Of a stretch of DNA of 64,000 bases, positions 1-64,000 are shown in pieces. A program made the translations under genes and the position numbers. The first letter of the stretch is position 1. Each line of letters begins with the position of its first letter. The stretch comes from Candidatus Eremiobacteria bacterium (GTDB lineage: Bacteria > Vulcanimicrobiota > Vulcanimicrobiia > Vulcanimicrobiales > Vulcanimicrobiaceae): positions 1,216,001 through 1,280,000 of the forward strand of contig CAVTRC010000001.1 in the NCBI GenBank assembly GCA_963737065.1. The letters run 5' to 3'. The notes beneath the pieces are model-generated. The model did not search any database, had not been told where the DNA came from, and saw only the letters and a list, made by a program, of their open reading frames with translations.

Positions 1-860
1 GCGACGTCGACACGATAGACATCGCCTCCGACCGAACCGAAATCGCTCATGATGCCGCCAATCACGGCAATCGATTTCCCGTCGGGCGACCACGTCGGCG
101 CATTGATCTGATACTTGGGCGTCAGCACGTCGTTCAACGTACCACCGGTCGATGCAACGCTTGCAAGTTTTGCGATCCACCAATTGTCGTCGCCGCTTCC
201 GCGCGCATACGTCAACGCAAAACGTGATGCATCAGGCGACCATGCGTATTCATAGACATAATCGTTGGACGGCGAAACGAGGCGCACGGATCCGCTTCGT
301 ACATCGATCGTTGCGAGCTGCTGCTCGTCATAGGAGGTGCCGATGACGCCGACGTCGCGCGCACCGGCGGCAAGCGCGCCGGACTTCCGATGCGGGTGCG
401 CGATATACAAGAATGCGATCCGCGTACCGTCGGGAGCCCACGCGAGTTCTTGCGCGGCGCCGCTCAACGTTCCGACCTGCACTACGTGCGTGCCGTCGGC
501 ATTCGAAAGATGAATCTGACCGTGGCCTTTTTTCCGGACGTCGGAGAGGAACGCGATCCGTTTCGAGTCGGGCGACCATGCGAGGTCGCCTTCATCCGCG
601 TTCTTCTTCGCGAGATCGGCGCTTAGACGTACGCGCGCGTGCGTGGCGAGCGCCTCCACCCATACCGTCGGACGATGACGCACGGTCTGCTGCCACGCAA
701 CGCGCGTTCCATCGGGTGAAACAACGACCGAATCGAACGTCACGACGCTTTGCATCGCATCATAGATTGCAGCGGCGTTGGGCGGCGCTGCACCGGCGGG
801 CAAAAGCGAAGCGGCAACAATCAACGCGCAGCATACGGCGCCGTTAAAAAGGCGAAGCAT
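1..860 (-). CDS. S9-family (prolyl oligopeptidase-like) peptidase, N-terminal beta-propeller; runs off the window edge
   Basis: Manual translation from ATG at 860: signal peptide MLRLFNGAVCCALIVAASLLPAGA, then repeated PD40-like WSPD/WAPD motifs (WSPDSKRIAF, WAPDGTRIAF, WSPDGKSIAV). The catalytic domain lies outside the window, so the peptidase call is inferred. Confidence 0.7.
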   Translation of the reverse strand, partial: MLRLFNGAVCCALIVAASLLPAGAAPPNAAAIYDAMQSVVTFDSVVVSPDGTRVAWQQTVRHRPTVWVEALATHARVRLSADLAKKNADEGDLAWSPDSKRIAFLSDVRKKGHGQIHLSNADGTHVVQVGTLSGAAQELAWAPDGTRIAFLYIAHPHRKSGALAAGARDVGVIGTSYDEQQLATIDVRSGSVRLVSPSNDYVYEYAWSPDASRFALTYARGSGDDNWWIAKLASVASTGGTLNDVLTPKYQINAPTWSPDGKSIAVIGGIMSDFGSVGGDVYRVDV

Positions 861-888
861 GCTCGGTGATACCATGTCGGAGGCGCGT

Positions 889-2517
889 TCACCCGCGCTT
901 TCGCAACGTTGCAATCGCGGTGCGGAATACCCACAGCACGGCGACAACGACGCCGATCCACAAGATCCAGCCCACCGCCATTTGCCATCCTTGAGGGTGG
1001 TAAAACGCGAGCAGAATCGTGACGCCGACGATGCATGCGGCGGCGATGAGCGTCGCATTCACCCGTTCGGCGATGGTTTCAAAGCGCTGGAGCATAGGTT
1101 CGAGTTCTTCGATGCGGGTCCAGACGCGCAGATTGCCGCGCTCGATGTCCGCGAGCACACGATCGGCACGCCGCGGCAATTCCATGCTGAGCTCGGCCGT
1201 TTCCATCGCGGCGAGCTTCGCGCGCTCGCCCCACTCGCGAGGATCGAATCTGGCGACCGAGACGTTCGCCGCGACGGGCTCGAGAAAATCGCCGAGCCGC
1301 TTCTCGGGAGCAATCGCGAGAATAAGCCCTTCTCCCATCGCGGCAGCTTTGAAAAATAGCGACAGCGCAGCCGGCATACGCAAATGGTGCTCTCGGATGA
1401 TATCGAGGATCTCGCTCAGCGCCGCACCGAATTCGACTCGCTCTACCTCTGTGTTCAAATACCGTTGCAGTAAACGTTGAAGTTCGGTCGCGAGCTCTAC
1501 GCGATCGATCGGACCGGTGGGCGGGGCGAGATCGACGAGCCGATCCGTCAGACGCTGCCCGTCCTGCCGGTGCACGGCGAGAAAGAAATCGGCCAGCTTT
1601 CGGCGCTGGTCTTCGGAGAGCCGGCCGATCATGCCGAAATCGATGATGCCGAGCGCACCGTTCGGGCGAAAAAAAATATTACCGGCGTGCGGATCGGCAT
1701 GGAACACGCCGTGAATGAATGCCGGCTCCATGATGAACCGCGCGATGCGCTCGGCGATGGCGGCTCGCAGTTTTGCCGAGAGCAACGGCGCTTCGTTTAC
1801 CTTCGTCCCATCAACGTACGTCAGCGTCAGGACATGCGCCGTTGAGTACTCGTCGACGACATCGGGCAGCGCAAAGCGAGGTTCCTGTTCGAAGATCTTA
1901 CGAAAGAGCGCAACATTGCGCGCTTCGCGCGTGTAGTCGAGCTCCGCGCGTAACATGTCTCCAAACTCTTCAACGAGCGCGTCTACGTCGTATCCCGCGA
2001 CTTCGGGAAACCATTTCGTCGCCGACGCTGCGAGTTTGCGCAAAATGTCCAAGTCGTATTCGACGATCGCTCGTACGCCAGGCTTTCGAATTTTTAGCAC
2101 GACGTCGCGGCCGTCGGTTAATTGCGCCCGATGGACCTGCCCGATGGACGCGCACGCAATCGGCTCGAGATCGAACGTTGTGAAAAGCAACGCCGGCGGC
2201 GCTCCCAGTTCGTTGACGATCTCTCCAATGATAACGTCGGGATCAAGGGGTGGTACGGAGTCTTGCAGCTTCGCAAGCTCATCGCGATACTCTCGTGGGA
2301 GCAGATCGCCACGCGTCGAGAGCATCTGACCGAGTTTGATGAACGTCGGCCCGAGCTCTTCGCACGCTTCGCGCAATTGGGAGGCAACTTGCGCAGCGCT
2401 TTCACCGTTCGCGTGGAAACGTAAGCCGGCGCCCGCGGCCGCGAAACCGTGCTTGGCAAGTACGGCAAGGATTTCTCGATACCGCTGCGAGCGGGTCGGC
2501 GGTGACTCGGTATGCAT
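889..2517 (-). CDS. ABC1/AarF/UbiB family atypical kinase
   Basis: LGPTFIKLGQMLSTR, ASIGQVHRA, HADPHAGN and DFGMIG motifs; two C-terminal TM helices. Start taken at MHTESPP. Confidence 0.92.
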   Translation of the reverse strand: MHTESPPTRSQRYREILAVLAKHGFAAAGAGLRFHANGESAAQVASQLREACEELGPTFIKLGQMLSTRGDLLPREYRDELAKLQDSVPPLDPDVIIGEIVNELGAPPALLFTTFDLEPIACASIGQVHRAQLTDGRDVVLKIRKPGVRAIVEYDLDILRKLAASATKWFPEVAGYDVDALVEEFGDMLRAELDYTREARNVALFRKIFEQEPRFALPDVVDEYSTAHVLTLTYVDGTKVNEAPLLSAKLRAAIAERIARFIMEPAFIHGVFHADPHAGNIFFRPNGALGIIDFGMIGRLSEDQRRKLADFFLAVHRQDGQRLTDRLVDLAPPTGPIDRVELATELQRLLQRYLNTEVERVEFGAALSEILDIIREHHLRMPAALSLFFKAAAMGEGLILAIAPEKRLGDFLEPVAANVSVARFDPREWGERAKLAAMETAELSMELPRRADRVLADIERGNLRVWTRIEELEPMLQRFETIAERVNATLIAAACIVGVTILLAFYHPQGWQMAVGWILWIGVVVAVLWVFRTAIATLRKRG

Positions 2518-2606
2518 GGGTGCCTTATTCCCACAACCGAGAGCCCGCCTGTACGCCGGTTCACGATGGCCGTCACAGGGACAGCCGTTTGGCCGTTCCG
2601 CTCGGC

Positions 2607-3386
2607 ATGACGCGAGCCGCACTTTACGGGCGGGTCCTCTTTGTGGCTTCCGCCGTGCTCTTCGGCGTTATCGCGCTGATGTGGCACGATGTCGATACGT
2701 GGCAGGGGCTCGCGCGAATTTGGAAACTCCCGCTCGGCAGAATCATCGGCGACATCCTCGTCGTCGTTGAAATAGCGGCTGCAATCGGGTTGCTGTTCTC
2801 GCGAACGGCACGCGTCGCGGCCATTGCTTTCGGGGCCGCCGTTGGGATTTTCGCGGTGGACCGCATCGGCGGCATCATCATGCAACCCGCGTCATTTCCA
2901 CAATACGATGCTTTTGCTGAATTGTTGTCCTATGTATGCGCCGCAGTTGCCGTATACGCCTCAACCGAAAGGAACGCCGCTAACGCTACGGTGCTTGCAC
3001 AAATCGCGCGCGTCGGGCTCGGTCTTTCCACCATCTCCTTCACGCTTGCGCAAATCATCTTTTTCGAAGGCACAGCGAAGTTAGTTCCTAGCTGGATTCC
3101 GCCGAATCAGAGCTTCTGGGCGATTCTCACAACGATCGCATTCGCGCTTGCGGCGCTCGCGATGCTGATCAATCGGCAAGCAGCGCTCGCGATGCGCCTC
3201 ATGGCGGTCATGCTCGTGCTCTTCGGACTGTTGGTTTGGATTCCGATTCTCCTCACGCATCACTCGCACAATGATTGGTCGGAGTTCGCGATCAATTTCC
3301 TCATCGCGGGCGCCTCGTGGGTAATTGCCGAGTCGCAAAGCGTATTCGCACGTTCATCGCACCAAGTCGCCGTCGAACCATTGTAA
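2607..3386 (+). CDS. DoxX-like multi-pass membrane protein
   Basis: About 8 hydrophobic helices; LVPSWIPP..FWA motif seen in DoxX-related proteins. Confidence 0.6.
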   Translation: MTRAALYGRVLFVASAVLFGVIALMWHDVDTWQGLARIWKLPLGRIIGDILVVVEIAAAIGLLFSRTARVAAIAFGAAVGIFAVDRIGGIIMQPASFPQYDAFAELLSYVCAAVAVYASTERNAANATVLAQIARVGLGLSTISFTLAQIIFFEGTAKLVPSWIPPNQSFWAILTTIAFALAALAMLINRQAALAMRLMAVMLVLFGLLVWIPILLTHHSHNDWSEFAINFLIAGASWVIAESQSVFARSSHQVAVEPL

Positions 3387-4292
3387 CACGCGCATTGCGC
3401 GCATAGTGTTCCATCGGCTTGCTCTCCCACTTTGCGGTTCAACCGGAAAGTTCAGCCGGTCATCGTGAAGGTGGTTCATCGGCCACCGTCCGTTTTGGTG
3501 ACGCCGCGCTTTCACGAGTTCGATCGCTTCAGTCATGCGTTCATCGCGTTCCACGCGTGCGCTTCGCAGATAGTCCAGCCCGCGCAGAACGTCGTAATGC
3601 CACGTCGTGGGAAACGTGAAGCGGATCCACTTTGGGTCCACGACGCGGCCCGTCGACAGACGCCTGAACATCCTGCGCTCCAGCAGATACTCGTGCGCGT
3701 TCCGGCGCGCGTGCGCGATCGCCGCCGCCGAACCCCAGCGGCGCTCGTATTCCAGAAGCCCTTCGAGCACACGAATCGTGGAATTGAACGATGAACGCAT
3801 GCTGGGCGGGGCTTCGCAATTCCAGCCGCCGTCCGCGAGTTGTTCGCCCAACAGGCGGTCCACAATGCCATCGCAACGTTCGCCGAAGTAGCTGCCGATC
3901 GCGAGAATTGCGCCGTTGATGCACGGCTCAGTCTCACCGTCGAAATACGGGCGATTCTCCAAACGCTCAAAACTCAAATGCGTCTTCACGCGATCGATCG
4001 CCTGACGCGCATCGTCGCTTGCCGGATCGACGCCCATTTCGCGCAAGAGCGCGAGAGCATCGGTTGAGATCATCCATCCCTCTTCATCGGCCGAGCCCCA
4101 CCAGCCGCCGGCGGATTGTCGCGCGAGCAACGCCCGTCCCCATCCTTCTTGCGCCACCCGCGATCGCTCAGCCGCCACGATCGCGTTCGGCTCGCGCTTG
4201 AGATCGCGCATCACTTGCCAACGAATTGCCGGATCGCCGTCAAGAAGCCACCGGATAACGCTCGAGTCACTCACCCCGCCGAATTCGCGCAC
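3354..4292 (-). CDS. prenyltransferase/squalene-cyclase-repeat protein of unknown function
   Basis: WLLDGDPAIRWQV, QLADGGWNCE, WHYDVLRGLDY and SRWNT motifs with QW-like repeats. Confidence 0.7.
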   Translation of the reverse strand: MREFGGVSDSSVIRWLLDGDPAIRWQVMRDLKREPNAIVAAERSRVAQEGWGRALLARQSAGGWWGSADEEGWMISTDALALLREMGVDPASDDARQAIDRVKTHLSFERLENRPYFDGETEPCINGAILAIGSYFGERCDGIVDRLLGEQLADGGWNCEAPPSMRSSFNSTIRVLEGLLEYERRWGSAAAIAHARRNAHEYLLERRMFRRLSTGRVVDPKWIRFTFPTTWHYDVLRGLDYLRSARVERDERMTEAIELVKARRHQNGRWPMNHLHDDRLNFPVEPQSGRASRWNTMRAMRVLQWFDGDLVR

Positions 4293-4408
4293 TGCGCGCC
4301 GATCACTTCGGACGTTGCAGACGTATCACGAGGCGCCTCCATCGCGCGCGAAGCGATCGCGAAGGCGATTGTCGACGCAGAAAGTAAGACCGGGTGCGGA
4401 GGTTTACG

Positions 4409-4918
4409 ATGGCGCAAAAAGAGACAGCAATTTTAGCCGGCGGCTGCTTCTGGGGCATGCAAGAGCTTTTGCGCGACTATCCCGGCGTGATCTCGACGCG
4501 TGTTGGGTATAGCGGCGGCGACGTTGCGAACGCGACGTATCGCAATCATGGGACGCATGCCGAGGCGATCGAAATCGCATTCGATCCTGCGAAGGTGAGC
4601 TATCGGCAATTGCTCGAGTTTTTCTTTCAGATCCACGATCCCACGACGCTAAATCGCCAAGGCAACGACCGCGGCCAAAGCTATCGTTCCGCCATTTTCT
4701 ACACGACCGACGAACAACGGCGCGTCGCGAACGATACGATTGCCGACGTCGAAGCTTCCGGATTGTGGCCGGGAAACGTTGTGACCGAAGTCGCGCCGGC
4801 GCGCGAGTTCTGGGAAGCGGAGCCCGACCATCAGGACTATTTGCAGAAGTATCCCGACGGGTACACGTGTCACTTCATTCGCCCGAATTGGAAGCTTCCG
4901 CAGCGCGCAAAAGCGTAG
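4409..4918 (+). CDS. msrA: peptide-methionine (S)-S-oxide reductase MsrA
   Basis: GGCFWG active site, [32 protein letters not shown]. Confidence 0.97.
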
Positions 4919-5060
4919 CGCGCAGTTTGGCGACCTCGAAGTCAACCGTATAACCCGCTCACAAAAATTTGCGATCCGTTCGGCAATCGGTTTTGCGACC
5001 GTTTCGCGTACGCCTTGAGTCGTACTCGAGCGTGGCGCCCGGGTGTACGATACGCGCCAG

Positions 5061-6113
5061 ATGACCGCCGGTACACGAACCATCGCGTTTCTCGAAACGC
5101 CCATTATCCTCGCGCCGCTCGGCGGGCCTGGTACGGTGGAACTCACCGCGGCGGCATGCAACGCGCGCGCGTTCGGTTTTCTCGCTTGCCAGTACAGCGA
5201 CCCCGAACGGATGCGCAACGACGTCGCGCGGCTTCGCACGCTGACGCCAAAACCGTTTGGGCTGAACCTCTTCATAGACAGCGGCCGGCCCGCAGTAGAC
5301 GCCGCCGAACTTGCGCGCGCGGATCGGCGCCTCGATGTCTATCGCGACGAACTTCGCGTGCCGCATCGCGACATCGCGCCGTCGCCTCCTGCATATCACG
5401 ATGAACAAATGCGCGTCGTGCTCGAAACGCGCCCGCGCGCATTCAGTTTTACGCTTGGAATTCCGCCGCAGGCAATCGTCGCCGAATTGCGAGATGCCGG
5501 AATCTACACCATTGGAACCGCCACGACCGTCGAAGAAGCGGTCGCGTTGCAGGACGCCGGTATCGACGCGGTGTGCGCCCAAGGAGCTGAAGCGGGCGGT
5601 CACCGGGGCACATTTCTTTGCTACGACGTGCTTCCGCTGATCGGAACGCTCGCGCTCGTACCGCAAATCGTCGATGCAGTTCGCATACCGGTTATCGCAG
5701 CGGGCGGCATCGCCGACGGCCGCGGTGTTGCAGCCGTCGTGAGACTTGGCGCGTGTGCGGCACAAATCGGTACCGCGTTCTTACTTGCGCACGAGGCAGC
5801 CACCGCGAGCGCTTATCGCGACGCATTAAAGCACGCGTCGCCGGCTGATACGATCGTCACTGAAGCCTTCTCCGGCAAACCGGCACGGGGCATTGCCAAC
5901 CGGTTCACTCGCGAGCTCGCCGACCCGCGCGAGCATGCTCCGTATCCGCAACAGAACACGTTGACGCGCGACATTCGCAACGCCGCGGCCGCGCAAGGAC
6001 GCGCGGAGTTCCTTTCGTTGTGGGCCGGCCAGGCATTCCCGCTCGCCCGGGAAGCGCCGGCAGCAACGATCGTCGAACTGCTTTTGACGCAGACGAACGA
6101 CGCGCTTCGCTGA
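5061..6113 (+). CDS. nitronate monooxygenase family flavoprotein
   Basis: PIILAP, QGAEAGGHRGTF, PVIAAGGIADGRG, QIGTAFL, FSGKPARG, LWAGQ. Confidence 0.93.
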   Translation: MTAGTRTIAFLETPIILAPLGGPGTVELTAAACNARAFGFLACQYSDPERMRNDVARLRTLTPKPFGLNLFIDSGRPAVDAAELARADRRLDVYRDELRVPHRDIAPSPPAYHDEQMRVVLETRPRAFSFTLGIPPQAIVAELRDAGIYTIGTATTVEEAVALQDAGIDAVCAQGAEAGGHRGTFLCYDVLPLIGTLALVPQIVDAVRIPVIAAGGIADGRGVAAVVRLGACAAQIGTAFLLAHEAATASAYRDALKHASPADTIVTEAFSGKPARGIANRFTRELADPREHAPYPQQNTLTRDIRNAAAAQGRAEFLSLWAGQAFPLAREAPAATIVELLLTQTNDALR

Positions 6114-6169
6114 AGTCGCACGGGCGTCCATCAGCGCGAACGACGCTGGAAGAATAATGACCCGCTGCC

Positions 6170-7654
6170 GTGCTGTTATTTCGTGTTAACCGCGCATCAA
6201 TTTGTCACAATGTTCACGAGCCGCGCGTGGCCTATGTGTTGTATACGCAGGTGTCATTCGGGCGCTTCATCTTCCACCTTACGCAGCGAAAGTTGTGGCA
6301 TGACGGCCTACCCGTTACGCTAAAGCCCAAAGAAGCGGAGTTCCTTGCGGTCCTCGGCGAGCGCCGTCCGGACATCGCGTCGCGCGACGAAATCATCGAG
6401 CGGCTGTGGATGGGATCGGCAAGCGATGCCGCGCTGAACCAGACCGTCTACCGGCTTCGTCAAACGCTTGCGCGCTACGATTCCGCATCGTATATCGAAA
6501 CAGTTCCCGAGCGCGGATTTCGCTTAGCCGGCGAATCGCCGATCGACATGCGCAAGCATCGGCCCGACGCGTTGCGCCCGGCGTTCTCGCTCTTTCAAAG
6601 GGCAGTTGCGCTGTATCGGCAGCGCGACGAAACTTCGGTGCTTCAGGCGATCGAATTGTTGGAACGCGCGTGCGTAGAGGAACCCGAATATGTTCCGGCG
6701 CTCGAAACGCTCGCCACCGCATACTGCAACGCCGGAATCCGGCTCTTCTATTCGCCACAGCATGCATACTGGCGCGCGCGAACGCTGATCGAACGTGTCG
6801 TCGCTATCGATCCGTCGTCGTCGCGTGCATTTGCTACGCTCAGTACGTTGTTGCTATTCTTCAATGCACATCGCAGCGACGCGCGCTTGGCGGCCGAGCG
6901 ATCGATTCTTCTTGCGCCGGACGCATCGGTCGGCCACACCGCCGCAACGTGGGAGCGCCTATCGCGCCGCGATTACATCGGCGCACTGACACAAGCGGAC
7001 CTCGCCGTAACCGCCGACCCGGCGTCTTCATTTTCGACAGCCCTCTTCGGGACCGTTCTCTACATGGCGCGGCGATACGACGAAGCGCATCGCGCGTTCG
7101 ACACCGCGCGCGCACTCGATAATCACCATGCGATGACGTACTTTTACGACGGCTGCGCCTACGCATTGGAAGGCGAGTATCACGAGGCTGAGGCGATGCT
7201 CTCCATGGTTGGAGGCAGCGACATGTCGACGCGGGTGATTGCGGCGCGCGGGTATATTGCGGCGAAACGTGGCGACGCGGCCGGAGCACGGCGCGCCATC
7301 TCGACGCTTCGCTCGTCCGCGATGCCATCGCACATTTCTTTGTCGGCGGTGGAATTGGCACTGAACGACGATGCATCGGCGGCGGGAACGCTGCAACGCG
7401 CATTGCGTACACGCGAGCCCGGATTGTTCTTAACGGTCGTTGATCCGATGTATGCACCGCTGCACCAGAAGCACCCGGCGCTTATCGCAGCGATCGAAGA
7501 TGGCCGCCCGCAACAATGCGACCGATGCGGCGCGGAGCTGAAAATCCGCCGGGTTCGCGAGATCTACCAGGTGGAGCTGTGCTGGGATTGCCGCCGGAAC
7601 GCACGCCCACTGTGTCTTGACGAGATCTCACGCGATTCGAAAGCCACGTCGTAA
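6170..7654 (+). CDS. CadC/OmpR-type winged-helix + TPR regulator with a C-terminal CxxC...CxxC motif
   Basis: N-terminal wHTH (SRDEIIERLW...LNQTVYRLRQTL...IETVPERGFRL), helical TPR-like repeats, terminal CDRC...CWDC. Start uncertain. Confidence 0.8.
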   Translation: MLLFRVNRASICHNVHEPRVAYVLYTQVSFGRFIFHLTQRKLWHDGLPVTLKPKEAEFLAVLGERRPDIASRDEIIERLWMGSASDAALNQTVYRLRQTLARYDSASYIETVPERGFRLAGESPIDMRKHRPDALRPAFSLFQRAVALYRQRDETSVLQAIELLERACVEEPEYVPALETLATAYCNAGIRLFYSPQHAYWRARTLIERVVAIDPSSSRAFATLSTLLLFFNAHRSDARLAAERSILLAPDASVGHTAATWERLSRRDYIGALTQADLAVTADPASSFSTALFGTVLYMARRYDEAHRAFDTARALDNHHAMTYFYDGCAYALEGEYHEAEAMLSMVGGSDMSTRVIAARGYIAAKRGDAAGARRAISTLRSSAMPSHISLSAVELALNDDASAAGTLQRALRTREPGLFLTVVDPMYAPLHQKHPALIAAIEDGRPQQCDRCGAELKIRRVREIYQVELCWDCRRNARPLCLDEISRDSKATS

Positions 7655-7770
7655 ACCGCGCGTGTTCGCCGCAGCCGCCGCTCGCGTCGCAAATGATGAC
7701 GCGAAGCGTTAGATCGTGTGAAGCAGTTCGCATAATCATCGTGCGATGATTTTTTTTAGCAGCGCTGCAC

Positions 7771-8514
7771 ATGGTTCCATATACTGCGGCGGAACGGTGG
7801 GATTTTATGAAAGCGGAAACGGTTACCTTTCGCGTGCTGATGCTTGGCATCGCGGTTCTCGGCACAATCGACGTCACTGCTCCGGAGAAGATGGCACCCG
7901 TTTCACGATACCTTATGGATTCGTCGGTGGAGACCGCGCTCGCCCGTAGCGCGGCTCCCGCATCGATATCGAGCAAGGCGACAATCCTTCTGCTCGGCCC
8001 ACATGGCTATACCGTCGCTCGAAACGGTAAGAACGGTTTTACCTGCCTTGTGGAGCGAACGTGGATGCAACCGTTCAATGCGAAGCCGTTCTGGAACCGT
8101 AAGTTCCAAGCCCCGGTGTGCTACAACCGTTCTGCGTCGCGCAGCGTGCTGATCTACACGTTGAAAAGAACGGCATTGGCACTTGGGGGCGCCTCGAAAC
8201 AGCAAATTGAAACGGGAATGCTAGCCGCCATCGCTGCAAAGTCGTTGCCTGTGCCGCAGCCGGACTCCCTCGCGTACATGATGTCCAAGGCGCAGTATCT
8301 GAGCGATCGGGATAAGTCCTGGTATCCTCACCTGATGTTCTTCATGCCGCGCGCTAATATCGCGAAATCCGGAGAAAGCTGGGGCGCGGATCGGCCGCGT
8401 TCTCCTGTTGTCTTTGATAGTGTCGACGCGATGCCGGAGCCGTGGGCGCAGTTCTTCGTTCCCGTCACGCACTGGTCCGACGGCACACGCGCGTCGGATT
8501 ACACTGGAACGTAG
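7771..8514 (+). CDS. secreted hypothetical protein
   Basis: Hydrophobic N-terminus, NGFTCLVER and YPHLMFF segments; long ORF with coding-like composition. Start uncertain. Confidence 0.65.
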   Translation: MVPYTAAERWDFMKAETVTFRVLMLGIAVLGTIDVTAPEKMAPVSRYLMDSSVETALARSAAPASISSKATILLLGPHGYTVARNGKNGFTCLVERTWMQPFNAKPFWNRKFQAPVCYNRSASRSVLIYTLKRTALALGGASKQQIETGMLAAIAAKSLPVPQPDSLAYMMSKAQYLSDRDKSWYPHLMFFMPRANIAKSGESWGADRPRSPVVFDSVDAMPEPWAQFFVPVTHWSDGTRASDYTGT

Positions 8515-8954
8515 GGCATGCGCCTACTTTGATTTGCCGGTTCGAAATCCACGAGAAGGATCGATCTTTCCGTCGAACGGAACGATTTCCGTGAATGGCA
8601 CTGCGATCGCGTTCAACCGCGGCGTCACGTCCAGCAAGTAATTGCGTGACGGACACTCTTTCGTACGGTTGAATCGCTTGTACGACTGCCTCTTGTCGCG
8701 CAGCCGGCGTGAGTGCTTCGGCGTATCCGCCTTCGACGCCGATCACCGCCGCGGCATCTCGCGAATATGTCTCGGCAAAGAAATCGGCGATCGTACACGC
8801 GCACAGTGACTAGGCACCGCGAAAAAAGCATTGGACGCGCGACGTGTGCCGGCGTCCAATGCGTGCACGGGTACCGTGCGTCGGAATGTATGTCACTCAC
8901 TCCTGAAAGATCGTGACATACACTCCGTTTCTCTGCTTCACACGATTCAACAAC

Positions 8955-11900
8955 CTACACTTTGACGGTGAGTTGGAAGAACACGTTGAGCGGCGATGGA
9001 ACTGTGCCCGCATCGCTGAACGACCGCGGGCTGTATGAATTCGTCTCGAACGCCGGTGGCGTGAAACCGTTCGCAGCAGTGTCGAACGGGCTCGTGCCGT
9101 TGTAGAAGTTCGAGATGAAGAATCCGTTGGCCTGATATCCGCAGACGTACGGCGACGGCGCGAACGCAGACGTCCACGGAGCTTTCGTTCCGCCGAAGCA
9201 GCTGTGGAAGAGATTGGCGAGCGTGATGTTTGCCGAGATCCGCGGTGACAGATCGTACGTAAACGCAAGGTTTCCGACCATCAGCCACGGGTTGCGATAC
9301 TCGCCGGGATACGCGAACGATCCGGTCTGCGGATTCGGAACGAAGAGTTGACCGGCCGCATTGGAGAACGTTCCCCCTGCCGTTAGTGCATCGCAGGCGA
9401 ACGGGTCCGTTTTGGGCGATGCAAGAACGATACCAGACGTCGTGGCGTTTGCCGTGCAGACGCGCGGATCGACTCCGACGACATCGAGCGGTCCCCCGTA
9501 AGCCGACCCTTGCACGACGCTCAATGACAACGTGGTCGCGAACTTCTGTTTGCGATAATTCAGAAGCCACTCCAAATTCCACGGCGAATCGTAGTACGTC
9601 GTCGACGGGTTGTTCGTCGGCGAAAGACCCGTATCGGCGGGCGCGTACCAGCCGCTGGTATTGACGAGTCCTTGCTGATTCATGTTGTAGTATGGATTCG
9701 TGATCGCAATGCCGCCGAATGCTCCGCAGCTCGGCGAGGCGACACCCGGGCTCGGATTTCCGGCAGCGTCTTTGCCGCCCGAGCAGTAGTACGGCGAACC
9801 ACCGCCGCCCTTCGTCAGGACGTTGAACTGGCTGATCGCCTGATTGACGGCATTGAGCTGATTCGTTCCGAACCAATTCGTGTATTGCACTTTGGCATTC
9901 GTGTAGGTCAACGCTACTTGCGTAGAAAGGCCGTCTTTTGCGAAGTCTCCCTTGGTGAACGCCGCTTCGACGCCCATCGACCGGAAGTTTCCGACCGGCG
10001 CTTGCGTTACGAAATTCGGCCCGATGAAGGACTGCTCTTGATATCCGACCGTGTAGTTATAGAACGGCGAGATCTTGAAGCTCATGTCCGTCCCGTGAAT
10101 GTGGTGCTCGAGCGAAAGATCCGCCTGCGTTGCGTTCATCGCGGGAATCGGATGGAACGGCGTGTAGAAGCCGAGCGGCAACGTCGCGTTCCACGTCGAC
10201 AGGCTGTTGCCTGATGAATTCAGATACTGAACCGACGCGGAGATCGGCGGTTCGGTGAAACGGCCGATCGATCCGCGCCACACAGTGTCCGGTGACTGCG
10301 TGTACGTCGCGGAAAGACGCGGCGAGAGGTCCGCAATCGTATACGAAGACGGCGAAATTGCCGAGAACGACGGATGCGAATATCCCGCCGGAATTCCGTT
10401 CGGATATCCCGCCACCACCGTACCGGCCGCGCAACTCGGCGTGTAGATCACCGGTGCGGGCGGAGGCGCCCCAGGGAGTAACGGCTTTGTCAACACAACG
10501 CCCGATGCGTTTTGACAAACGTCGTTCGAGATGATCTGCGCGTAGAAGTCGGTTGCCGTCCCGGGGTTCGCTACGAGCCCGTACTGGTAGTCTTCATAGC
10601 GCAACTGCGCGTTGAGCAAGAGCTTGTCGTTCGGCCGCCACTGATCGCTCAGCGAAACGAACGCGAACTTCGGCTTGACGGTATTGAGCGTGCCGGCCGC
10701 GTTTCCGTTCCACAAGGTTACCCAATTGGCCCCAGCAGCGGCTGCGTTCGGACCTAGCGCGCCACCGTTGTACGCGCCATTTGCGGCATTCGAACCCCAC
10801 AACTTGAATGCGCTTCCGCTTGGCACGCATGGAACGGTGCTGTCATACTGAGGGCTTCCGGGCTGCTCGTCCCAACACGAGAACGTGCTACCCGATTGGC
10901 TGACGACGCCGATCGGCGAGACTGAAAGCGGGCCCGACGATGCGGTATACCCCGTGTTGTTGTAACGCACGACGTTTGCCGTCGTGTAGTTCGCAGTCAG
11001 CTGCAGCAGATGTTGGCTCGTCAATTGATCGACGAGCTCGATCTGTCCGCCGCCGGTGTGCGTGATCAGATCGTAGTTTGCGGCAACGCCGCTAAAGCAC
11101 GGTCCGAGCCCGCCGTTGAGATAACAGTCTTGGGCCGAATTCGCGCCGGCTTGGGTCCAGTCCGAGAAGAACGTGTACCCGAAGACACGAGCGAACGCAT
11201 TGCTCGAGAACTGGTGCGTGTATTGGAGTTTGACGATTCCAGTGTCGTTCATGATCGCGTCGCGCAAGGTTGCTGGGAGTTCGGATTGGAACGCCCGGTT
11301 CGTTGGACTGCTCGGTTGGTAATACTGGCTCGTCGTCAGATTTTTGATCGGCGTGCCAAACGGCGCGTTGTAGATCGTCGCGTCGACGTATGCGGGATAG
11401 TTGACATACGGCGTGGGCGTGCACGCCGCGCCGCCTGCGCTTAGGCTTGTCTGCGGGTTGCAATACGCATTTCCAAAGAGCGCATTGGTATACGCGGAGT
11501 AACCGCCGGCGTCGTTCGGGCTTGTGTAGAACGAGGTGTTGAGCATCGACGAGCTTCCGAGAAGTTGGACGTCGTCCGACGTTCCGTTCTTCCGCGGAAT
11601 ACGGAAATGGAAGTTTACGACGTTCTCACGGTCGGCAATCTGCGCCGGGTCCGTCGCATTGCCGTAGAGACCGTTAAACGGCACATAACAATTGGTCGCG
11701 CTGCCGCCGAGGTCGGGCGCGAGCCACGGTAGATTTGCAACCGAGGCGGGCGTCGTTGCCGTTCCGGTAATGCATTCCGGCGTTTCCGAGCGCGCCGTTC
11801 CATTGATCAGTTGCGGCCCAACCGCAACGAAGCTTTGTCCGGTGTAAATCCCAGTGGGATCGTTTGCCATCGAACCACCGTTCGCGTTATTCAAAAACCG

Positions 11901-12791
11901 GTAGTCTTGGTTGTATCCGCTCAGTCCGACGTAGTAGCTGAAACGGCGATCCGGCGTTGCGCCGCCCGCTTCGACCTTTGCCTGGTGATAAAACGTCGGC
12001 GAACCGATCCCGCCTGAGAGGTCGAGATAGCCGGGATACGTCCCGGTCTTGAAGACCTGGTTGATGAATCCCGCCGTTCCCGCGGATGACGACGACGATG
12101 GGCCGCCGCCCGTGTACACTTGCAGTTCTTGTAGCCCGAGATTCGATTCTGTCGACGAATTGTAGTTGTCGAACGCGCGATTGACGGGGATCCCGTCGTA
12201 TTCGAATCCGGTGAAGAAGAATTGCGAACCGCGGACGTATGTCGGCTGATTCCATCCCATTCCGCCCGCCGGAACGGTAACGCCCGGAACGGACGAAATG
12301 GCGGAGTAGGCGCTGTTGAGGTTGCCGCCGCCGCCGAGCGCGCTTGCGGTCGTAATCGCTTGCGAGTTGACGCTGTAGATATCGGAACCGACGCCGGCTT
12401 TTACGAGCGAGCCGGCGGACGTAGCCGATACTTTCGCGATCGTCTTGAGTGCCTTCTCCATCCTGAAGGACAACGTCAGATTGTTGTCCGCGAAAACGGT
12501 AACGCCGGCGTATGAAACCGGCTGATAGCCGTCCTTTTCCAGTGAGACGGTATATGTGTCCGGTGCAAGGGAGAGGAAGTTGAATCTGCCAGATGCGTCA
12601 CTCGTTGTCGTGCCGCTTTGCGAAGCGGATACGACTTTGACTGACGCGCCTGCAATCGGACTTCCGGCCGTGTCGGTGACGATGCCGCCGATTCCGCCCG
12701 TCGTACCGGCCAGTGCCCATGTTACCTGGCCGAAGACGAGTGCAATCAATGCGAACGCCGTCGCCGCACGTCGAAAGATTTGACGTATCAT
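8955..12791 (-). CDS. TonB-dependent receptor (Oar-like) with N-terminal carboxypeptidase-regulatory-like domain
   Basis: Signal peptide, GGIVTD..G.PIAGASV...G.F.F.L.PDTYTV domain, plug (YVRG...YDGIPVN), beta-barrel ending FFQLTVKV; 1278 aa. Confidence 0.9.
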   Translation of the reverse strand: MIRQIFRRAATAFALIALVFGQVTWALAGTTGGIGGIVTDTAGSPIAGASVKVVSASQSGTTTSDASGRFNFLSLAPDTYTVSLEKDGYQPVSYAGVTVFADNNLTLSFRMEKALKTIAKVSATSAGSLVKAGVGSDIYSVNSQAITTASALGGGGNLNSAYSAISSVPGVTVPAGGMGWNQPTYVRGSQFFFTGFEYDGIPVNRAFDNYNSSTESNLGLQELQVYTGGGPSSSSSAGTAGFINQVFKTGTYPGYLDLSGGIGSPTFYHQAKVEAGGATPDRRFSYYVGLSGYNQDYRFLNNANGGSMANDPTGIYTGQSFVAVGPQLINGTARSETPECITGTATTPASVANLPWLAPDLGGSATNCYVPFNGLYGNATDPAQIADRENVVNFHFRIPRKNGTSDDVQLLGSSSMLNTSFYTSPNDAGGYSAYTNALFGNAYCNPQTSLSAGGAACTPTPYVNYPAYVDATIYNAPFGTPIKNLTTSQYYQPSSPTNRAFQSELPATLRDAIMNDTGIVKLQYTHQFSSNAFARVFGYTFFSDWTQAGANSAQDCYLNGGLGPCFSGVAANYDLITHTGGGQIELVDQLTSQHLLQLTANYTTANVVRYNNTGYTASSGPLSVSPIGVVSQSGSTFSCWDEQPGSPQYDSTVPCVPSGSAFKLWGSNAANGAYNGGALGPNAAAAGANWVTLWNGNAAGTLNTVKPKFAFVSLSDQWRPNDKLLLNAQLRYEDYQYGLVANPGTATDFYAQIISNDVCQNASGVVLTKPLLPGAPPPAPVIYTPSCAAGTVVAGYPNGIPAGYSHPSFSAISPSSYTIADLSPRLSATYTQSPDTVWRGSIGRFTEPPISASVQYLNSSGNSLSTWNATLPLGFYTPFHPIPAMNATQADLSLEHHIHGTDMSFKISPFYNYTVGYQEQSFIGPNFVTQAPVGNFRSMGVEAAFTKGDFAKDGLSTQVALTYTNAKVQYTNWFGTNQLNAVNQAISQFNVLTKGGGGSPYYCSGGKDAAGNPSPGVASPSCGAFGGIAITNPYYNMNQQGLVNTSGWYAPADTGLSPTNNPSTTYYDSPWNLEWLLNYRKQKFATTLSLSVVQGSAYGGPLDVVGVDPRVCTANATTSGIVLASPKTDPFACDALTAGGTFSNAAGQLFVPNPQTGSFAYPGEYRNPWLMVGNLAFTYDLSPRISANITLANLFHSCFGGTKAPWTSAFAPSPYVCGYQANGFFISNFYNGTSPFDTAANGFTPPAFETNSYSPRSFSDAGTVPSPLNVFFQLTVKV

Positions 12792-12879
12792 GCGATGCCT
12801 TTCACAAAATTAGAGGTTGCTGAGCAGCTTGCTCATGCCGCCATCATGGCATCGCATTGCGGTGTTAGCTTAACACCGC
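12790..12879 (-). promoter_or_regulatory. structured 5' leader of the TonB receptor gene
   Basis: 10-bp inverted repeat ATGCGATGCC (12790-12799) / GGCATCGCAT (12848-12857) covers the start codon; 9-bp inverted repeat GCGGTGTTA-GCT-TAACACCGC (12859-12879). Confidence 0.4.
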
Positions 12880-12895
12880 GTAACGCAGTCTCACA

Positions 12896-13276
12896 TCACA
12901 TAACACTGCTCGCAGCAGCCGGCGAATGCAGACCGTGGACGTTGCCTTCGGAATCTTGAATCATCGCCCAACCGCCCCACGGTTCGATCCGCGGTGGTGT
13001 TGCGATCGTCACGCCACGCCTCTGCAGGTCGCCGCATGCCTTCGTAACGTCATCCACTTCGAGAATCACGCGAACGTCGTTCTCGCCTTCTTTGATCTCT
13101 TCGTCAACGACCGACAGCGTGAATGACGCCTGTCCACCGTTCGGCGCTACCGTTACCCAGCGCATTCCTTCTCCCATCGGCGCGTCCATCGTCTTGTCCC
13201 ACCCAAGCGTCTTCGTATAAAACTCGATCGCGCGGTCGATGTCGCGCACGGGCAACGTCACAACGGATATGTACAT
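12896..13276 (-). CDS. VOC/glyoxalase family protein
   Basis: VTLPVRDIDRAIEFYTKTLG, EPWGGWAMIQDSEGN; AGGAGGA RBS before MYISVV. Confidence 0.9.
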   Translation of the reverse strand: MYISVVTLPVRDIDRAIEFYTKTLGWDKTMDAPMGEGMRWVTVAPNGGQASFTLSVVDEEIKEGENDVRVILEVDDVTKACGDLQRRGVTIATPPRIEPWGGWAMIQDSEGNVHGLHSPAAASSVM

Positions 13277-13360
13277 GCTTTCCTCCTTCGTCCCAGTTAC
13301 CTCACCGACTGGCGGCCACTGCGATGGTCCCGTTGCATCGCGATGAATAATGCGCGCCGC

Positions 13361-13400
13361 AAAACACAAAGCCCGCCGCCGAATCGGCGACAGGCTTTGT
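13361..13400 (-). terminator. Rho-independent terminator
   Basis: Minus strand ACAAAGCCUGUCGCCG-AUU-CGGCGGCGGGCUUUGU followed by GUUUU. The two non-Watson-Crick positions are G.U pairs only on the minus strand. Confidence 0.75.
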
Positions 13401-13558
13401 TGTACTTTCCGATTCGTTCGCCTGTTTGAGTTCGTTACCGAACCCCCACTGACGTTCGATCCTCGGTTGGTGATTACACTACACTCGCTGAACGACAGCG
13501 CTTCAACCGTGCAATCAACGCGGCTTCGTACTACCGCACTTCGTCGTGACTGAAGTGC
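13361..13558 (-). ncRNA. putative ~200-nt structured small RNA or leader RNA
   Basis: Extended -10 TGcTATGCT (13563-13571) upstream; hairpins GCACUUC...GAAGUGC, CGCUG-UCGUU-CAGCG and GUUCG-GUAA-CGAAC (GNRA loop); terminator at the 3' end; no RBS-led ORF found. Confidence 0.5.
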
Positions 13559-13849
13559 TCCGAGCATAGCAAAGCGACCCATGCGCAAACAAGCCGCTTT
13601 TTTACCGATTCACAGCGTCTCCACAAAAAATTGCCGTTATGAACAAGCTCTGCGCACGATAATCACAGCATCCCGGGATACGCCGAAGGATGGACGTCCC
13701 GACTCGCTGCGTTCACACGAACTCGCGCTCGACGCTCCAAGCGATTTCTTGCCGGCACGCGACCTCACGAACCGCGCTTGCGATGGCTCACGGCAGTCGG
13801 CGATGCGTGTGCAACCGGTTTTGGTCACCGTGCCGTCGAAACGCGCGAC

Positions 13850-14785
13850 ATGGGCTCGCTTCTCGAACGTCCGGTGCGCGCTGCAATTTTGGCCGCTGCG
13901 GATAACGCGGCCGTTCAGCGCGCCGTTTCGCGTTACGGGATGCGCTTGGGCGCGCGCCGTTTCGTCGCCGGCGAACGCGCTGAAGATTTTCTCAACGTAA
14001 CGCAAGCGCTCAATCGCGACGGCTTTTGCGTCGCGTGCGGTATCCTCGGCGAAGGCGTGAACGATGCATCGGAGGCAGAGGACGCGACGGAACAGTACTG
14101 CGAGATGCTTCGCACGTTCGTGCAACGCGGCATGGATGCGAACGTCGCGTTCAAACTGACGCACGTTGGCCTCGACATCGATCCCGAGCTGGCATATAGA
14201 AACGCGGCGCGCATTGCGCGAACTGCCCAAGACGGTAAAAATACGACGCGCCTCGATATGGAGCAGTCGCGCTATGTCGATGCAACGCTTCGGGCGTACC
14301 GGCGCTTGCGCGAACGCTTTGAAAACGTGGGCTTCGTGCTCCAATCGTATCTCTACCGCAGTGTTGCCGATTTAAGAGCGCTCCTTCCGCTGCGCCCGAA
14401 CGTTCGGCTCGTGAAAGGGGCGTATCTCGAACCGCCCGATGTCGCGTATGCCTCTAAGGCCGAGGTGGACACAAATTACCTGCGGCTCGCGGAACTGGCA
14501 CTGACCAATCCGGGTTACACCGCGATCGCGACGCACGATCCGAAGATCATCGATGCCGTCGAAGCGATCGTGAAGCGCGAGCGGTTGCCGCTGCGCGGGC
14601 GTTTCGAATTTCAGCTGCTCTACGGCATCGGCGCGCCGCTCGCGCAGCGCCTCATTAGCAGCGGATACCGCGTACGTCTCGCCGTACCGTACGGCGATTA
14701 CTGGTTTCCGTACTTGATGCGCCGTCTGGCGGAACGCCCGGCGAACCTCGCATTCTTCTTGAAAGGAGCGCTTGGGAGATCGTGA
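13850..14785 (+). CDS. monofunctional proline dehydrogenase
   Basis: RRFVAGE, RLDMEQ, LQSYLYRS, VRLVKGAYLEP, IATHD, FEFQLLYG, YLMRRLAERPAN. Confidence 0.93.
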   Translation: MGSLLERPVRAAILAAADNAAVQRAVSRYGMRLGARRFVAGERAEDFLNVTQALNRDGFCVACGILGEGVNDASEAEDATEQYCEMLRTFVQRGMDANVAFKLTHVGLDIDPELAYRNAARIARTAQDGKNTTRLDMEQSRYVDATLRAYRRLRERFENVGFVLQSYLYRSVADLRALLPLRPNVRLVKGAYLEPPDVAYASKAEVDTNYLRLAELALTNPGYTAIATHDPKIIDAVEAIVKRERLPLRGRFEFQLLYGIGAPLAQRLISSGYRVRLAVPYGDYWFPYLMRRLAERPANLAFFLKGALGRS

Positions 14786-15603
14786 TCGCGCCGCCGACGC
14801 TTGCAGGTGTTTGGTCAGCGACCGTTACGCCGGTCGATGCGTCGTTCGAACCCGATGCGGCGCGTGCCGCGGCCTTTTATCAAGAACTGCTCGCCAACGG
14901 CATCGACGGGCTGAACGTTCTCGGAACCAACGGCGAAGCGATGTCGCTCAGCACGCGTCAGCGCATCGCATTCATGCGTGGAATCGTTGAGGCCGGGATT
15001 CCGAAACCCCAAACGATGTTCGGCACGGGCGCCTGCGCGCTCGATGATGCGGTGGAACTCAATCGCGCCGCGGCGGACCTCGGAGTAGCAGCCGCGCTGA
15101 TTATTCCGCCGTTCTACTATCGCGACACGAGCAACGACGGTATCGTGCGCTTCTTCGACGCACTCTTCACGCGCGCGAGCCCGCCGCCGGTTCTCCTGTA
15201 TAATTTCCCGCGCATGAGCGGTATCACGTTCACCGCGTCGCTCGTCGACCGCTTGTTGAATGAATTCCCGGGCAAGATCGTCGGCATGAAGGACAGCTCG
15301 AACGACGCGACGTTACAGCGTGAGCTACTGCTGCGCCATCCCGAATTGCGCGTATTCACCGGTTCGGAAGAGACGCTTGCCGACGTGTTGAGCTTCGGCG
15401 GCGCGGGTTGCATTTCGGGAAGCGTTGCACTATGGCCGCGCCTCGCCGGCGATTTCTACCGCACGCGCGATGCGAAATTCGGCAAAGAGCTTGCGGAAGC
15501 ACGCCGCTCCGTCGACGGCGGCTCGTTGATCGCAACGGTGCGCGAACGCATCGCCCGCGCGCGCGCCGACGACAACTGGCGCCGCGCCGTTCCGCCGCTT
15601 TAG
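14782..15603 (+). CDS. dihydrodipicolinate synthase (DapA-like) family aldolase
   Basis: GTNGEA, PPFYY, LYNFP, GMKDSS (Schiff-base Lys); 4-nt overlap with the upstream gene. Confidence 0.9.
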   Translation: MIAPPTLAGVWSATVTPVDASFEPDAARAAAFYQELLANGIDGLNVLGTNGEAMSLSTRQRIAFMRGIVEAGIPKPQTMFGTGACALDDAVELNRAAADLGVAAALIIPPFYYRDTSNDGIVRFFDALFTRASPPPVLLYNFPRMSGITFTASLVDRLLNEFPGKIVGMKDSSNDATLQRELLLRHPELRVFTGSEETLADVLSFGGAGCISGSVALWPRLAGDFYRTRDAKFGKELAEARRSVDGGSLIATVRERIARARADDNWRRAVPPL

Positions 15604-17597
15604 ACCGTGCGCGCTTTCCGCCCGATCCAACGATACAACGCAAACGGGACCAAGACGAATGCGATGACGGCGAGCGGCGTGGCGAGCGCAAAGTTTGCGG
15701 CAAGTAGCGCGAACGGTTGCGACGGATCCGCGACGGAGATCGCACCGCGCTGGGCGGCAACGATGATTCCGGCATAGAGCACGCCCCAGATGCTTTCACC
15801 AACGATCAACCCCGACGCTACGAGCACGCCCAGGCGGCGCGCTGCGTCGGCATTGTTTTTGTTGCGAGTCCAATTGTTGTAGATCGCGCCGAAGAGCGCG
15901 CCGACGACAACGGGCGCCGTCGCCTGCGGCGGAAGATAAATGCCCAAGCCCACGGCGAGCGGCGGAAAGCGAAAGCGTCCCGACATGCGGCCGAGCTCAT
16001 CGATCACGATGACGGCGATGCCGATCAACACACCGATGCCGATGAGGTTCCACGGGGTCGTCGCGCCGATCACGCCTTTCGCGAGCGTCGAAATGAGCAC
16101 CGCTTGCGGCGCGGCCAATCCGTTTCCACCGAATCCGTATGCCTTGTTCAAGACGTCGAGTATGGGCGGGATAATGATCGCACCGAACAACACGCCGACG
16201 ATCAACGCGACTTGTTGCCGCCACGGCGTCGCACCGACCAGCTGACCCGTCTTCAGATCCTGAAGATTGTCATTTGAGATCGTGGCGACGTTGATCAAAA
16301 TCGTCGTGATGAACAACGCGTACGCTACCAACGCGGGGGTCGTGACGGGGTCGGCTTTTGCGACGAGCAGCAGCAAGAGCGCCGCACCGATGACCGAGAG
16401 AATCGCCATGCCGGAAACGGGCGAGTTCGACGATCCGATCAGTCCGGCCATATACCCCGTCGCCGCCGCGACGAACAATCCGACGATTACGACGTAGACC
16501 ATGCCGACGACGATCAGCGGCACAGCCATCGATTGCAACGGTGTGCCCGAGAGAAACACGTACAACAGGATCCCGAGCGGAACAAAGCACGCGAGCGCGA
16601 TCAAAAGAACGACGTTGAAGGGAAGATCGTGCTCGGTGATGTCGAGCGTCGCGCCCGCCTTGCGTGCTCGCGATGCGGCGACCGAGGACATAACGCCTTT
16701 CCACACCGGCGCCGCCAACCGCAGCAACGTCCAAATGCCGGCAATGCCGATCGTGCCGGCGCCGATAAAACGCACGTCGTGCGCGCGGATCGCATTTGCG
16801 ATATCGGCGATCGCGCCCGCCTGCGGATGCAACGCCGAAAACAGTGGAATCAAAATACCCCACGCGATAAAGAGGCCGCCAAAGATCGCGCTACCGACGC
16901 TCAGCCCGATGAGGTGACCGACCCCCACGAGCGCGAGCGAGGTCGAAAATCCCAAACCGGTAATCGATGGACCGACCTTCGCGAAGCCGTCGAACTCGCT
17001 CGCAAAGAGTCGAATCGCCGTACCGACCTGCACTGCGGCTGACGCGATCGAACTCACGATGAGCGCGATCAGCCCCAAGCGATTCTCGGCTGCGGCTTCG
17101 TCCTTTTGTTTACCGGCGCCGACGTGTAAAACTTCCGCCGCAGCGACCCCTTCCGGATACGGAAGATCCGAACCGGTCACGAGCGCGCGGCGCAACGGCA
17201 CGCTGTACATCACGCCGAGAATTCCGCCGAACGCACAGACCGCGAAAGACTGCCAGAACGGAAAGTGCGTCCACCAACTCACCATGACGAGTCCGGGCAA
17301 GACGAAGATGACCGAGGACAGCGTGCCCGCGGCCGAAGCAACGGTCTGCACGATGTTGTTCTCCCAGATCGTCGCGCTGCGGAATCCGCGTAAGACCGCC
17401 ATAGAAATCACCGCCGCCGGAATCGACGACGCGAACGTCAACCCGACCTTGAGGCCGAGATAAACGTTAGCAGCGGTAAAGACGAGCGTAATCAGGCCAC
17501 CGAGAAGCAGCCCGCGAATCGTTAACTCGAGTGCGCCCGCGGGACGGGAAACCGGCTCGATGACACCAGCCGGGCTTTCCGGTTGTGTGAGTTGCAC
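15600..17597 (-). CDS. OPT family oligopeptide transporter
   Basis: ELTIRG, NVYLGLKVG, SIPAAVIS, LPYPEG, GSSNSPVSG, DNLQDLKTG, APQA. Start approximate. Confidence 0.95.
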   Translation of the reverse strand: MQLTQPESPAGVIEPVSRPAGALELTIRGLLLGGLITLVFTAANVYLGLKVGLTFASSIPAAVISMAVLRGFRSATIWENNIVQTVASAAGTLSSVIFVLPGLVMVSWWTHFPFWQSFAVCAFGGILGVMYSVPLRRALVTGSDLPYPEGVAAAEVLHVGAGKQKDEAAAENRLGLIALIVSSIASAAVQVGTAIRLFASEFDGFAKVGPSITGLGFSTSLALVGVGHLIGLSVGSAIFGGLFIAWGILIPLFSALHPQAGAIADIANAIRAHDVRFIGAGTIGIAGIWTLLRLAAPVWKGVMSSVAASRARKAGATLDITEHDLPFNVVLLIALACFVPLGILLYVFLSGTPLQSMAVPLIVVGMVYVVIVGLFVAAATGYMAGLIGSSNSPVSGMAILSVIGAALLLLLVAKADPVTTPALVAYALFITTILINVATISNDNLQDLKTGQLVGATPWRQQVALIVGVLFGAIIIPPILDVLNKAYGFGGNGLAAPQAVLISTLAKGVIGATTPWNLIGIGVLIGIAVIVIDELGRMSGRFRFPPLAVGLGIYLPPQATAPVVVGALFGAIYNNWTRNKNNADAARRLGVLVASGLIVGESIWGVLYAGIIVAAQRGAISVADPSQPFALLAANFALATPLAVIAFVLVPFALYRWIGRKARTV

Positions 17598-17639
17598 CCG
17601 CCTTCGATTGTCGGCGCTGCGCAAGGACCCTTTCGTCGA

Positions 17640-17996
17640 TCAGGCAGCGCGTTGGACGAAGACGGCGATCCGGCGTCCGTCGTGCCCGTGCAGGGGCGCG
17701 ACGGTGACGTGAAGATCGCTCACTGCGGCAGCAGCGGGACTTGCGGTCCGGGGGTTACGCCACGCCGCAGTGAGAGCGCGCACGACGCGATCGATCGCTC
17801 CAGGCAGCGCGTCCACGCCGGAGCTCGCGTCGTACAACGATGCTAAGGGTTCTTCAGCGCTGGAGGGCCCGGCCATGACGACCCGATACGCCTCGTCGAG
17901 AATGAAGCAGTAGGGAATGGCGCCGGTAAAGCGCGGACGATTCGGGATTGCATCGTAGGTTGCTTGGGTGATTGCGACCACGGACGAGTCCTCCAT
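17640..17996 (-). CDS. hypothetical protein, possibly a PAS-like fragment
   Basis: 118-aa ORF divergent from the LuxR gene; CFILDEAYRVV...VTVAPLHG...IAVFVQR. Confidence 0.55.
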   Translation of the reverse strand: MEDSSVVAITQATYDAIPNRPRFTGAIPYCFILDEAYRVVMAGPSSAEEPLASLYDASSGVDALPGAIDRVVRALTAAWRNPRTASPAAAAVSDLHVTVAPLHGHDGRRIAVFVQRAA

Positions 17997-18070
17997 GACC
18001 CTATGGTACGAGAGGCGGCACGCGAAAGAATCCGGGGAAACACCTGGTTTTCGGACGAATTACGACGGCC

Positions 18071-20635
18071 ATGTCCGCCCTGATCGGCCGCGAACGGGAA
18101 ATTGCGACCGCTCTTGGCGCGCTCAAGATCGCCCAATCGACGCCGGTGGCGCGCTGCATCGCCATCGAAGGGCCGCCCGGAATTGGAAAGACCGCGCTGT
18201 TGACCACGATCCGCGAGCAATCGGGCTCGTGGCTTCAATTCGGCACGTCAGCGCATCGGATCCAGCAGACGCTGGCCTTCGGAGTCGTTCGGCGGCTCCT
18301 CGCGGCGCTGTCGGAAGCGCTCGGAGATGAATCCGCCCGCTATACGACCGGACTTGGTGAACTTGACGGCAGTGCAACCGATGGCGGCACGACGCTTTTA
18401 CGTCTGCTCGAGGGCGTAACACTAGATCACCCGGTGCTCATCGCCTTAGATGACGCGCAATGGATCGACGAAGAAAGTGCGACCGCGCTCAACGCGATTT
18501 TGCTCAGTCTCGCTGATCGTCCGCTCGCGCTCCTGACGACCGAACGGATCGATCCGTCGGAACCGCTTTCGCTGCTTGACGCAGCAGTACGCATCAGCCT
18601 CGGTCCCCTCGATCGTCGCGCGGCTATGGGTGCTGCGCGCGCTGAATTTCCGGAGGCACCCGTAGACGTCATCGATGCAATCGTGGCGCACTCCGGCGGA
18701 CATCCGATAGATCTCGTCACCCTCGCTCAATCGGCGCGCGATCGCGCAGCCCGCACTGGGAGTGACGTTGCCGAAAGTTTGAGATCGGTCACGGTTCGCA
18801 ACATCCAATCGCTTCCGGCGCAGCTGCGGGAATTTCTTCAAATCATGTCGCTGCTGAACGAGCCGATCGACTATAACTTGTTGCGCCGAATCTGGCTCGA
18901 CGAAAACCATCTCGTCAATCTCATCACCGCGAGTTCAGAACGCTTTTTAGTACAGGAAAGCACGCACTTGCGGTTCGCACATACCATGCTCGCCGATGCC
19001 GTACTCGAGACGATTCCTGTTACCATTCCAATGCGCCGGCGCATCATCGCTGCACTGCGGAGCGTCTCGAATCCCACGCTGGAAGACCGCTTGCAGATAG
19101 CGGAGCAAGCGCAAGCGTGCGGCGATCGCGACCTTGCGATTACGACCTTAGCCGCGCTTGCGAGCGAAGCGATCGAACGTGGGCAGGTGCGCTTGACGAT
19201 CAGCGTCTCCGAGCAGATGCTGAAAATCGGTGAGCCGCCTGACGACCGGTTCGTACCGTTCTATTCCGGCTACGGCCGCGCGCTACAGTTCATCGATCGC
19301 CTCGATCGCGCGAACGAAGTATTTCAACACGCGTTAGATGAAGCGACGCGGCGGAAATTGCCCGGCGTCGCTGCGCTTGCGGCGCAACTTGTCCTCGCGC
19401 AATGGTTCAACGACGAAAACGAGCGCGCCGTAAAGAACTACGAACGATTTTCAAACCAATTCACCGCGCCGTTCGATCGCGCTGCGCTTCACGCGGCGGG
19501 AATGTGGTTCGCGGCCTGCGACGCCGATATCGCGCGCTTCGAGAAAATCGACGCGGAGTTGACAGCCCTCGACGTTCCACTTCCGCCTGAACTAGCGTTG
19601 CGCCGTCACATCGTTCGCGCGTACATGATGATGCGCGCGGGCAATTTCGTCGAGTCGCGCGCCGCTATATCGCGCGTGGAAGACACCGCGTCGAGCGTTC
19701 CGGACGCGTTGCGGAACTTGGGGCAATTTGCGCGCACGTTCGTCGAACTCTGCTTGCTCGGCGTGCACGAGGCGAATGTCGGCGCGCTGCGAACGCGGCT
19801 GCGCGACGATGAAAACGGTTCGTGGCTCGACTACCTCTATGCGTGGACCGAATTGTTCGCGGGCCGGTATCACGATGCACTGGTCGTCGTCGAAAACGCT
19901 TTACAGCGCTATAGCGATCCCATTCACCGGCGCCGGATGCTGACTCTCGCTGCTGCGCTGAGCGTCATGCAAGACGAACCGAGTTCGTTTTTGTCCTCGA
20001 TCGAGAGCGACGTATCGCGCTTACTCACAGGTGAGCGCGGTGTGTGGTTCATGCCGCTCGCATCGTGGGCGTCACTCCTGCCGCGGACGTCCGAATCGCG
20101 CGCTCGGGTGCTCTCACGGATCGTTCTCACACATCTCTCGAAGCCCAGCGATCCACTCGTTATTACGCTCGCGACGCCAATTGCACTTAGCGCGCGTAAA
20201 CGCGGCGACACGGAGCTGCTCGAAGCACTCGCTCAACCCGAAGGGCTGTGGGATGATAAACGACCGCTCATCGCCGCCGAACTCGCGCTCGCGCGTGCGC
20301 TCGCGCGCGAGGGACTGGGGCGCGCTCCCGCACGCGATGTGGACGACGCATGCGACGAGTGCCGCAATCTTGGGCTGTCGGCAATCGTCGAGCTCGTTTC
20401 GCGCTCGGCGCAAAAGACAAGCGCGCTGAAAGCGGAGGCGAAATCTCCGCTTACGGCTCGCGAACGGCAGATCGCAAGGCTCGTTGCGCAAGGTATGTCG
20501 AACCGCGAGATCGCCGAGCAGCTTGTGTTGAGCGAACGCACCGTTGAAGGCCACATCGCCAACATTTTCAGCAAACTCAACCTCTCGTCGCGCACCCAAA
20601 TTGCGGCTTGGGTGTTGCGCGCTACGACTGCATAG
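18071..20635 (+). CDS. large ATP-binding regulator of the LuxR family (AAA_16 + LuxR HTH)
   Basis: LIGRERE, Walker A GPPGIGKT, Walker B LDDAQWID, C-terminal LTARERQIARLVAQGMSNREIAEQLVLSERTVEGH. Confidence 0.92.
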   Translation: MSALIGREREIATALGALKIAQSTPVARCIAIEGPPGIGKTALLTTIREQSGSWLQFGTSAHRIQQTLAFGVVRRLLAALSEALGDESARYTTGLGELDGSATDGGTTLLRLLEGVTLDHPVLIALDDAQWIDEESATALNAILLSLADRPLALLTTERIDPSEPLSLLDAAVRISLGPLDRRAAMGAARAEFPEAPVDVIDAIVAHSGGHPIDLVTLAQSARDRAARTGSDVAESLRSVTVRNIQSLPAQLREFLQIMSLLNEPIDYNLLRRIWLDENHLVNLITASSERFLVQESTHLRFAHTMLADAVLETIPVTIPMRRRIIAALRSVSNPTLEDRLQIAEQAQACGDRDLAITTLAALASEAIERGQVRLTISVSEQMLKIGEPPDDRFVPFYSGYGRALQFIDRLDRANEVFQHALDEATRRKLPGVAALAAQLVLAQWFNDENERAVKNYERFSNQFTAPFDRAALHAAGMWFAACDADIARFEKIDAELTALDVPLPPELALRRHIVRAYMMMRAGNFVESRAAISRVEDTASSVPDALRNLGQFARTFVELCLLGVHEANVGALRTRLRDDENGSWLDYLYAWTELFAGRYHDALVVVENALQRYSDPIHRRRMLTLAAALSVMQDEPSSFLSSIESDVSRLLTGERGVWFMPLASWASLLPRTSESRARVLSRIVLTHLSKPSDPLVITLATPIALSARKRGDTELLEALAQPEGLWDDKRPLIAAELALARALAREGLGRAPARDVDDACDECRNLGLSAIVELVSRSAQKTSALKAEAKSPLTARERQIARLVAQGMSNREIAEQLVLSERTVEGHIANIFSKLNLSSRTQIAAWVLRATTA

Positions 20636-20900
20636 TGTATGCGAACCCGACGGCGCGCGGCGCGTTCGCCTGTTCGCCAGTCAGTTTCGCATGCTCGTCC
20701 TGCAGATTCTCTTCCGCGTATTGACGCATCTGTTCCATGTCGGCGTCGCTCGGCGGCTGCGAGAGGCCAAGCGTTGTTTGAATCAATTCTTTGAGTGCAG
20801 CAGAATCGTTTTGTGCGGCTTGCCACTTCGCGAATGTACCGGGATCGCGGAGTGCGTGCATAAATCCGGCCGCGATTGCGGCGTGTTGGACCGTGGCCAT
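20622..20900 (-). CDS. candidate RiPP precursor peptide (Nif11/NHLP-like helical leader, short C-terminal core)
   Basis: GAGGA RBS just upstream of ATG; FMHALRDP and SDADMEQM leader-like segments; tail APRAVGFAYTMQS; co-oriented downstream of TfuA-YcaO and the methyltransferase. The ORF is well supported; the precursor role is inferred. Confidence 0.6.
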   Translation of the reverse strand: MATVQHAAIAAGFMHALRDPGTFAKWQAAQNDSAALKELIQTTLGLSQPPSDADMEQMRQYAEENLQDEHAKLTGEQANAPRAVGFAYTMQS

Positions 20901-20964
20901 AGTGTCCTCATAAGTGAAGGGGTGTTCGGGTCTCTGACACCTATCGGGGAATCGGTTCGGCGAG

Positions 20965-21819
20965 TTAGCGCGCTACGATGATTCGCATCGATTCGCGATA
21001 GAGAATCGTGCGGTCACCGGCCCACTCCGTGAGCCGTTCATATACGCGCATGCGCGCATCCTCTGGCAACGTACCAACGTAGTACAAAAGACCCATGCGG
21101 CGCCGGAGAATGTCGATTCCGACAGCACGTTGGACCGTAAAATCATCGATCCGAACGTCGGAGAAGCCGCAGTCATGGAGCATGCTTTCCAACGTTTGCG
21201 TGGCGAAGATACGCGGGTCGCCCGGGTTGACCGGCGCGTAATCCGGATAGATTTCACGCACCCACCCGCGTATGGACTGCAACAACTGCATTGTGATTTC
21301 CGATGGGAGAGGCGGACGCGGGACGACGAAAGCAAAAACTCCCCGTTGTCGCAACACGCGGCGCACTTGCTGCAACGCCGCGTTTACATCACGGATCAGC
21401 ATCACGACGAGATGAGACGCCACTGCATCGAACGCATCGTTCGTGAAAGGCATTGACTCGGCCGCAGCAACAACGAGATCGTCAACGTTCGCAGCTGGAA
21501 GTCGCCGCTGCGCGCGCGCGATCTCTCCCGGCGAAAGATCGATACCGCTCACGCGAATCGCCCGATGCCGCGCGATCAGTTGCTCGAGCAGTACGCCATC
21601 GCCGCAACCGATATCCAACACGCGACCCCGGGAGACATCCACGGCGTCGACGAGGCGACCGTAGCTCGTCCGTCCGCGTTCGTCAACGAAACCTTCGAGG
21701 ACGCGCTCAGTGACGGACCGGCGCTCATCGTGAAACGCGCGGTGGTACTCGTCGAAATACTCAGGACGCGGAGCTTTGCCGGAAAGCACCGCCCGCATAA
21801 CGTCGCTCTCGTTGCTCAT
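20965..21819 (-). CDS. class I SAM-dependent methyltransferase
   Basis: Motif I VLDIGCGDG, GIDLS, MPFTNDAFDAV, VRRVLRQRG. Start at 21819 or 21849. Confidence 0.9.
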   Translation of the reverse strand: MSNESDVMRAVLSGKAPRPEYFDEYHRAFHDERRSVTERVLEGFVDERGRTSYGRLVDAVDVSRGRVLDIGCGDGVLLEQLIARHRAIRVSGIDLSPGEIARAQRRLPAANVDDLVVAAAESMPFTNDAFDAVASHLVVMLIRDVNAALQQVRRVLRQRGVFAFVVPRPPLPSEITMQLLQSIRGWVREIYPDYAPVNPGDPRIFATQTLESMLHDCGFSDVRIDDFTVQRAVGIDILRRRMGLLYYVGTLPEDARMRVYERLTEWAGDRTILYRESMRIIVAR

Positions 21820-21934
21820 AGAAACGCAAACGGAAGATGCCTCATGCATCTCCCATTCACTGTTCGCGGGATATAGCCTTAGCGCGCGGCCGTCAAACGC
21901 GGGTGACACGGATACGGGTAAGGACGTTGCTGCT

Positions 21935-23887
21935 TTAGCGCAGCGCGAACGGATTAAGGAGCGCACGTGCGCGCGGTCCCAAGTGCCCCGTGAAGATCAC
22001 GTGTTCTAGGCGCGGAACGATCGTTCGCACAACGCTGATCGGCACGTCGGGTGGCGCCAGGTCCACCGCGACCGCGCTCGTGATGCCGTATTGTGAAAGC
22101 GACCGTAACGTCGCGCGAAGATCGTCCGCAAGATCGTCCGTCGTGCGGTCGGGGATCTGATCGAGCGCTTTGCGCGGCGTCGGCATGTCGAAGTACCAGG
22201 CGTCCCTCGGCAACGACTCGAGTCTTCGCGCATGCGAACCCGAGATTCCCGCGTCTTCGCCAACCCGCAAAATATCTTCCCGTGCAGCCTGAATGTCGAC
22301 GACACGGCTTTGCACGCACTCCGTAAGCGCGCGCGTGAGCGCATGTGCCGGCGATAGCGCGCAACCTAACCCGATATGCGCCATCGGCGGCGTCACGCCC
22401 GGCTCGCTTACGGTTGCAAGCACGGTCAAAGGCAATGGCCCTTCTTCAAGGGCGAGCGCGCGGACCGTCAGGCCGGCGTCATGAATATTTTGAACGAGTC
22501 CGTCGATCGAGGCAATGCCGGTGGGAAACGTGATCTCCGGTGCCAACGGCAAATCCTTCGCCGCCTCGCCCAAGAAGAAACGCGGCACAATCGAACATTT
22601 GACGTGGAACATGCACCAGATGTGGCGTTCGATCAGCTCGCACAGCGCGTGATAGATCGCTTCGGTTAGGTTATTCCCTGAAGCCAGTCCGTTGGTTGAC
22701 GTGATATCGAAAAGACGGTCGCCGAACCATGGACACTGCACCATCGCAACCGGGACGGGAATCGCGTCGCCCGAGATCAGTTCGGTTCCGAGCACGCAAT
22801 CGACGACGAGCTCGCGGGCATCCGAGCGTAAACCGGTCGCTTCGAGATCCATACGCTCGCCGACGATCCGCAAGGACTCGCGAAAGACCGGAAGGCGCAC
22901 GACCGATCCGATTTGACGTTCCGTCGCTTCCATCACCGCACTGGCAATGGCGGCATCAGAGGTCACGCCCTTACCGTTGTAGACGCCGAGTAAATCGACG
23001 GAATGCGGCACGAGCGCTGAGTACGTGGGAATGCCGGTCCGATCCAGATACGTGGTGTCGGCGACGCGCGTAATTCCATAACATTCGCGCAAGCGTGGCA
23101 ATACCGCGAGCGTCGCTTCAAACGGTACGGCGCGATCGTACGTGCCCGGCGCTTTGGGAACCGATTGCGGGAGCACGATCGGCGAGGTATCGATGGAGTC
23201 ATGCTGTGCGATGGCGCGCACCGTTGGTGACGCGGCGTGCGATCGCGGCGCGGCGGCGGTGCGCTCGATAAAGCGCAACACTGTGCGCATCGCAAAACGC
23301 GCATCCCAACGCTTGAGATCGCCATGCGCCCGCGCGATGGAGATGAACGCTTCCCGTGCATGCAGCGGGACGCATTCATAAACGTCCTCCCACGTACGGT
23401 CCATATAGAAGATTCGTCGCGCCCGGTCAATGAGTACATCGTGTTCCGCCCGCGTCATCGCAGCGCAGCGATATAACAAACGCGCGACATGCCGGACATT
23501 GACCATCGGGACGGTAAGCGACTCAAATGTTTCGGGATGCGTGAGCAGCGCCACTTCATCGTCGCCGTCGATCTTCTCAGCAACGTACCAGTTCGCGATC
23601 GCACCAAGCGGCGTGAAGCCGTACGGCGCGCACTCGGCCGCACGCAATGCACCCATGCTCGACGCACCAAACATTCGCGCGTGAAGCGTCGCTGCGTAGC
23701 ATTCCTTGGGCGAAGGCGCAAGATCGTGATGAAAGACGCCGTCGATCAGAAGAACCGCGTCGTATTCTTTTGCGGCCGCAAAGACATCGTTGCGCGACGC
23801 GGGCGGCAGATAGACTAATTCGTCGCGTCCGATTCGATCGCACGGCGGTAACGATGGGCCGCAAAAAACCGCGACGCGTTTCTCCAC
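21935..23887 (-). CDS. TfuA-YcaO fusion protein (predicted peptide thioamide synthetase)
   Basis: TfuA part: VFCGPSL, LIDGVF, GASSMGALRAAE, DDEVAL, LTVPMVNVR. YcaO part: GITRVAD.T.LDRTGIP, GKG...ASAVMEATER, STNGLASGNN..EAI.HALCELIERH, RALTECVQSR...AREDI. One uninterrupted 650-aa frame. Confidence 0.93.
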   Translation of the reverse strand: MEKRVAVFCGPSLPPCDRIGRDELVYLPPASRNDVFAAAKEYDAVLLIDGVFHHDLAPSPKECYAATLHARMFGASSMGALRAAECAPYGFTPLGAIANWYVAEKIDGDDEVALLTHPETFESLTVPMVNVRHVARLLYRCAAMTRAEHDVLIDRARRIFYMDRTWEDVYECVPLHAREAFISIARAHGDLKRWDARFAMRTVLRFIERTAAAPRSHAASPTVRAIAQHDSIDTSPIVLPQSVPKAPGTYDRAVPFEATLAVLPRLRECYGITRVADTTYLDRTGIPTYSALVPHSVDLLGVYNGKGVTSDAAIASAVMEATERQIGSVVRLPVFRESLRIVGERMDLEATGLRSDARELVVDCVLGTELISGDAIPVPVAMVQCPWFGDRLFDITSTNGLASGNNLTEAIYHALCELIERHIWCMFHVKCSIVPRFFLGEAAKDLPLAPEITFPTGIASIDGLVQNIHDAGLTVRALALEEGPLPLTVLATVSEPGVTPPMAHIGLGCALSPAHALTRALTECVQSRVVDIQAAREDILRVGEDAGISGSHARRLESLPRDAWYFDMPTPRKALDQIPDRTTDDLADDLRATLRSLSQYGITSAVAVDLAPPDVPISVVRTIVPRLEHVIFTGHLGPRARALLNPFALR

Positions 23888-23889
23888 TA

Positions 23890-23929
23890 TAAAAAGACCC
23901 CCACCGATGTCATCTACACCGGCGGAGGT
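23890..23929 (-). terminator. Rho-independent terminator abutting the TfuA-YcaO start codon
   Basis: Minus strand ACCUCCGCCGGUGU-AGAUG-ACAUCGGUGGGGGU then CUUUUUA; 14-bp stem with three G.U pairs. Confidence 0.75.
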
Positions 23930-23959
23930 AAAGTGTAACGGCTACGCGGCACTACGGTT

Positions 23960-24253
23960 TTACGGTCGGGTTGTCGACATCGGTGACGGGGTTTTCATCG
24001 ACCCCGAACTCGTGCCGGTGCTCGGACTCGCCATCGCTCCGGGCGTCGCTTTGGGATTGGGCGAACCGCAGTTGCCGTTCGGAGTCATCGTGCCCGGCAT
24101 TTCGGAAGTGCTGCTGGTTTGAGCGCCCGAACTCGGGGAGGGACATGGAGAAGCCGTAGATCCTGAGGTCGTTTGAGCATTTGCCGTTACGCCGAGTGCG
24201 CCCGCAAGAACGAACGCGCCGGCGATAGCGGCGCTTCTAAGCCAATTCTTCAT
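23960..24253 (-). CDS. small secreted Ser/Thr/Pro-rich protein
   Basis: Sec signal peptide ending ANA-Q; low-complexity mature region with two Cys; followed by a terminator. Confidence 0.7.
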   Translation of the reverse strand: MKNWLRSAAIAGAFVLAGALGVTANAQTTSGSTASPCPSPSSGAQTSSTSEMPGTMTPNGNCGSPNPKATPGAMASPSTGTSSGSMKTPSPMSTTRP

Positions 24254-24319
24254 AGCGGGCCGGTACCCGCGCTTTGCGCCGCAGTAACGCAGCTGCGCCT
24301 CGCTCGGCGGCTATGCCGC

Positions 24320-24793
24320 TTACGCGCGATCTTCCCCGCCCGCGGATTCGTTCAAGACGCGTTCGATGGCAGCTTGGACGCGTTCGAATCCTTTGCCGCC
24401 TGCCTGAAAATGGCGTAGCTCATGCGCGCGATCGAACACGTAGAATGCGGGGACGAATTGATTTTCGAAACGATCGACGATCGTGTGCGCATTGTCGATC
24501 GCGACCGGCTGCGTCAGCTGCATGTGCTCGTTCGCATCTTTGGTCACCGCATCGACGTCGAGTTCGTCTTCGGATCGCGGCTGGTGCACCGCGACGAACG
24601 CAACGCCGCGATCGGCGAACGTGTCGCGCCACGCTGCGAATTGGCCGGCGGTGTCGTGGCACATAACGCAACTTTGCGACCAAAATGAAACGACGACCGG
24701 AAGTCCGCGCAGCTCTTCAGCTTTGGGCTCGCCGTTGACCCACGCGCTAACGCCCTCCAATGAAGGCAGAGTGCTTCGCATCCGCAGTGTCAT
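24320..24793 (-). CDS. TlpA/YkuV-like thiol-disulfide oxidoreductase
   Basis: FWSQSCVMC CxxC, VAVHQPRSE, FENQFVPAFYVFD; directly after the peroxiredoxin, as in Bacillus ykuU-ykuV. Confidence 0.88.
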   Translation of the reverse strand: MTLRMRSTLPSLEGVSAWVNGEPKAEELRGLPVVVSFWSQSCVMCHDTAGQFAAWRDTFADRGVAFVAVHQPRSEDELDVDAVTKDANEHMQLTQPVAIDNAHTIVDRFENQFVPAFYVFDRAHELRHFQAGGKGFERVQAAIERVLNESAGGEDRA

Positions 24794-25348
24794 TTATGCC
24801 TTTTGGAGCAGCGCTTTGCCGGGCTTCCATTCGGCCGGGCACAGACCGCCGGTTTGCAGCGCCTGGAGCACCCGAAGCGTTTCATCGACGCTGCGGCCGA
24901 CGTTGTCGTCCGTCACGACGGCATATTTCAAATCGCCTTCCGGATCGATGATGAAGAGCCCGCGCTGCGCGACGCCGGTTTTTTCATCGAGCACGCCGTA
25001 CGCGCGCGCGGTTTCTTTCGTGAAGTCCGAAAGGAGCGGGAATTTCGTCCCCGCAATGCCGTTCTTTTCACGCGGCGTATTGAGCCACGCCCAGTGTGAG
25101 AACACGGAGTCGACGGACGCGCCGAGGATCTCGCAGTCGAATTCCTTGAACTCGTCGCAGCGATCCGATAACGCGGTAATTTCCGTCGGGCAGACGAACG
25201 TGAAGTCGAGCGGATAGAAGAAAAAGACCAACCATTTGCCGCGATAGTCGGTGAGCTTGACCTCTTTGCCGAGGTCTCTTGCTCCGGTCGCGTCTTTCGT
25301 GCTCGCGAGGTTGAAATCGGGTGCCGGTTTACCGACTTGCGCCAACAT
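24794..25348 (-). CDS. ahpC: 2-Cys peroxiredoxin (AhpC/YkuU)
   Basis: FFYPLDFTFVCPTE, RGLFIIDPEG, GRSVDE, LCPAEW. Confidence 0.93.
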   Translation of the reverse strand: MLAQVGKPAPDFNLASTKDATGARDLGKEVKLTDYRGKWLVFFFYPLDFTFVCPTEITALSDRCDEFKEFDCEILGASVDSVFSHWAWLNTPREKNGIAGTKFPLLSDFTKETARAYGVLDEKTGVAQRGLFIIDPEGDLKYAVVTDDNVGRSVDETLRVLQALQTGGLCPAEWKPGKALLQKA

Positions 25349-25499
25349 TGAGATTCGTTCCACTTTCTACATCGGGAAGTAACGAGCTGCGGCCGCATGA
25401 ACCGGCCCGCACTCGAAGTTTGCGAATCCGAATGTACGCAAATCCGGGCGTCCGCGAAAATGACTTTCAGCGCAGACCCGCAATAATGTCGCACGTTAT

Positions 25500-26146
25500 C
25501 GACATAACGTAGTACGCCTCAATGCCATACACTGAGCATGGGGGCGGTTTATTCTTAGGGCATGGAACCGCCAAAAACTCTCCTCGAAGCTGTTCGCATG
25601 TTCTCCGATCCGAACGAAGCGCATCGGTACTTCGCCTCAATCCGCTGGGCTCACGCCGTGGCCTGCCCCCGGATCGGGTACGGATCAGCCGATGTTCGGG
25701 AGATTCGCGGAAGGCGGCCTCGATGGTTCTGCCGCGACTGTAAGCGGCAGCTCACAGCCAAGGTCGGCACGATTTTTCAGGATAGCTCCATCGGCTTCGA
25801 TAAGTGGCTCCGGGCCGTATGGCTCCTTACCGCCTGCCGCAACGGCGTGTCGTCCTATGAAGTCCACCGTGATCTTGGTGTGACCCAGAAGACAGCTGGT
25901 TTATGCTTCACCGTATCCGTCACGCGCTTAGTAGTAAGACGTTCGAAAAGCTAAACCGACTGTAGACACTCGCGGATGGAGGCCGGTTGATACACCGCCC
26001 GCTGGCATCGTCCCATCCTGGGACCTTCCGCCGCCCAGCGCGACACCGTGAACGAACGCGGTTCGCGCGACTCTACGATCAGCCTACCGCTCCCATTTCC
26101 GGCTTTCTAAGGTCGAGCGGCGCGAGGCGTCTAGTATATTATGTCG
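25500..26146 (+). mobile_element. degenerate IS1595-family element (internally deleted)
   Basis: Imperfect TIRs CGACATAAcgtagtaCGCCTC (25500-25520) and GAGGCGtctagtataTTATGTCG (26124-26146) bracket a transposase fragment; no matching TSD. Confidence 0.65.
25562..25954 (+). pseudogene. IS1595-family transposase N-terminal fragment
   Basis: Zn-ribbon (CP...WFCRDC), KVGTIF, GVSS...LGVTQKTA, then a frameshift where WFMLHRIR is expected; DDE domain absent. Confidence 0.85.
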
Positions 26147-26238
26147 CGTACTGGCGACATTACTGATTTGACGCAAACGGGGCGACCAGACCTTAAGCTA
26201 GCTCACGGTTGCTGTTTCGTGGTATTGCTCCTTTGATC

Positions 26239-26267
26239 TTGACCATAGCTTGGTACCATGGTACCAT
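26239..26267 (+). promoter_or_regulatory. sigma70-type promoter with overlapping palindromic operator of the TA operon
   Basis: TTGACC (26239-26244)-N17-TACCAT (26262-26267); perfect 16-bp palindrome TGGTACCATGGTACCA (26251-26266). Confidence 0.75.
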
Positions 26268-26324
26268 ATCAGCATGGGCGACCGGGGGGTCACCTATCCT
26301 CAGTCCTCTAAACGGGAGACAACC

Positions 26325-26543
26325 ATGGCACTGAAACAGATCAATATTCGAGTCGATGAGGAAACGGCGGAGCAACTCAAGCTTCGCGCCACCATTGAAA
26401 AGCGGTCCGTCAACGAGATCGTTGGGGAATCTCTGCGCGAATATTCGAAGCGCCACCCCGTTTCGCGCAAAGACATGCTCGCTATGGTGCGGGCCATTGC
26501 GCGTGAGGATGAATCGTTATTGGAAGAGTTGAGAAAAGGCTAG
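26325..26543 (+). CDS. ribbon-helix-helix (Arc-like) antitoxin
   Basis: KQINIRVDEETAEQLKLRA...RSVNEIV RHH pattern; GGGAG RBS; 1 nt upstream of the toxin gene. Confidence 0.82.
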   Translation: MALKQINIRVDEETAEQLKLRATIEKRSVNEIVGESLREYSKRHPVSRKDMLAMVRAIAREDESLLEELRKG

Positions 26544-26544
26544 A

Positions 26545-26943
26545 TTGCAATATCTCACTGAAGACGACGTTCTTGCGATTTACAGAGAGGTCATCGGAGA
26601 ACCCGCATTGCGGTATCCCAGTGGCCTTTCTTCTGCAGTAGGACGCCCGCAGCAGTCGGCATTTGGTGAAGACGCATATCCGACGATTCAGCTAAAGGCT
26701 GCAGCCCTTATGCAGTCGCTTGCCGAGAATCAACCTTTCGTTGACGGCAATAAGCGCATTGCATGGATTTGCGGAAAGCTATTCTTGCAGATTCACGGAT
26801 ACACGATGCATGCGACGGATAAGGAGGGAGCAGAACTCTTTTTAGAACGCATCGCAAATGGCATGACAATTGAGGACTTGTCGGAGTGGATTAGTCGCCA
26901 TATTTCCGTGCTTATTACAGACGAAAACGCAGGACTGACTTAA
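26545..26943 (+). CDS. doc: Doc/Fic-family (death-on-curing) toxin with variant Fic motif
   Basis: LSSAVGRPQ..FGEDAYP...KAAAL..SL..NQPFVDGNKR; TTG start. Confidence 0.88.
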   Translation: MQYLTEDDVLAIYREVIGEPALRYPSGLSSAVGRPQQSAFGEDAYPTIQLKAAALMQSLAENQPFVDGNKRIAWICGKLFLQIHGYTMHATDKEGAELFLERIANGMTIEDLSEWISRHISVLITDENAGLT

Positions 26944-26994
26944 AGTCTTTTTTTGTGCCATCCAGTGGTCATATCCGTTCGCTACAATTGAACC

Positions 26995-27752
26995 ATGAAC
27001 GAGCCGACCACCCTCCTCGAAGCCGTTCGCATCTTTGCAGACCCGCAAGTCGCTCATGACTACTTCCTCGGCCTCCGCTTTCCAAACGGTATCGCCTGCC
27101 CTCGGCACGGATGCGGTTCGGCGGACGTAGCAAAGATTTCAAACCGTAACGCGTGGCGCTGCCGCGACTGCAATCGCCAATTTATGGCCAAAGTCGGCAC
27201 GATCTTTGAGGACTTTGAGGACAGTCCTATCGGCTTCGACAAGTGGCCCGCGGCTATGTGGATGTTGTCCTCATGCCGTAACGGTGTATCATCCTGCCAT
27301 CGCCCGGGCGATCGGCGTCTGTCAGAAGACGGCGTGGTTCATGCTGCACCGCTTGCGTCACGCTATGAAAACCAAGACCTTCGAGCGTCTTTCGGGCGAG
27401 ATTGAAGTAGACGAGACGTTCATCGGCCCGCGTGGTCGCTCGATGACTCGTCGCCATGTTCTCCCGCCATCGAAGAAAGGCGGACGCGGTCCGACGTTCG
27501 GAAAGACGACCGTCATGGGATTCCGCGAACGCGGCGGAGATGTTCGCGCGTTTGTCGTTAAAGACAATCGCCGGAACACGCTGCTTCCGAAAGTTTTCGA
27601 GAACGTAATGCCCGGCGCGACCGTCTACACCGATGTGCTCGGCTCTTATCACGGCCTACGCGAAGCGTTCGTTCACCAAGTCATCAATCATGCCGAGTCC
27701 TATGTTGACGGTCGCATTCATACGAACAGCATTGAAAACTTCTGGAGCGTGC
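26995..27752 (+). pseudogene. IS1595-family transposase, 5' part (frameshifted, IS21-interrupted)
   Basis: Zn ribbon CPRHGCGS...CRDC, FEDFED duplication, frameshift near 27297, EVDETFIG, VYTD, INH...Y, HTNSIENFWSV. Confidence 0.9.
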
Positions 27753-27800
27753 TGTTGACGCCGGCTGAAAATTGACCCACTTTGCTATGGGATCGCCGGT

Positions 27801-29616
<1,816 letters not shown>

Positions 29617-29666
29617 CGCGAACTTACGTTCGCGTCAGATCAGGCGGAACGGCTTAGTCAACTCTG

Positions 29667-30740
29667 TTAGGCGGCGACTTCAATACTATTCTGACTATTG
29701 CGCGCAAGTCGGTCTTGCATCGGTTGCAACCGATAAAACACAACCGTTGCCAGCTGCCGTTTGTGAGAACGCATCGCAGCTCGATGCGTCTTGCCCTCAG
29801 CTCGCTTACGCGCATAATAGAGTTGGCCCGGATGATTGCGCGTGCGGTTTTGGACCAACGCAATAACATGGAGTAATCGATTGAGCTGACGATCACCACC
29901 GGTGTTGACACGGACGCTCGCGTTGCGACCGCTCGAACACGGAACGGGCGCCGCCCCGGCGCGCATCGCGAAGCTCGCGGCATTGCGATACATGCAAAGA
30001 TTGCCGGCATGTCCAATGATCCCGGCAGCAACGACAATGGAAACGCCTCGAAGCTCCAGCAATTCGGGCGCAAGGCGCTTAACGAAAGGGCGCAGTTGGC
30101 GTTCCAGCTGATTCACTGCAGCATTGAGCCGGCGGATTTCCGAGATCGCCTCGTCGACCTCATCAGCAAGCGCATCACCGGTATAGCTCTTACCGCGATG
30201 ACCCGTTAGAAGATCTGCTGCATTCTGCAATGCAATTTCGGTGGTCATGTTCGAGGGCAGCGGTCCAATCGCCAGCCGCAATGCGGCATCCCGCAGCCGA
30301 TTTACAGCCTCCGTCCGCTGTCGCACAAGTCGATCGCGGCGATCATAACGTAACCGGACTGCTTCCTGTTCATCCAGACGTTCGCAACGCCGCAAGCGAT
30401 CGGATTCGCGCAGAACTGCTTCGGCAATCGCTCGAGCGTCGAGTGGATCGGATTTTCCTCTTCGGCTTGCGTGTTTGCGGTGACGTTTAGTGAACGAACC
30501 TGGAACCTCGTATACGACGGCGTTGCTTTTCAGCAGAGCATCGGCGAAGCCACGTCCGAACGAACCACTTCCCTCAAGACCCCATTCAACGGTGCCAAAC
30601 GACCGTGCTCTTTCGATCGCAGTCGCATACCCTGCGGCGTTCGTTGCAATGGTGATCTCCGAGAGCGCTTTCCCAACTCCATCAACGAATACGATGGTGT
30701 GAGAATCCTTGTGACAATCGACGCCCGCAACGACGCGCAT
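29667..30740 (-). CDS. IS110-family recombinase/transposase (DEDD RuvC + Tnp20 domain)
   Basis: GVDCHK, GLEGSG, KSDPLDA (DEDD tetrad), GAAPVPCSSG (catalytic Ser), GGDRQLN; AAGGAG RBS; intact 357 aa. Confidence 0.96.
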   Translation of the reverse strand: MRVVAGVDCHKDSHTIVFVDGVGKALSEITIATNAAGYATAIERARSFGTVEWGLEGSGSFGRGFADALLKSNAVVYEVPGSFTKRHRKHASRRGKSDPLDARAIAEAVLRESDRLRRCERLDEQEAVRLRYDRRDRLVRQRTEAVNRLRDAALRLAIGPLPSNMTTEIALQNAADLLTGHRGKSYTGDALADEVDEAISEIRRLNAAVNQLERQLRPFVKRLAPELLELRGVSIVVAAGIIGHAGNLCMYRNAASFAMRAGAAPVPCSSGRNASVRVNTGGDRQLNRLLHVIALVQNRTRNHPGQLYYARKRAEGKTHRAAMRSHKRQLATVVFYRLQPMQDRLARNSQNSIEVAA

Positions 30741-30764
30741 GCGTTCTCCTTTTATGCGAGGTTA

Positions 30765-30900
30765 CCGCAGACGTCGGCGATCCCTTATTGAGCATTTGCA
30801 CTCGGCTTACCAGCCAAAACGCGCTGCGGAAAAGACGCGCCTGCCGGCCATTCCACCCCAAGCCAATCCGACTGTCAATTTTGGAGCCAGAGCAGACGCA
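30765..30900 (-). ncRNA. predicted IS110 bridge RNA (target-binding and donor-binding loops)
   Basis: Two stem/internal-loop/hairpin modules. Guides AAAAUUGAC (30874-30882) and GGGGUGGA (30852-30859) match the target; UAAGCCG (30803-30809) and AUAAGGGA (30781-30788) match the donor junction. Confidence 0.78.
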
Positions 30901-30974
30901 CCCTAATCATACATATAAGGGGTCAATTTTCAACCGGCGGGGTGGGTCAACTTTACTCCGGCGCTAACACGTGC

Positions 30975-31048
30975 TAAAGAGAACGCTCGGCGGCACGTAC
31001 ATTTGCCCGCGTCCCAAACACCTCGATGCGTACTTAGACGAACAGATT
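30975..31048 (+). pseudogene. IS1595-family transposase, 3' part after the IS21 insertion (truncated)
   Basis: Rejoining across the TSD gives in-frame FWSVLKRTLGGTYICPRPKHLDAYLDEQ; the expected FRFN tail is missing. Confidence 0.88.
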
Positions 31049-31072
31049 AAATCTCTCGTTTGTTCCAAAAGC

Positions 31073-31094
31073 GCGTCGAAGACGTCTTCGACGC
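31073..31094. repeat. perfect 22-bp palindrome
   Basis: GCGTCGAAGACGTCTTCGACGC, 26 nt upstream of the hydrolase start codon. Confidence 0.8.
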
Positions 31095-31120
31095 CGACTC
31101 TGTAGACTAAGGAGCTCACA

Positions 31121-32047
31121 ATGAAAGCGTCTCCCCGAGTGCTGCTCGCCGCAGCCTTCTGTTTCGGTCTTGCGTTTTGGCCTCACACCGGAGCGTTCGC
31201 CAGTGCAACGCTGCCGCCGCTCCCGCAGCCGGCAGCCTCCTTCGATTCCGGGATGCTGCATGTCGACCGCTATGGCAACGGTTCAAAAGCGATCGTCTTC
31301 ATTCCCGGACTTGGCTGCGGCCCATGGAGTTGGGCTGAACAAATTCGCCACTTCTCGTCAACCTACACCGTCTATGCGATTACGCTTCCGGGATTCGATG
31401 GACGGCCGTTCACACCACAATCCGATCTCTTTGCGGCTTTCGATCGCGACTTCTGGGCGTTCGTCCGAACCCAACACCTCGAGAAGCCGGTAGTCGTCGG
31501 ACATAGTTTGGGCGGTACGCTCGCCTTTGAACTCGCCGAATCGCATCCGGAACGTCTGGGCGGCGTCGTCGCGCTCGACGGCTTGCCGGTTTTCCCGATG
31601 CTCGCGCAGTCTACGCCGGCTCAACGCGAAGCAGCCGCAACGAAATTGGCGTCGTCGATCGCGCAGCAAACGCACGATCAACTTCTGGCCTACGAAGTTT
31701 CGTACATGAAGCAGATCGGAACCGTGAACGACGATCTCGACACGCCGGTCGCGACGCTCGTGGCAAAGAGCGATCCAAACGCGATCGCGGCGTGGGGCGC
31801 AGCCGATTTGCGCAGCGATCTTCGCGACGGGCTTGTGAAAGCCGACGTACGAATCGTGGAGTTGATGCCGTACGCGCAGCCCAGTCCGTATTCGAAAGAT
31901 CAGACGATCGCATTTTACCGGCTTCTCGTTTCGGGCGCGCCAAAAGTGGACGTCGTTCCGATCGACGGCGCCCGTCACTTCGCGATGCTGGATCAACCGC
32001 AAGCGGTCGACGATGCGATTACGCGCTTCCTCGCAGCGGCTCCATGA
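31121..32047 (+). CDS. secreted alpha/beta hydrolase
   Basis: Signal peptide, FIPGLG, LPGFDG, GHSLGG nucleophile elbow, GARHFAMLDQP; AAGGAG RBS. Confidence 0.92.
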   Translation: MKASPRVLLAAAFCFGLAFWPHTGAFASATLPPLPQPAASFDSGMLHVDRYGNGSKAIVFIPGLGCGPWSWAEQIRHFSSTYTVYAITLPGFDGRPFTPQSDLFAAFDRDFWAFVRTQHLEKPVVVGHSLGGTLAFELAESHPERLGGVVALDGLPVFPMLAQSTPAQREAAATKLASSIAQQTHDQLLAYEVSYMKQIGTVNDDLDTPVATLVAKSDPNAIAAWGAADLRSDLRDGLVKADVRIVELMPYAQPSPYSKDQTIAFYRLLVSGAPKVDVVPIDGARHFAMLDQPQAVDDAITRFLAAAP

Positions 32048-33752
32048 CGCGCTCGTAGCGCTGCCGCATGCGGACCGCGTCGATGTGGTCGTACGCGCGC
32101 GCCGCTTCGCGCGCCAGATCTTCCAGCAGGTCGACCTCATCGGGATCGAGCTGCGCGCCGTTCGTATGCGCGCCGTAGAGCGTGAACGAGACTAGTTCGT
32201 GACGCACGAGAACCGGAATTGCAAGCACGTAAATCGCGCTGTTCTCTCGCTCGAGATGTGAGCGCAGTTGTTCGAGCCAGACGCTCTCCTCATTGGCTTG
32301 CAGCATGCGGACGAGCAAATGATTCGGATCGAAGCCGGGTGGCGCAACGGGCGTGTTCGGTGAGGTGGCGACGCCCTCGAACCGTCCGCCGTCGCTGCGC
32401 CGGTAGAGCGCGGCGGCGCTCAGGTTGAGCGCCTCGGCCGGAACGTCAACGAGCGCCTCGGACACCGCCGCTTCTTCCGTTGCGTAGGGAAGCGCAGCGG
32501 CCGTGCGTTTCAAGTACCGTTCGGCGAGCCGGCGATGCCGAAAGAAGATGCGCTCCACCGCCGCTTCGATCGCTTTGTTGATCCGGTCGAGCAGTAGCCC
32601 GATCGCAATCGTCGCGACAAGTTCAAAGACGACTGCGAGATGGTATTCGGAGAGCACGTGTGAGAACAACCAGTCGAGAAGCGAGACGACGGCGATAACA
32701 AAGACCGAGAGGATGCCGTATGCGAGCGCACGATTGAGCACGAAGTTCACATCGAGCACGCGATGACGAAGAACTGCGTACCCGACCGTAATCGGCATTG
32801 CGACGACGGCGTATCCGATGATTTGCTTGGCTGCGTCCGGGATGCCGGGAACGAAGTACACGGCGTACGCGATGAACGAAACCACCATTCCGATCACCAG
32901 AAATCCGACGCGCTGGCGCACGGCCGGGGTCGCATGTTTGAACTTTCCGATCAAAATGTACGTCGCGAGCGCGAACACTCCGAGCGGCAGCCAGACGTCG
33001 GAAATCGTGACGAACGGACTCGGCATGCCGATCTTCCAAAGTTGAAACCAGTTGTACGTATACGCTGCAAATGCAAACGCGATAACGACCCAAATTGCTC
33101 GATCGAAAACGCGCGAAAAACCGGTTAAGCGATTGTCCGGGAACCGTATGATGAACGGCAGCAGCGGCAAAACGGCGAAATTGCCGAAGATCGTGCTGAG
33201 CAGAAACGTCAGCGGAATGAAGAGAGCGCGCGGCAGCAGCGCGTGAAAGTATTCGAACGTCGGCTGCGTGGAAAAATAGCCGATCGCGACCGCGTAAAAG
33301 CTCCACGTCATCACGCTCGGCCGCACGAACACGAGTCCGAATGCGACGACTAAAAAGACGGTGGCCGGAATGATGGCCAGTAATCCGGTCGTGCGATCCC
33401 AGACGCTGAATCGCGGAACGGGAACCGCATCGAGGGTAACGGTATAGCCGCGCCCGTCGGGATGCACCAAAGTGAAGGTCGCGCGATCCCCGGCGCGCGG
33501 GTATTCGAGATCGAGAATCTGTTCGGAAAACGGCTCGTCACCGGCAATAAGATCGCCGGCACGCACACCCGCGCGATCCGCCGGCGAACCGCCCGCAACG
33601 CGTTCGATTTCCCGGAATCCTCCGCGCGCTCCGGAAACGCCATACGTTCCATCGCCCCAGCGGCCGACGTAGTCCGCATGCCCGAGCGGCGCATAAAAAA
33701 GAACGACGACGACTGCCGTGACGAGGACGAGAACGCTTCGGGCGAGCGCCAT
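32019..33752 (-). CDS. membrane protein with extracytoplasmic PDZ domain, multiple TM helices and C-terminal GAF domain
   Basis: VAGGSPADRAGVRAGDLI (PDZ), about 9 TMs including GYAVLRHRVLDV, GAF-like LAIPVLVRHELV...LDPDEVDLLEDLA. Confidence 0.78.
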   Translation of the reverse strand: MALARSVLVLVTAVVVVLFYAPLGHADYVGRWGDGTYGVSGARGGFREIERVAGGSPADRAGVRAGDLIAGDEPFSEQILDLEYPRAGDRATFTLVHPDGRGYTVTLDAVPVPRFSVWDRTTGLLAIIPATVFLVVAFGLVFVRPSVMTWSFYAVAIGYFSTQPTFEYFHALLPRALFIPLTFLLSTIFGNFAVLPLLPFIIRFPDNRLTGFSRVFDRAIWVVIAFAFAAYTYNWFQLWKIGMPSPFVTISDVWLPLGVFALATYILIGKFKHATPAVRQRVGFLVIGMVVSFIAYAVYFVPGIPDAAKQIIGYAVVAMPITVGYAVLRHRVLDVNFVLNRALAYGILSVFVIAVVSLLDWLFSHVLSEYHLAVVFELVATIAIGLLLDRINKAIEAAVERIFFRHRRLAERYLKRTAAALPYATEEAAVSEALVDVPAEALNLSAAALYRRSDGGRFEGVATSPNTPVAPPGFDPNHLLVRMLQANEESVWLEQLRSHLERENSAIYVLAIPVLVRHELVSFTLYGAHTNGAQLDPDEVDLLEDLAREAARAYDHIDAVRMRQRYERVMEPLRGSA

Positions 33753-33766
33753 AGCGTCGTGCTTTG

Positions 33767-35452
33767 CTAAACCGGGTCGGGACTACTCTGCGGCGCGGGC
33801 GTCGGCAGGCCGAGCGGATCGACGCCGAGCGCGATTCCCGCCTCTTTGTACGCATCGAATACCCGACCGTTGATTTCGCGACGGACGTCGAATTGCCGCA
33901 ACGGCGCCGTGCGAATCGACGCGCGAAGCACGACGCCGTTGTTCTGAAGGCGTTCGACACCGATCCATTCAGCCGGTTCCAGGATCGCATGTTGCCAACG
34001 CCCGTCTGCCTTGAGCTCGTCGACCGTTTTGCGCAGCGTATCGATTGCTTTCGCGAGATCCGCGCCGGGATCGATTGCAATACGGTAGTCGACGCGCGCC
34101 CAATTGCGCGATGCGTTGACGACTTGCGTGACCGCGCTATGCGGAATCGTGATGAGATATCCGCGTAGATCTCGCAGTTGCAACACGCGCAGCGTCAGAT
34201 TCTCGACGACGCCGTTGTAGTCGCCGATCATCACGTAATCGCCGACGACGTATTGATCTTCCATGAGCACCAGCAAGCCGTTGAGTACGTCCTTCACGAG
34301 CGTTTGCGCGGCGAAGCCGACGGCAAGGGCTGCGATCCCGCCGATCGTGACGACGGAGGCGATCGGAATATTAAGTTGCCCAAGCGTTATCAAAATCGCA
34401 ATGAACAGAACGACGAACGTCTTGAATCCGCCGATCGTACGCGAAATCGTCGGCGCGCGAAGCGTGTAACGAGCGCGGTCTTCGCTCGTCGCACCGCGGT
34501 GCGCGTAGAGATCTGCAAACCGCACGATCGCAAGCTCCAGCACGCGATCTACCAAGCCCGCAACGAGCCACACGAAAATGATGCGCCCGGTCGCGCCGAC
34601 GATGAATTGCCCGATCGGCGTCGTCTGTGGAAATAAAAACAGCGCCCAGGTAATGCCGGCGGCCCACAGTACGACTCCCAGCCAAACCACGCCGCTCGCG
34701 TACGCGCGATAGCGGCGCAGACGTTGTTCTGGAGCTGCCGCACGTATTCCGAGCGCGAGCGCGCGCCGACGACGCTTTTGCGCGGAATCGCCGGAGCGCT
34801 CCGCCGTATCGACCGTTTCGCGTTCGAGCGACTCGTGACGCTCCTCTACGCGCTTTCTGAGTTGCGCGATGACGCGCTCGAGGAACGCCCACAAAATGAA
34901 GAGACCGACGGTCAGTACGGCGAGTGCGACGGCAAACCGTATAACGCGAATGATGTTGTGGCGAATCGCTCGTGGCTCGCGTTTTATCAGCGCGGTTTTC
35001 AGCGCGCTCTGAAGTTGCGTTTGCCACTGCGCGGCTAAATCGCTATCGTTCAATCCGAAGGCACTCGTATCGCTGGACGTCACGGTCACGATTGCAAGGC
35101 CCGCGGTGTGGCGTGCATCGTGCGCTTCGAGCGCGTATTGCGATCCTTCTCGCGTAATCGCCACGTTGAACGTGTTCGGTTCGTAGAGTGTCGTGCCGTT
35201 GTCCGGGTCCGCCGCGAGGACTTGGTTGACGGCATTCTCGACGAGGAGCACGCGTGTATCGATCGGCTGGCTCCCGCCGCTGGCTAGAGCGGCGATGCGT
35301 ATGACGGGCTGGCCGTCGACGCTCACGGGCGCGGTGACATACAGCCCCTGCTGCTTCACGCCCGCGATCGGACCCGAGCTTGGGATCGGCATGCTCGGAA
35401 GTATCTGGGCCTGAGCCGGTGCCGCGAGCAAGATGCAAATTGTCGCGCACAT
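33767..35452 (-). CDS. MscS-family mechanosensitive channel
   Basis: ALAVGFAAQTLVKDVLNG, EDQYVVGD, GVVENLTLR, LITIPHS. Start approximate. Confidence 0.92.
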   Translation of the reverse strand: MCATICILLAAPAQAQILPSMPIPSSGPIAGVKQQGLYVTAPVSVDGQPVIRIAALASGGSQPIDTRVLLVENAVNQVLAADPDNGTTLYEPNTFNVAITREGSQYALEAHDARHTAGLAIVTVTSSDTSAFGLNDSDLAAQWQTQLQSALKTALIKREPRAIRHNIIRVIRFAVALAVLTVGLFILWAFLERVIAQLRKRVEERHESLERETVDTAERSGDSAQKRRRRALALGIRAAAPEQRLRRYRAYASGVVWLGVVLWAAGITWALFLFPQTTPIGQFIVGATGRIIFVWLVAGLVDRVLELAIVRFADLYAHRGATSEDRARYTLRAPTISRTIGGFKTFVVLFIAILITLGQLNIPIASVVTIGGIAALAVGFAAQTLVKDVLNGLLVLMEDQYVVGDYVMIGDYNGVVENLTLRVLQLRDLRGYLITIPHSAVTQVVNASRNWARVDYRIAIDPGADLAKAIDTLRKTVDELKADGRWQHAILEPAEWIGVERLQNNGVVLRASIRTAPLRQFDVRREINGRVFDAYKEAGIALGVDPLGLPTPAPQSSPDPV

Positions 35453-35516
35453 TGTGTGTATATAGAAGTAGCGGAAGGTGCGGCAAGCCGCCGACCGCAA
35501 GAGCAATAACAAGCCC

Positions 35517-36530
35517 ATGAGCCTCATCGATCTAGACCTTACCCCGGACGTCGAAGACCAGACGAACGCAATTTTCGAGCGCGTCGAGCATGTGATTCCT
35601 CGCGTCGAGTGGGCTATCCACGCCCCATATGTCGCTGCCATCAATCGCTTGAAACACGAGCGCAATGCGGTCATTTTGGCGCACAACTATCAAGTCCCGG
35701 AAATTTACCATACGGTTGCGGATATCGTCGGCGACTCGCTCGCGCTCGCGATGAAAGCCGCGGAGACCGACGCGGACGTGATCGTGCTTTCGGGCGTGCA
35801 CTTCATGGCTGAGACGGCAAAGCTGGTCAATCCCGAAAAAACCGTGCTGGTTCCCGATCTACGCGCGGGATGTTCGCTTGCGGAGTCGATTACAGCCGCG
35901 GACGTCCGTCTCTTGCGCGAACGCTATCCCGGCGTTCCGGTCGTCAGCTACGTCAATACGTCGGCGGACGTAAAGGCTGAATCGGACGTCTGCGTGACAA
36001 GCGGCAACGCGGTGCGCATCGTGAACGCGCTCAATGCTCCGCGCGTGATCTTCCTGCCAGATGAGTATCTCGCAAAGTACGTCGCGTCCCAGACGAAGAC
36101 GGAGATCATCGCGTGGAAAGGTCACTGCGAAGTACACGAGCGGTTTACCGGGAACGATATTCGCCGCTATCGTCAAGGCGAACCGGCTCTCATAGTCATC
36201 GCGCATCCCGAATGTCCGCCGGACGTGTTAGCGCAAGCGGACTACGTCGGGTCCACGCAAGGCATGTCCGATTACGTCGAGGGAATCTCGACTCTGCGCC
36301 GGCCCCGCGTGCTGCTGATGACGGAATGTTCGATGGCGGATAACGTTTCTGCGAAACATCCCAGTGTCGAATTCGTGCGGCCGTGCAATTTGTGCCCGCA
36401 CATGAAGCGCAACACGCTCGCGAAGATCCTTCATTCGCTCGAGACGATGGAATACGAAGTGACCGTCGATCCCCTGGTTGCGGTCCGCGCCCGCGCCGCG
36501 GTGGAGCGAATGCTCGCGTACAGCCGGTGA
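35517..36530 (+). CDS. nadA: quinolinate synthase
   Basis: [44 protein letters not shown]. Confidence 0.97.
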
Positions 36531-37381
36531 TCCAACCCCATCGCATTGCGATCGAGCACGTCATTCATACGGCGTTGCTCGAAGATCTCGCGCACGGGAA
36601 TGACGTGACGACCGACTCGATCGTTCCGTCCGAAGCCCGTGCCGGTGCGTGCGTCGTTGCGCGCGCGCCCGGCGTCCTGGCCGGCCTCGACGCGGCGTTG
36701 CTGACATTCGAATTGCTCGATCGCGACGGCATACGCGCGTCCCGGGCGCGCAGTGACGGTCAACGGATAGAGCGCGGCGACACCGTCGTGGAGTTGAACG
36801 GCCGAGCGCGCGCGTTGCTCACCGGTGAACGTACGATGCTCAACGTGCTTTGCCGCATGAGTGGAATCGCGACCGCGACGCGCGCGCTCGTCGACGCGGT
36901 CGCCGGCACGCGCGCGCATATCGCGGACACTCGCAAGACGACGCCCGGATTACGCGCGCTGGAAAAATATGCCGTGCGCTGCGGAGGCGGATCGAATCAT
37001 CGCTTCGGACTCGACGACGCTGTCTTGATCAAAGACAACCATCTCGCACTCGCCGGCTCGATTCACGAAGCTGTTGCGCGCGTGCGTGCCGTCGCAGGCC
37101 ACATGCGCAAGATCGAGGTCGAAGTCGATACGCTCGAACAGCTGCGTGAGGCGCTGGACGAACCGATCGACGCCGTGCTGCTCGACAATATGAATCCCGC
37201 GACACTCGCAGAAGCCGTACGCATCGTGGACAAACGCATCATCACCGAGGCGAGCGGAGGCATCCGCCTCGAAACCGTGCGCGCGGTTGCGGAGAGCGGC
37301 GTCGATTTGATTTCCGTCGGCTCGCTGACGCACAGCGCACCGGCCCTCGACTTCGGATTAGACGTCACCCTGTCGCGCTAG
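36527..37381 (+). CDS. nadC: nicotinate-nucleotide diphosphorylase (carboxylating)
   Basis: [41 protein letters not shown] overlap with nadA. Confidence 0.97.
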
Positions 37382-37803
37382 TGGTACGTCGTGAGATAGA
37401 GCGCGACGACGAGGCCAATTGCGGCGACGAGTAGCGTGATGATGTAGCCGCCGGCCCGCGGCAGCGACGTTACGACGCCGGTGTGCAACGCTTTGTCGGC
37501 GGCCGCGTAGCGCCACGCGCCGAGTACGCCGATCGCCACGCCTGCGATCGCCATGATCGCCCCGAACGCCGTCGAGTAATGCGGACCGCTCAAACGCACG
37601 TGCGCAAATTGCGAGAGCTGTTCGACGAACAAAGCGAAGCGCGCGACGACGAATCCGAATGCGATGAACGCAAGCGCCGTGCGCACGTACGCGAGAAACG
37701 TACGTTCGTTTGCGAGAACGTCCGTGGCCTTCACGTCCGTCGTCATCGGGCGCTCGTTCGAGGCCGCGTCGCTATCGCGAACGTCGGCGGTTGTACGCGA
37801 CAT
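37378..37803 (-). CDS. DUF202/YidH family membrane protein
   Basis: LANERTFLAYVRTAL motif; three TMs. Confidence 0.9.
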   Translation of the reverse strand: MSRTTADVRDSDAASNERPMTTDVKATDVLANERTFLAYVRTALAFIAFGFVVARFALFVEQLSQFAHVRLSGPHYSTAFGAIMAIAGVAIGVLGAWRYAAADKALHTGVVTSLPRAGGYIITLLVAAIGLVVALYLTTYH

Positions 37804-37861
37804 GTGCCGGTTCTACCCGCCACATGCCGGGGTTCCCGCCGGGCGTCCCGAAGTCGTCGCC

Positions 37862-39256
37862 ATGCCGTCAAAAGATCTGCACGAACGTCCCGCCGCAAAG
37901 ACCACCAGCTACGATCCCGAGACGCCGCAAGCGCTCATCGAGTTCATGTCGGGCGACTGGGTCGACGCGCCGGTTCGCATTGCTGCGCACGCGCAGCTCA
38001 CGCGGCTGCAAGCACGACGCGATGCGCTCTCTCGCGCGTTTCCCGGGCAATACGTCGTGATTCCCGCCGGGCGGGAGCAAGTGCGCGCGAACGACACGTA
38101 TTTCCGGTTTCGTCCATCGAGCGACTTCGCGTACGTGATGGGTGACGGCGAACCCGGATCGCTGCTCGTGATGGAACCCGACGGCGCCTCGCACCGGACG
38201 CTTCTGTTCGCGCCCGAGCACAATCGCGGCAAAGCAGAGTTTTTTACCGACCGCATCGCCGGTGAATTGTGGGTCGGCCGCCATCGAGGATTGGACGAGA
38301 GCGAGATCTTTTACGGCGTCGACCGTTGCCGCCCGCTGCAACAGATCGACGACTATCTCAAGTCCCTGCAAACGTCGAACGCGCCGCTTGCTGATGAACG
38401 GCAAGTTGCCGTGCATCTCGCGGAGATGCGCTTGATCAAAGACGAATACGAGATCTCCGAGTTGCGCAAAGCGTGCGAAGTCACGAAGCGCGCATTCGAA
38501 GACGTCATTCGCACGTTCCCGTCCGCAACGACCGAACGCCAATTCGAAGCCGCATTTTGGGCACGTGCGCGGATCGAAGCAAACGACGTGGGATATTTGA
38601 CCATTGCGGCCGCCGGCCACCATGCCTGCACCTTGCACTGGAATCGCAACGATGGACGCATCGAACCGGGAACGATGCTCCTGCTGGACGCGGGCGTCGA
38701 GTGCGATTCGCTCTACACCGCGGACGTCACACGCACGTTGCCGGTCGGCGGGAAATACACCGCGGCGCAGCGCGCGATCTACGAGATCGTCTGGGAAGCG
38801 CAACGCGCCGGCATCGATGCCGTTGCGCCCGGCGTTGATTTTCTCGAACCGAATCGTCGCGCGATGCGCGTGCTCGCGCGGGGGCTCGTCGAGCTCGGTA
38901 TCCTGCGCGTCTCACTCGATGAAGCGCTCGATCCGGAGCATCAATTCTATCGCCGCTACACGCTGCACAACGTAAGCCATATGTTGGGGCTTGACGTGCA
39001 CGATTGCGCACACTCCCGTAGCGAAAACTATCGGTACGGAGCGTTACGCGAAGGCATGGTGCTCACCGTCGAACCGGGCTTGTATTTTCAACCCGACGAC
39101 GCAACCGTTCCGAATGAATTCCGCGGCATCGGCGTGCGCATTGAAGACGACATCGCCGTCACGGCCGCCGGATGCGAGAACCTCTCCGCCATTCTGCCGT
39201 CGAAGGTGGAAAAGGTCGAACGCTGGATCGCGGAGCTTACATCGTCGTCGGCATAG
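37862..39256 (+). CDS. pepP: Xaa-Pro aminopeptidase (M24B)
   Basis: NDTYFRFRP, ACTLHW, LLDAGVE...YTADVTRTLP, HMLGLDVHD, TVEPGLYF, GVRIEDD. Confidence 0.93.
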   Translation: MPSKDLHERPAAKTTSYDPETPQALIEFMSGDWVDAPVRIAAHAQLTRLQARRDALSRAFPGQYVVIPAGREQVRANDTYFRFRPSSDFAYVMGDGEPGSLLVMEPDGASHRTLLFAPEHNRGKAEFFTDRIAGELWVGRHRGLDESEIFYGVDRCRPLQQIDDYLKSLQTSNAPLADERQVAVHLAEMRLIKDEYEISELRKACEVTKRAFEDVIRTFPSATTERQFEAAFWARARIEANDVGYLTIAAAGHHACTLHWNRNDGRIEPGTMLLLDAGVECDSLYTADVTRTLPVGGKYTAAQRAIYEIVWEAQRAGIDAVAPGVDFLEPNRRAMRVLARGLVELGILRVSLDEALDPEHQFYRRYTLHNVSHMLGLDVHDCAHSRSENYRYGALREGMVLTVEPGLYFQPDDATVPNEFRGIGVRIEDDIAVTAAGCENLSAILPSKVEKVERWIAELTSSSA

Positions 39257-39527
39257 TGCCCGGCACGGCGGGCGCCATGGGACGCTCGTTCGGCCACGTT
39301 GAGAACGCCAGGATGGCGAGACAAACGAGAAAGCCGACCGATGGAATCAAACACAGCAGTCCCAGCGCGCCGGGGAATCCGGCTTTCACGAACACGCGCC
39401 AAAACATCCAGATAAACAGTACGGTGAGCGCGAGCGCGACGATGAGAATGGTTCCCATCATCGCGCTCACGGCGGCAATGGTACGCGCCGTCGCGTCGTC
39501 GGTTGCGGCATCGGCTAAAACGAACAT
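39237..39527 (-). CDS. small membrane protein
   Basis: WRVFVKAGFPG..LL.LIP pattern; AGGAG RBS. Confidence 0.7.
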   Translation of the reverse strand: MFVLADAATDDATARTIAAVSAMMGTILIVALALTVLFIWMFWRVFVKAGFPGALGLLCLIPSVGFLVCLAILAFSTWPNERPMAPAVPGTMPTTM

Positions 39528-39548
39528 GGTCGAGCTCCTTCAACGCTA

Positions 39549-40958
39549 ATGTACAAAGATCAGGTTCTCGTGATCGAGCCTACCGGTATCGAAGTGGTGC
39601 GTGACGCGCAGCGCCACGGAAAACCGCGCGACCTCTTCGGCGTCTGGTTTTCCGCGAATGCCGAGATCGCGACCTGGATGGTCGGTGTATTTGTTACCGC
39701 GCTCTACGGGACCGACCTGCGCAGCGCAACCGCGGGAATCGTTTTCGGGAATCTGCTCGGTTTCTCGCTGCTCGGGGTGCTTGCAGTCGTCGGGCCGCGC
39801 TACGGCGTCCCGCAGATGGTGGCATCCCGGTTGGCCTTCGGACGCGACGGCAACACGGCGCCGGCCGTGCTCTCGTTTTTAGCGGGCGTGGGATGGTTCG
39901 CGATCAACACGGTGTTTGGGGCGTACGCGCTGCAGACGATCGCGGCACTGAATTACGTTGCAGCACTCGCCATCATGCTCGCGCTGCAAATTGTACTTGC
40001 GGTCTACGGGTACAATTTGATTCACGCGTTCGAACGCGCGAGCGCGTTGCTGCTCGCTGCCGGATTCGTGCTGCTCGGTGCAGCGACGCTTCCGCACGCC
40101 GGTTGGAACGCATCCTTCAACGCGCACGCAGCAATGGCAGCGGGCGGTCCGTTCGCCGGGTTCATTTTTGCTACGGCACTCGCGTTTTCGTATGCGACCG
40201 GCTGGGTTCCGTGCGCATCAGATTACTCGCGCTATCTTCCGCGTGAGAGCAATCCGCGTGCCGTATGGTTTTACTCGTTCGCCGGCTGCGCGTTGCCGTG
40301 CATTGCGCTCGAAATCATGGGAGCGGCAACGGTCAGCGCATCGAGCATCGATCTCGGGTCGGCGATTCCGACGCAAGCGATCGCGCAGCTTTTGGGCTCC
40401 GGCGTCATCGCGACCCTGGTGCTCGCGACCGTCGTGCTCGGCACGTTGACGGCGAACTGCATGAACCTCTACTCCGGAGCGCTTGCGGCGCTCGTCGCGT
40501 TCAACGTCCGCATTCCGCGCGCGAGCGCAGCCTTTGTCGTGGGCATCGTCGGCGCGTCGATCGCACTCGGCGGCGGACACCCGCGCGAGATGGCCGAAAG
40601 TTACACGAATTTTCTTCTCTTGCTCTCGTATTGGGCATCGCCGTGGGCTGCCGTCGTTCTCGTCGACTTTTTACGCGATCGATCCATGCAGCGCGATCCT
40701 GCAAACGCGCCTCGTTGGCGCCTCGGGTTCATCGCATGGTGCGCGGGATTGCTCGCATCGCTTCCGTTCTGGAATCAAGCGTTGTTTCAAGGCCCGGTCG
40801 CGCGCGCGTATCCGCAGATCGGCGATTTGTCGTACTACGTCGGATTTATCGTTGCGCTTTTTGTGATGTATGGTACGCCGTTCGTGCGCGAGCGTCTCGG
40901 CGCCGACGCCGGGCGCGGCGAGTTGCAGCCGGCGGCGCACGACGAGTCGAATCGGTAG
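39549..40958 (+). CDS. NCS1 purine/cytosine permease
   Basis: IEPTGIE...RHG, WFSAN, GPRYGVPQM..SR..FG, ASDYSRYLP, NLYSG. Confidence 0.92.
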   Translation: MYKDQVLVIEPTGIEVVRDAQRHGKPRDLFGVWFSANAEIATWMVGVFVTALYGTDLRSATAGIVFGNLLGFSLLGVLAVVGPRYGVPQMVASRLAFGRDGNTAPAVLSFLAGVGWFAINTVFGAYALQTIAALNYVAALAIMLALQIVLAVYGYNLIHAFERASALLLAAGFVLLGAATLPHAGWNASFNAHAAMAAGGPFAGFIFATALAFSYATGWVPCASDYSRYLPRESNPRAVWFYSFAGCALPCIALEIMGAATVSASSIDLGSAIPTQAIAQLLGSGVIATLVLATVVLGTLTANCMNLYSGALAALVAFNVRIPRASAAFVVGIVGASIALGGGHPREMAESYTNFLLLLSYWASPWAAVVLVDFLRDRSMQRDPANAPRWRLGFIAWCAGLLASLPFWNQALFQGPVARAYPQIGDLSYYVGFIVALFVMYGTPFVRERLGADAGRGELQPAAHDESNR

Positions 40959-41082
40959 CTCTTTGCTTCGCCCCCAGCGCCGATTGCGCCACAATCGTGC
41001 CGTGCGGATCGCTTTGTTCTAAGGCGTTGACACAAAACCACGTTTGTATTAGCATCGCGATACAAAACAGAAAGAAGCCAGC

Positions 41083-41994
41083 ATGCTAGACGTCGACCAC
41101 ATTCATAAAGAGTTCGGCACGGTCCGTGCCGTCGGCGATGTTCACTTCCGGATCGACGACGGCGCCACGTTCGGGCTGATCGGTCCCAACGGCGCCGGAA
41201 AGACGACCACGATGCGAATGATCCTCGGCATTTTGACGCCCGACGGCGGCTCGATTCGGTGGAACAACGCGCCGGTTCGATACGACAGCCGCAAGCACTT
41301 CGGTTATCTTCCAGAAGAGCGCGGCATCTACGGCAAGATGAAAGTACGCGAGCAAATGTCCTACTTCGGTAAATTGCACGGTCTGCGTGAGCCCGCTCTT
41401 GCCGGCCGCGTGAACCGGTGGATCGAGCGCCTCGGATTGAACGTGTACGCCGACCGTCCGTGCGCGGAGCTTTCCAAAGGCAACCAGCAGAAGGTTCAAC
41501 TCGCATGCGCGGCCGTGCACGATCCGCAACTGCTCGTGCTCGATGAACCCTTCTCCGGCTTGGATCCGGTGAACGCCGACATGCTGCTCGGCGTGCTCAA
41601 TGAATTGAAAGCGCAAGGAACGACGCTCGTGCTTTCGAGCCATCAAATGTGGCAGCTCGAAGAGCTCTGCACGTCGTTCTGCATCATTGCGGGCGGTGAA
41701 AATCGCGTGCAAGGAACGCTGGAGCAACTGCGCGGTGCCTTTCCGACGCGGTTGGTCCGCGTGTCGCCTTCGACTGATGCGGTTGCCAACGTGCTTGGTG
41801 GAGTATCGGGCGCGCAGCCGGGCGTGCAGCCGGCCGCGCCGATGAACGGCAGCGTCGATTACCGCATGCCGGCCGATACGGATTTCGCATCGCTGCTGCG
41901 TTCGCTTGTCGCGGTTGCGCCGGTGACCCGGTTCGAAGCGGTGGAACCGTCGCTTCACGAGATTTATCTTCGCGCCATTGGAGAGGCCGCATGA
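41083..41994 (+). CDS. ABC transporter ATP-binding protein (NatA/YhaQ-like)
   Basis: GPNGAGKTT, GYLPEERG, LSKGNQQK, LDEPFSGLDP, EPSLHEIY. Confidence 0.95.
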   Translation: MLDVDHIHKEFGTVRAVGDVHFRIDDGATFGLIGPNGAGKTTTMRMILGILTPDGGSIRWNNAPVRYDSRKHFGYLPEERGIYGKMKVREQMSYFGKLHGLREPALAGRVNRWIERLGLNVYADRPCAELSKGNQQKVQLACAAVHDPQLLVLDEPFSGLDPVNADMLLGVLNELKAQGTTLVLSSHQMWQLEELCTSFCIIAGGENRVQGTLEQLRGAFPTRLVRVSPSTDAVANVLGGVSGAQPGVQPAAPMNGSVDYRMPADTDFASLLRSLVAVAPVTRFEAVEPSLHEIYLRAIGEAA

Positions 41995-43211
41995 TTCACG
42001 ACCTCGGTACCGTCTTCGCCGCCGAATTCATGCGACGGATCAAATCGCGGCCGTACCTCATCGGGCTCATCATCGGCATCGCAGGCATTTTGCTCTTCAC
42101 ACGCTTGCCGGCATTGGTGGGCGGTGCCTTCGGCGGCTCGAGCAGCATCGTTGTCGTCGGCGATTCGTCGCTGACCTCGCGAGCAAATACGCTTTTGAAG
42201 CCGGAATACGATGTTAAAGCGAAACTGCGACCGCAGCCCATTACGGCGCAAACGCTGAAGGCGTATGACGCGGCGGCCGCCTTTGTATTAACGTCCACGA
42301 AGAGCGGATTAGACGTCGCGGTGTACGCGCACGATCCCGGCAGCATGGGTGAACGCCAAGTCCGGCGCGCGCTGATGCCGCTCCAGCTCGCACTTACGAC
42401 CGGCAAATCGGCGGCACAAGTGACGAACATCACGAACTTTCCGGTCGACGTCAAACCGGTCGCATCGAAGTTCACGTCGGCGGATCAGGCCGAACTTGTA
42501 CGCGGGATCGCGTACACGCTGATCTTCTTCCTCTATATCTTGATTCTCGTGAACAGTCAGCTGGTCACGAGTTCCGTTGCGGAAGAAAAGACGAGCAGAA
42601 TCGCCGAACTGCTCGTTGCGTCGGTCGACCCCGTTGCGCTGCTCGGCGGAAAAATTCTCGCGGGTGCGGTGCTCGCGCTCTTGCAGCTGATCGTCTGGAT
42701 TGCGGCCGCCATGATCGGCGGTCAAGGAGCATCCTCGGCGGGAAGTTCTCACGCCGACGATCTTTTCTCGCTCGCAAATCTCTTCGACGTACTCACCCCT
42801 GGTGTCGTCGTTGCGTTTTTCATCTTCTTTCTAATCGGATTCTTGCAAGTGTCGACGATCTTCGCGGCGATGGCATCATTGATCAATCGCACGGAAGACC
42901 TTGGCAGCATCACGGGTCCGCTTGCCATTCCCGTCGTAGCCGCATTGTTCATCGCAATCGGAGCGCTCGGCACCCCCGAGGCGCCGTGGGCCGTTACGAC
43001 GAGCTTCATCCCGATCATCGCACCGTTCATCATGTTTGCGCGGATCGCCGCGAGCAACGTCCCGCTCTGGCAAATCTTCCTCTCTATCGCGGTCAACATC
43101 GCGGCTCTGGCGGCAATTGCCGTGCTCGCCGGCAAGATCTACCGAGTAGGCATGCTCTTGTATGGCCGTGCTCCGAAGATTTCTCAGGTGTGGGCGGTGA
43201 TCCGTTCGTAG
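41991..43211 (+). CDS. ABC-2 transporter permease (NatB/YhaP-like)
   Basis: VAEEKTSRIAELL, KIYRVGMLLYG; ATGA overlap. Confidence 0.92.
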   Translation: MIHDLGTVFAAEFMRRIKSRPYLIGLIIGIAGILLFTRLPALVGGAFGGSSSIVVVGDSSLTSRANTLLKPEYDVKAKLRPQPITAQTLKAYDAAAAFVLTSTKSGLDVAVYAHDPGSMGERQVRRALMPLQLALTTGKSAAQVTNITNFPVDVKPVASKFTSADQAELVRGIAYTLIFFLYILILVNSQLVTSSVAEEKTSRIAELLVASVDPVALLGGKILAGAVLALLQLIVWIAAAMIGGQGASSAGSSHADDLFSLANLFDVLTPGVVVAFFIFFLIGFLQVSTIFAAMASLINRTEDLGSITGPLAIPVVAALFIAIGALGTPEAPWAVTTSFIPIIAPFIMFARIAASNVPLWQIFLSIAVNIAALAAIAVLAGKIYRVGMLLYGRAPKISQVWAVIRS

Positions 43212-43311
43212 ATCGTTTCCCTAAAGCGTAATTGCCGCAAGCCGATGGCTATAGTGAAGCCCAGCGGTAGCTTGACTTCTCGCACCTCATCACGGAAGGC
43301 ACCGAATCGCC

Positions 43312-44766
43312 ATGGAGCGTACCGCCGACGCATCAACGGGGGCTAGCTTACGGCTTTGGCGTTTGCCGAAGCTCGCTCCGAATAGCCTCGTGCGCTCGCG
43401 CCTGCTTGGTCGCCTGTCGCAGTATTCCGACGCACCCGCACGAGCGCTCATCGCGCCGGCAGGCTTCGGGAAGAGTACGCTTGTCCGCCAGTACCTTGCC
43501 GAAGCGCCGTCGATGTTCGCCTACGTTGCCTTCGACTCATTAGACCAACCCGCGGAGATTATTTTACGCGCGGCGCACGCCTTCGGCGTGGAGCCGGCGG
43601 CGCTCGATCCGTTCATTGATTCGCTCGCCGGCGTGAGCCCGCGATTCGTGGTCTTCGACGACGTCGACGTCAAGGATCCGTCCTCCGCGGCCTGGCTCCG
43701 CGAAATCATCAAACACGTTCCGGACCATCACCGCATTATCGTTTGTGCGCGCTCGCGCGATGTCGTATCAGGTGCGCGTGCGCTCGTTTCCGGCACGGTC
43801 GCCTACATAACCGCCGATGAGCTTGCATTCACCCCCGCTGAGCTCGCGCAACTCTGCGACCTGCATAACGTCAGCTACAAGGACGACGATATCACGAAGT
43901 TCTGGTCCCAGACCGAAGGCTGGCCGATCGTCGCAAATCTCGCGATCCGCACGGCGGGCGTGCAGCAACGACCGGCCGCTATGCTCTACGCAGCGTGGCG
44001 CGAAACGCATGCGGACTCTTTCCGCTGTTTCGTTCTGGAAGAAGCAGCACGCAGTCCGCACAACGCACTCCTTCGGCGTTTGCTTACGTCGGACGATCTC
44101 GTGTGCACGGCCGAAGAGTGGGACACACTGGAACGCCACGGGCTTTTCGCCTATCGTCGTAACGGCCGCGTGGACGTGTACCGAACCCTGCTGGACATCT
44201 TTTCGCAGACGACCGCCGCGGTTCCAGCCGGTACCAGCGCTGAGAGTGCGCCGATCACCGCAACGGTACTGGGCGAGTTCTCGATCGTCATCTCCGGACG
44301 GCCGGTGCAATGGATACGGCGCAAGGACGCACGCATCTTCAAGTATCTGCTGCTCAAACCCGGCGGCGAAGCGACCCGTCAAGAGCTGCTCGATGTTTTC
44401 TGGCCCGATACCGAACGGCAAACCGCAATCGCGGCGCTGCGCACGACGTGCAGTCAGATCAGACACGCGTTACGTGACGCGGTCGGTTTCACGCGAGCAC
44501 AAACGTACTTCCAAACGGACTTTCATGTACGCGTTCCCGTCGAGCTCGTCGTAAGCGATCTGCAACGTCTACGCGCCCATGCGGCCGCCGCGATCGAGGC
44601 CGAAGAAGAGAACGACCTCAAGCGCGCGCGCACGCACTGGGGAACCGTCGTGACGCTCGATAGCGGAGAGTTCATTGTGGACGTAGCGTGTTCGCTTTAC
44701 CACCAGATCGCGCAGGAAGTGCAAAACGCGTTCCGCCGCGCGCGAACATTGCTCAAGTCGGCGTAA
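43312..44766 (+). CDS. regulator with MalT-like NTPase N-terminus and SARP/DnrI-like wHTH-BTAD C-terminus
   Basis: PKL...VRSRLL, APAGFGKSTL, TEGWP; LGEFSI, LLDVFWPD, ALRTTCSQIRHAL. Confidence 0.78.
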   Translation: MERTADASTGASLRLWRLPKLAPNSLVRSRLLGRLSQYSDAPARALIAPAGFGKSTLVRQYLAEAPSMFAYVAFDSLDQPAEIILRAAHAFGVEPAALDPFIDSLAGVSPRFVVFDDVDVKDPSSAAWLREIIKHVPDHHRIIVCARSRDVVSGARALVSGTVAYITADELAFTPAELAQLCDLHNVSYKDDDITKFWSQTEGWPIVANLAIRTAGVQQRPAAMLYAAWRETHADSFRCFVLEEAARSPHNALLRRLLTSDDLVCTAEEWDTLERHGLFAYRRNGRVDVYRTLLDIFSQTTAAVPAGTSAESAPITATVLGEFSIVISGRPVQWIRRKDARIFKYLLLKPGGEATRQELLDVFWPDTERQTAIAALRTTCSQIRHALRDAVGFTRAQTYFQTDFHVRVPVELVVSDLQRLRAHAAAAIEAEEENDLKRARTHWGTVVTLDSGEFIVDVACSLYHQIAQEVQNAFRRARTLLKSA

Positions 44767-45058
44767 GGAGCGTGCCTTCGAACAATCCTGCGCGCCGCGC
44801 AGCGCCAGCGGCCAGTTCCGCAACGGCGTAAGCACCTGCGTGCCGTAGTACCCGCCGCGCTGACACGGCTTCGTGCAGCGCGAGGACGCGAAAGGAATCG
44901 TCGAGGAACACGACGTCGATCGCCATCGACATGAACCACGTGTGAATTGCGTCGCATCGCTCGAACACGAGCGCACAGTCGAGTGGAAACGAGCGTCTCC
45001 CTAACAGCCCAAACGCGCGCGCCCACGGTGTCCGCGCAAACCGCACCCGTACGTTCAT
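44753..45058 (-). CDS. DUF192 family protein
   Basis: RAFGLLGR, IHTWFMSMAIDVVFLD, VAELAAG; ATGA-coupled to the peptidase gene. Confidence 0.88.
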   Translation of the reverse strand: MNVRVRFARTPWARAFGLLGRRSFPLDCALVFERCDAIHTWFMSMAIDVVFLDDSFRVLALHEAVSARRVLRHAGAYAVAELAAGAARRAGLFEGTLLTPT

Positions 45059-45663
45059 AAAACGACGACGAGCGCAGCAAACGTCGCGACCACGATGTAC
45101 GGACCAAACGCAACCGGTTGCTTTCCCCGGTCGCGCAGGTACGAAACGACCGTAGCGGCGAGACAGGCCGCCGCGAATGCAGGCAACGCCGCCATCATTC
45201 CAACGAGCGCTGCGCACAGGGTTGCGAGTTTTACGTCGCCCCATCCCATGCCGCGGCCGCGTGAGAGCAGCGCTGCGCCGGCAAACGGAACGAAGATCAC
45301 GACCGCCGATACGACCGAGAACCAGTGCCCGGAATAGACGACGTATGCTGCAACGACCGCCAAGGGTAGCAACGTAAACCAGTCGGAGATCAGGCCGGTC
45401 CGCGAATCGCCGTACCAGCAGGCAACGAGCGGAACGCACGCCAGCGCCACGCATGCCATCTGCAGTGGGTCCGCATGCCGTGCAACGAGCGCCGCGCAGA
45501 GCAACAGTAGCGTAACGAACGGCCATGCCCAGTGTACCGGCCGCACCGGCGGTCCGTCTTCGAACCGGTCCGCCGGACGCGGAACGACTGTGCCAAGGAT
45601 GATTCCGCCGATTGAGGCGCTCGCAAAGAGAGCAAAGGCGGTGAAAATCAACAGCGGCGACAT
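45055..45663 (-). CDS. A24 prepilin peptidase
   Basis: GDSRTGLISD, GMGWGDVKL, VAFGPYI. Confidence 0.88.
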   Translation of the reverse strand: MSPLLIFTAFALFASASIGGIILGTVVPRPADRFEDGPPVRPVHWAWPFVTLLLLCAALVARHADPLQMACVALACVPLVACWYGDSRTGLISDWFTLLPLAVVAAYVVYSGHWFSVVSAVVIFVPFAGAALLSRGRGMGWGDVKLATLCAALVGMMAALPAFAAACLAATVVSYLRDRGKQPVAFGPYIVVATFAALVVVL

Positions 45664-46505
45664 CAGCGTTGAGAGAGCAAATGCGCCGCGAGTGCGCCGA
45701 AAATCAAGATGAAAAGCGAAGGCAGCATGAACAGCGCCATCGGGAAAACAAGCTTGTTCGGAAGCGCATTCGCGAGTTCTTCCGCGCGTGCGAGCCGATG
45801 ATCGCGCGCGTCCATCGCCAAGTGATCGAGTACTTCAACGATGTCGGCGCCGAGCTTATCCGCCTGCACGATTGCGGTAACGGTCGCCGAAAAGCTCGGC
45901 TCGCGAACGCGCGATGAAGCCGCCATCAGCGCTTCGCTGCGCGAGCGCCCAAGACGAATATCCTGGAGGACCGATCGGAGCTCTTCCGCCAATGGTCCGT
46001 TCAAACCGTCCGCTGCTACGGCTAAAGCCCCGTTGAGGGCGATGCCGGCTTCCATCGTGGCTGAAACGATGTCCAGAAAATCGGGAAGCGCGCGCGTGAT
46101 CGCCATTTTTCGCGCCTTAATCGCGCGGTCGAGTCGCGCCGTCGGCAAATAAAATGCGCCGAAGCACAGCAAGAATCCCAAAAACAGATCGATGAAGATC
46201 GACCCGTGCAGCAAGAATGACGCAGCGAGTCCAATGATTGCGCCGGCGCACGCGCCGCCGAGGGACGAGGCAAGAAACTTCGCCGGCGTGGCATCGTACC
46301 AGCCCGCTTCGGTGAATCTCGAGAGCAGCAATCGCTCCTGTTGGTCGCTGACGAACCGCGCAAACGCGGCTTTACGTGGCGCGACACCTTTCGACGCATC
46401 GAGCTCCGCGAGGCGGTCGTGAACGGACGGCGCATCCGAACGAAGTACGGCAAGAAGCGCGAGGCCGACGACGACGACGACGATGCCGAGCATGATGAGC
46501 GCCAT
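45663..46505 (-). CDS. tadC: Tad inner-membrane platform protein TadC (T2SSF)
   Basis: ALPDFLDI...EAG, LGRSRSEAL, QADKLG, AEELA, KLVFP. Confidence 0.92.
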   Translation of the reverse strand: MALIMLGIVVVVVGLALLAVLRSDAPSVHDRLAELDASKGVAPRKAAFARFVSDQQERLLLSRFTEAGWYDATPAKFLASSLGGACAGAIIGLAASFLLHGSIFIDLFLGFLLCFGAFYLPTARLDRAIKARKMAITRALPDFLDIVSATMEAGIALNGALAVAADGLNGPLAEELRSVLQDIRLGRSRSEALMAASSRVREPSFSATVTAIVQADKLGADIVEVLDHLAMDARDHRLARAEELANALPNKLVFPMALFMLPSLFILIFGALAAHLLSQR

Positions 46506-46506
46506 G

Positions 46507-47373
46507 CTAGATGTCCAATGTGCTCAGCTTGCCGAACACGATCCATCCCGCCGTCAACAGCGCAACGGCGAGCACAAGAACGACGTGTCCGATCAATGTG
46601 CCAAGCAACGCGGAACGCATGTCGGGCTCGAACGCGATAATGAACGCACCGACGAAAACCGGCAGCGCCGTAATGACCCATTTGGTCGAACGCGATTCCG
46701 AAGTGAGCGCGCGCATGCGTCGCTCAATACGCCGGCGTTGCTTGATCATCTCCGCAAGATTCAGGAGAATCTTCGTCAGATTGCCGCCCGTCTTGCTTTG
46801 GATGCGAATCGTCTGCGAAAGCATCGTCATCTCGGTGCTCGGCATTCGCGCGGCGAGCTGAGCCAGCGCGTCTTCCATCGTTACGCCGATCGCGGTTTGG
46901 GCGAAAGCGCGTCCGAACTCGACGCTTGCCGGCGCGGGCATTTCATTGATGACCATGCCGATGGACTGCCGTAGTCCTAGCCCGACGCGCAGCGCGCTGA
47001 CGACCAGCCGCAGCACCATTTCGAGCTGATTGCTGAATTCCTGAAGCCGCTTTTGTATCCGTCGCAAAATCCAGAAGCGGATCGCAAGCCATACGACGCC
47101 CGGATACAGTAGCGCGAGGAAGACGCCCGTCATCATCGATGCATGCACGACAATCGCCGTAGCAAGCCACGCAAGAACGACGGCAATCACGGTCGCAATC
47201 GCATTTCTACGAATCTGCGCGGGCGTTACGATGATAGCCGCACGTTCGAGCATGGCGATATACCAACGCAGCCGCCGCTCGAGCACATCGTTCAGGCGCT
47301 CCGCGAAAAGCGCCCAGATAACCGCCGCTCCCGCGAGAAACGAAACGGCAAGCGCGACCGGGGCGAACGCCAT
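46507..47373 (-). CDS. tadB: Tad inner-membrane platform protein TadB (T2SSF)
   Basis: SALRVGLGL, PAPASVEF, IQSKTGGNL, ALTSESR. Confidence 0.92.
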   Translation of the reverse strand: MAFAPVALAVSFLAGAAVIWALFAERLNDVLERRLRWYIAMLERAAIIVTPAQIRRNAIATVIAVVLAWLATAIVVHASMMTGVFLALLYPGVVWLAIRFWILRRIQKRLQEFSNQLEMVLRLVVSALRVGLGLRQSIGMVINEMPAPASVEFGRAFAQTAIGVTMEDALAQLAARMPSTEMTMLSQTIRIQSKTGGNLTKILLNLAEMIKQRRRIERRMRALTSESRSTKWVITALPVFVGAFIIAFEPDMRSALLGTLIGHVVLVLAVALLTAGWIVFGKLSTLDI

Positions 47374-47375
47374 CG

Positions 47376-49487
47376 TCAGCTCGCCACGAGCGTTTCCACG
47401 CCCGGTTCACCCATTCGCGAAAGATCGTACGTTACGCCGTACTCTTCGAACCGGTCGATGAACGTGGGCCGAACTCCGGAGAAGACGAACGAACCGACGA
47501 CGCGATTCTCCTTATCCAAGCCGCGTTGCTGATAGCGCGCGATCTCCTGCATGCTGATAACATCGCCTTGCATCCCGACCACTTCGGAAATGCTCGTCAC
47601 CTTTCGAGAACCGTCGCGCATTCGCGCCGTTTGGACGACGACGTCGACGGCACTCGAAATCTGCTCGCGGATCGCACGCATCGGCACTTCGAACCCGGCC
47701 ATCAACGCCATCGTCTCTAAACGCCGCATGCAATCGCGTGGCGTATTCGCATGCACGGTCGTCAACGAACCGTCGTGTCCGGTGTTCATTGCCTGCAGCA
47801 TATCAAGCGCTTCGCCGCCGCGGCACTCACCGACGATGATCCGGTCCGGGCGCATGCGCAGCGAGTTACGAACGAGGTCGCGAATGCGAATCTCGCCACG
47901 TCCTTCGGTATTCGGCGGCCGCGTCTCTAACCGAACGACATGCTCCTGGCTCAATCGCAATTCAGCCGCATCCTCGATCGTGACGATGCGTTCTCCGGCC
48001 GGCACGAACGTGGAGAGCACGTTGAGCAACGTCGTCTTTCCCGAACCCGTGCCCCCGCTCACGACGATGTTCAAACGGGCCTCCACGGCAGCCCGCAGAA
48101 GATCGCCCATCGCTTCGGTCAGCGAGTCGAACTCGACGAGATCGTCGATGCGATAATGACGATTACCGAACCGCCGGATCGTCAGCGTTGCACCATCGAT
48201 CGATAACGGCTCGATTGTCGCGTTGACACGCGAACCGTCCGCGAGACGCGCATCGACCATCGGAGACGCCTCGTCGATGTGCCGCCCGATCGGCGAGATG
48301 ATTCGTTCGATCACCAGCCGCAGCTGCCGTGCATCCGCGAAGCGCCGGTCCGAGCGAACGATGCGGCCTTCGCGCTCAACGTAGATATGCTCCGCGCCGT
48401 TGACCATGATTTCGGTGACGGCTTCATCGGCGAGAATCGCCTCCAGCGGACCGAGCCCGAGTGCTTCGTCGATGATCTCTTGGCGTAGATGTGCGATCTC
48501 TTCGGCAGAGCCGACACCGTCTTCACCGGCGATCGCCTCGGCCACGATTTGCGCAATCTCGGTACGCAGTTCGTCGATTTTCAGTGCATCGGGCGAAAGC
48601 GCGTCGGTCATCGCCGCAAAGTCGATGCGGCGCGAAAGCTGTTGGTGGATCGAGAATTTCAATCGATCGCGAAGGTCGCCGCGCAGGCGCGACGTTGACA
48701 CGCTACGATTATCGGCGGGCGCGCCGTTCAGCGCGGTTGCGGCTTGGAGCGTTTCCTCGGGAGTCGGCGCGCGTTTTCCCAGTCGCCGCTCGCCGAGCGG
48801 CGTACTCGTCGACGGCTGCAGCGAAAGAAAGCTGTCGAACTGCTTTCCGGCTAATGCGTTGACCATCGATCGAACCGTTTTCTCATATCGGCGATCGTTC
48901 TTCAGCGGGACCTCGCCCAAGATGGGCAGCCGCAATGCACGCTCGATGTCGCCGCGCGACACCTCGCTTTTTCCGCCGCGTGCCGGGCCGATAATCGCCG
49001 AGAGATGCGCCTCGGGGACGCCGAAACTTTGAAGTTCCAGTTGCATCGCACGCGCCCCGGTCAGTCCCAGCACCGACGGCTCCACGACGATCGTGAATTG
49101 CGCCGCCCGCACGGCTAACGGCCGGACGACGGCGGCAAACGGCTGCGCCGAATCGACGATGATGCGTTGAGCGCCCGCGAGATCGGTCGCCATCAGCCGC
49201 TCGACGTGCGCGCTTTTGACGGTGAAGCCGGAATGTACGCTGGCGGCGATTTCGACGAGTTGCAGATTCGTCGCGACGTTGACGGCGGCAAGCTCCTGAT
49301 CTTCAAGCGCTTCGTCGATCAGGCGTATCGCATTGAACAGCACCGCATGACTGCGCCGCCCGCACAGATCGCCGTCAATCAGCACGGTCTTACCGTCGGC
49401 TGCAAACACGTTCGCGATATCGACCGCTAGCGACGTCGTTCCAACGCCTCCCTTCGATCCAACGGCGAACAAGATCGACGCGCTCAC
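47376..49487 (-). CDS. cpaF: CpaE/TadZ - CpaF/TadA fusion pilus assembly ATPase
   Basis: N-terminal MinD-like GSKGGVGTTS and LIDGD; C-terminal GLGPLE, EIMVNG, GGTGSGKTT, TIEDAAEL, LRMRPDRIIVGECRG, MNTGHDGS. Confidence 0.93.
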   Translation of the reverse strand: MSASILFAVGSKGGVGTTSLAVDIANVFAADGKTVLIDGDLCGRRSHAVLFNAIRLIDEALEDQELAAVNVATNLQLVEIAASVHSGFTVKSAHVERLMATDLAGAQRIIVDSAQPFAAVVRPLAVRAAQFTIVVEPSVLGLTGARAMQLELQSFGVPEAHLSAIIGPARGGKSEVSRGDIERALRLPILGEVPLKNDRRYEKTVRSMVNALAGKQFDSFLSLQPSTSTPLGERRLGKRAPTPEETLQAATALNGAPADNRSVSTSRLRGDLRDRLKFSIHQQLSRRIDFAAMTDALSPDALKIDELRTEIAQIVAEAIAGEDGVGSAEEIAHLRQEIIDEALGLGPLEAILADEAVTEIMVNGAEHIYVEREGRIVRSDRRFADARQLRLVIERIISPIGRHIDEASPMVDARLADGSRVNATIEPLSIDGATLTIRRFGNRHYRIDDLVEFDSLTEAMGDLLRAAVEARLNIVVSGGTGSGKTTLLNVLSTFVPAGERIVTIEDAAELRLSQEHVVRLETRPPNTEGRGEIRIRDLVRNSLRMRPDRIIVGECRGGEALDMLQAMNTGHDGSLTTVHANTPRDCMRRLETMALMAGFEVPMRAIREQISSAVDVVVQTARMRDGSRKVTSISEVVGMQGDVISMQEIARYQQRGLDKENRVVGSFVFSGVRPTFIDRFEEYGVTYDLSRMGEPGVETLVAS

Positions 49488-50299
49488 CGCGATCCCTCGA
49501 GACGATCGCCGTCGATGACGGGAACGGAAAACGGTGCATGCGAAGCGACCGGCGCCACAACGGTTCGCGCGGGAACGGTTACCGCCGGCGGTTGCAGTGA
49601 CGGCCGCATATCGAAAAATACGATGTGCTCGGTGAATCCCGACGTTCCCGGTTCATCGGGCGGCCGCAGCGCCAGTCGAAGCGTTGCATTGAGATCGGCG
49701 AGCGTAATGAGGTCTGCTTGCGACGGCGTCACCTCGAGCGTCACCGTCCGAATGTCGGGCGCCGGTGTAGCGGACGGATCCGTTGCCGCCGTAAACGCCC
49801 CGCCGACCGAAAGCACGCGAACATTTCGCATGATCGTATACGCGCCGGCGTTCGGCCCTTCTTTCGGCGGAGCGGCAATGACGTCGACGCGATCGCCGGG
49901 ATGAAGCAAGCCGGAAACGTCCTTCACGGGGTCGACGGCAATAGAGATCGCGCGCATGCCTCTGCGCAACTGTATGGCGAGCCCGAGCGAAGACGCGGGC
50001 GCGATGTCACCGCTCTCGATTACCGCTTCCTTTGCCATACCGTGCGCAGAGACGGTACCGTTGACTGCGGCAACCGAAGAAATCGCATCGCGAGGAACTT
50101 GATCGGCCGGTTTTTGCACGATGCCGAACATCGAAGCTTGCAGCGGCGCGCGGGCCGGAATTTCTTGCAACGCCACGACCACCGGACGCATCGCCACCGG
50201 ATCGGTGTGTTTGTTGCTAAACGCAAGGGCAAAAAATGAGAGGAGCGCGATAACGGCCACCGCACCTCCGCCGATCATCAGTAGCCGTCGGTTGTTCAT
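49484..50299 (-). CDS. cpaB: Flp pilus assembly protein CpaB/RcpC
   Basis: TM, SAF domain (VVVALQEIPA), GMRAISI, PGDRVDVI, VTLEVTP, LRLALR. Confidence 0.93.
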   Translation of the reverse strand: MNNRRLLMIGGGAVAVIALLSFFALAFSNKHTDPVAMRPVVVALQEIPARAPLQASMFGIVQKPADQVPRDAISSVAAVNGTVSAHGMAKEAVIESGDIAPASSLGLAIQLRRGMRAISIAVDPVKDVSGLLHPGDRVDVIAAPPKEGPNAGAYTIMRNVRVLSVGGAFTAATDPSATPAPDIRTVTLEVTPSQADLITLADLNATLRLALRPPDEPGTSGFTEHIVFFDMRPSLQPPAVTVPARTVVAPVASHAPFSVPVIDGDRLEGSR

Positions 50300-50826
50300 C
50301 TCCAGATCCTCAGGGATGGAAAGCCGATGTCGAGAACGATCGCGCACGTAAGACCCGCCGCAAATGCGAGCGCATATGGGATGCGCGCGTCTTGCGGACT
50401 GAGCGCCACCGGCGTAACGGTCGCCGTTTGCGTAAACGCGGCGAGCGCAGCTCCGTGCAGCTGTGCTCGCAGTTGCGACGTCCGGCCTCGTAGGACGGCC
50501 CAAACGACCGCCAGTACTCCGCCGAAGACACCAGATAGTAGAAGGAAGTCAATGCAGCTTGGATAGCCGATCAGCCCCGCGATTCCGACGGCAAGCTTGA
50601 TGTCGCCCCCGCCGAGCCACCCCGTACGATGAATCGCAAGACCGCACGCAAGCACTGCCGCAATGACGAGCACGTCAGTCAACGCAGCCGCAATTCCCCC
50701 GCGCGCGAGCGCGACGAACGGCGAAGCGATGATGAGCGTGAGCGTGATTGCATTTGGAATCCGCCGCGTGCGCAAATCGGTCACGACCGCGACCGCACAA
50801 GCGCAGCAGGCGAGTAACCAAATCAC
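50296..50826 (-). CDS. cpaA: Flp prepilin peptidase CpaA/TadV
   Basis: TDLRTRRIPN, GGGDIKL, IPYALA. Confidence 0.9.
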   Translation of the reverse strand: MIWLLACCACAVAVVTDLRTRRIPNAITLTLIIASPFVALARGGIAAALTDVLVIAAVLACGLAIHRTGWLGGGDIKLAVGIAGLIGYPSCIDFLLLSGVFGGVLAVVWAVLRGRTSQLRAQLHGAALAAFTQTATVTPVALSPQDARIPYALAFAAGLTCAIVLDIGFPSLRIWR

Positions 50827-50841
50827 CCGCGACGAGCCGCT

Positions 50842-51000
50842 TTAGAGATCGCTGTTAATCGTCGTGAATTGCGCGGCGATCGTCTTACCGAGCGTCGCGA
50901 CGATACCGATGCAAACCACCGCGATAAGAGCGACGATGATGCCGTACTCGACGAGCGTCGCGCCGTTGTCGTCCTTAATCAGATCCTTGATAGCGTTCAT
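50842..51000 (-). CDS. flp: Flp type IVc major pilin
   Basis: MNAIKDLIKDDNG|ATLVEYGIIVALIAVV, canonical Flp motif; AAAGGA RBS. Confidence 0.95.
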   Translation of the reverse strand: MNAIKDLIKDDNGATLVEYGIIVALIAVVCIGIVATLGKTIAAQFTTINSDL

Positions 51001-51046
51001 GTCGTTTTCAATCCTTTTGAATGGTATGGCGTGCAAGAAAGAGCGG

Positions 51047-51460
51047 TTATAGGCCGTGCCCGTCGTCCCAAACGGGAACGTTGAGATCGGCATTCGGCGC
51101 ACGATATGTCGTGGTCGCAGAGGCCGACGTTCCCGGAAGTTCCGCGCGAACCGTAATGAGCGAGTTGCGAACGTATGCCGGCGCGACCGCAATGTTTTCC
51201 GAGAAAACGCCGGCCGCGTTCGCGATCGCGCGATACCGTCCGATCGATAGCGTCGGCAGATCGAGCGAAATCAACTCGTTCACATCGAGAAGCACCTCTG
51301 CGTGGGCGGGTGCCGTACCCGTTACAGAGATGCCTTCCCAACCGAGGTTGCCGGAGTGCACGCTGACCGTCACGCCGTTAGTTTGGGCGCGGGCAGAACC
51401 TCCCGCACCCAATATGATGAGCGTTGATACCGCAATGGCAATAGCGGAGCGTACAAACAT
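51047..51460 (-). CDS. secreted hypothetical protein, first gene of the flp operon
   Basis: GGAGGA RBS, signal peptide ending ARA-Q, beta-rich mature part. Confidence 0.75.
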   Translation of the reverse strand: MFVRSAIAIAVSTLIILGAGGSARAQTNGVTVSVHSGNLGWEGISVTGTAPAHAEVLLDVNELISLDLPTLSIGRYRAIANAAGVFSENIAVAPAYVRNSLITVRAELPGTSASATTTYRAPNADLNVPVWDDGHGL

Positions 51461-51598
51461 GGACAATCCTCCGTGGGAATTGTATCGGCTATAATGCCGC
51501 GGCGGACGTCCGCCTAGCCCATCCGGGCGAAAATTTCACGTTCTGCGAACGCCTTGCTAACGCATTAACGTTCGCAGCGCGTGCCATAATACGCACCA

Positions 51599-53053
51599 AT
51601 GAACCGACTTCCCGTTGCGTGGCGCCGCATAGCGTCACTGCTTTTGCTCTGCGCCGCTTCGGCCGCGCTTCCGCTCGCGCTCTTCACTTCGACAACCGGG
51701 AGGGCGCGCGCCGATCAGACCATTACGCTTCGTACGGGGCAATCTACGGTATTGTCAACGCCGGGGCTCTCGCGCGTAGCGGTTGGAAATAGTGCGATCG
51801 CGGGCGTCGTTCCGGTCGGAACATCCGAAGTCGTGATCAATGCGAAGGACAACGGACAGACGACCGTCGTGGTATGGGAAGGCCGCGTACAGGAAAGCTA
51901 CACGGTCGTCGTCACTGACGGCGGCCTCGACGACATCGCGTCGATGGTGAAGGCGGCCGTGCAAGATCCTGACGTACGGTTCGTCAACTTCGCGCACGCG
52001 CTCATCGTTCGCGGTAAGGTTGACACGCGTGCGCAGTACGTCCAACTGCAGACGGTTCTCACGCGGTTCGAGCCGATGGCGAAAGCGAACCACTTCACGA
52101 TCGTCAACGCGGTCACGCTGCGTCATTCGTATGCCCAGTCCGGACGGGCGCTTTCAGTCGAAGGCGCTCGAGATATCTCGGTGGAGCCCGACGGCCAGGG
52201 AAATCTGATCGTAACCGGTGAGGTCGATTCGCTCGAACACGCCGAGCAGGTTCTCGCGCGCGCGCAATCGCTAGCCGGCGCGGACTTCGGCGCAACAGGA
52301 AAACTGATCGACCGGCTCATCGTCAACGGGATCACGCAGATCGATATCAAGGTCTACGTGCTCGAAGTCGATCAAAACGCCGCATCGCAGCTGGGGCTGC
52401 GCCTGCAGTCTTCCCAGGTCAACGGCTCGGTTTCCGGCGGATTCGTTTACGGACCGCCGAGCTTTCCGGTCACCGAAAACTGCGGCTCGTGCGCGAACGG
52501 CAAAGCGCTCAGCGTCGGACCATGGATTCGGACGACGCTTTTGGCTCCAACGCTCGACCTGCTGATGCAGACGGGCCACGCGCGAATTCTTTCGAGCCCC
52601 GACCTCGTCGCTCAAAGCGGAACCGAAGCGTCGTTCCTCGTCGGCGGCCAAATTCCGTATCTGTTTTCGAGCGGCCTCGGCCAAGTCTCCGTCGTCTTCA
52701 AGCCGTACGGCGTCAACCTCAAAGTCACGCCGAAGCTCCTGCCGAACGGCGACGTACAAGCGCTCGTGAATCCGGACATCTCCGATCTGGACTACCAAAA
52801 CTCGGTCTCGTTCGGCGGCTACACCGTGCCGGCGCTCAAAGAAAGCACGATCTCGACGAGCGTCATCGCCCAAAACGGCCAAAGCATCATCCTGGGCGGC
52901 TTATTGAAGCACCTGGACCAACGGGTCATCCAAAAGATCCCGGTGCTCAGCAGCATTCCGGTGCTCGGCAAACTGTTTCAAAGCACCCAATATCAGATGG
53001 GAGACACGCAAGTGGTGTTCGTCATGACGCCGAGCGTGATTCGCTCGAAATGA
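51599..53053 (+). CDS. cpaC: Tad secretin CpaC/RcpA with BON-like domains
   Basis: RVAVGNSAIA N-domain, ARILSSPDL, ASFLVGGQIP, YGVNLKVTP, KIPVLSSIPVLGKLF, VFVMTP. Confidence 0.93.
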   Translation: MNRLPVAWRRIASLLLLCAASAALPLALFTSTTGRARADQTITLRTGQSTVLSTPGLSRVAVGNSAIAGVVPVGTSEVVINAKDNGQTTVVVWEGRVQESYTVVVTDGGLDDIASMVKAAVQDPDVRFVNFAHALIVRGKVDTRAQYVQLQTVLTRFEPMAKANHFTIVNAVTLRHSYAQSGRALSVEGARDISVEPDGQGNLIVTGEVDSLEHAEQVLARAQSLAGADFGATGKLIDRLIVNGITQIDIKVYVLEVDQNAASQLGLRLQSSQVNGSVSGGFVYGPPSFPVTENCGSCANGKALSVGPWIRTTLLAPTLDLLMQTGHARILSSPDLVAQSGTEASFLVGGQIPYLFSSGLGQVSVVFKPYGVNLKVTPKLLPNGDVQALVNPDISDLDYQNSVSFGGYTVPALKESTISTSVIAQNGQSIILGGLLKHLDQRVIQKIPVLSSIPVLGKLFQSTQYQMGDTQVVFVMTPSVIRSK

Positions 53054-53244
53054 GCGTTGCGGCGCTGCTTCGCGACGAAGAAGGTGCGACGCTGACGGAA
53101 TACGGCGTGCTGCTCGCGTCTTTCAGCGTTCTCGGAATCGGCGGATTACTTGCCGTCGCTTCGTCGGCGAATTCGCTTCTTCAATCAATCTTCACGAACA
53201 CGACGGCGATGCAACAATGCCCGCCGGGAACGGCGGGATGCTGA
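53050..53244 (+). CDS. second Flp-family pilin (minor)
   Basis: RDEEG|ATLTEYG motif; ends CPPGTAGC; ATGA overlap with the secretin gene. Confidence 0.85.
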   Translation: MSVAALLRDEEGATLTEYGVLLASFSVLGIGGLLAVASSANSLLQSIFTNTTAMQQCPPGTAGC

Positions 53245-54239
53245 CCGGACGTCGACGTGGCGCCGCGATGGCGGAAACCGTTTCGGTGCTGGGCTTTACG
53301 CTGGCGCTGCTGTTCGGCGCCTCACAAATCGTACTCGCCGGATACGACCAGCTGCAGCTCGACGCGGCGACGTTTCTCTATTCTCATGCGTACGCGCTCA
53401 CCGGTTCGGTGCCGACCGCTAAACTTCAGCAAGTGCTGCCCGCTATTCCGCCCGGGAACATCGTAACGAAGCCGTCGGCTCCGCCGAATACGGAAGGAAC
53501 CGACGCCAACGCCGCCTCGGTTCTTGGTGAATATACGACCGGCGGCGTATCGAACGGCCCATCGCAGCCGAACAGCTCGCGATACGGCGGAGCGTCCATT
53601 ATTCTGCCACAGCAGATCGTATCGCAAGGCACGCTTTCGCTGCCGTCGTTCGACCTGTCGCTTTTTTCGAATCCGGTGAAATTCACGTCGGGGAACGTCG
53701 AGGGCCGAGCGATGGTCGTCAATCACGACGACGATGCGACCGGATACTCATACAACTCGACGCAGTCATCCGGCAATCTCGTCGCACCGATGAGCGCGAG
53801 CGGAGACGATCAGAACGTTCCCCCGTACTACTTCGCAATGGCTTCGATGAAACAGTGCAAATCGAGCACGAGCGATTTCCTCGACTGCGGCCTCGGGACC
53901 AGCCTGTACGCGCTCGGCCTCGCAGAGTATCTGAAAGACGTTTCGAACAGCTCGGCGAGCAACGGAAACTATCAGAACGGAACGAACGGCGTTGCGTACG
54001 GTAGCGCGTTCGGCGCAATGACGTGCCATCAACGATTCTATGCGACCGTCGCGGCGGCACTTCAATTGTATTCGGACTACACGACGGTCACAGCGGCTCC
54101 GCAGCCGAACGCGTTCGAGACGGCGGCACTCCAGGCGACGAACTACGACGTCGATGTTTTTGCGATGGGCGGTGTCAGCGGAGACTACGGGACAAAGTTT
54201 CCGCAACATCCGAATTACCTGATCGGTGGAGCGTGCTAA
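53238..54239 (+). CDS. TadE-like pseudopilin with large C-terminal domain
   Basis: RRRG|AAMAE followed by a hydrophobic helix; Ser/Thr/Asn/Gly-rich with four Cys. Confidence 0.75.
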   Translation: MLTGRRRGAAMAETVSVLGFTLALLFGASQIVLAGYDQLQLDAATFLYSHAYALTGSVPTAKLQQVLPAIPPGNIVTKPSAPPNTEGTDANAASVLGEYTTGGVSNGPSQPNSSRYGGASIILPQQIVSQGTLSLPSFDLSLFSNPVKFTSGNVEGRAMVVNHDDDATGYSYNSTQSSGNLVAPMSASGDDQNVPPYYFAMASMKQCKSSTSDFLDCGLGTSLYALGLAEYLKDVSNSSASNGNYQNGTNGVAYGSAFGAMTCHQRFYATVAAALQLYSDYTTVTAAPQPNAFETAALQATNYDVDVFAMGGVSGDYGTKFPQHPNYLIGGAC

Positions 54240-55309
54240 TGTTTGGGAAGCATGGGCAGCGTGGACAGACGCTTCCGATTTGGACGTTCGGTACGCTGAC
54301 CACGCTCGCGTTGCTTGCATTTTCCGTCAACTACGGAAACTCGCTGTACTGGCAACTCCGCGCACAAAACGCCGCCGACGCCGCAGCGCAAGGCGCGTTA
54401 TCGATTCAGGCAACCCATTGGAACGCGCTCTTGAGCGATCTGCATGCCGCAGCCGTGGAGGAATACCGGCTGCGTTTCCTGTTGCGCGATCTCGCGGTCG
54501 TCTCGTCTTCGAATGCGGCCGCCGACACCGGATGCACCACGGGCAGCGGCCCGACATCGTGTCAGACGATCTACCAGAACCTCAGCCAGCAATTTACGGC
54601 GGCTGCGAACCGCTACACCTCGGACGTTAAGCTCATTGACTCACTCGATACGCCGACGTATGCGAGCGACGTAGCGGCGGTCAAACAAACCGTCGCGAAC
54701 TTCCAGACGAACTGCGCCTCGACGTCGGGCGGCGATTGCGCGTTTTCCTATTCGGTCGTGAACCCGCAGCCGCGCACGCTCGCCTTACATGACGTATTTT
54801 CGGATTGCTGCGGCAGTACGGTTGGAGGCGGTTCGACCTCTCCCGCGGCGCTCAATCAGAATCTCGTTCCGCTGCAGATCGAAGTCATCGCGTGCGCAAC
54901 CGTCAAGCCGCTCTTTCCGACGATTCTGTCGTGGAGCGCTTCACCAAACTTCATTGCGATCGGTCGAGCCGCAGCGACAACGATCATGGCGACGCAAGAG
55001 TTCATGGAGAGCGGCGGCATCGTGAACCCGCTCAGTTCGAAACCGTTCCAGCCGGCGGAATTTCCGGAATCGTCCGGCGACACACCGCTGTTCTCGAACA
55101 ACGATCCGAATTTGCGCATCGATTTCGGTGGAAATATCGACGCCCCGTATGGAAACAACGGCAATCCCCAGACGTCGAGCCCGAACGGGTCGTTTGGCGG
55201 AACGCTCGGGAATCAGGCGATGGATACGTACGTAGGATGGTGGACGACGGTTTCGATACCGCCCTACAGCGGCACGCTTACGGAAGCGCAGTACACGTGC
55301 AAGTCATGA
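54239..55309 (+). CDS. TadG-like tip pseudopilin
   Basis: QRG|QTL, TM, AQNAADAAAQGA motif; Cys-rich. Confidence 0.85.
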   Translation: MFGKHGQRGQTLPIWTFGTLTTLALLAFSVNYGNSLYWQLRAQNAADAAAQGALSIQATHWNALLSDLHAAAVEEYRLRFLLRDLAVVSSSNAAADTGCTTGSGPTSCQTIYQNLSQQFTAAANRYTSDVKLIDSLDTPTYASDVAAVKQTVANFQTNCASTSGGDCAFSYSVVNPQPRTLALHDVFSDCCGSTVGGGSTSPAALNQNLVPLQIEVIACATVKPLFPTILSWSASPNFIAIGRAAATTIMATQEFMESGGIVNPLSSKPFQPAEFPESSGDTPLFSNNDPNLRIDFGGNIDAPYGNNGNPQTSSPNGSFGGTLGNQAMDTYVGWWTTVSIPPYSGTLTEAQYTCKS

Positions 55310-55971
55310 GGTCGCACGCGTGCCGCGGACAGGCGTTCGTCGAGACGATGATCTTTTTGCCAGTCTTTCTGCTCGTGCTCTTCGGTATTATTTGGATCGT
55401 GCAATCATCGGTCGTGAACGAACGGCTTCAATTCGCCGTGCGGTATAGCGGATTAGTGTCAAGCCAAGTCAGTCCGTACAGCGCCTGGAGCTTGTACTCG
55501 CTCTACGAAAATACGGAGTATCCCGGCTCGGCCACGAATGCGACGCATGCGTGCAGTCCGCCCGCGATCAACATCCTCTCCAACGCCGCACCCTTTCCCG
55601 GTCCGACGAGCCCGCCGTTTTGGGAGCCCGTATCGACCGGCGTTCCGAACTGTACGAATAACAAAGTGACGATGAGCGGCCCTTCGTTCGTACAGCCGGC
55701 GATCTTTTACGAGTCGATCTCGTCGCTTTCGGCCGGCACCGCCGTTCCCGCCTATCTCACATATCAGAATCCGCCGCTTACTTCGCCGCAATTTCTCTCC
55801 GCCACGCAAAAGTTTTTCACGGCGCCCGATATGCAGTTGATGCTGAACTGTTACAGCGACCTCGATCAGGCGGTCCAACAGTCGTTGTCCGGAAGCGGCG
55901 GCAGTAAAGTCTCTCCGCCTACCGCGCTGCCGTTGTATCCCTCGAGCTCGGAGCTCAGTTCCAGTTGTTGA
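55306..55971 (+). CDS. TadE family pseudopilin
   Basis: RG|QAFVETMIFLPVFLLVLFGII...AVRY. Confidence 0.87.
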   Translation: MRSHACRGQAFVETMIFLPVFLLVLFGIIWIVQSSVVNERLQFAVRYSGLVSSQVSPYSAWSLYSLYENTEYPGSATNATHACSPPAINILSNAAPFPGPTSPPFWEPVSTGVPNCTNNKVTMSGPSFVQPAIFYESISSLSAGTAVPAYLTYQNPPLTSPQFLSATQKFFTAPDMQLMLNCYSDLDQAVQQSLSGSGGSKVSPPTALPLYPSSSELSSSC

Positions 55972-57266
55972 GTAACGTGCGCCTTCCGGCGATTTTCAAG
56001 CGACGTGACTACAGCGTCGTCGAGCGGCCGTCGGTCATCGGCACCGTGGACGGCCCGGTCGTCAGCGCGGTGATGTGCATCGCCAACAACTGGCGATCGG
56101 CCGTCTTTGGTGCACGAATCCTCAATAAAAGCCGCGAGACGCTGTACTGCACCGTGTACGGCGAAACGTCGAACGGTCTCGAATCGATTGCGCCCTACGA
56201 GTTCCGCGTGACCTCGCTCGGCATCGAAGATTTCACGATCGTCGTCCCGCGGCGCATTCGCAGAGCGTTCAAGCGCGTGATCGTCTCGATGCGCGGTGCA
56301 ACGCTCGAGTACACGATGGCCGCACTCGTACCACGGTGGGTCCGTCCGATCGTTGCCTTGCCGGTCTGCGCGAGCCTGGTCGCGGCGGCGACCTTCGTGT
56401 TCGCGGGAGTCAATACACTTCAAATCGGCCCGGCCCCCGAACGCGTCCGAACGCAAAGCTTCGTCCAAATCCCGTACGCGGCATTCGGCGTCGGATCGCT
56501 TCGGTACGATGTCATTGAAGGCTCACACGTCATACGCACCGGCGCGCTGCCGCTGGGCCGGGGAGCGGTCTCGTTCGTCGCAGGCGCGCCCGGGACGGAA
56601 ACCGTCCGCCTGACATGGCGCGGGTTGCGCGGCCTGGCACACCGGTCTACGACGGTGCCCGTGAAGCGCGGTCCCACGGTGGAACTTCCACCGGAAATTC
56701 GGTCGTTCGCGATGCAGCGCTCGCGCGTAACATCGGGCGAAGCGATCGGCGTGCAGTATGCCGTATCCAGCGCGACCGCGCGCGCCGTGCTCGTCGATGC
56801 AAGCGGGAAAACGGTCTACTACACTCCGCTCCAAAGCTCGGGGTCCGCCGAACTGCCCGCACCTGCGGTGCAGCGTCCAACGCAATACGCCATTCGCATC
56901 GAAGCGCTCCGCGGCGGGCGGATCGCTTCGACTTCCGCGGCCGTTACGGTATTGCCCGTCGCACCGGCGGTGCTCGATGCGTCGCAGCCGCTGCGCGCGC
57001 AAGACCTCGTGCAGTTACTAACCCCGTACGCGATCGCCGGCAAGCCGCTTGCCGTCTCCATCATCGACCACCGCATTCCGCTGCGCTTGGGATTGCAGAC
57101 GGCCTCGGGCGTCGAAATCGCGCATGTAGATGCGCCGGCGGGCGTTACCGCCGCGATGCTCGATATTCCGAACGCTGCGCGCGGAACGTATTCACTCGTC
57201 GTTACGGTAAAAGACGGCGCGTCGGAACAAGCGGTCGTTCTACCCGTGCCCGTTCGCGCAAAGTGA
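55965..57266 (+). CDS. single-pass membrane protein with beta-rich (Ig-like) domains
   Basis: Long ORF overlapping tadE; one TM near aa 130-150. Start uncertain. Confidence 0.65.
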   Translation: MLSNVRLPAIFKRRDYSVVERPSVIGTVDGPVVSAVMCIANNWRSAVFGARILNKSRETLYCTVYGETSNGLESIAPYEFRVTSLGIEDFTIVVPRRIRRAFKRVIVSMRGATLEYTMAALVPRWVRPIVALPVCASLVAAATFVFAGVNTLQIGPAPERVRTQSFVQIPYAAFGVGSLRYDVIEGSHVIRTGALPLGRGAVSFVAGAPGTETVRLTWRGLRGLAHRSTTVPVKRGPTVELPPEIRSFAMQRSRVTSGEAIGVQYAVSSATARAVLVDASGKTVYYTPLQSSGSAELPAPAVQRPTQYAIRIEALRGGRIASTSAAVTVLPVAPAVLDASQPLRAQDLVQLLTPYAIAGKPLAVSIIDHRIPLRLGLQTASGVEIAHVDAPAGVTAAMLDIPNAARGTYSLVVTVKDGASEQAVVLPVPVRAK

Positions 57267-58627
57267 CCGCTCGCAGCTTCGCCGCGGTTGCGTTCTTCGC
57301 GGCAATCACCCTTGCGGTCTCTCACGAAGCGATCGCGCACTCCGCGTTCGCGGGAGATTTTCGGGCTTTTTATTGCGCCGGGGAACTCGCACGCCACGCA
57401 GTGTTTTCATATTCGGAACCTGCGATCGCCGCGTGCGAGCAGCGTGCGGCGGGACCCTGGTTTTTCACCGCATCGGCGAGTTTGGTCTACCCGGCACCGC
57501 TGCCGGGGTACGCGGTCGCGCTCTTTGTCCCCCTATCGCTGCTTTCGTTCGGTGCGGCATCGTTACTGTGGTCCGGGCTCGCATTCTTTAGCGCAATCGG
57601 TATTGCGGCGCTTTTAACCTCGCTCCGGATCGTCTCGTTCGATGCCGCAATCCTCGCACTTTCGGTTCCAATGGCAACGATCATCATTCCGACCGGCGAA
57701 CTTCCGTGGATCGCGCTCGCCGGCATCGCGATACTTGCAACGGGAATTTCGCGCGAGCGAAGATCGTTACGAATTGCGGGGCTTGCGTGCATCTGTACGG
57801 AACCGCAATTGGCGATCGGCACGTTGGTGATGCTTTGCGCGCTGCACCGCCGCTACGTCGCCGACGCTGCGGTCGTCGCGATTGCGCTCATCGTGCTCTC
57901 CGCTACGACGATCGGCGTCCAAAACAATGTTTTTTACGTCACGCAGTTCTTGCCGTCGCACGTCGCGGCTGAAACGATACGAGCACAGCAATACGGCGTG
58001 CCGTGGATCGTGGCGCAACTCGGCGCGTCCGTTCAGGCGGCGCAATGGACCGGCCGTGTCGTCTTTGCGCTGGCCCTCGTCCTGACGGTCGTCGTAACGC
58101 GGCGGCTTGCACGGACGGGAGACGCGATCGGCGCGTGCGTGGTCGCGCCCGCCTTCGCGCTGCTCGGCGGCCCGTTCGTACACGAGGATCACTTGCTGTG
58201 CGCTATACCGGCCGCAGTATGGTTAGCATCGTGGCGGCCGGCGCTCGGCATCCCGGCAACGATCGTTCTCGCGCTTCCCATCGAACCGATTTTCGCGCAG
58301 CCGCTGTTGCTTCTGACCGTTCCGATCGTCACGGTGTGGTTTACTGCGGCATCGGGAGCGGGTGCGCGCACCGCGCTGTACGCAGCGCTCGGCGCGATAT
58401 CGTGCGCAGCAATCTTAGCGTTTGCGGCAGCGCATTTCGGGCTCGATTTTGAACGCGGTTCACCGAGTTCGCACGGCGTCTGGGCAAGCTACGTCGCTCA
58501 ACATGACGTGGTACGCGGGTGGGTTATCTGGCTCATCAAGTCGCCGGTGTGGATAACGCTTGTTGCGCTCGGAATTGCAGCGAGCGCGCCGAAAGGGTTT
58601 CGTCAAAATGCGCCGGCAGCCGCGTGA
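57263..58627 (+). CDS. GT-C fold glycosyltransferase (GT87/DUF2029-like)
   Basis: GDFRAFYCAG, YPAPLPGY...F.PLSLL, many TMs, PFVHEDH; GTGA overlap with the upstream gene. Confidence 0.72.
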   Translation: MTARSFAAVAFFAAITLAVSHEAIAHSAFAGDFRAFYCAGELARHAVFSYSEPAIAACEQRAAGPWFFTASASLVYPAPLPGYAVALFVPLSLLSFGAASLLWSGLAFFSAIGIAALLTSLRIVSFDAAILALSVPMATIIIPTGELPWIALAGIAILATGISRERRSLRIAGLACICTEPQLAIGTLVMLCALHRRYVADAAVVAIALIVLSATTIGVQNNVFYVTQFLPSHVAAETIRAQQYGVPWIVAQLGASVQAAQWTGRVVFALALVLTVVVTRRLARTGDAIGACVVAPAFALLGGPFVHEDHLLCAIPAAVWLASWRPALGIPATIVLALPIEPIFAQPLLLLTVPIVTVWFTAASGAGARTALYAALGAISCAAILAFAAAHFGLDFERGSPSSHGVWASYVAQHDVVRGWVIWLIKSPVWITLVALGIAASAPKGFRQNAPAAA

Positions 58628-58804
58628 GCAGTACACGGTGCCGCTCGACTGAGCGGGCTCAATGGACGTTCAATCTCCCGGTGGAGGCCCCGCGGTCCGG
58701 CGTATGTCCGGCGTCGATGTCAGCCACAATCTCGCGGCGAAGTTCGCGTGCGGATTGCGATCGCGTTCACGGTTTCCGGGTTCGCCATCGCGAAGCGTCA
58801 ATAC

Positions 58805-59670
<866 letters not shown>

Positions 59671-59674
<4 letters not shown>

Positions 59675-61191
59675 AAGCGTTCTACGTCACCACCCCGATC
59701 TATTATATCTCGGGGAATCCGCACATCGGGCACGCGTACACAACGATCGTCGCCGACGTTCTCGCGCGCACGGCGCGAACGGCGGGTCCCGCGTTCTTTC
59801 TGACCGGCACGGACGAACACGGACAGAAAGTCGCAAATGCCGCAGCCGAGCACGGAAAAAGTCCGCAGCAATGGTGTGACGAGCTCATTCCGCGTTGGAA
59901 ATCGCTGTTCGCCGCGTTTCACGTCGAGTACGACGACTTCATTCGAACCACGCAAGCGCGCCACGAAGCGAAAGTGCAGCGCGTGTTCGAACGGCTGCGC
60001 GAACGAGGCGACATCTATCTCGGCACCTACGAGGGTTGGTATTGCGTCGCGGACGAAACGTTCTGGCTCGAGTCGAAACTCGTGAACGGACGCTGTCCGA
60101 CGTGCGGCCGTGAGGTGGAGTGGATCAGCGAACAAGACTGGTTCTTCCGGCTGTCGTCGTATCGCGATCGGTTGATCGAGTACTTCCGTTCGCATCCGGA
60201 CTTCTTGCGCCCGCGCAGCGTCTACAACGAAATGATGGCGATCCTCGACGAGGGACTCGAAGACCTTTCGATTTCGCGCACCAACCTCACGTGGGGCATT
60301 CCGATTCCCGACGAGAGCGGCGTCATCTATGTCTGGTTCGATGCGCTGCTCAACTACATCACGGCGATCGGATGGTCCGAAGACGAGGCACGTTTCCATC
60401 GCTGTTGGCCGGCCGACGTCCAGCTGATCGGCAAAGAAATTGCGCGCTTTCACACGATCATTTGGCCGGCGATTCTTTGGGCGCTCGGCGAAGAGCCGCC
60501 GAAAATGGTCTTTGCGCATGGCTGGATCACGGTCGACGGTCAAAAGATGGGCAAGAGCGTCGGCAACGCGACGGATCCCTTTTCACTCGTCGAGCGCTTC
60601 GGCGCGGATTCGCTTCGGTATTTCTTGCTGCGCGAAGCGCCGTTCGGCAGCGACTTCTCGTATTCGGAAGAGAAGATCGTGCAGCGGCACAATAGCGATC
60701 TCGGGAACGATTTGGGCAATCTGCTCAATCGCATCCTTGCGATGCTGCGCAAATACCGCAACGGCGTCGTTCCGAACCGTCCGGCATCGAGCTCGCTGAT
60801 CGCGCAGTTCGCCGATCTGCCCCAGCGCGCGCGAGAAGCGACGCTTGCGCTGGATTTCCGTGGATCGCTCGAAATGATTTGGGAACTCGTCACGGCGCTC
60901 AATCGCGCAATCGACGAACGCAAACCGTGGTCGCTCGCGAAAGACGGCCGAAACGACGAGCTCGATGCCTTGCTGTACGATCTGTGCGAAGGGCTACGTT
61001 GGCTCGCAATGCTGCTCGCGCCCGTCATGCCGGAACGCATGGGCGAGATGTGGCGTCAGCTCGGCATCGATACGCCGATCGACGCGGATTGGCTGCAAGC
61101 GCTGCGCTATGGCGGCATCGCGCCCGGAACGCAAACCGCTGCGGGCGAACCGCTTTTTCCGCGCATCGAACTTGCCGGAGTATCGCCATAG
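59671..61191 (+). CDS. metG: methionine--tRNA ligase (short form, no C-terminal tRNA-binding domain)
   Basis: TTPIYY, HIGH, TGTDEHGQK, YVWFDALLNY, KMGKS, LFPRI. Confidence 0.97.
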
Positions 61192-61193
61192 AA

Positions 61194-62876
61194 ATGAGCC
61201 GGCGCGGCGGTCCAAGCCGAGGCGTTGTAATCGGCGGCGGCGTCATAGCCGTCGGTGGTCTTGCATTTGCGCTCAGCGTAAGCGCGCGCGACTTTGAACT
61301 CGCCGACTGGATCGTCACTGCGTCCGCTTGCGCGGCGATGTGCTTCTGCGCGCTCTACGGCCTTCCGATTCGTGGATTGCGGATGCGCCGAACCGGAATC
61401 AACGCGGAGGCCGTGTTTCTGTGGCTGACGATTGCGGCACCCCTCTTCGCGCTTGACGGATACACCGGGCCGACGGCTGCCGCGATCGCGACCCTCACCG
61501 GATTTTCAGCCGCCGCCGTTATCCGGCAAACCAATCCCGAGACCGATCTGGCGCGCCACGGCGTCCTGCGAACGCTCGCCGTGCTCGCACTCGTTCCGCT
61601 TGCGCCGCAATTTACGGCGTTGCGCGCGCTGCCGGTCGCGGAAGGCTCGTTGATCTTCGCCGCATTTCTTGCGGTCTACTCGGCGCTGTTCGAAATGCTG
61701 ATCTCCGCGCCGGTAGCCGCATACACCCATCACATTTCCGTTGGACGCGTCCTCGATTGTGTTGCTCGCGATCCGCGAACGTGGATTGCGGGCGCGGGAA
61801 ACGTCGTGTGGGCGACCGTCGTTCGCGATTGCCTCATTAGCGGCCATCCGTATTTTGCGGTCGCAATGTGGATGCCGGTGATCGTTACCGCGCTGCTGTT
61901 GCGGACGATCGATCGACAACACGCCGAGTTGCATCGCTTGCGTCTGGTGCGCGATGCCGTGCAGGCAATGCTCGGCGAACGAGACCCCTTGCCGCAGATC
62001 AACGCGATTCTCGCGACGTTACGAGTCCCTTCATTCGATGAAACCGTCACCGTGCTTGCCGCAACGGGCGCGCGAACGGACACCTGGCGAACGGTTACGA
62101 CGCTCGGACCGCAGCTCAGTTCCGCGGGCGATGAATTGCGCCGCCGCATTCTGCCGCGCTTGAAGTTCAGTGGTTCACCCGAGACGATGCTGCGCGACGA
62201 CTACTATGTGGCATACGCCTTCGGCGCGCGGCTTAGTGACGGCGAACTGCACGGCGCGATGGTCGTCCATCGGCGCTACGATCGCCCGCTTTCCGCAGAG
62301 CAAGTCAATCAATTCACCAACGCCGCGTTTGAACTCGCGCCGCTGCTGCGCGACATGCGCACGATTGCGGCAACCCGGAACGCGGCGACGATGGACGCGC
62401 TCACGGGCGTCTTCAACCGGTCCGCGACGCTCGACCGGCTCCAGCAAATGCTCGACGACATGCCGCTCACGGCGCATGGCGCCGTGCTGCTGCTCGACGT
62501 CGATCATTTCAAGACGATCAACGATCAACTGGGGCACGGAGCCGGCGACGAATGCTTGCGAAAGATTGGCGCGATCATCAAATATGCCGTGCGCGGCGGC
62601 GACACCGCGGGACGTATCGGCGGAGAAGAGTTCCTCATCGTGATGCCGGGTGCGACGCGCGATGTGGCGTTGAGCGTTGCGGAGCGGCTGCGTCTCGCGG
62701 TTGCCCTCGGCGGAATGAAATACGCGAACGCTCAGCCCGTGACGGCAAGCATCGGCGCAGCCGGCGCGATCATCGGCGACACCGTCGAGACACTGCTTGC
62801 GCGCGCGGACCGCGGCCTCTACGAAGCCAAACGGCAAGGACGCAATCGGATCATCGAAAACGAGGAAACGGCGTGA
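61194..62876 (+). CDS. membrane-bound diguanylate cyclase (multi-TM, GAF-like, GGDEF)
   Basis: DALTGVFNR, DVDHFKTINDQLGH..GD, RIGGEEF, LYEAK..GRN. Confidence 0.92.
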   Translation: MSRRGGPSRGVVIGGGVIAVGGLAFALSVSARDFELADWIVTASACAAMCFCALYGLPIRGLRMRRTGINAEAVFLWLTIAAPLFALDGYTGPTAAAIATLTGFSAAAVIRQTNPETDLARHGVLRTLAVLALVPLAPQFTALRALPVAEGSLIFAAFLAVYSALFEMLISAPVAAYTHHISVGRVLDCVARDPRTWIAGAGNVVWATVVRDCLISGHPYFAVAMWMPVIVTALLLRTIDRQHAELHRLRLVRDAVQAMLGERDPLPQINAILATLRVPSFDETVTVLAATGARTDTWRTVTTLGPQLSSAGDELRRRILPRLKFSGSPETMLRDDYYVAYAFGARLSDGELHGAMVVHRRYDRPLSAEQVNQFTNAAFELAPLLRDMRTIAATRNAATMDALTGVFNRSATLDRLQQMLDDMPLTAHGAVLLLDVDHFKTINDQLGHGAGDECLRKIGAIIKYAVRGGDTAGRIGGEEFLIVMPGATRDVALSVAERLRLAVALGGMKYANAQPVTASIGAAGAIIGDTVETLLARADRGLYEAKRQGRNRIIENEETA

Positions 62877-62940
62877 AAAGCCGGGACCCCGTGATGCCGG
62901 TTACAATCCGCGATCGTACGATGCAGCGACGCCCACTCGT

Positions 62941-63705
62941 ATGATCGACAGCCACGCGCACATTCATGGTGACTCGTTTGCTGACGATCGTGCGGCGGTC
63001 GTTTCGCGCGCCAAAGAGGCGGGCGTTTCGCAGATCGTTACGGTGGGGTGCGATGTAGCTGACTCGCATCTCGCGCTCGATGTCGCGCGCGAGTTTGCGG
63101 TGTTTGCGTCGGCCGGTATTCATCCGCATGAGGCGAAAGATGCGCCGCCGGACATCGCCGCGGCGTTCCATCCGTTGCTCGCGGACCGCCGGGTGGTCGC
63201 CGTTGGCGAAACGGGGCTTGATTACTACTACGATCACAGTCCGCGCGACCGGCAGCAGCAGGTCTTACGCGAACAGATTCGCGTTGCCCGCGACGCCGGG
63301 CTTCCCGTTATCTTTCACCACCGCGACGCGTACGACGACTTCGTTTCGATACTGCGCGAAGAATGGACGACCGGCATGCGCGGCGTGGTTCATTGCTTCA
63401 CCGGCGACGTGCAACAGGCGCAGACCTATGTGAATGAATTTGGACTATCGCTCGGTATCGGCGGTGTGCTGACGTTCAATTCCGCGCACGCGGTGCGCGA
63501 AGCGGTACGAAGCGTCGGAATTGCGCCGCTGGTTTTGGAAACCGACTGTCCGTATCTCACGCCGGTACCGCATCGCGGCAAAAGAAACGAACCGATGTTC
63601 ATCCCCCTGGTCGCTCAGAAAATCGCGGAGATCCTCGACATGGACGTCGGCGCCGTTTCCCGGCTTACAGACGAAACGGCGCGCACATTGTTCAACCTCG
63701 CATAG
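62941..63705 (+). CDS. tatD: TatD family deoxyribonuclease
   Basis: IDSHAH, GIHPH, GETGLDY, HCFTG, ETDCPYL, RGKRNEP. Confidence 0.96.
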   Translation: MIDSHAHIHGDSFADDRAAVVSRAKEAGVSQIVTVGCDVADSHLALDVAREFAVFASAGIHPHEAKDAPPDIAAAFHPLLADRRVVAVGETGLDYYYDHSPRDRQQQVLREQIRVARDAGLPVIFHHRDAYDDFVSILREEWTTGMRGVVHCFTGDVQQAQTYVNEFGLSLGIGGVLTFNSAHAVREAVRSVGIAPLVLETDCPYLTPVPHRGKRNEPMFIPLVAQKIAEILDMDVGAVSRLTDETARTLFNLA

Positions 63706-63982
63706 CGGGAACCGACGCGGACCAACGCGAGTCGAAGGCGTCGCGTAGATGCGCGAGTATCGCCGTGTCGTCGGTGCGCATGCCCCAATCGAGCTGATCG
63801 GGATGGTCGAACGCGGCGGTCGCGTTGGTCGAACCCAGCCATCCGCGCGCTTCGCCGACGACGGCGAGCTTTTCGTCGGCTTCGCAAACGGCCACTTGTG
63901 CTCCGTCGTGGACGAGACGATCGATTGCGCTTTTTTCGTTTGCATTTCCGTCCAATTCGCGATCTGCTACGAGGACACTCAC
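63692..63982 (-). CDS. hypothetical protein
   Basis: 96-aa ORF with GGAG RBS, convergent on tatD; GSTNAT resembles the tail of a PLD-like motif, but no HxK was seen. Confidence 0.45.
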   Translation of the reverse strand: MSVLVADRELDGNANEKSAIDRLVHDGAQVAVCEADEKLAVVGEARGWLGSTNATAAFDHPDQLDWGMRTDDTAILAHLRDAFDSRWSASVPAMRG

Positions 63983-64000
63983 GTGCGCTCCACGTTTCGC

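Follow-up and report, generated by a model that had tools for sequence, protein, structure and literature searches.

The window, that is, the whole stretch of 64,000 nucleotides analysed here, comes from an uncultured soil-type bacterium of the Eremiobacterota. At the locus under study, three minus-strand genes converge on a long plus-strand regulator gene, with the following features.

21935 to 23887, minus strand: TfuA-YcaO fusion gene (650 aa; TfuA at about residues 1 to 210, a linker, and YcaO at about residues 260 to 650; C terminus LNPFALR)
20965 to 21966, minus strand: class I SAM methyltransferase gene (start uncertain, GTG at 21966 versus ATG at 21849)
20622 to 20900, minus strand: putative precursor gene (92 aa plus stop; ribosome binding site GAGGA at 20905 to 20909)
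20673 to 20900, minus strand: precursor leader, residues 1 to 76 (five helices predicted by AF2)
20625 to 20660, minus strand: core cassette, residues 81 to 92 (P81-x-x-V84-G85, hypervariable residues 86 to 89, M90, Q91, and S92)
18071 to 20635, plus strand: LAL-type regulator gene (854 aa; AAA_16 STAND ATPase at the N terminus, a long middle part, and a GerE/LuxR helix-turn-helix [HTH] at the C terminus)
20622 to 20635, no strand: 3'-end overlap of the precursor and regulator genes (14 nt)

Gene content and domain identity were observed directly and agree with an earlier, sequence-only reading of this DNA. The ORF list and Pfam place the three minus-strand genes and their TfuA, YcaO, and methyltransferase domains where that reading had put them, the convergent AAA_16/LuxR regulator shares the 14 bases listed above with the small ORF, and the GAGGA ribosome binding site lies on the minus strand, 4 nt ahead of the ATG at 20900. 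The scanned neighbours included no E1-like/ocin-ThiF, dehydrogenase, protease, ABC exporter, or ThiS gene, as had been said both of the E1-like partner or dehydrogenase and of the protease, exporter, and ThiS functions. The sole nearby transporter is encoded by an OPT gene (15600 to 17624). A promoter and terminator scan of positions 17500 to 24500 gave counts not above those of shuffles (2 versus 2.0; 4 versus 7.6).

The TfuA and YcaO domains of the fusion lie in one chain and match Pfam at residues 49 to 165 (PF07812; E 1.1e-27) and, over the full domain length, at residues 304 to 628 (PF02624; E 2.9e-50). Its top NCBIfam matches are the models for the YcaO and TfuA proteins of McrA thioamidation. 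However, the scores fall below the equivalog cutoffs of this set (TIGR03266 and NF033432), with 174.2 versus 365 bits for the YcaO model and 129.9 versus 235.2 bits for the TfuA model, so that the fusion does not count as an orthologue of the McrA system of archaea. The nearest solved relatives are the MJ1094 YcaO for the YcaO half (6pe3; E 3.6e-27) and 6xp8 for the TfuA half (E 1.6e-24, over residues 4 to 209). The acidic motifs SAVMEATERQ, HALCELIERH, and RALTECVQSR, which we take to be ATP/Mg-binding, align with MJ1094, and E320/E323/R324 and E417/E420/R421 are invariant across 19 homologues. On these comparisons, the YcaO is most likely of the TfuA-associated, thioamide-forming type, which would exchange a backbone oxygen for sulfur.

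Co-conservation of the genes was likewise observed directly. In 44 of 57 related loci, YcaO is closely followed downstream, and always on its own strand, by a small-ORF homologue, and in clusters with separate TfuA and YcaO genes the small ORF still adjoins one of them. The 13 loci without a precursor comprise 3 that are cut by contig ends, 4 that are divergent, and 6 distant ones in other phyla; candidate small ORFs were found by eye in 3 of the 4 divergent loci. The sequence-only reading had named fusion homologues lacking a co-conserved small ORF as an observation that would speak against it, and it withstood this comparison. In a phylum sample of 401 genomes, the precursor was found in 57 and TfuA in 77, and a comparison of the two tables places all 57 precursor-bearing genomes among the 77 with TfuA. 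We regard these clusters as a real, previously undescribed family, of putative thioamide RiPP type by sequence and confined to one Eremiobacterota order. The literature covered, which lay mostly outside subscription journals and supplements, yielded no description of the precursor family or of this architecture.

Other genes near the cluster were also considered. The OPT gene adjoins the regulator in 23 of the 57 loci, but 300 of the 401 genomes encode an OPT homologue (compared with 57 for the precursor), and it is unlinked from the cluster in genomes G101, G143, G146, and G233, so that the adjacency looks like ordinary synteny and the gene was rejected as a cluster member. A peroxiredoxin pair upstream (24320 to 25363) is syntenic in 25 loci and missing from the more distant clusters, and was assigned to the neighbourhood only. 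A sister subfamily has a gene for an exported family-5 peptide-binding lipoprotein within the cluster; the window's own cluster has no such substrate-binding protein (SBP) gene.

Homologues of the small ORF with 92 to 93 aa number 12, at 60% to 100% identity and with the window's own counted, and the family forms 94 clusters at 50% identity among 1.84 billion representatives. Because of these close homologues and clusters, the ORF is considered a genuine gene and not a chance ORF. Many members of the family were missed by gene calling. The division into leader and core is directly visible in an alignment of 51 sequences: the leader columns have a mean entropy of 1.76 bits, residues 86 to 89 are the most variable stretch (2.74 bits), and P81, V84, G85, and Q91 are each retained in 80% to 86% of the sequences, giving the cassette pattern P-x-x-V-G, four hypervariable residues, and x-Q. 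AF2 places the leader helices at residues 2 to 17, 20 to 29, 33 to 44, 52 to 65, and 67 to 76 and predicts the core cassette to be disordered when modelled alone.

By the Pfam, NCBIfam, and Nif11 tests, the precursor belongs to no named family. None of the 51 members reaches the Pfam threshold for Nif11 (PF07862), with 1 of 51 at E 0.0089, and NCBIfam gave no match for the small-ORF family. Searches with the leader fold returned nothing at E ≤ 0.001 from the PDB (Foldseek) and no usable match from the ESM Atlas; the best VIA-align hit (Z 5.9) was an unrelated winged-helix domain, within the chance range for helical models, and a profile search of PDB sequences with the precursor gave a best match of only E 0.04. 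The Nif11 leader 9zn4 aligns with the leader model over 62 residues (Z 3.8; rmsd, 3.3 Å), at rank 40 and within the noise. The precursor had earlier been called Nif11-like, a label that finds support neither in the profile tests nor in this structural comparison.

Complexes of YcaO enzymes with leader peptides have already been solved. A model of the fusion in complex with the precursor scored 0.72 (runs 0.72, 0.73, and 0.66), compared with 0.01 for the best control, a score that expresses model confidence only and part of which could reflect likeness to those solved complexes. Of 157 solved complexes, 116 reach the mark used for such scores, as do 2 of 215 mismatched pairs, which calibrates it only roughly since in-house alignments were used. 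At least 68% of the contacts recur between runs, and the partner pLDDT is at least 80. Modelled contacts join precursor residues 79 to 91 with YcaO residues 385, 394 to 398, 504 to 507, 523 to 539, and 548 to 556, and leader residues 10 to 36 and 55 to 66 with the YcaO tail, residues 644 to 650. The leader is thus predicted to dock on the invariant YcaO C-terminal tail, with the cassette in the YcaO domain.

The methyltransferase matches Methyltransf_11 (Pfam; E 8e-21). Starting at the GTG it has 333 aa and overlaps the 3' end of the fusion gene, and starting at the ATG it has 294 aa; AF2 models the 294-aa form with a pLDDT of 93.2 and only residues 1 to 10 disordered. The gene is present in 33 of 57 loci and is therefore considered accessory; some of the other 24 loci are truncated, and 8 have a methyltransferase of a different type. 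The top PDB sequence match is LahSB (6uak; E 5e-10), which ranks third by fold (E 5.9e-16; TM-score, 0.57), level with numerous other class I enzymes; TmtA and GtmA, which are thiol S-methyltransferases, have higher TM-scores (0.67 and 0.64). This generic class I likeness does not single out a methyl acceptor. LahSB, a carboxyl methyltransferase of lanthipeptides, methylates the free C terminus of RiPP precursors (PMC11285071), and the core likewise forms the extreme C terminus of the precursor here. However, the similarity is that of lidded class I enzymes in general, and in the multi-core relatives described below most cores are internal.

We read the locus, with a probability of about 0.78, as a RiPP cluster in which the TfuA-YcaO fusion thioamidates the core of the 92-aa precursor, with methylation and the LAL-type regulator included. 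The central claim of the sequence-only reading, a thioamide RiPP cluster, is strengthened by co-conservation, the multi-core relatives, and the complex model, and the points that find no support are the Nif11 likeness and the intracellular small protein. We infer the thioamide chemistry and its site, methylation, cleavage, and export. The five-helix leader would dock on the YcaO domain, with the tail residues L-N-P-F inserting between leader helices, and this docking would bring the core to the active site of YcaO. A backbone carbonyl would be activated with ATP by YcaO and would receive sulfide through the fused TfuA domain, the probable source being one of two ThiS-family carriers, whose genes were found outside the cluster in the same genome. 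Where a habitat is not rich in sulfide, YcaOs that form thioamides tend to rely on a ThiS homologue together with a TfuA hydrolase (PMC13063428). The backbone thioamide would most likely be placed at the near-invariant V84-G85 or beside it, the methyltransferase would then add a methyl group, and a protease encoded elsewhere would release a short hydrophobic peptide of about 8 to 10 residues. The convergent LAL regulator would control the locus or respond to the product.

An unlikely alternative to excision is that the 92-aa product is never cleaved after its thioamidation and methylation and works as an intact small protein, like McrA and ribosomal protein uL16. Two observations count against the RiPP reading and fit such a protein: the leader is unusually conserved and is predicted to fold into its five helices, and the locus has no protease or exporter gene. 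Thioamides in intact proteins are also known for McrA (PMC5589413) and uL16 (PMC13063428). However, tandem cassettes, 2 to 6 per precursor, were observed in 8 of the 94 family representatives by motif count, and two further multi-core representatives (P0161 and P0220) were found by eye, which makes a minimum of 10 of 94; the number of cassettes is five in L039 and two in L019. At the sequence level, such repetition in relatives is a hallmark of a multi-core RiPP precursor. The hypervariability of the four-residue core segment and the patchy, accessory distribution (57 of 401 genomes) also argue against an intact protein. The earlier suggestion that the product may stay intracellular is disfavoured in the same way, since tandem cores argue for excised short peptides and the sister clusters encode the exported peptide-binding lipoprotein.

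It is less probable still that the YcaO modifies the core in another way, forming an azoline, amidine, or macrolactamidine, and that TfuA has another role. YcaO enzymes do install several backbone modifications (PMC13063428), but TfuA is fused in frame here and accompanies the precursor in all 57 genomes that bear it, and the closest solved YcaO is thioamide forming. Column statistics of the family alignment show no conserved Cys, Ser, or Thr in the core. The PxPxP tail, which is tied to azoline-forming YcaOs in 10.1101/2025.07.11.664356, is not present at the C terminus of the fusion, which reads ...RARALLNPFALR and ends, as the sequence-only reading had it, without a Pro-rich tail of the azoline type; the E1-like partner and dehydrogenase are missing from the scanned neighbours as well.

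The regulator matches AAA_16 at residues 4 to 153 (E 9.2e-18) and GerE at residues 793 to 847 (E 1.1e-20) of its 854 aa (Pfam), and its C terminus matches the NCBIfam MalT and IniR models. With an AAA/STAND N terminus and a LuxR HTH C terminus in a protein within the range of about 850 to 950 aa, it is assigned to the LAL type by sequence. It adjoins the precursor gene in 42 pairs, the window's included, and the 3'-end overlap is kept in 35 of these (4 to 20 nt), making the small ORF and the STAND regulator the tightest gene pairing across all architectures. This pairing would suit a role of the small protein not as a substrate but as a partner that regulates with the LAL protein, such as an anti-activator, with the YcaO substrate encoded elsewhere, but we consider that very improbable, since the complex model puts the cassette in the YcaO domain by a large margin over controls, there would be no reason for repeated cassettes in a protein that binds a regulator, and the small ORF adjoins TfuA or YcaO even where those are separate genes.

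Among known systems, thiovarsolin precursors carry repeated cores. The clusters described here resemble the TfuA/YcaO thioamidated RiPP clusters (thioviridamide, thiostreptamide, thiovarsolins, and the uncharacterised families in PMC8120280) in having YcaO and TfuA beside a small precursor gene, and tailoring enzymes such as methyltransferases, and fused tfuA-ycaO genes have already been noted in Burkholderia thailandensis (PMC8120280). They differ in that the precursor is in no named family and has a leader of about 76 residues predicted to be a folded helical bundle, in that the extra thioamitide enzymes are missing, and in that the clusters are confined to Eremiobacterota, a name with 0 occurrences in the available text of Malit et al. 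2021 (PMC8120280), with a constant convergent, overlapping STAND regulator. The archaeal McrA thioglycine system (MJ1094-type YcaO and TfuA, with a ThiS thiocarboxylate donor) supplies the closest solved relatives and the best NCBIfam models, and the near-invariant cassette Gly is a candidate thioamide site here. However, apart from the scores below the equivalog cutoffs, the enzymes are fused, and the putative substrate is a dedicated small precursor with variable, repeated cores and not an enzyme subunit.

A Gly-Gly motif defines the Nif11/NHLP precursor family, whereas in the present precursor no Gly-Gly type junction is visible and no HMM membership was found. The likeness to these long-leader families is that the leader is long, structured, and helical and would be recognised as a small protein and not as a short linear peptide, as are NHLP leaders by an azoline-forming YcaO (PMC12455567). 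Methanobactin operons, which specify a copper-binding thioamide RiPP, include the OppA-like binding protein MbnE (PMC7558416), and the exported family-5 SBP in the cluster is a point of likeness that applies to the sister subfamily only. They differ in that no MbnBC-type genes were seen here and nothing indicates metal binding.

Among the thioamide RiPPs, which are rare, the product is known for only a few families. To our knowledge, hardly any Eremiobacterota have been cultured, and no natural product is known from them. The locus offers a compact, directly testable three-gene system from this phylum, with an enzyme made as one protein and a precursor family, unnamed in any library, in which leader and core are clearly distinguished and multi-core variants occur naturally. 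Insertion of the YcaO tail into a folded leader, if true, would be a new mode of substrate holding by a YcaO, and the constant STAND pairing makes it conceivable that Eremiobacterota signal by peptides.

The product may serve in signalling or in metal binding. Tentatively, and as a reading that we do not favour, the cluster could be a self-sensing circuit and not an antibiotic pathway, in which a secreted thioamidated peptide is recaptured and read by the paired STAND/TPR protein, either as a cell-cell signal, comparable among RiPPs to quorum sensing by imported peptides, or as a metal-binding reporter of metal status. In the sister subfamily the family-5 lipoprotein would do the recapturing, and here the OPT transporter might. 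Such a circuit would fit the restriction of hypervariability to four core residues, as in pherotype systems, and the His/Gly-rich C-terminal tails seen in some family members. It would also fit the way in which the paired sensor changes its output domain from lineage to lineage without losing the pairing: the 42 pairs have a LuxR HTH, L034 has an adenylate/guanylate cyclase domain instead, and distant YcaO-TfuA clusters are adjoined by Ser/Thr kinase-TPR proteins.

The TfuA/YcaO/precursor locus is a real feature, and the product of its 92-aa ORF is probably a RiPP precursor (probability, roughly 0.78). The ORF listing agrees with the sequence-only reading on the positions of its four ORFs:

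18071 to 20635, + strand: regulator, 854 aa
20622 to 20900, − strand: small ORF (precursor), 92 aa
20965 to 21966, − strand: methyltransferase ORF, class I
21935 to 23887, − strand: fusion protein TfuA-YcaO, 650 aa

The regulator gene and the small ORF share 14 nt at their 3' ends, and GAGGA is found 4 nt 5' of the small-ORF ATG. According to Pfam, the fusion carries TfuA (residues 49 to 165; E value, 1.1e-27) and YcaO (residues 304 to 628; E value, 2.9e-50) in a single chain, which ends ...RARALLNPFALR. The methyltransferase ORF has a class I methyltransferase domain (E value, 8e-21), the regulator has AAA_16 and GerE domains, and the small ORF has no Pfam match. NCBIfam was consistent with Pfam, the top models for the fusion being two McrA-glycine thioamidation proteins, each below its equivalog cut-off. 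The small ORF had been called Nif11-like, a membership that HMM searches (Pfam and NCBIfam) and a structure comparison did not support. A hairpin resembling a terminator, with a run of T, is located immediately 5' of the fusion GTG start (23897 to 23929, − strand), its last nucleotide being the end coordinate given in the sequence-only reading; such sites showed no excess around the cluster (4 observed versus 7.6 in shuffles).

Relatives of the fusion comprised 1378 proteins at an E value of ≤0.001 among 8000 scored candidates. Among the matches listed, both domains are present in relatives of 55% to 81% identity, and those with names come from Eremiobacterota MAGs (Candidatus Aquilonibacter and Vulcanimicrobiaceae); next come unfused YcaO proteins of ~420 aa (49% to 68% identity). 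In the loci fetched for these relatives, TfuA and YcaO are fused only in the closer ones (L001 to L032) and are encoded separately in the more remote L033 to L051, so that the fusion looks like a state derived within this group. The open frames around TfuA measure ~630 to 714 aa in some genera versus ~215 to 290 aa in others.

The sequence-only reading had named, as one ground for refutation, fusion homologues that lack a co-conserved small ORF. When six-frame ORFs of 57 loci encoding fusion relatives (one genome per species) were searched with a small-protein profile, a precursor homologue was found in 44, invariably on the YcaO strand and 3' of YcaO, following the methyltransferase where one is present and otherwise coming straight after YcaO. 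The 13 misses were of three kinds: (i) in L004, L015, and L028, the locus sequence stops short of the expected position; (ii) four are the divergent L048 to L051, where inspection by eye revealed a small ORF of similar type next to the regulator in L048, L049, and L050 and not in L051; and (iii) six (L052 to L057) are distant clusters of other phyla. In plain counts of related, and hence not independent, genomes, the precursor occurs in 57 of 401 sampled genomes of the phylum (37 of 247 high-quality ones) and TfuA in 77, and a comparison of the two tables places all 57 precursor genomes within those 77. The precursor genomes of this sample belong to 17 of 116 genera and to only two families of one order. 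The genome containing the window has one precursor and one YcaO.

A 51-member alignment of the precursor family showed a conserved leader (residues 1 to 76) and a C-terminal core cassette (residues 81 to 92), in which P81, V84, G85, and Q91 are each retained in 80% to 86% of the sequences and variability peaks at residues 86 to 89 (entropy, 2.74 bits versus 1.76 bits in the leader). The AlphaFold2 model (pLDDT, 72.7) has five helices across residues 2 to 76 and is disordered from residue 78 onwards. Exhaustive searching of 1.84 billion representatives with a profile yielded 94 family clusters, 71 of them at an E value of ≤1e-10; the weakest match, a 1016-aa protein, is probably spurious. Just 24 members were present in a 5.8-billion-protein collection, so that the gene goes uncalled in many loci, and all named members are annotated "hypothetical protein" by their sources.

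Repetition of the cassette in relatives is the strongest single evidence for a RiPP precursor. L039 has five tandem copies and L019 has two, and a motif count gave two to six in 8 of the 94 clusters; P0161 and P0220 were likewise repetitive by eye, and some members contain two leader-plus-core units within a single protein. Several cores behind a single leader have the look of a multi-core RiPP precursor and fit poorly with a protein acting intact. A second core type, hydrophobic residues followed by F-N-G, was found behind the same leader family (P0185, P0192, P0194, P0201, P0210, and others), often trailed by His/Gly-rich tails resembling metal-binding stretches. Some precursors (P0148, P0150, and P0153) have a conserved follower helix of ~20 residues C-terminal of the last core, and the closest relative, L001, encodes one as its second precursor (3899 to 4255), placed between the YcaO and methyltransferase genes.

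The precursor leader is predicted to be recognized by the C-terminal tail of YcaO. The modelled fusion-precursor complex scored 0.72 (runs, 0.72, 0.73, and 0.66) versus 0.01 for the best of three controls, with at least 68% of contacts in common between runs and a partner pLDDT of at least 80. Of 157 solved complexes, 116 attain this mark, as do 2 of 215 mismatched pairs; these counts are only approximate here because custom alignments were supplied for both proteins, and likeness to solved YcaO-leader complexes could account for part of the score. In the model, YcaO residues 644 to 650 insert between leader helices (precursor residues 10 to 36 and 55 to 66), and precursor residues 79 to 91 lie against YcaO residues including the invariant E523, Q526, S527, D531, R536, and D538. 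L644, N645, P646, and F647 of the tail are invariant in 19 homologues.

Thioamide formation is the favoured chemistry because (i) TfuA is fused to YcaO; (ii) among solved structures, the nearest to the two domains are MJ1094, a thioamide-forming YcaO (E value, 3.6e-27), and a TfuA (E value, 1.6e-24); (iii) the fusion lacks a PxPxP tail, a motif that 10.1101/2025.07.11.664356 associates with azoline-forming YcaOs, and, as first read, no E1-like partner or dehydrogenase is encoded among the scanned neighbours; and (iv) the family alignment showed no conserved Cys, Ser, or Thr in the cassette. Its near-invariant V-G would be the first candidate modification site. The locus has no ThiS gene, also as first read, and two ThiS-family genes are located elsewhere in the genome; according to PMC13063428, thioamide-forming YcaOs of this kind tend to work with a TfuA hydrolase and a homologue of ThiS.

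The methyltransferase was found in 33 of the 57 loci, and eight sister loci have a different type; this patchy occurrence and the alternative types mark it as a tailoring option, not a core component. Its structure model is confident (pLDDT, 93.2). The solved structure that matched it best in sequence was LahSB (E value, 5e-10), described in PMC11285071 as a C-terminal carboxyl methyltransferase of lanthipeptides; LahSB ranked third in the fold comparison, where two thiol S-methyltransferases, TmtA and GtmA, exceeded it in TM-score. These matches make a C-terminal carboxylate and a sulfur atom both candidate methyl acceptors, in no order of preference.

The system would operate like known TfuA/YcaO thioamide RiPP pathways, and fused tfuA-ycaO genes have been noted previously (PMC8120280). 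New are a precursor family outside every Pfam and NCBIfam model, its folded leader, which the YcaO tail is predicted to recognize, the multi-core forms that occur naturally, its restriction to one order of Eremiobacterota, and its constant pairing with a STAND sensor. A literature search, mostly outside subscription journals and of main texts, found no published description of the family or architecture.

The pairing of precursor and regulator is the most constant feature of the system. Among 42 convergent pairs, the window included, 35 overlap by 4 to 20 nt; the remaining pairs have gaps of 1 to 12 nt (six pairs) or 129 nt (one pair). The convergent partner in L034 (10184 to 13210, − strand) is not of the LuxR type; it is a 1009-aa cyclase protein with adenylate/guanylate cyclase, AAA, and TPR regions and no LuxR HTH. 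Distant Terriglobia and Myxococcota clusters encode a Ser/Thr kinase-TPR protein, followed by a small ORF, YcaO, and TfuA. Eight sister loci (L040, L041, L045 to L049, and L051) include a gene for a family-5 solute-binding protein within the cluster, and signal or lipobox-like N termini are present in seven of the nine copies that were read. These features are compatible with a scheme in which a secreted peptide would be recaptured and sensed.

In the distant YcaO-TfuA clusters of L052 (5134 to 8013), L053 (339 to 3123), and L054 (4942 to 7955), from Terriglobia and others, the small ORF after the kinase-TPR gene is a different one (~90 to 120 aa) whose C terminus contains Cys, and it comes immediately before YcaO. 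An extra AAA_16-only protein of ~470 aa without an HTH (L006, 14173 to 15588, − strand) occupies the same place in ~20 loci, in many relatives between the LAL regulator and an OPT transporter gene; it is absent from the window. The OPT gene adjoins the window's regulator and is syntenic in 23 loci; it was excluded from the system as a gene common in the phylum (300 of 401 genomes) that several genomes carry with no linkage to the cluster.

Two AhpC/TSA peroxiredoxin-like genes (24320 to 25363, − strand) lie just 5' of the fusion on the same strand and are syntenic in 25 loci, including the rearranged clusters L040 and L041. An insertion-sequence gene cluster 1 to 2 kb past this pair (25500 to 30740) contains IS1595-type zinc-ribbon and DDE pieces, an IS21 IstB and integrase, and an IS110 transposase, with the GC content dropping to 0.55 to 0.58; a Fic/DOC gene is located at 26545 to 26943. 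A large protein with CarboxypepD_reg and a weak TonB-receptor Plug match is encoded ~5 kb from the cluster (8955 to 12791, − strand).

Follow-up and report, generated by a model that had tools for sequence, protein, structure and literature searches.

The window, i.e. the whole stretch of 64,000 nucleotides analysed here, very probably carries an active-looking insertion sequence of the IS110 group that combines a DEDD/Ser bridge recombinase with a bridge RNA, whose sequence lies in the left end (LE) and which recognizes the end repeats of IS21 elements. While the mechanism is already known, the natural target, i.e. the IS21 end repeat, is the new part. An IS110-family element targeting IS21 is undescribed in the titles and abstracts that our literature searches returned, and the term IS21 is absent from the main text of PMC11187229; the supplementary tables of PMC11187229 and PMC11208160 could hold such an element.

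The element, its boundaries and its proposed insertion mechanism

The element occupies positions 29646-30921 on the minus strand (Table 1) and is intact, as the first-pass annotation had claimed for its recombinase. The protein matches PF01548 and PF02371 (E 3.6e-25 and 2.4e-11) and scores 159.5 bits against NF033542, 'IS110 family RNA-guided transposase' (cut-off 140). Its similarity to the IS621 structure 8wt6 is distant (phmmer E 2.4e-6); E56, D98, D101 and S270 align onto E60, D102, D105 and S241 of IS621, whose catalytic roles are described in the available part of PMC11208158. The first Asp is D8 in GVDCHK, which lies outside the IS621 alignment and was placed from sequence alone. A second copy in the genome (copy B) encodes a protein identical to that of the window copy (copy A). 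LE comprises about 178-180 nt and the right end (RE) about 19-20 nt; in the IS110 group, according to the available part of PMC11208160, LE is much longer than RE and contains the non-coding RNA. A -10-like TATGAT (30911-30906) and a ribosome site AAGGAG (near 30751-30746) are found in LE. The surrounding IS21 element displays the features of its family, i.e. IstA, IstB, terminal inverted repeats with motifs that recur sub-terminally, and a short target duplication, GCACG (5 bp) being present as a direct repeat beyond either end. Both IS21 repeats that the first-pass annotation had listed are present, and all other strings it named were likewise found where it had placed them on the minus strand.

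Table 1. Positions of the nested IS110-group element, its predicted RNA modules and the host IS21 element in the window
Feature	Position	Strand	Remarks
Host IS21-family element with nested IS110	27753..30968	-	ends TGTTAGCG... at 30968 and TGTTGACG... at 27753
IS21 L1 (outer) repeat AAAGTTGACCCACCCC	30954-30939	-	as given by the first-pass annotation
Left target (LT) AAAATTGAC	30922..30930	-	first half of IS21 inner repeat L2; equals left target guide 30882-30874
Left junction CCC	30919..30921	-	shared CC (putative core) plus extra C, window copy only; reads AAAATTGAC 30930-30922, CCC 30921-19, then TTATATG
Left end (LE), encodes predicted bridge RNA	30741..30918	-	R1 covariance model E 1.5e-37
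Predicted target-binding module (loop 1)	30837..30899	-	closing stem GCGUCUGC 30899-92 with GCAGGCGC 30844-37; left target guide AAAAUUGAC 30882-74; hairpin 30873-61; right guide GGGGUGG 30859-53, followed by AA 30852-51, complementary to the last TT of RE (handshake-like)
Predicted donor-binding module (loop 2)	30765..30829	-	closing stem CCGCAG 30829-24 with CUGCGG 30770-65; left donor guide UAAGCCG 30809-03; hairpin 30803-30790; right donor guide AUAAGGGA 30788-81
IS110-family recombinase gene, intact	29667..30740	-	357 aa; PF01548 and PF02371
Right end (RE)	29648..29666	-	-35-like TTGACT 29661-56, left donor TAAGCCG 29656-50, then TT
CC common with left junction (putative core)	29646..29647	-	junction sequence; reads TAAGCCGTT 29656-29648, CC 29647-46, then GCCTG
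Right target GCCTG	29641..29645	-	remainder of IS21 repeat L2; ACCTG in copy B and most empty sites
istA	28588-29616	-	NF033546 at 291 bits
istB	27801-28595	-	PF01695 / NF038214
IS21 right-end repeat, ..CCACTTTG	27768-27780	-	as given by the first-pass annotation

In the mechanism that we propose, the IS21 terminal repeat AAAATTGAC-CC-ACC(CC/TG) would base-pair through both of its strands with the target loop. Hereby, the left target guide would bind the bottom strand and the right target guide the top strand, with its two further As complementary to the last TT of the element. The donor loop, presenting UAAGCCG and AUAAGGGA, would pair with the joined RE/LE junction of an excised circle, which would also assemble a promoter (TTGACT, 17 nt, TATGAT) for RNA and recombinase. 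The predicted spacing, counted from TTGACT (29661-56) to TATGAT (30911-06), is 8+2+7 = 17 nt, and relatives show equal spacing across their RE/LE junctions. The RNA would begin right behind TATGAT and measure about 150-170 nt. With a C or CC in mid-repeat as the overlap at which recombination takes place, the element would end up between the two IS21 repeats, outer (L1) and inner (L2), or within L1; after precise excision, the IS21 allele of this strain would read ...AAAATTGACCCGCCTG.... The anatomy of the element, the covariation of RNA structure and of guides and flanks, the three independent occupancies of IS21 repeats and the empty sites in related genomes are computational results. Within this scheme, that the element is transcribed, forms a circle and is catalytically active, which dinucleotide exactly is crossed over, and any effect on IS21 are inferred.

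The junctions proposed by the first-pass annotation stand as strings and call for two amendments: the window copy has one C more at its left junction (GACCCC-TTAT) than the full copies B and C (GACCC-TTAT), and the G of its right flank GCCTG, which pairs with the right guide through two wobble pairs, is a variant of the window's IS21 lineage. The proposed CC core is plausible, but a second parse fits as well. CC is present at both junctions of copies B and C, with the extra C confined to copy A. In relatives, a single base (C or G) is always common to both junctions, and the base preceding it is of the target type at the left junction and T at the right; since only one base is certain to be shared there, a strict identical 2-nt core is not general in the clade. 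The second parse, which we regard as possible if somewhat doubtful, retains the same element and shifts the crossover dinucleotide one base leftward (target CC, donor TC), so that the left end would start with CTTATATG and the right end would finish with ...GCCGT. Position-by-position homology with the relatives suggests it: in their aligned circle junctions (..AAAGACG-G-T-C/G-T-TTAT..) the only always-shared base corresponds to the first shared C of the element, and T precedes this base on the RE side. Moreover, two relatives that interrupt an IS3 reading frame (L021, L022) would be consistent with a TC overlap, provided that the frame reads on across the insert. The CC parse, however, involves zero mismatches in copies B and C, and it fits the right guide when this is read as TT-CC-ACCCC.

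IS21 end repeats as the probable target

The guides of loop 1, AAAAUUGAC and GGGGUGG(AA), jointly spell AAAATTGACCCACCCC. This 16-mer was compared with 30 empty IS21-type left ends in further genomes of the same family: it is identical to L1 in 19 of them, and its first 14 bases match the inner repeat L2 in 18, which, along with the three occupied repeats in the genome itself, bears out the earlier claim that the target guides spell an IS21 terminal repeat. The IS21-end pattern was found in 48 of 348 genomes of the family, compared to 3 matches for a reversed control pattern. Empty L2 sites in relatives read AAAATTGACCCACCTG; the empty allele that had been predicted was found in relatives as ...AAAATTGACCCACCTGA..., with an A where a G had been expected. 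Three soil-metagenome DNA runs (shares 0.11, 0.07 and 0.00) yielded five short contig pieces. Soil-metagenome contigs diverge from the window exactly at 30920 and run on as empty L2; two of the five pieces derive from other organisms, in which they are unoccupied IS21 ends, and are not an excision product of this strain, and no joints were found among the five pieces. Neither a circle junction nor an IS21 allele of this strain freed of IS110 turned up.

Within its own genome the element lies inside IS21 end repeats at three places, and a search with the RNA covariance model R1 returned exactly three copies. Hereby, the three sites that combine a perfect left-guide match with CCACC are occupied, and three sites with weaker matches are empty; no empty L2 was found in this genome, all three related IS21 copies carrying IS110. 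Such a distribution could in principle result from a single entry of IS110 into one IS21, with the additional copies arising from IS21 transposing along with its nested passenger. Copy A and copy E, the latter lacking its left side by deletion, reside in IS21 copies that are 98.7% alike and have the same right flank variant GCCTG; given the one IS21 lineage common to both, they could represent a single IS110 insertion copied by IS21. The GCACG repeat flanking the IS21 with its nested IS110 also indicates that both may have moved as a unit. By contrast, the IS21 copies of A and B agree at just 85.8%, compared to about 99% for their IS110 inserts (about 3 positions differing), which argues for independent insertions, and a third IS21-type end harbours copy C in its outer repeat, at a position other than that of A and B. 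Passenger transport furthermore leaves unexplained why the guides spell the repeat. As sole explanation it is largely refuted, and we consider it improbable compared to guided insertion into the IS21 repeats.

The outer repeats of both resident IS21 lineages, which are unoccupied, read AAAG instead of the family-wide AAAA, which breaks the 9/9 match to the left guide. Insertion into the inner repeat creates a predicted promoter (TTGAAA, 16 nt, TATGAT) for the integrated copy A; in copies B and C the spacing is 15 nt. Together, these sequence features may hint at an arms race in this genome. That the element is a parasite of IS21 is a statement about fitness, which we infer.

Predicted bridge RNA structure and guide covariation

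A consensus two-module fold was computed on 16 sequences (alignment A1). Paired cells amount to 94.0% in this alignment, compared to 80.7% in shuffles, with none of 500 shuffles reaching 94.0%, and to 29.9-53.8% when the partners are slid; 17 of the 27 pairs show compensatory double changes. Of 26 further loci examined with the covariance model R1, 21 showed the RNA directly upstream of the recombinase gene. For 21 further homologues 94.6% of cells are paired compared to 77.8%, whereby the underlying alignment (A2) was built onto the model and thus favours the model's structure. A scan of positions 27000-32000 against Rfam 15 (E<=1) gave zero family matches on LE; a glutamine-II match away from LE is at chance level.

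Elements and their guides were compared pairwise. The left target guide matches its own flank at a mean of 8.0 of 9 positions (n=15), compared to 4.41 (sd 1.23, n=210) for the flanks of other elements; only five cross scores reach 8 or more, all between sister elements with a common target. For the right target guide the values are 5.33 of 7 (own flank) and 3.36 (other flanks). The guides of relatives differ from those of the window element and match their own flanks, and metagenome loci provide additional guide-flank matches. The covariation between guides and targets that the first-pass annotation had suggested looking for in homologous copies is thus present. The left donor guide covaries with RE, being TAAGCCG in the window element and L028 and AAAGACG in most relatives.

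Folded as a single sequence, LE shows no stability excess over shuffles (z = +0.38), so that the support for the two-module fold derives from covariation in homologues and not from single-sequence energy. This unremarkable energy would suit chance LE-flank matches with the recombinase protein picking the site, yet we regard that explanation as extremely unlikely, as guides and targets change together in about 25 distinct relatives, the stems staying paired through compensatory changes, and as the mechanism of the family is experimentally established for IS621 in the available parts of PMC11208160 and PMC11208158. In conclusion, the covariation of fold (A1 and the 21 further homologues) and of guides and flanks supports the prediction that LE encodes a two-loop bridge RNA, bispecific as originally proposed.

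Relatives, wider reading and known systems

Since a search of genome contigs with the single protein gave 2 loci, a phylum-wide genome search was used instead. The homologous elements considered here (loci L012-L040 and L071-L090, from related genomes and metagenomes) have 48-66% protein identity; closer relatives with proteins 78-82% identical also exist (P0002-P0005). Relatives resemble the window element in RNA architecture, RE motif (TTGAC, 8-9 nt), LE start (T/C)TTAT and junction geometry, and differ from it in guides and targets. Their targets include the IS3 slippery site TAAAAAAAG (L017, L018), IS3 OrfB codons ..IES-FN.. (L021, L022, L037, L085), the 5' region of IS256-type genes (L013, L014) and non-IS sites (L016, L020, L023, L028). 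The left flanks of L084, L086, L087, L088 and L090 have a tRNA-like look, but ARAGORN called no tRNA gene at the junction. None of the relatives in L012-L040 and L071-L090 was inserted in an IS21 repeat, and tblastn with the IstA and IstB of the window found no close IS21 at the relatives' loci, the matches being distant (IstA-like, 29%, beside L082 and L024; IstB-like beside L010).

IS21 end repeats, the IS3 frameshift heptamer, IS3 OrfB ..IESFN.. and the 5' regions of IS256-type genes together permit a wider, tentative reading, which we hold to be possible, though less likely than not: a whole clade of soil-bacterial IS110 elements may direct its bridge RNAs against those sequences that are conserved most in other transposons, and thus act as RNA-guided hyperparasites. 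Other insertion sequences would then serve as safe, self-replenishing landing pads. The element and its relatives suggest that RNA-guided insertion sequences often reside in other transposons. Moreover, the element would illustrate cleanly how nature composes the guides of a bridge RNA, a 16-base word conserved at IS21 ends being divided between the two guide segments of a single loop, and the occupied and unoccupied near-matches in one genome amount to a small natural specificity experiment. As to the new programmable recombinase that had been proposed, IS110 orthologues for which bridge RNAs are predicted are very numerous according to the available part of PMC11208160, and the element is a compact one of this kind; in a candidate tool, the overlap other than CT and the 9+7 guide geometry might be useful.

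Compared to IS621, as described in the available parts of PMC11208160 and PMC11208158, the element has the same type of DEDD and Ser recombinase and a long LE encoding a two-loop RNA, which is predicted here. In both, the left guide equals the top strand of the left target, the right guide is complementary to the right target, the donor loop is analogous, the promoter is split between RE and LE, and extra bases beside the right guides match the left arm of the other partner in a handshake-like manner. The two differ in the overlap (CT in IS621, C or CC here), in the left guide, which covers the core in IS621 (PMC11208160) whereas the 9-nt guide of the window element ends before CC and is followed by an A, in the right guide of 7 nt plus 2, and in the natural target, which is a REP element for IS621 and an IS21 end repeat here. 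Like certain IS1111-group elements, the window element is an IS110-family element with the end of another transposon as its specific target. Those IS1111-group elements, however, have the guide RNA in RE, possess sub-terminal inverted repeats and are directed at the 38-bp inverted repeat of Tn3-family transposons, whereas the window element belongs to the IS110 group, has its RNA in LE and targets the multiple terminal repeats of IS21. The use of transposon ends as targets, seen in the IS1111 group, thereby also applies to the IS110 group, with IS21 as a further target.

The nested element and its copies

The IS21-family element, read on the minus strand, has the left end TGTTAGCGCCGGAGT-AAAGTTGACCCACCCC... 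and the right end TGTTGACGCCGGCTG-AAAATTGACCCAC..., and the 5-bp sequence GCACG flanks it on both outer sides. A second element of ~1.27 kb sits inside the IS21 left end, within 29646-30921. Its 357-aa ORF scores above the cut-off of the NCBIfam model NF033542, 'IS110 family RNA-guided transposase' (159.5 bits versus 140), and the sole structurally solved relative of the recombinase is IS621 (8wt6, E 2.4e-6). Hereby, E56, D98, D101 and S270 align with the IS621 catalytic residues, the residue roles being those given in PMC11208158.

Features of the host IS21 element and the nested IS110 element, and IS110 copies in the same genome (contigs C1 and C2)
Feature	Position	Strand	Remarks
IS21-family element	27753-30968	minus	genes and ends
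istA	28588-29616	minus	NF033546, 291 bits
istB	27801-28595	minus	PF01695, NF038214
IS110 left end, ~178 nt	30918-30741	minus	
IS110 recombinase ORF, 357 aa	30740-29667	minus	PF01548 + PF02371
IS110 right end, ~19 nt	29666-29648	minus	
Copy A			window copy
Copy B	C1:72k		
Copy C	C2:574k		IS110 3' end cut by IS481-like element
Copy D	C1:1-1050		very start of contig C1; without left end
Copy E			truncated on 5' side
Copy F	C1:381875-382491		decayed IS110 remnant, 89-92% identical

Within the genome (3.08 Mb, 2 contigs), copies A and B are inserted at the same point of L2, the inner end repeat of IS21. Because the host IS21 copies are 85.8% identical over 1897 bases while the two IS110 inserts are nearly alike, differing at about three positions, A and B are two separate insertions. 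Copy C sits in an L1-type (outer) repeat of a third IS21-type end (GTTAGCGCCGGAGT-AAAATTGAC^CC^TTAT, ^ marking junctions). Copies C and D have lost their last ~20 codons and the right end at the same point (C2:575655 onward; L035:2551-3730; C1:1-1050), the element cutting them being IS481-like (HTH_29 + rve_3) and on the opposite strand; contig C1 starts within copy D, so that the assembly breaks in an IS110 repeat. The right junction of remnant F reads ..GCCGCT-CC-ACCTAGAG.., in which the first bases after CC again fit the right guide and the remaining flank is not IS21.

The predicted left-end RNA and its guides

A first-pass annotation, made from the sequence alone, had proposed a bridge RNA aimed at IS21 end repeats, and all strings it quoted (both junctions, closing stems, top hairpins and four guide segments) are found where it had placed them. 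The evidence for such an RNA comes from relatives, since the single-sequence fold of the left end is uninformative (-55.3 kcal/mol; mean of shuffles -56.7, z +0.38) and no family in Rfam 15 matches the left-end RNA. A protein search detected recombinase homologues in 16 of 401 phylum genomes, own genome included, with a best non-self identity of 63%. An alignment of 16 left ends, 14 from relatives and two from own copies, yields a consensus of two modules, each combining an internal loop and top hairpin with a closing stem and a short, conserved inner stem (UGGC/GCCG). Changes on both sides are seen in 17 of the 27 pairs, and 94.0% of cells pair compared to 80.7% in column shuffles (0/500 reach 94.0%); when the partners are slid by 1-3 columns, only 29.9-53.8% of cells pair. 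The covariance model made from this alignment was run on 26 loci outside its building set, and in 21 it detects the RNA immediately 5' of the recombinase gene (18 at E <= 2e-27); in the own genome it finds exactly three copies. For the 21 new matches, 94.6% of cells are paired versus 77.8% in shuffles, in an alignment that was fitted to the model and so favours its structure.

The segment 5' of the first hairpin, in the putative target-binding module (loop 1), shares on average 8.0 of 9 bases with the left flank of its own element (15 elements), compared to 4.41 of 9 for the flanks of other elements (sd 1.23, n=210); only 5 of these cross scores reach 8 or more, all between sister elements with a common target. 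The segment 3' of this hairpin, taken as its complement, agrees at 5.33 of 7 bases with the right flank of the same element (n=12) and at 3.36 with those of others (n=132). In the putative donor-binding module (loop 2), the 5' segment equals the last right-end bases and varies with them, being TAAGCCG in the window element and L028 and AAAGACG in most relatives. The complements of both 3' segments extend beyond the junction into the left arm of the other partner, resembling the 'handshake guides' of IS621 as described in PMC11208158; in the window element, the AA next to the right target guide pairs with the final TT of the right end. Metagenome relatives add further matches of guide to flank, e.g. 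9/9 in L082, 10/10 in L077, 10 left and 8 right in L025, and 9/9 on the right in L085. The left flank is one base longer than the left guide in the window element, L028, L033 and L023, which may reflect a one-base bulge in the pairing.

IS21 repeats and other transposase genes as insertion sites

The target segments of the window element, AAAAUUGAC and GGGGUGG(AA), jointly specify AAAATTGAC-CC-ACCCC. When 348 family genomes were searched with a pattern for the IS21 left end, 48 contained it, the reversed control giving 3 matches; 30 such ends were read, one of them (L070) from a genome flagged unpublished. Their layout is L1, then GCCGGTTG, then L2, whereby L1 is exactly AAAATTGACCCACCCC in 19/30 ends and L2 starts AAAATTGACCCACC in 18/30 and is exactly AAAATTGACCCACCTG in 16/30. 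Both repeats are uninterrupted in all 29 ends readable through, the thirtieth (L060) being N-masked from the tenth L2 base and thus uncheckable in L2. The target guides thus spell the family-wide IS21 repeat. The empty IS21 allele anticipated by the first-pass annotation exists in relatives, with A instead of G after CCC; the right flank GCCTG quoted by that annotation is present and is a variant of the window's IS21 lineage, copy B and most empty sites reading ACCTG. Two soil-metagenome contigs, DNA of other organisms, leave the window exactly at 30920 and run on as empty L2.

In the own genome, AARRTTGAC-CC occurs at six sites, three occupied and three empty. At the occupied sites the left guide matches perfectly and CCACC (CCGCC in A) comes next. 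Of the empty sites, copies A and B each have one in L1 (AAAGTTGAC; left 8/9, right 7/7), and the third is the right-end repeat of A (left 9/9, then CCACTTT). A guide that needs both arms would produce this occupancy pattern, in a sample of six sites. L1 starts with AAAG in both resident IS21 lineages (window 30939-30954; C1:73387, copy B) and with AAAA in 25/30 related ends; with this G the left guide no longer matches at 9/9, and the L1 repeats carrying it are unoccupied. AAAG could be an escape variant or due to chance.

According to Pfam, other transposase genes lie beside or around 8 of 13 genome relatives: IS3-type rve genes flank L012, L015, L017, L018, L021 and L022, IS256-type (Transposase_mut) genes flank L013 and L014, and further IS110 copies adjoin L013 and L015. 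Flank ORFs of 6/21 new RNA loci (L037, L085, L077, L025, L075 and L010) contain rve, HTH_Tnp_1 or IstB, and L082 adjoins a distant IstA-like gene. We treat these neighbours as a lead and not as a statistic, the counts lacking an IS-density background. An IS3-type OrfB (rve, HTH_21) follows closely downstream of L017 and L018, whose left flank ends ..TAAAAAAAG, which we take to resemble the IS3 slippery (frameshift) heptamer, and L021 and L022 lie inside OrfB, past codons for ..IE(S).

Some details of these sites may be added. L013 (right flank) and L014 (left flank) are inserted at the 5' region of Transposase_mut genes (E about 1e-128). The left guides of L017 and L018 are UAAAAAAAG(U). L021, L022, L037, L085 and L010 are located within IS3-type rve frames or where these end, at codons ..(H/Y)(I/V)ES^FN.., and their guides match ..TCGAATC / ..TTCAAC... 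In the closest subclade (L071 and L074, donor guide TAAGCCG) the target ..TGACCACCAATT-TGAC^CACCAATT.. is itself a short tandem repeat; IS21 genes are absent nearby, the right flank encoding a group II intron maturase domain and the left flank a PIN-domain protein. What seems to be the same element, with the same kind of flank (..GATTGAGCTAC^), recurs in at least four metagenome loci (L084, L086, L087 and L090); this flank resembles a reversed partial tRNA gene, but ARAGORN finds no tRNA at the junction.

Proposed mechanism, crossover core and known systems

We infer the steps of excision, RNA, binding and exchange by analogy with IS621, as presented in PMC11208160 and PMC11208158. Hereby, the element would excise as a circle whose right-end/left-end junction would put TTGACT (29661-56) 17 nt from TATGAT (30911-06), a spacing counted from the sequence and the same in relatives. 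The left-end RNA would be transcribed and bind the recombinase, loop 1 would grip the IS21 repeat and loop 2 the circle junction, and strands would be exchanged at the C/CC overlap. In copy A, a consensus scan further detects TTGAAA, 16 nt and TATGAT spanning the left junction (30906-30933, minus; 10/12 matches), with the -35 TTGAAA being IS21 sequence. From this candidate promoter, a pattern match, an L2-integrated copy might be expressed without excision. The spacing is 16 nt in A owing to its extra C and 15 in B and C.

The left junction proposed by the first-pass annotation is present in the window, where copy A reads GACCCC^TTAT versus GACCC^TTAT in two other complete copies, i.e. a run (30919-30921) of 4 Cs versus 3 in B and C, counting the C of GAC. 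Homopolymer slippage, a one-base register slip, or an assembly or long-read homopolymer error could account for the extra C. Copies B and C are most simply parsed into a left target AAAATTGAC, a core CC and a right target ACCTG, with the donor ...GCCGTT-CC-TTATATG, consistent with three Cs in empty sites. The base after the left guide is A, leaving this guide unpaired with CC; whereas the left guide of IS621 covers the core (PMC11208160), that of the window element stops before CC. In a positional alignment with the relatives, the first C (G in L017 and L018) is the sole base that both junctions always share, preceded by a target-type base on the left and by T on the right. L021 and L022 split an IS3 reading frame and agree with a TC overlap, provided that the frame continues across the insert. 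We thus regard CC as the probable core and (C/T)C, in which a mismatch at the first position would be tolerated, as a less probable, still credible alternative.

IS4321 and IS5075 are reportedly IS110-family elements aimed at Tn21-family inverted repeats, a precedent for transposon-end targeting; they belong to the IS1111 group, with the RNA at the opposite end from the left-end RNA of the window element. Among the titles and abstracts found in the literature, none describes an IS110-family element aimed at IS21 repeats, and 'IS21' is absent from the main text of PMC11187229. In mechanism and architecture the element conforms to the IS110 group, for which bridge RNAs are predicted in 85.7% of catalogued elements (Durrant et al., PMC11208160). 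We file the element as a kind already known, with its natural target, the IS21 repeats, as what is new here.
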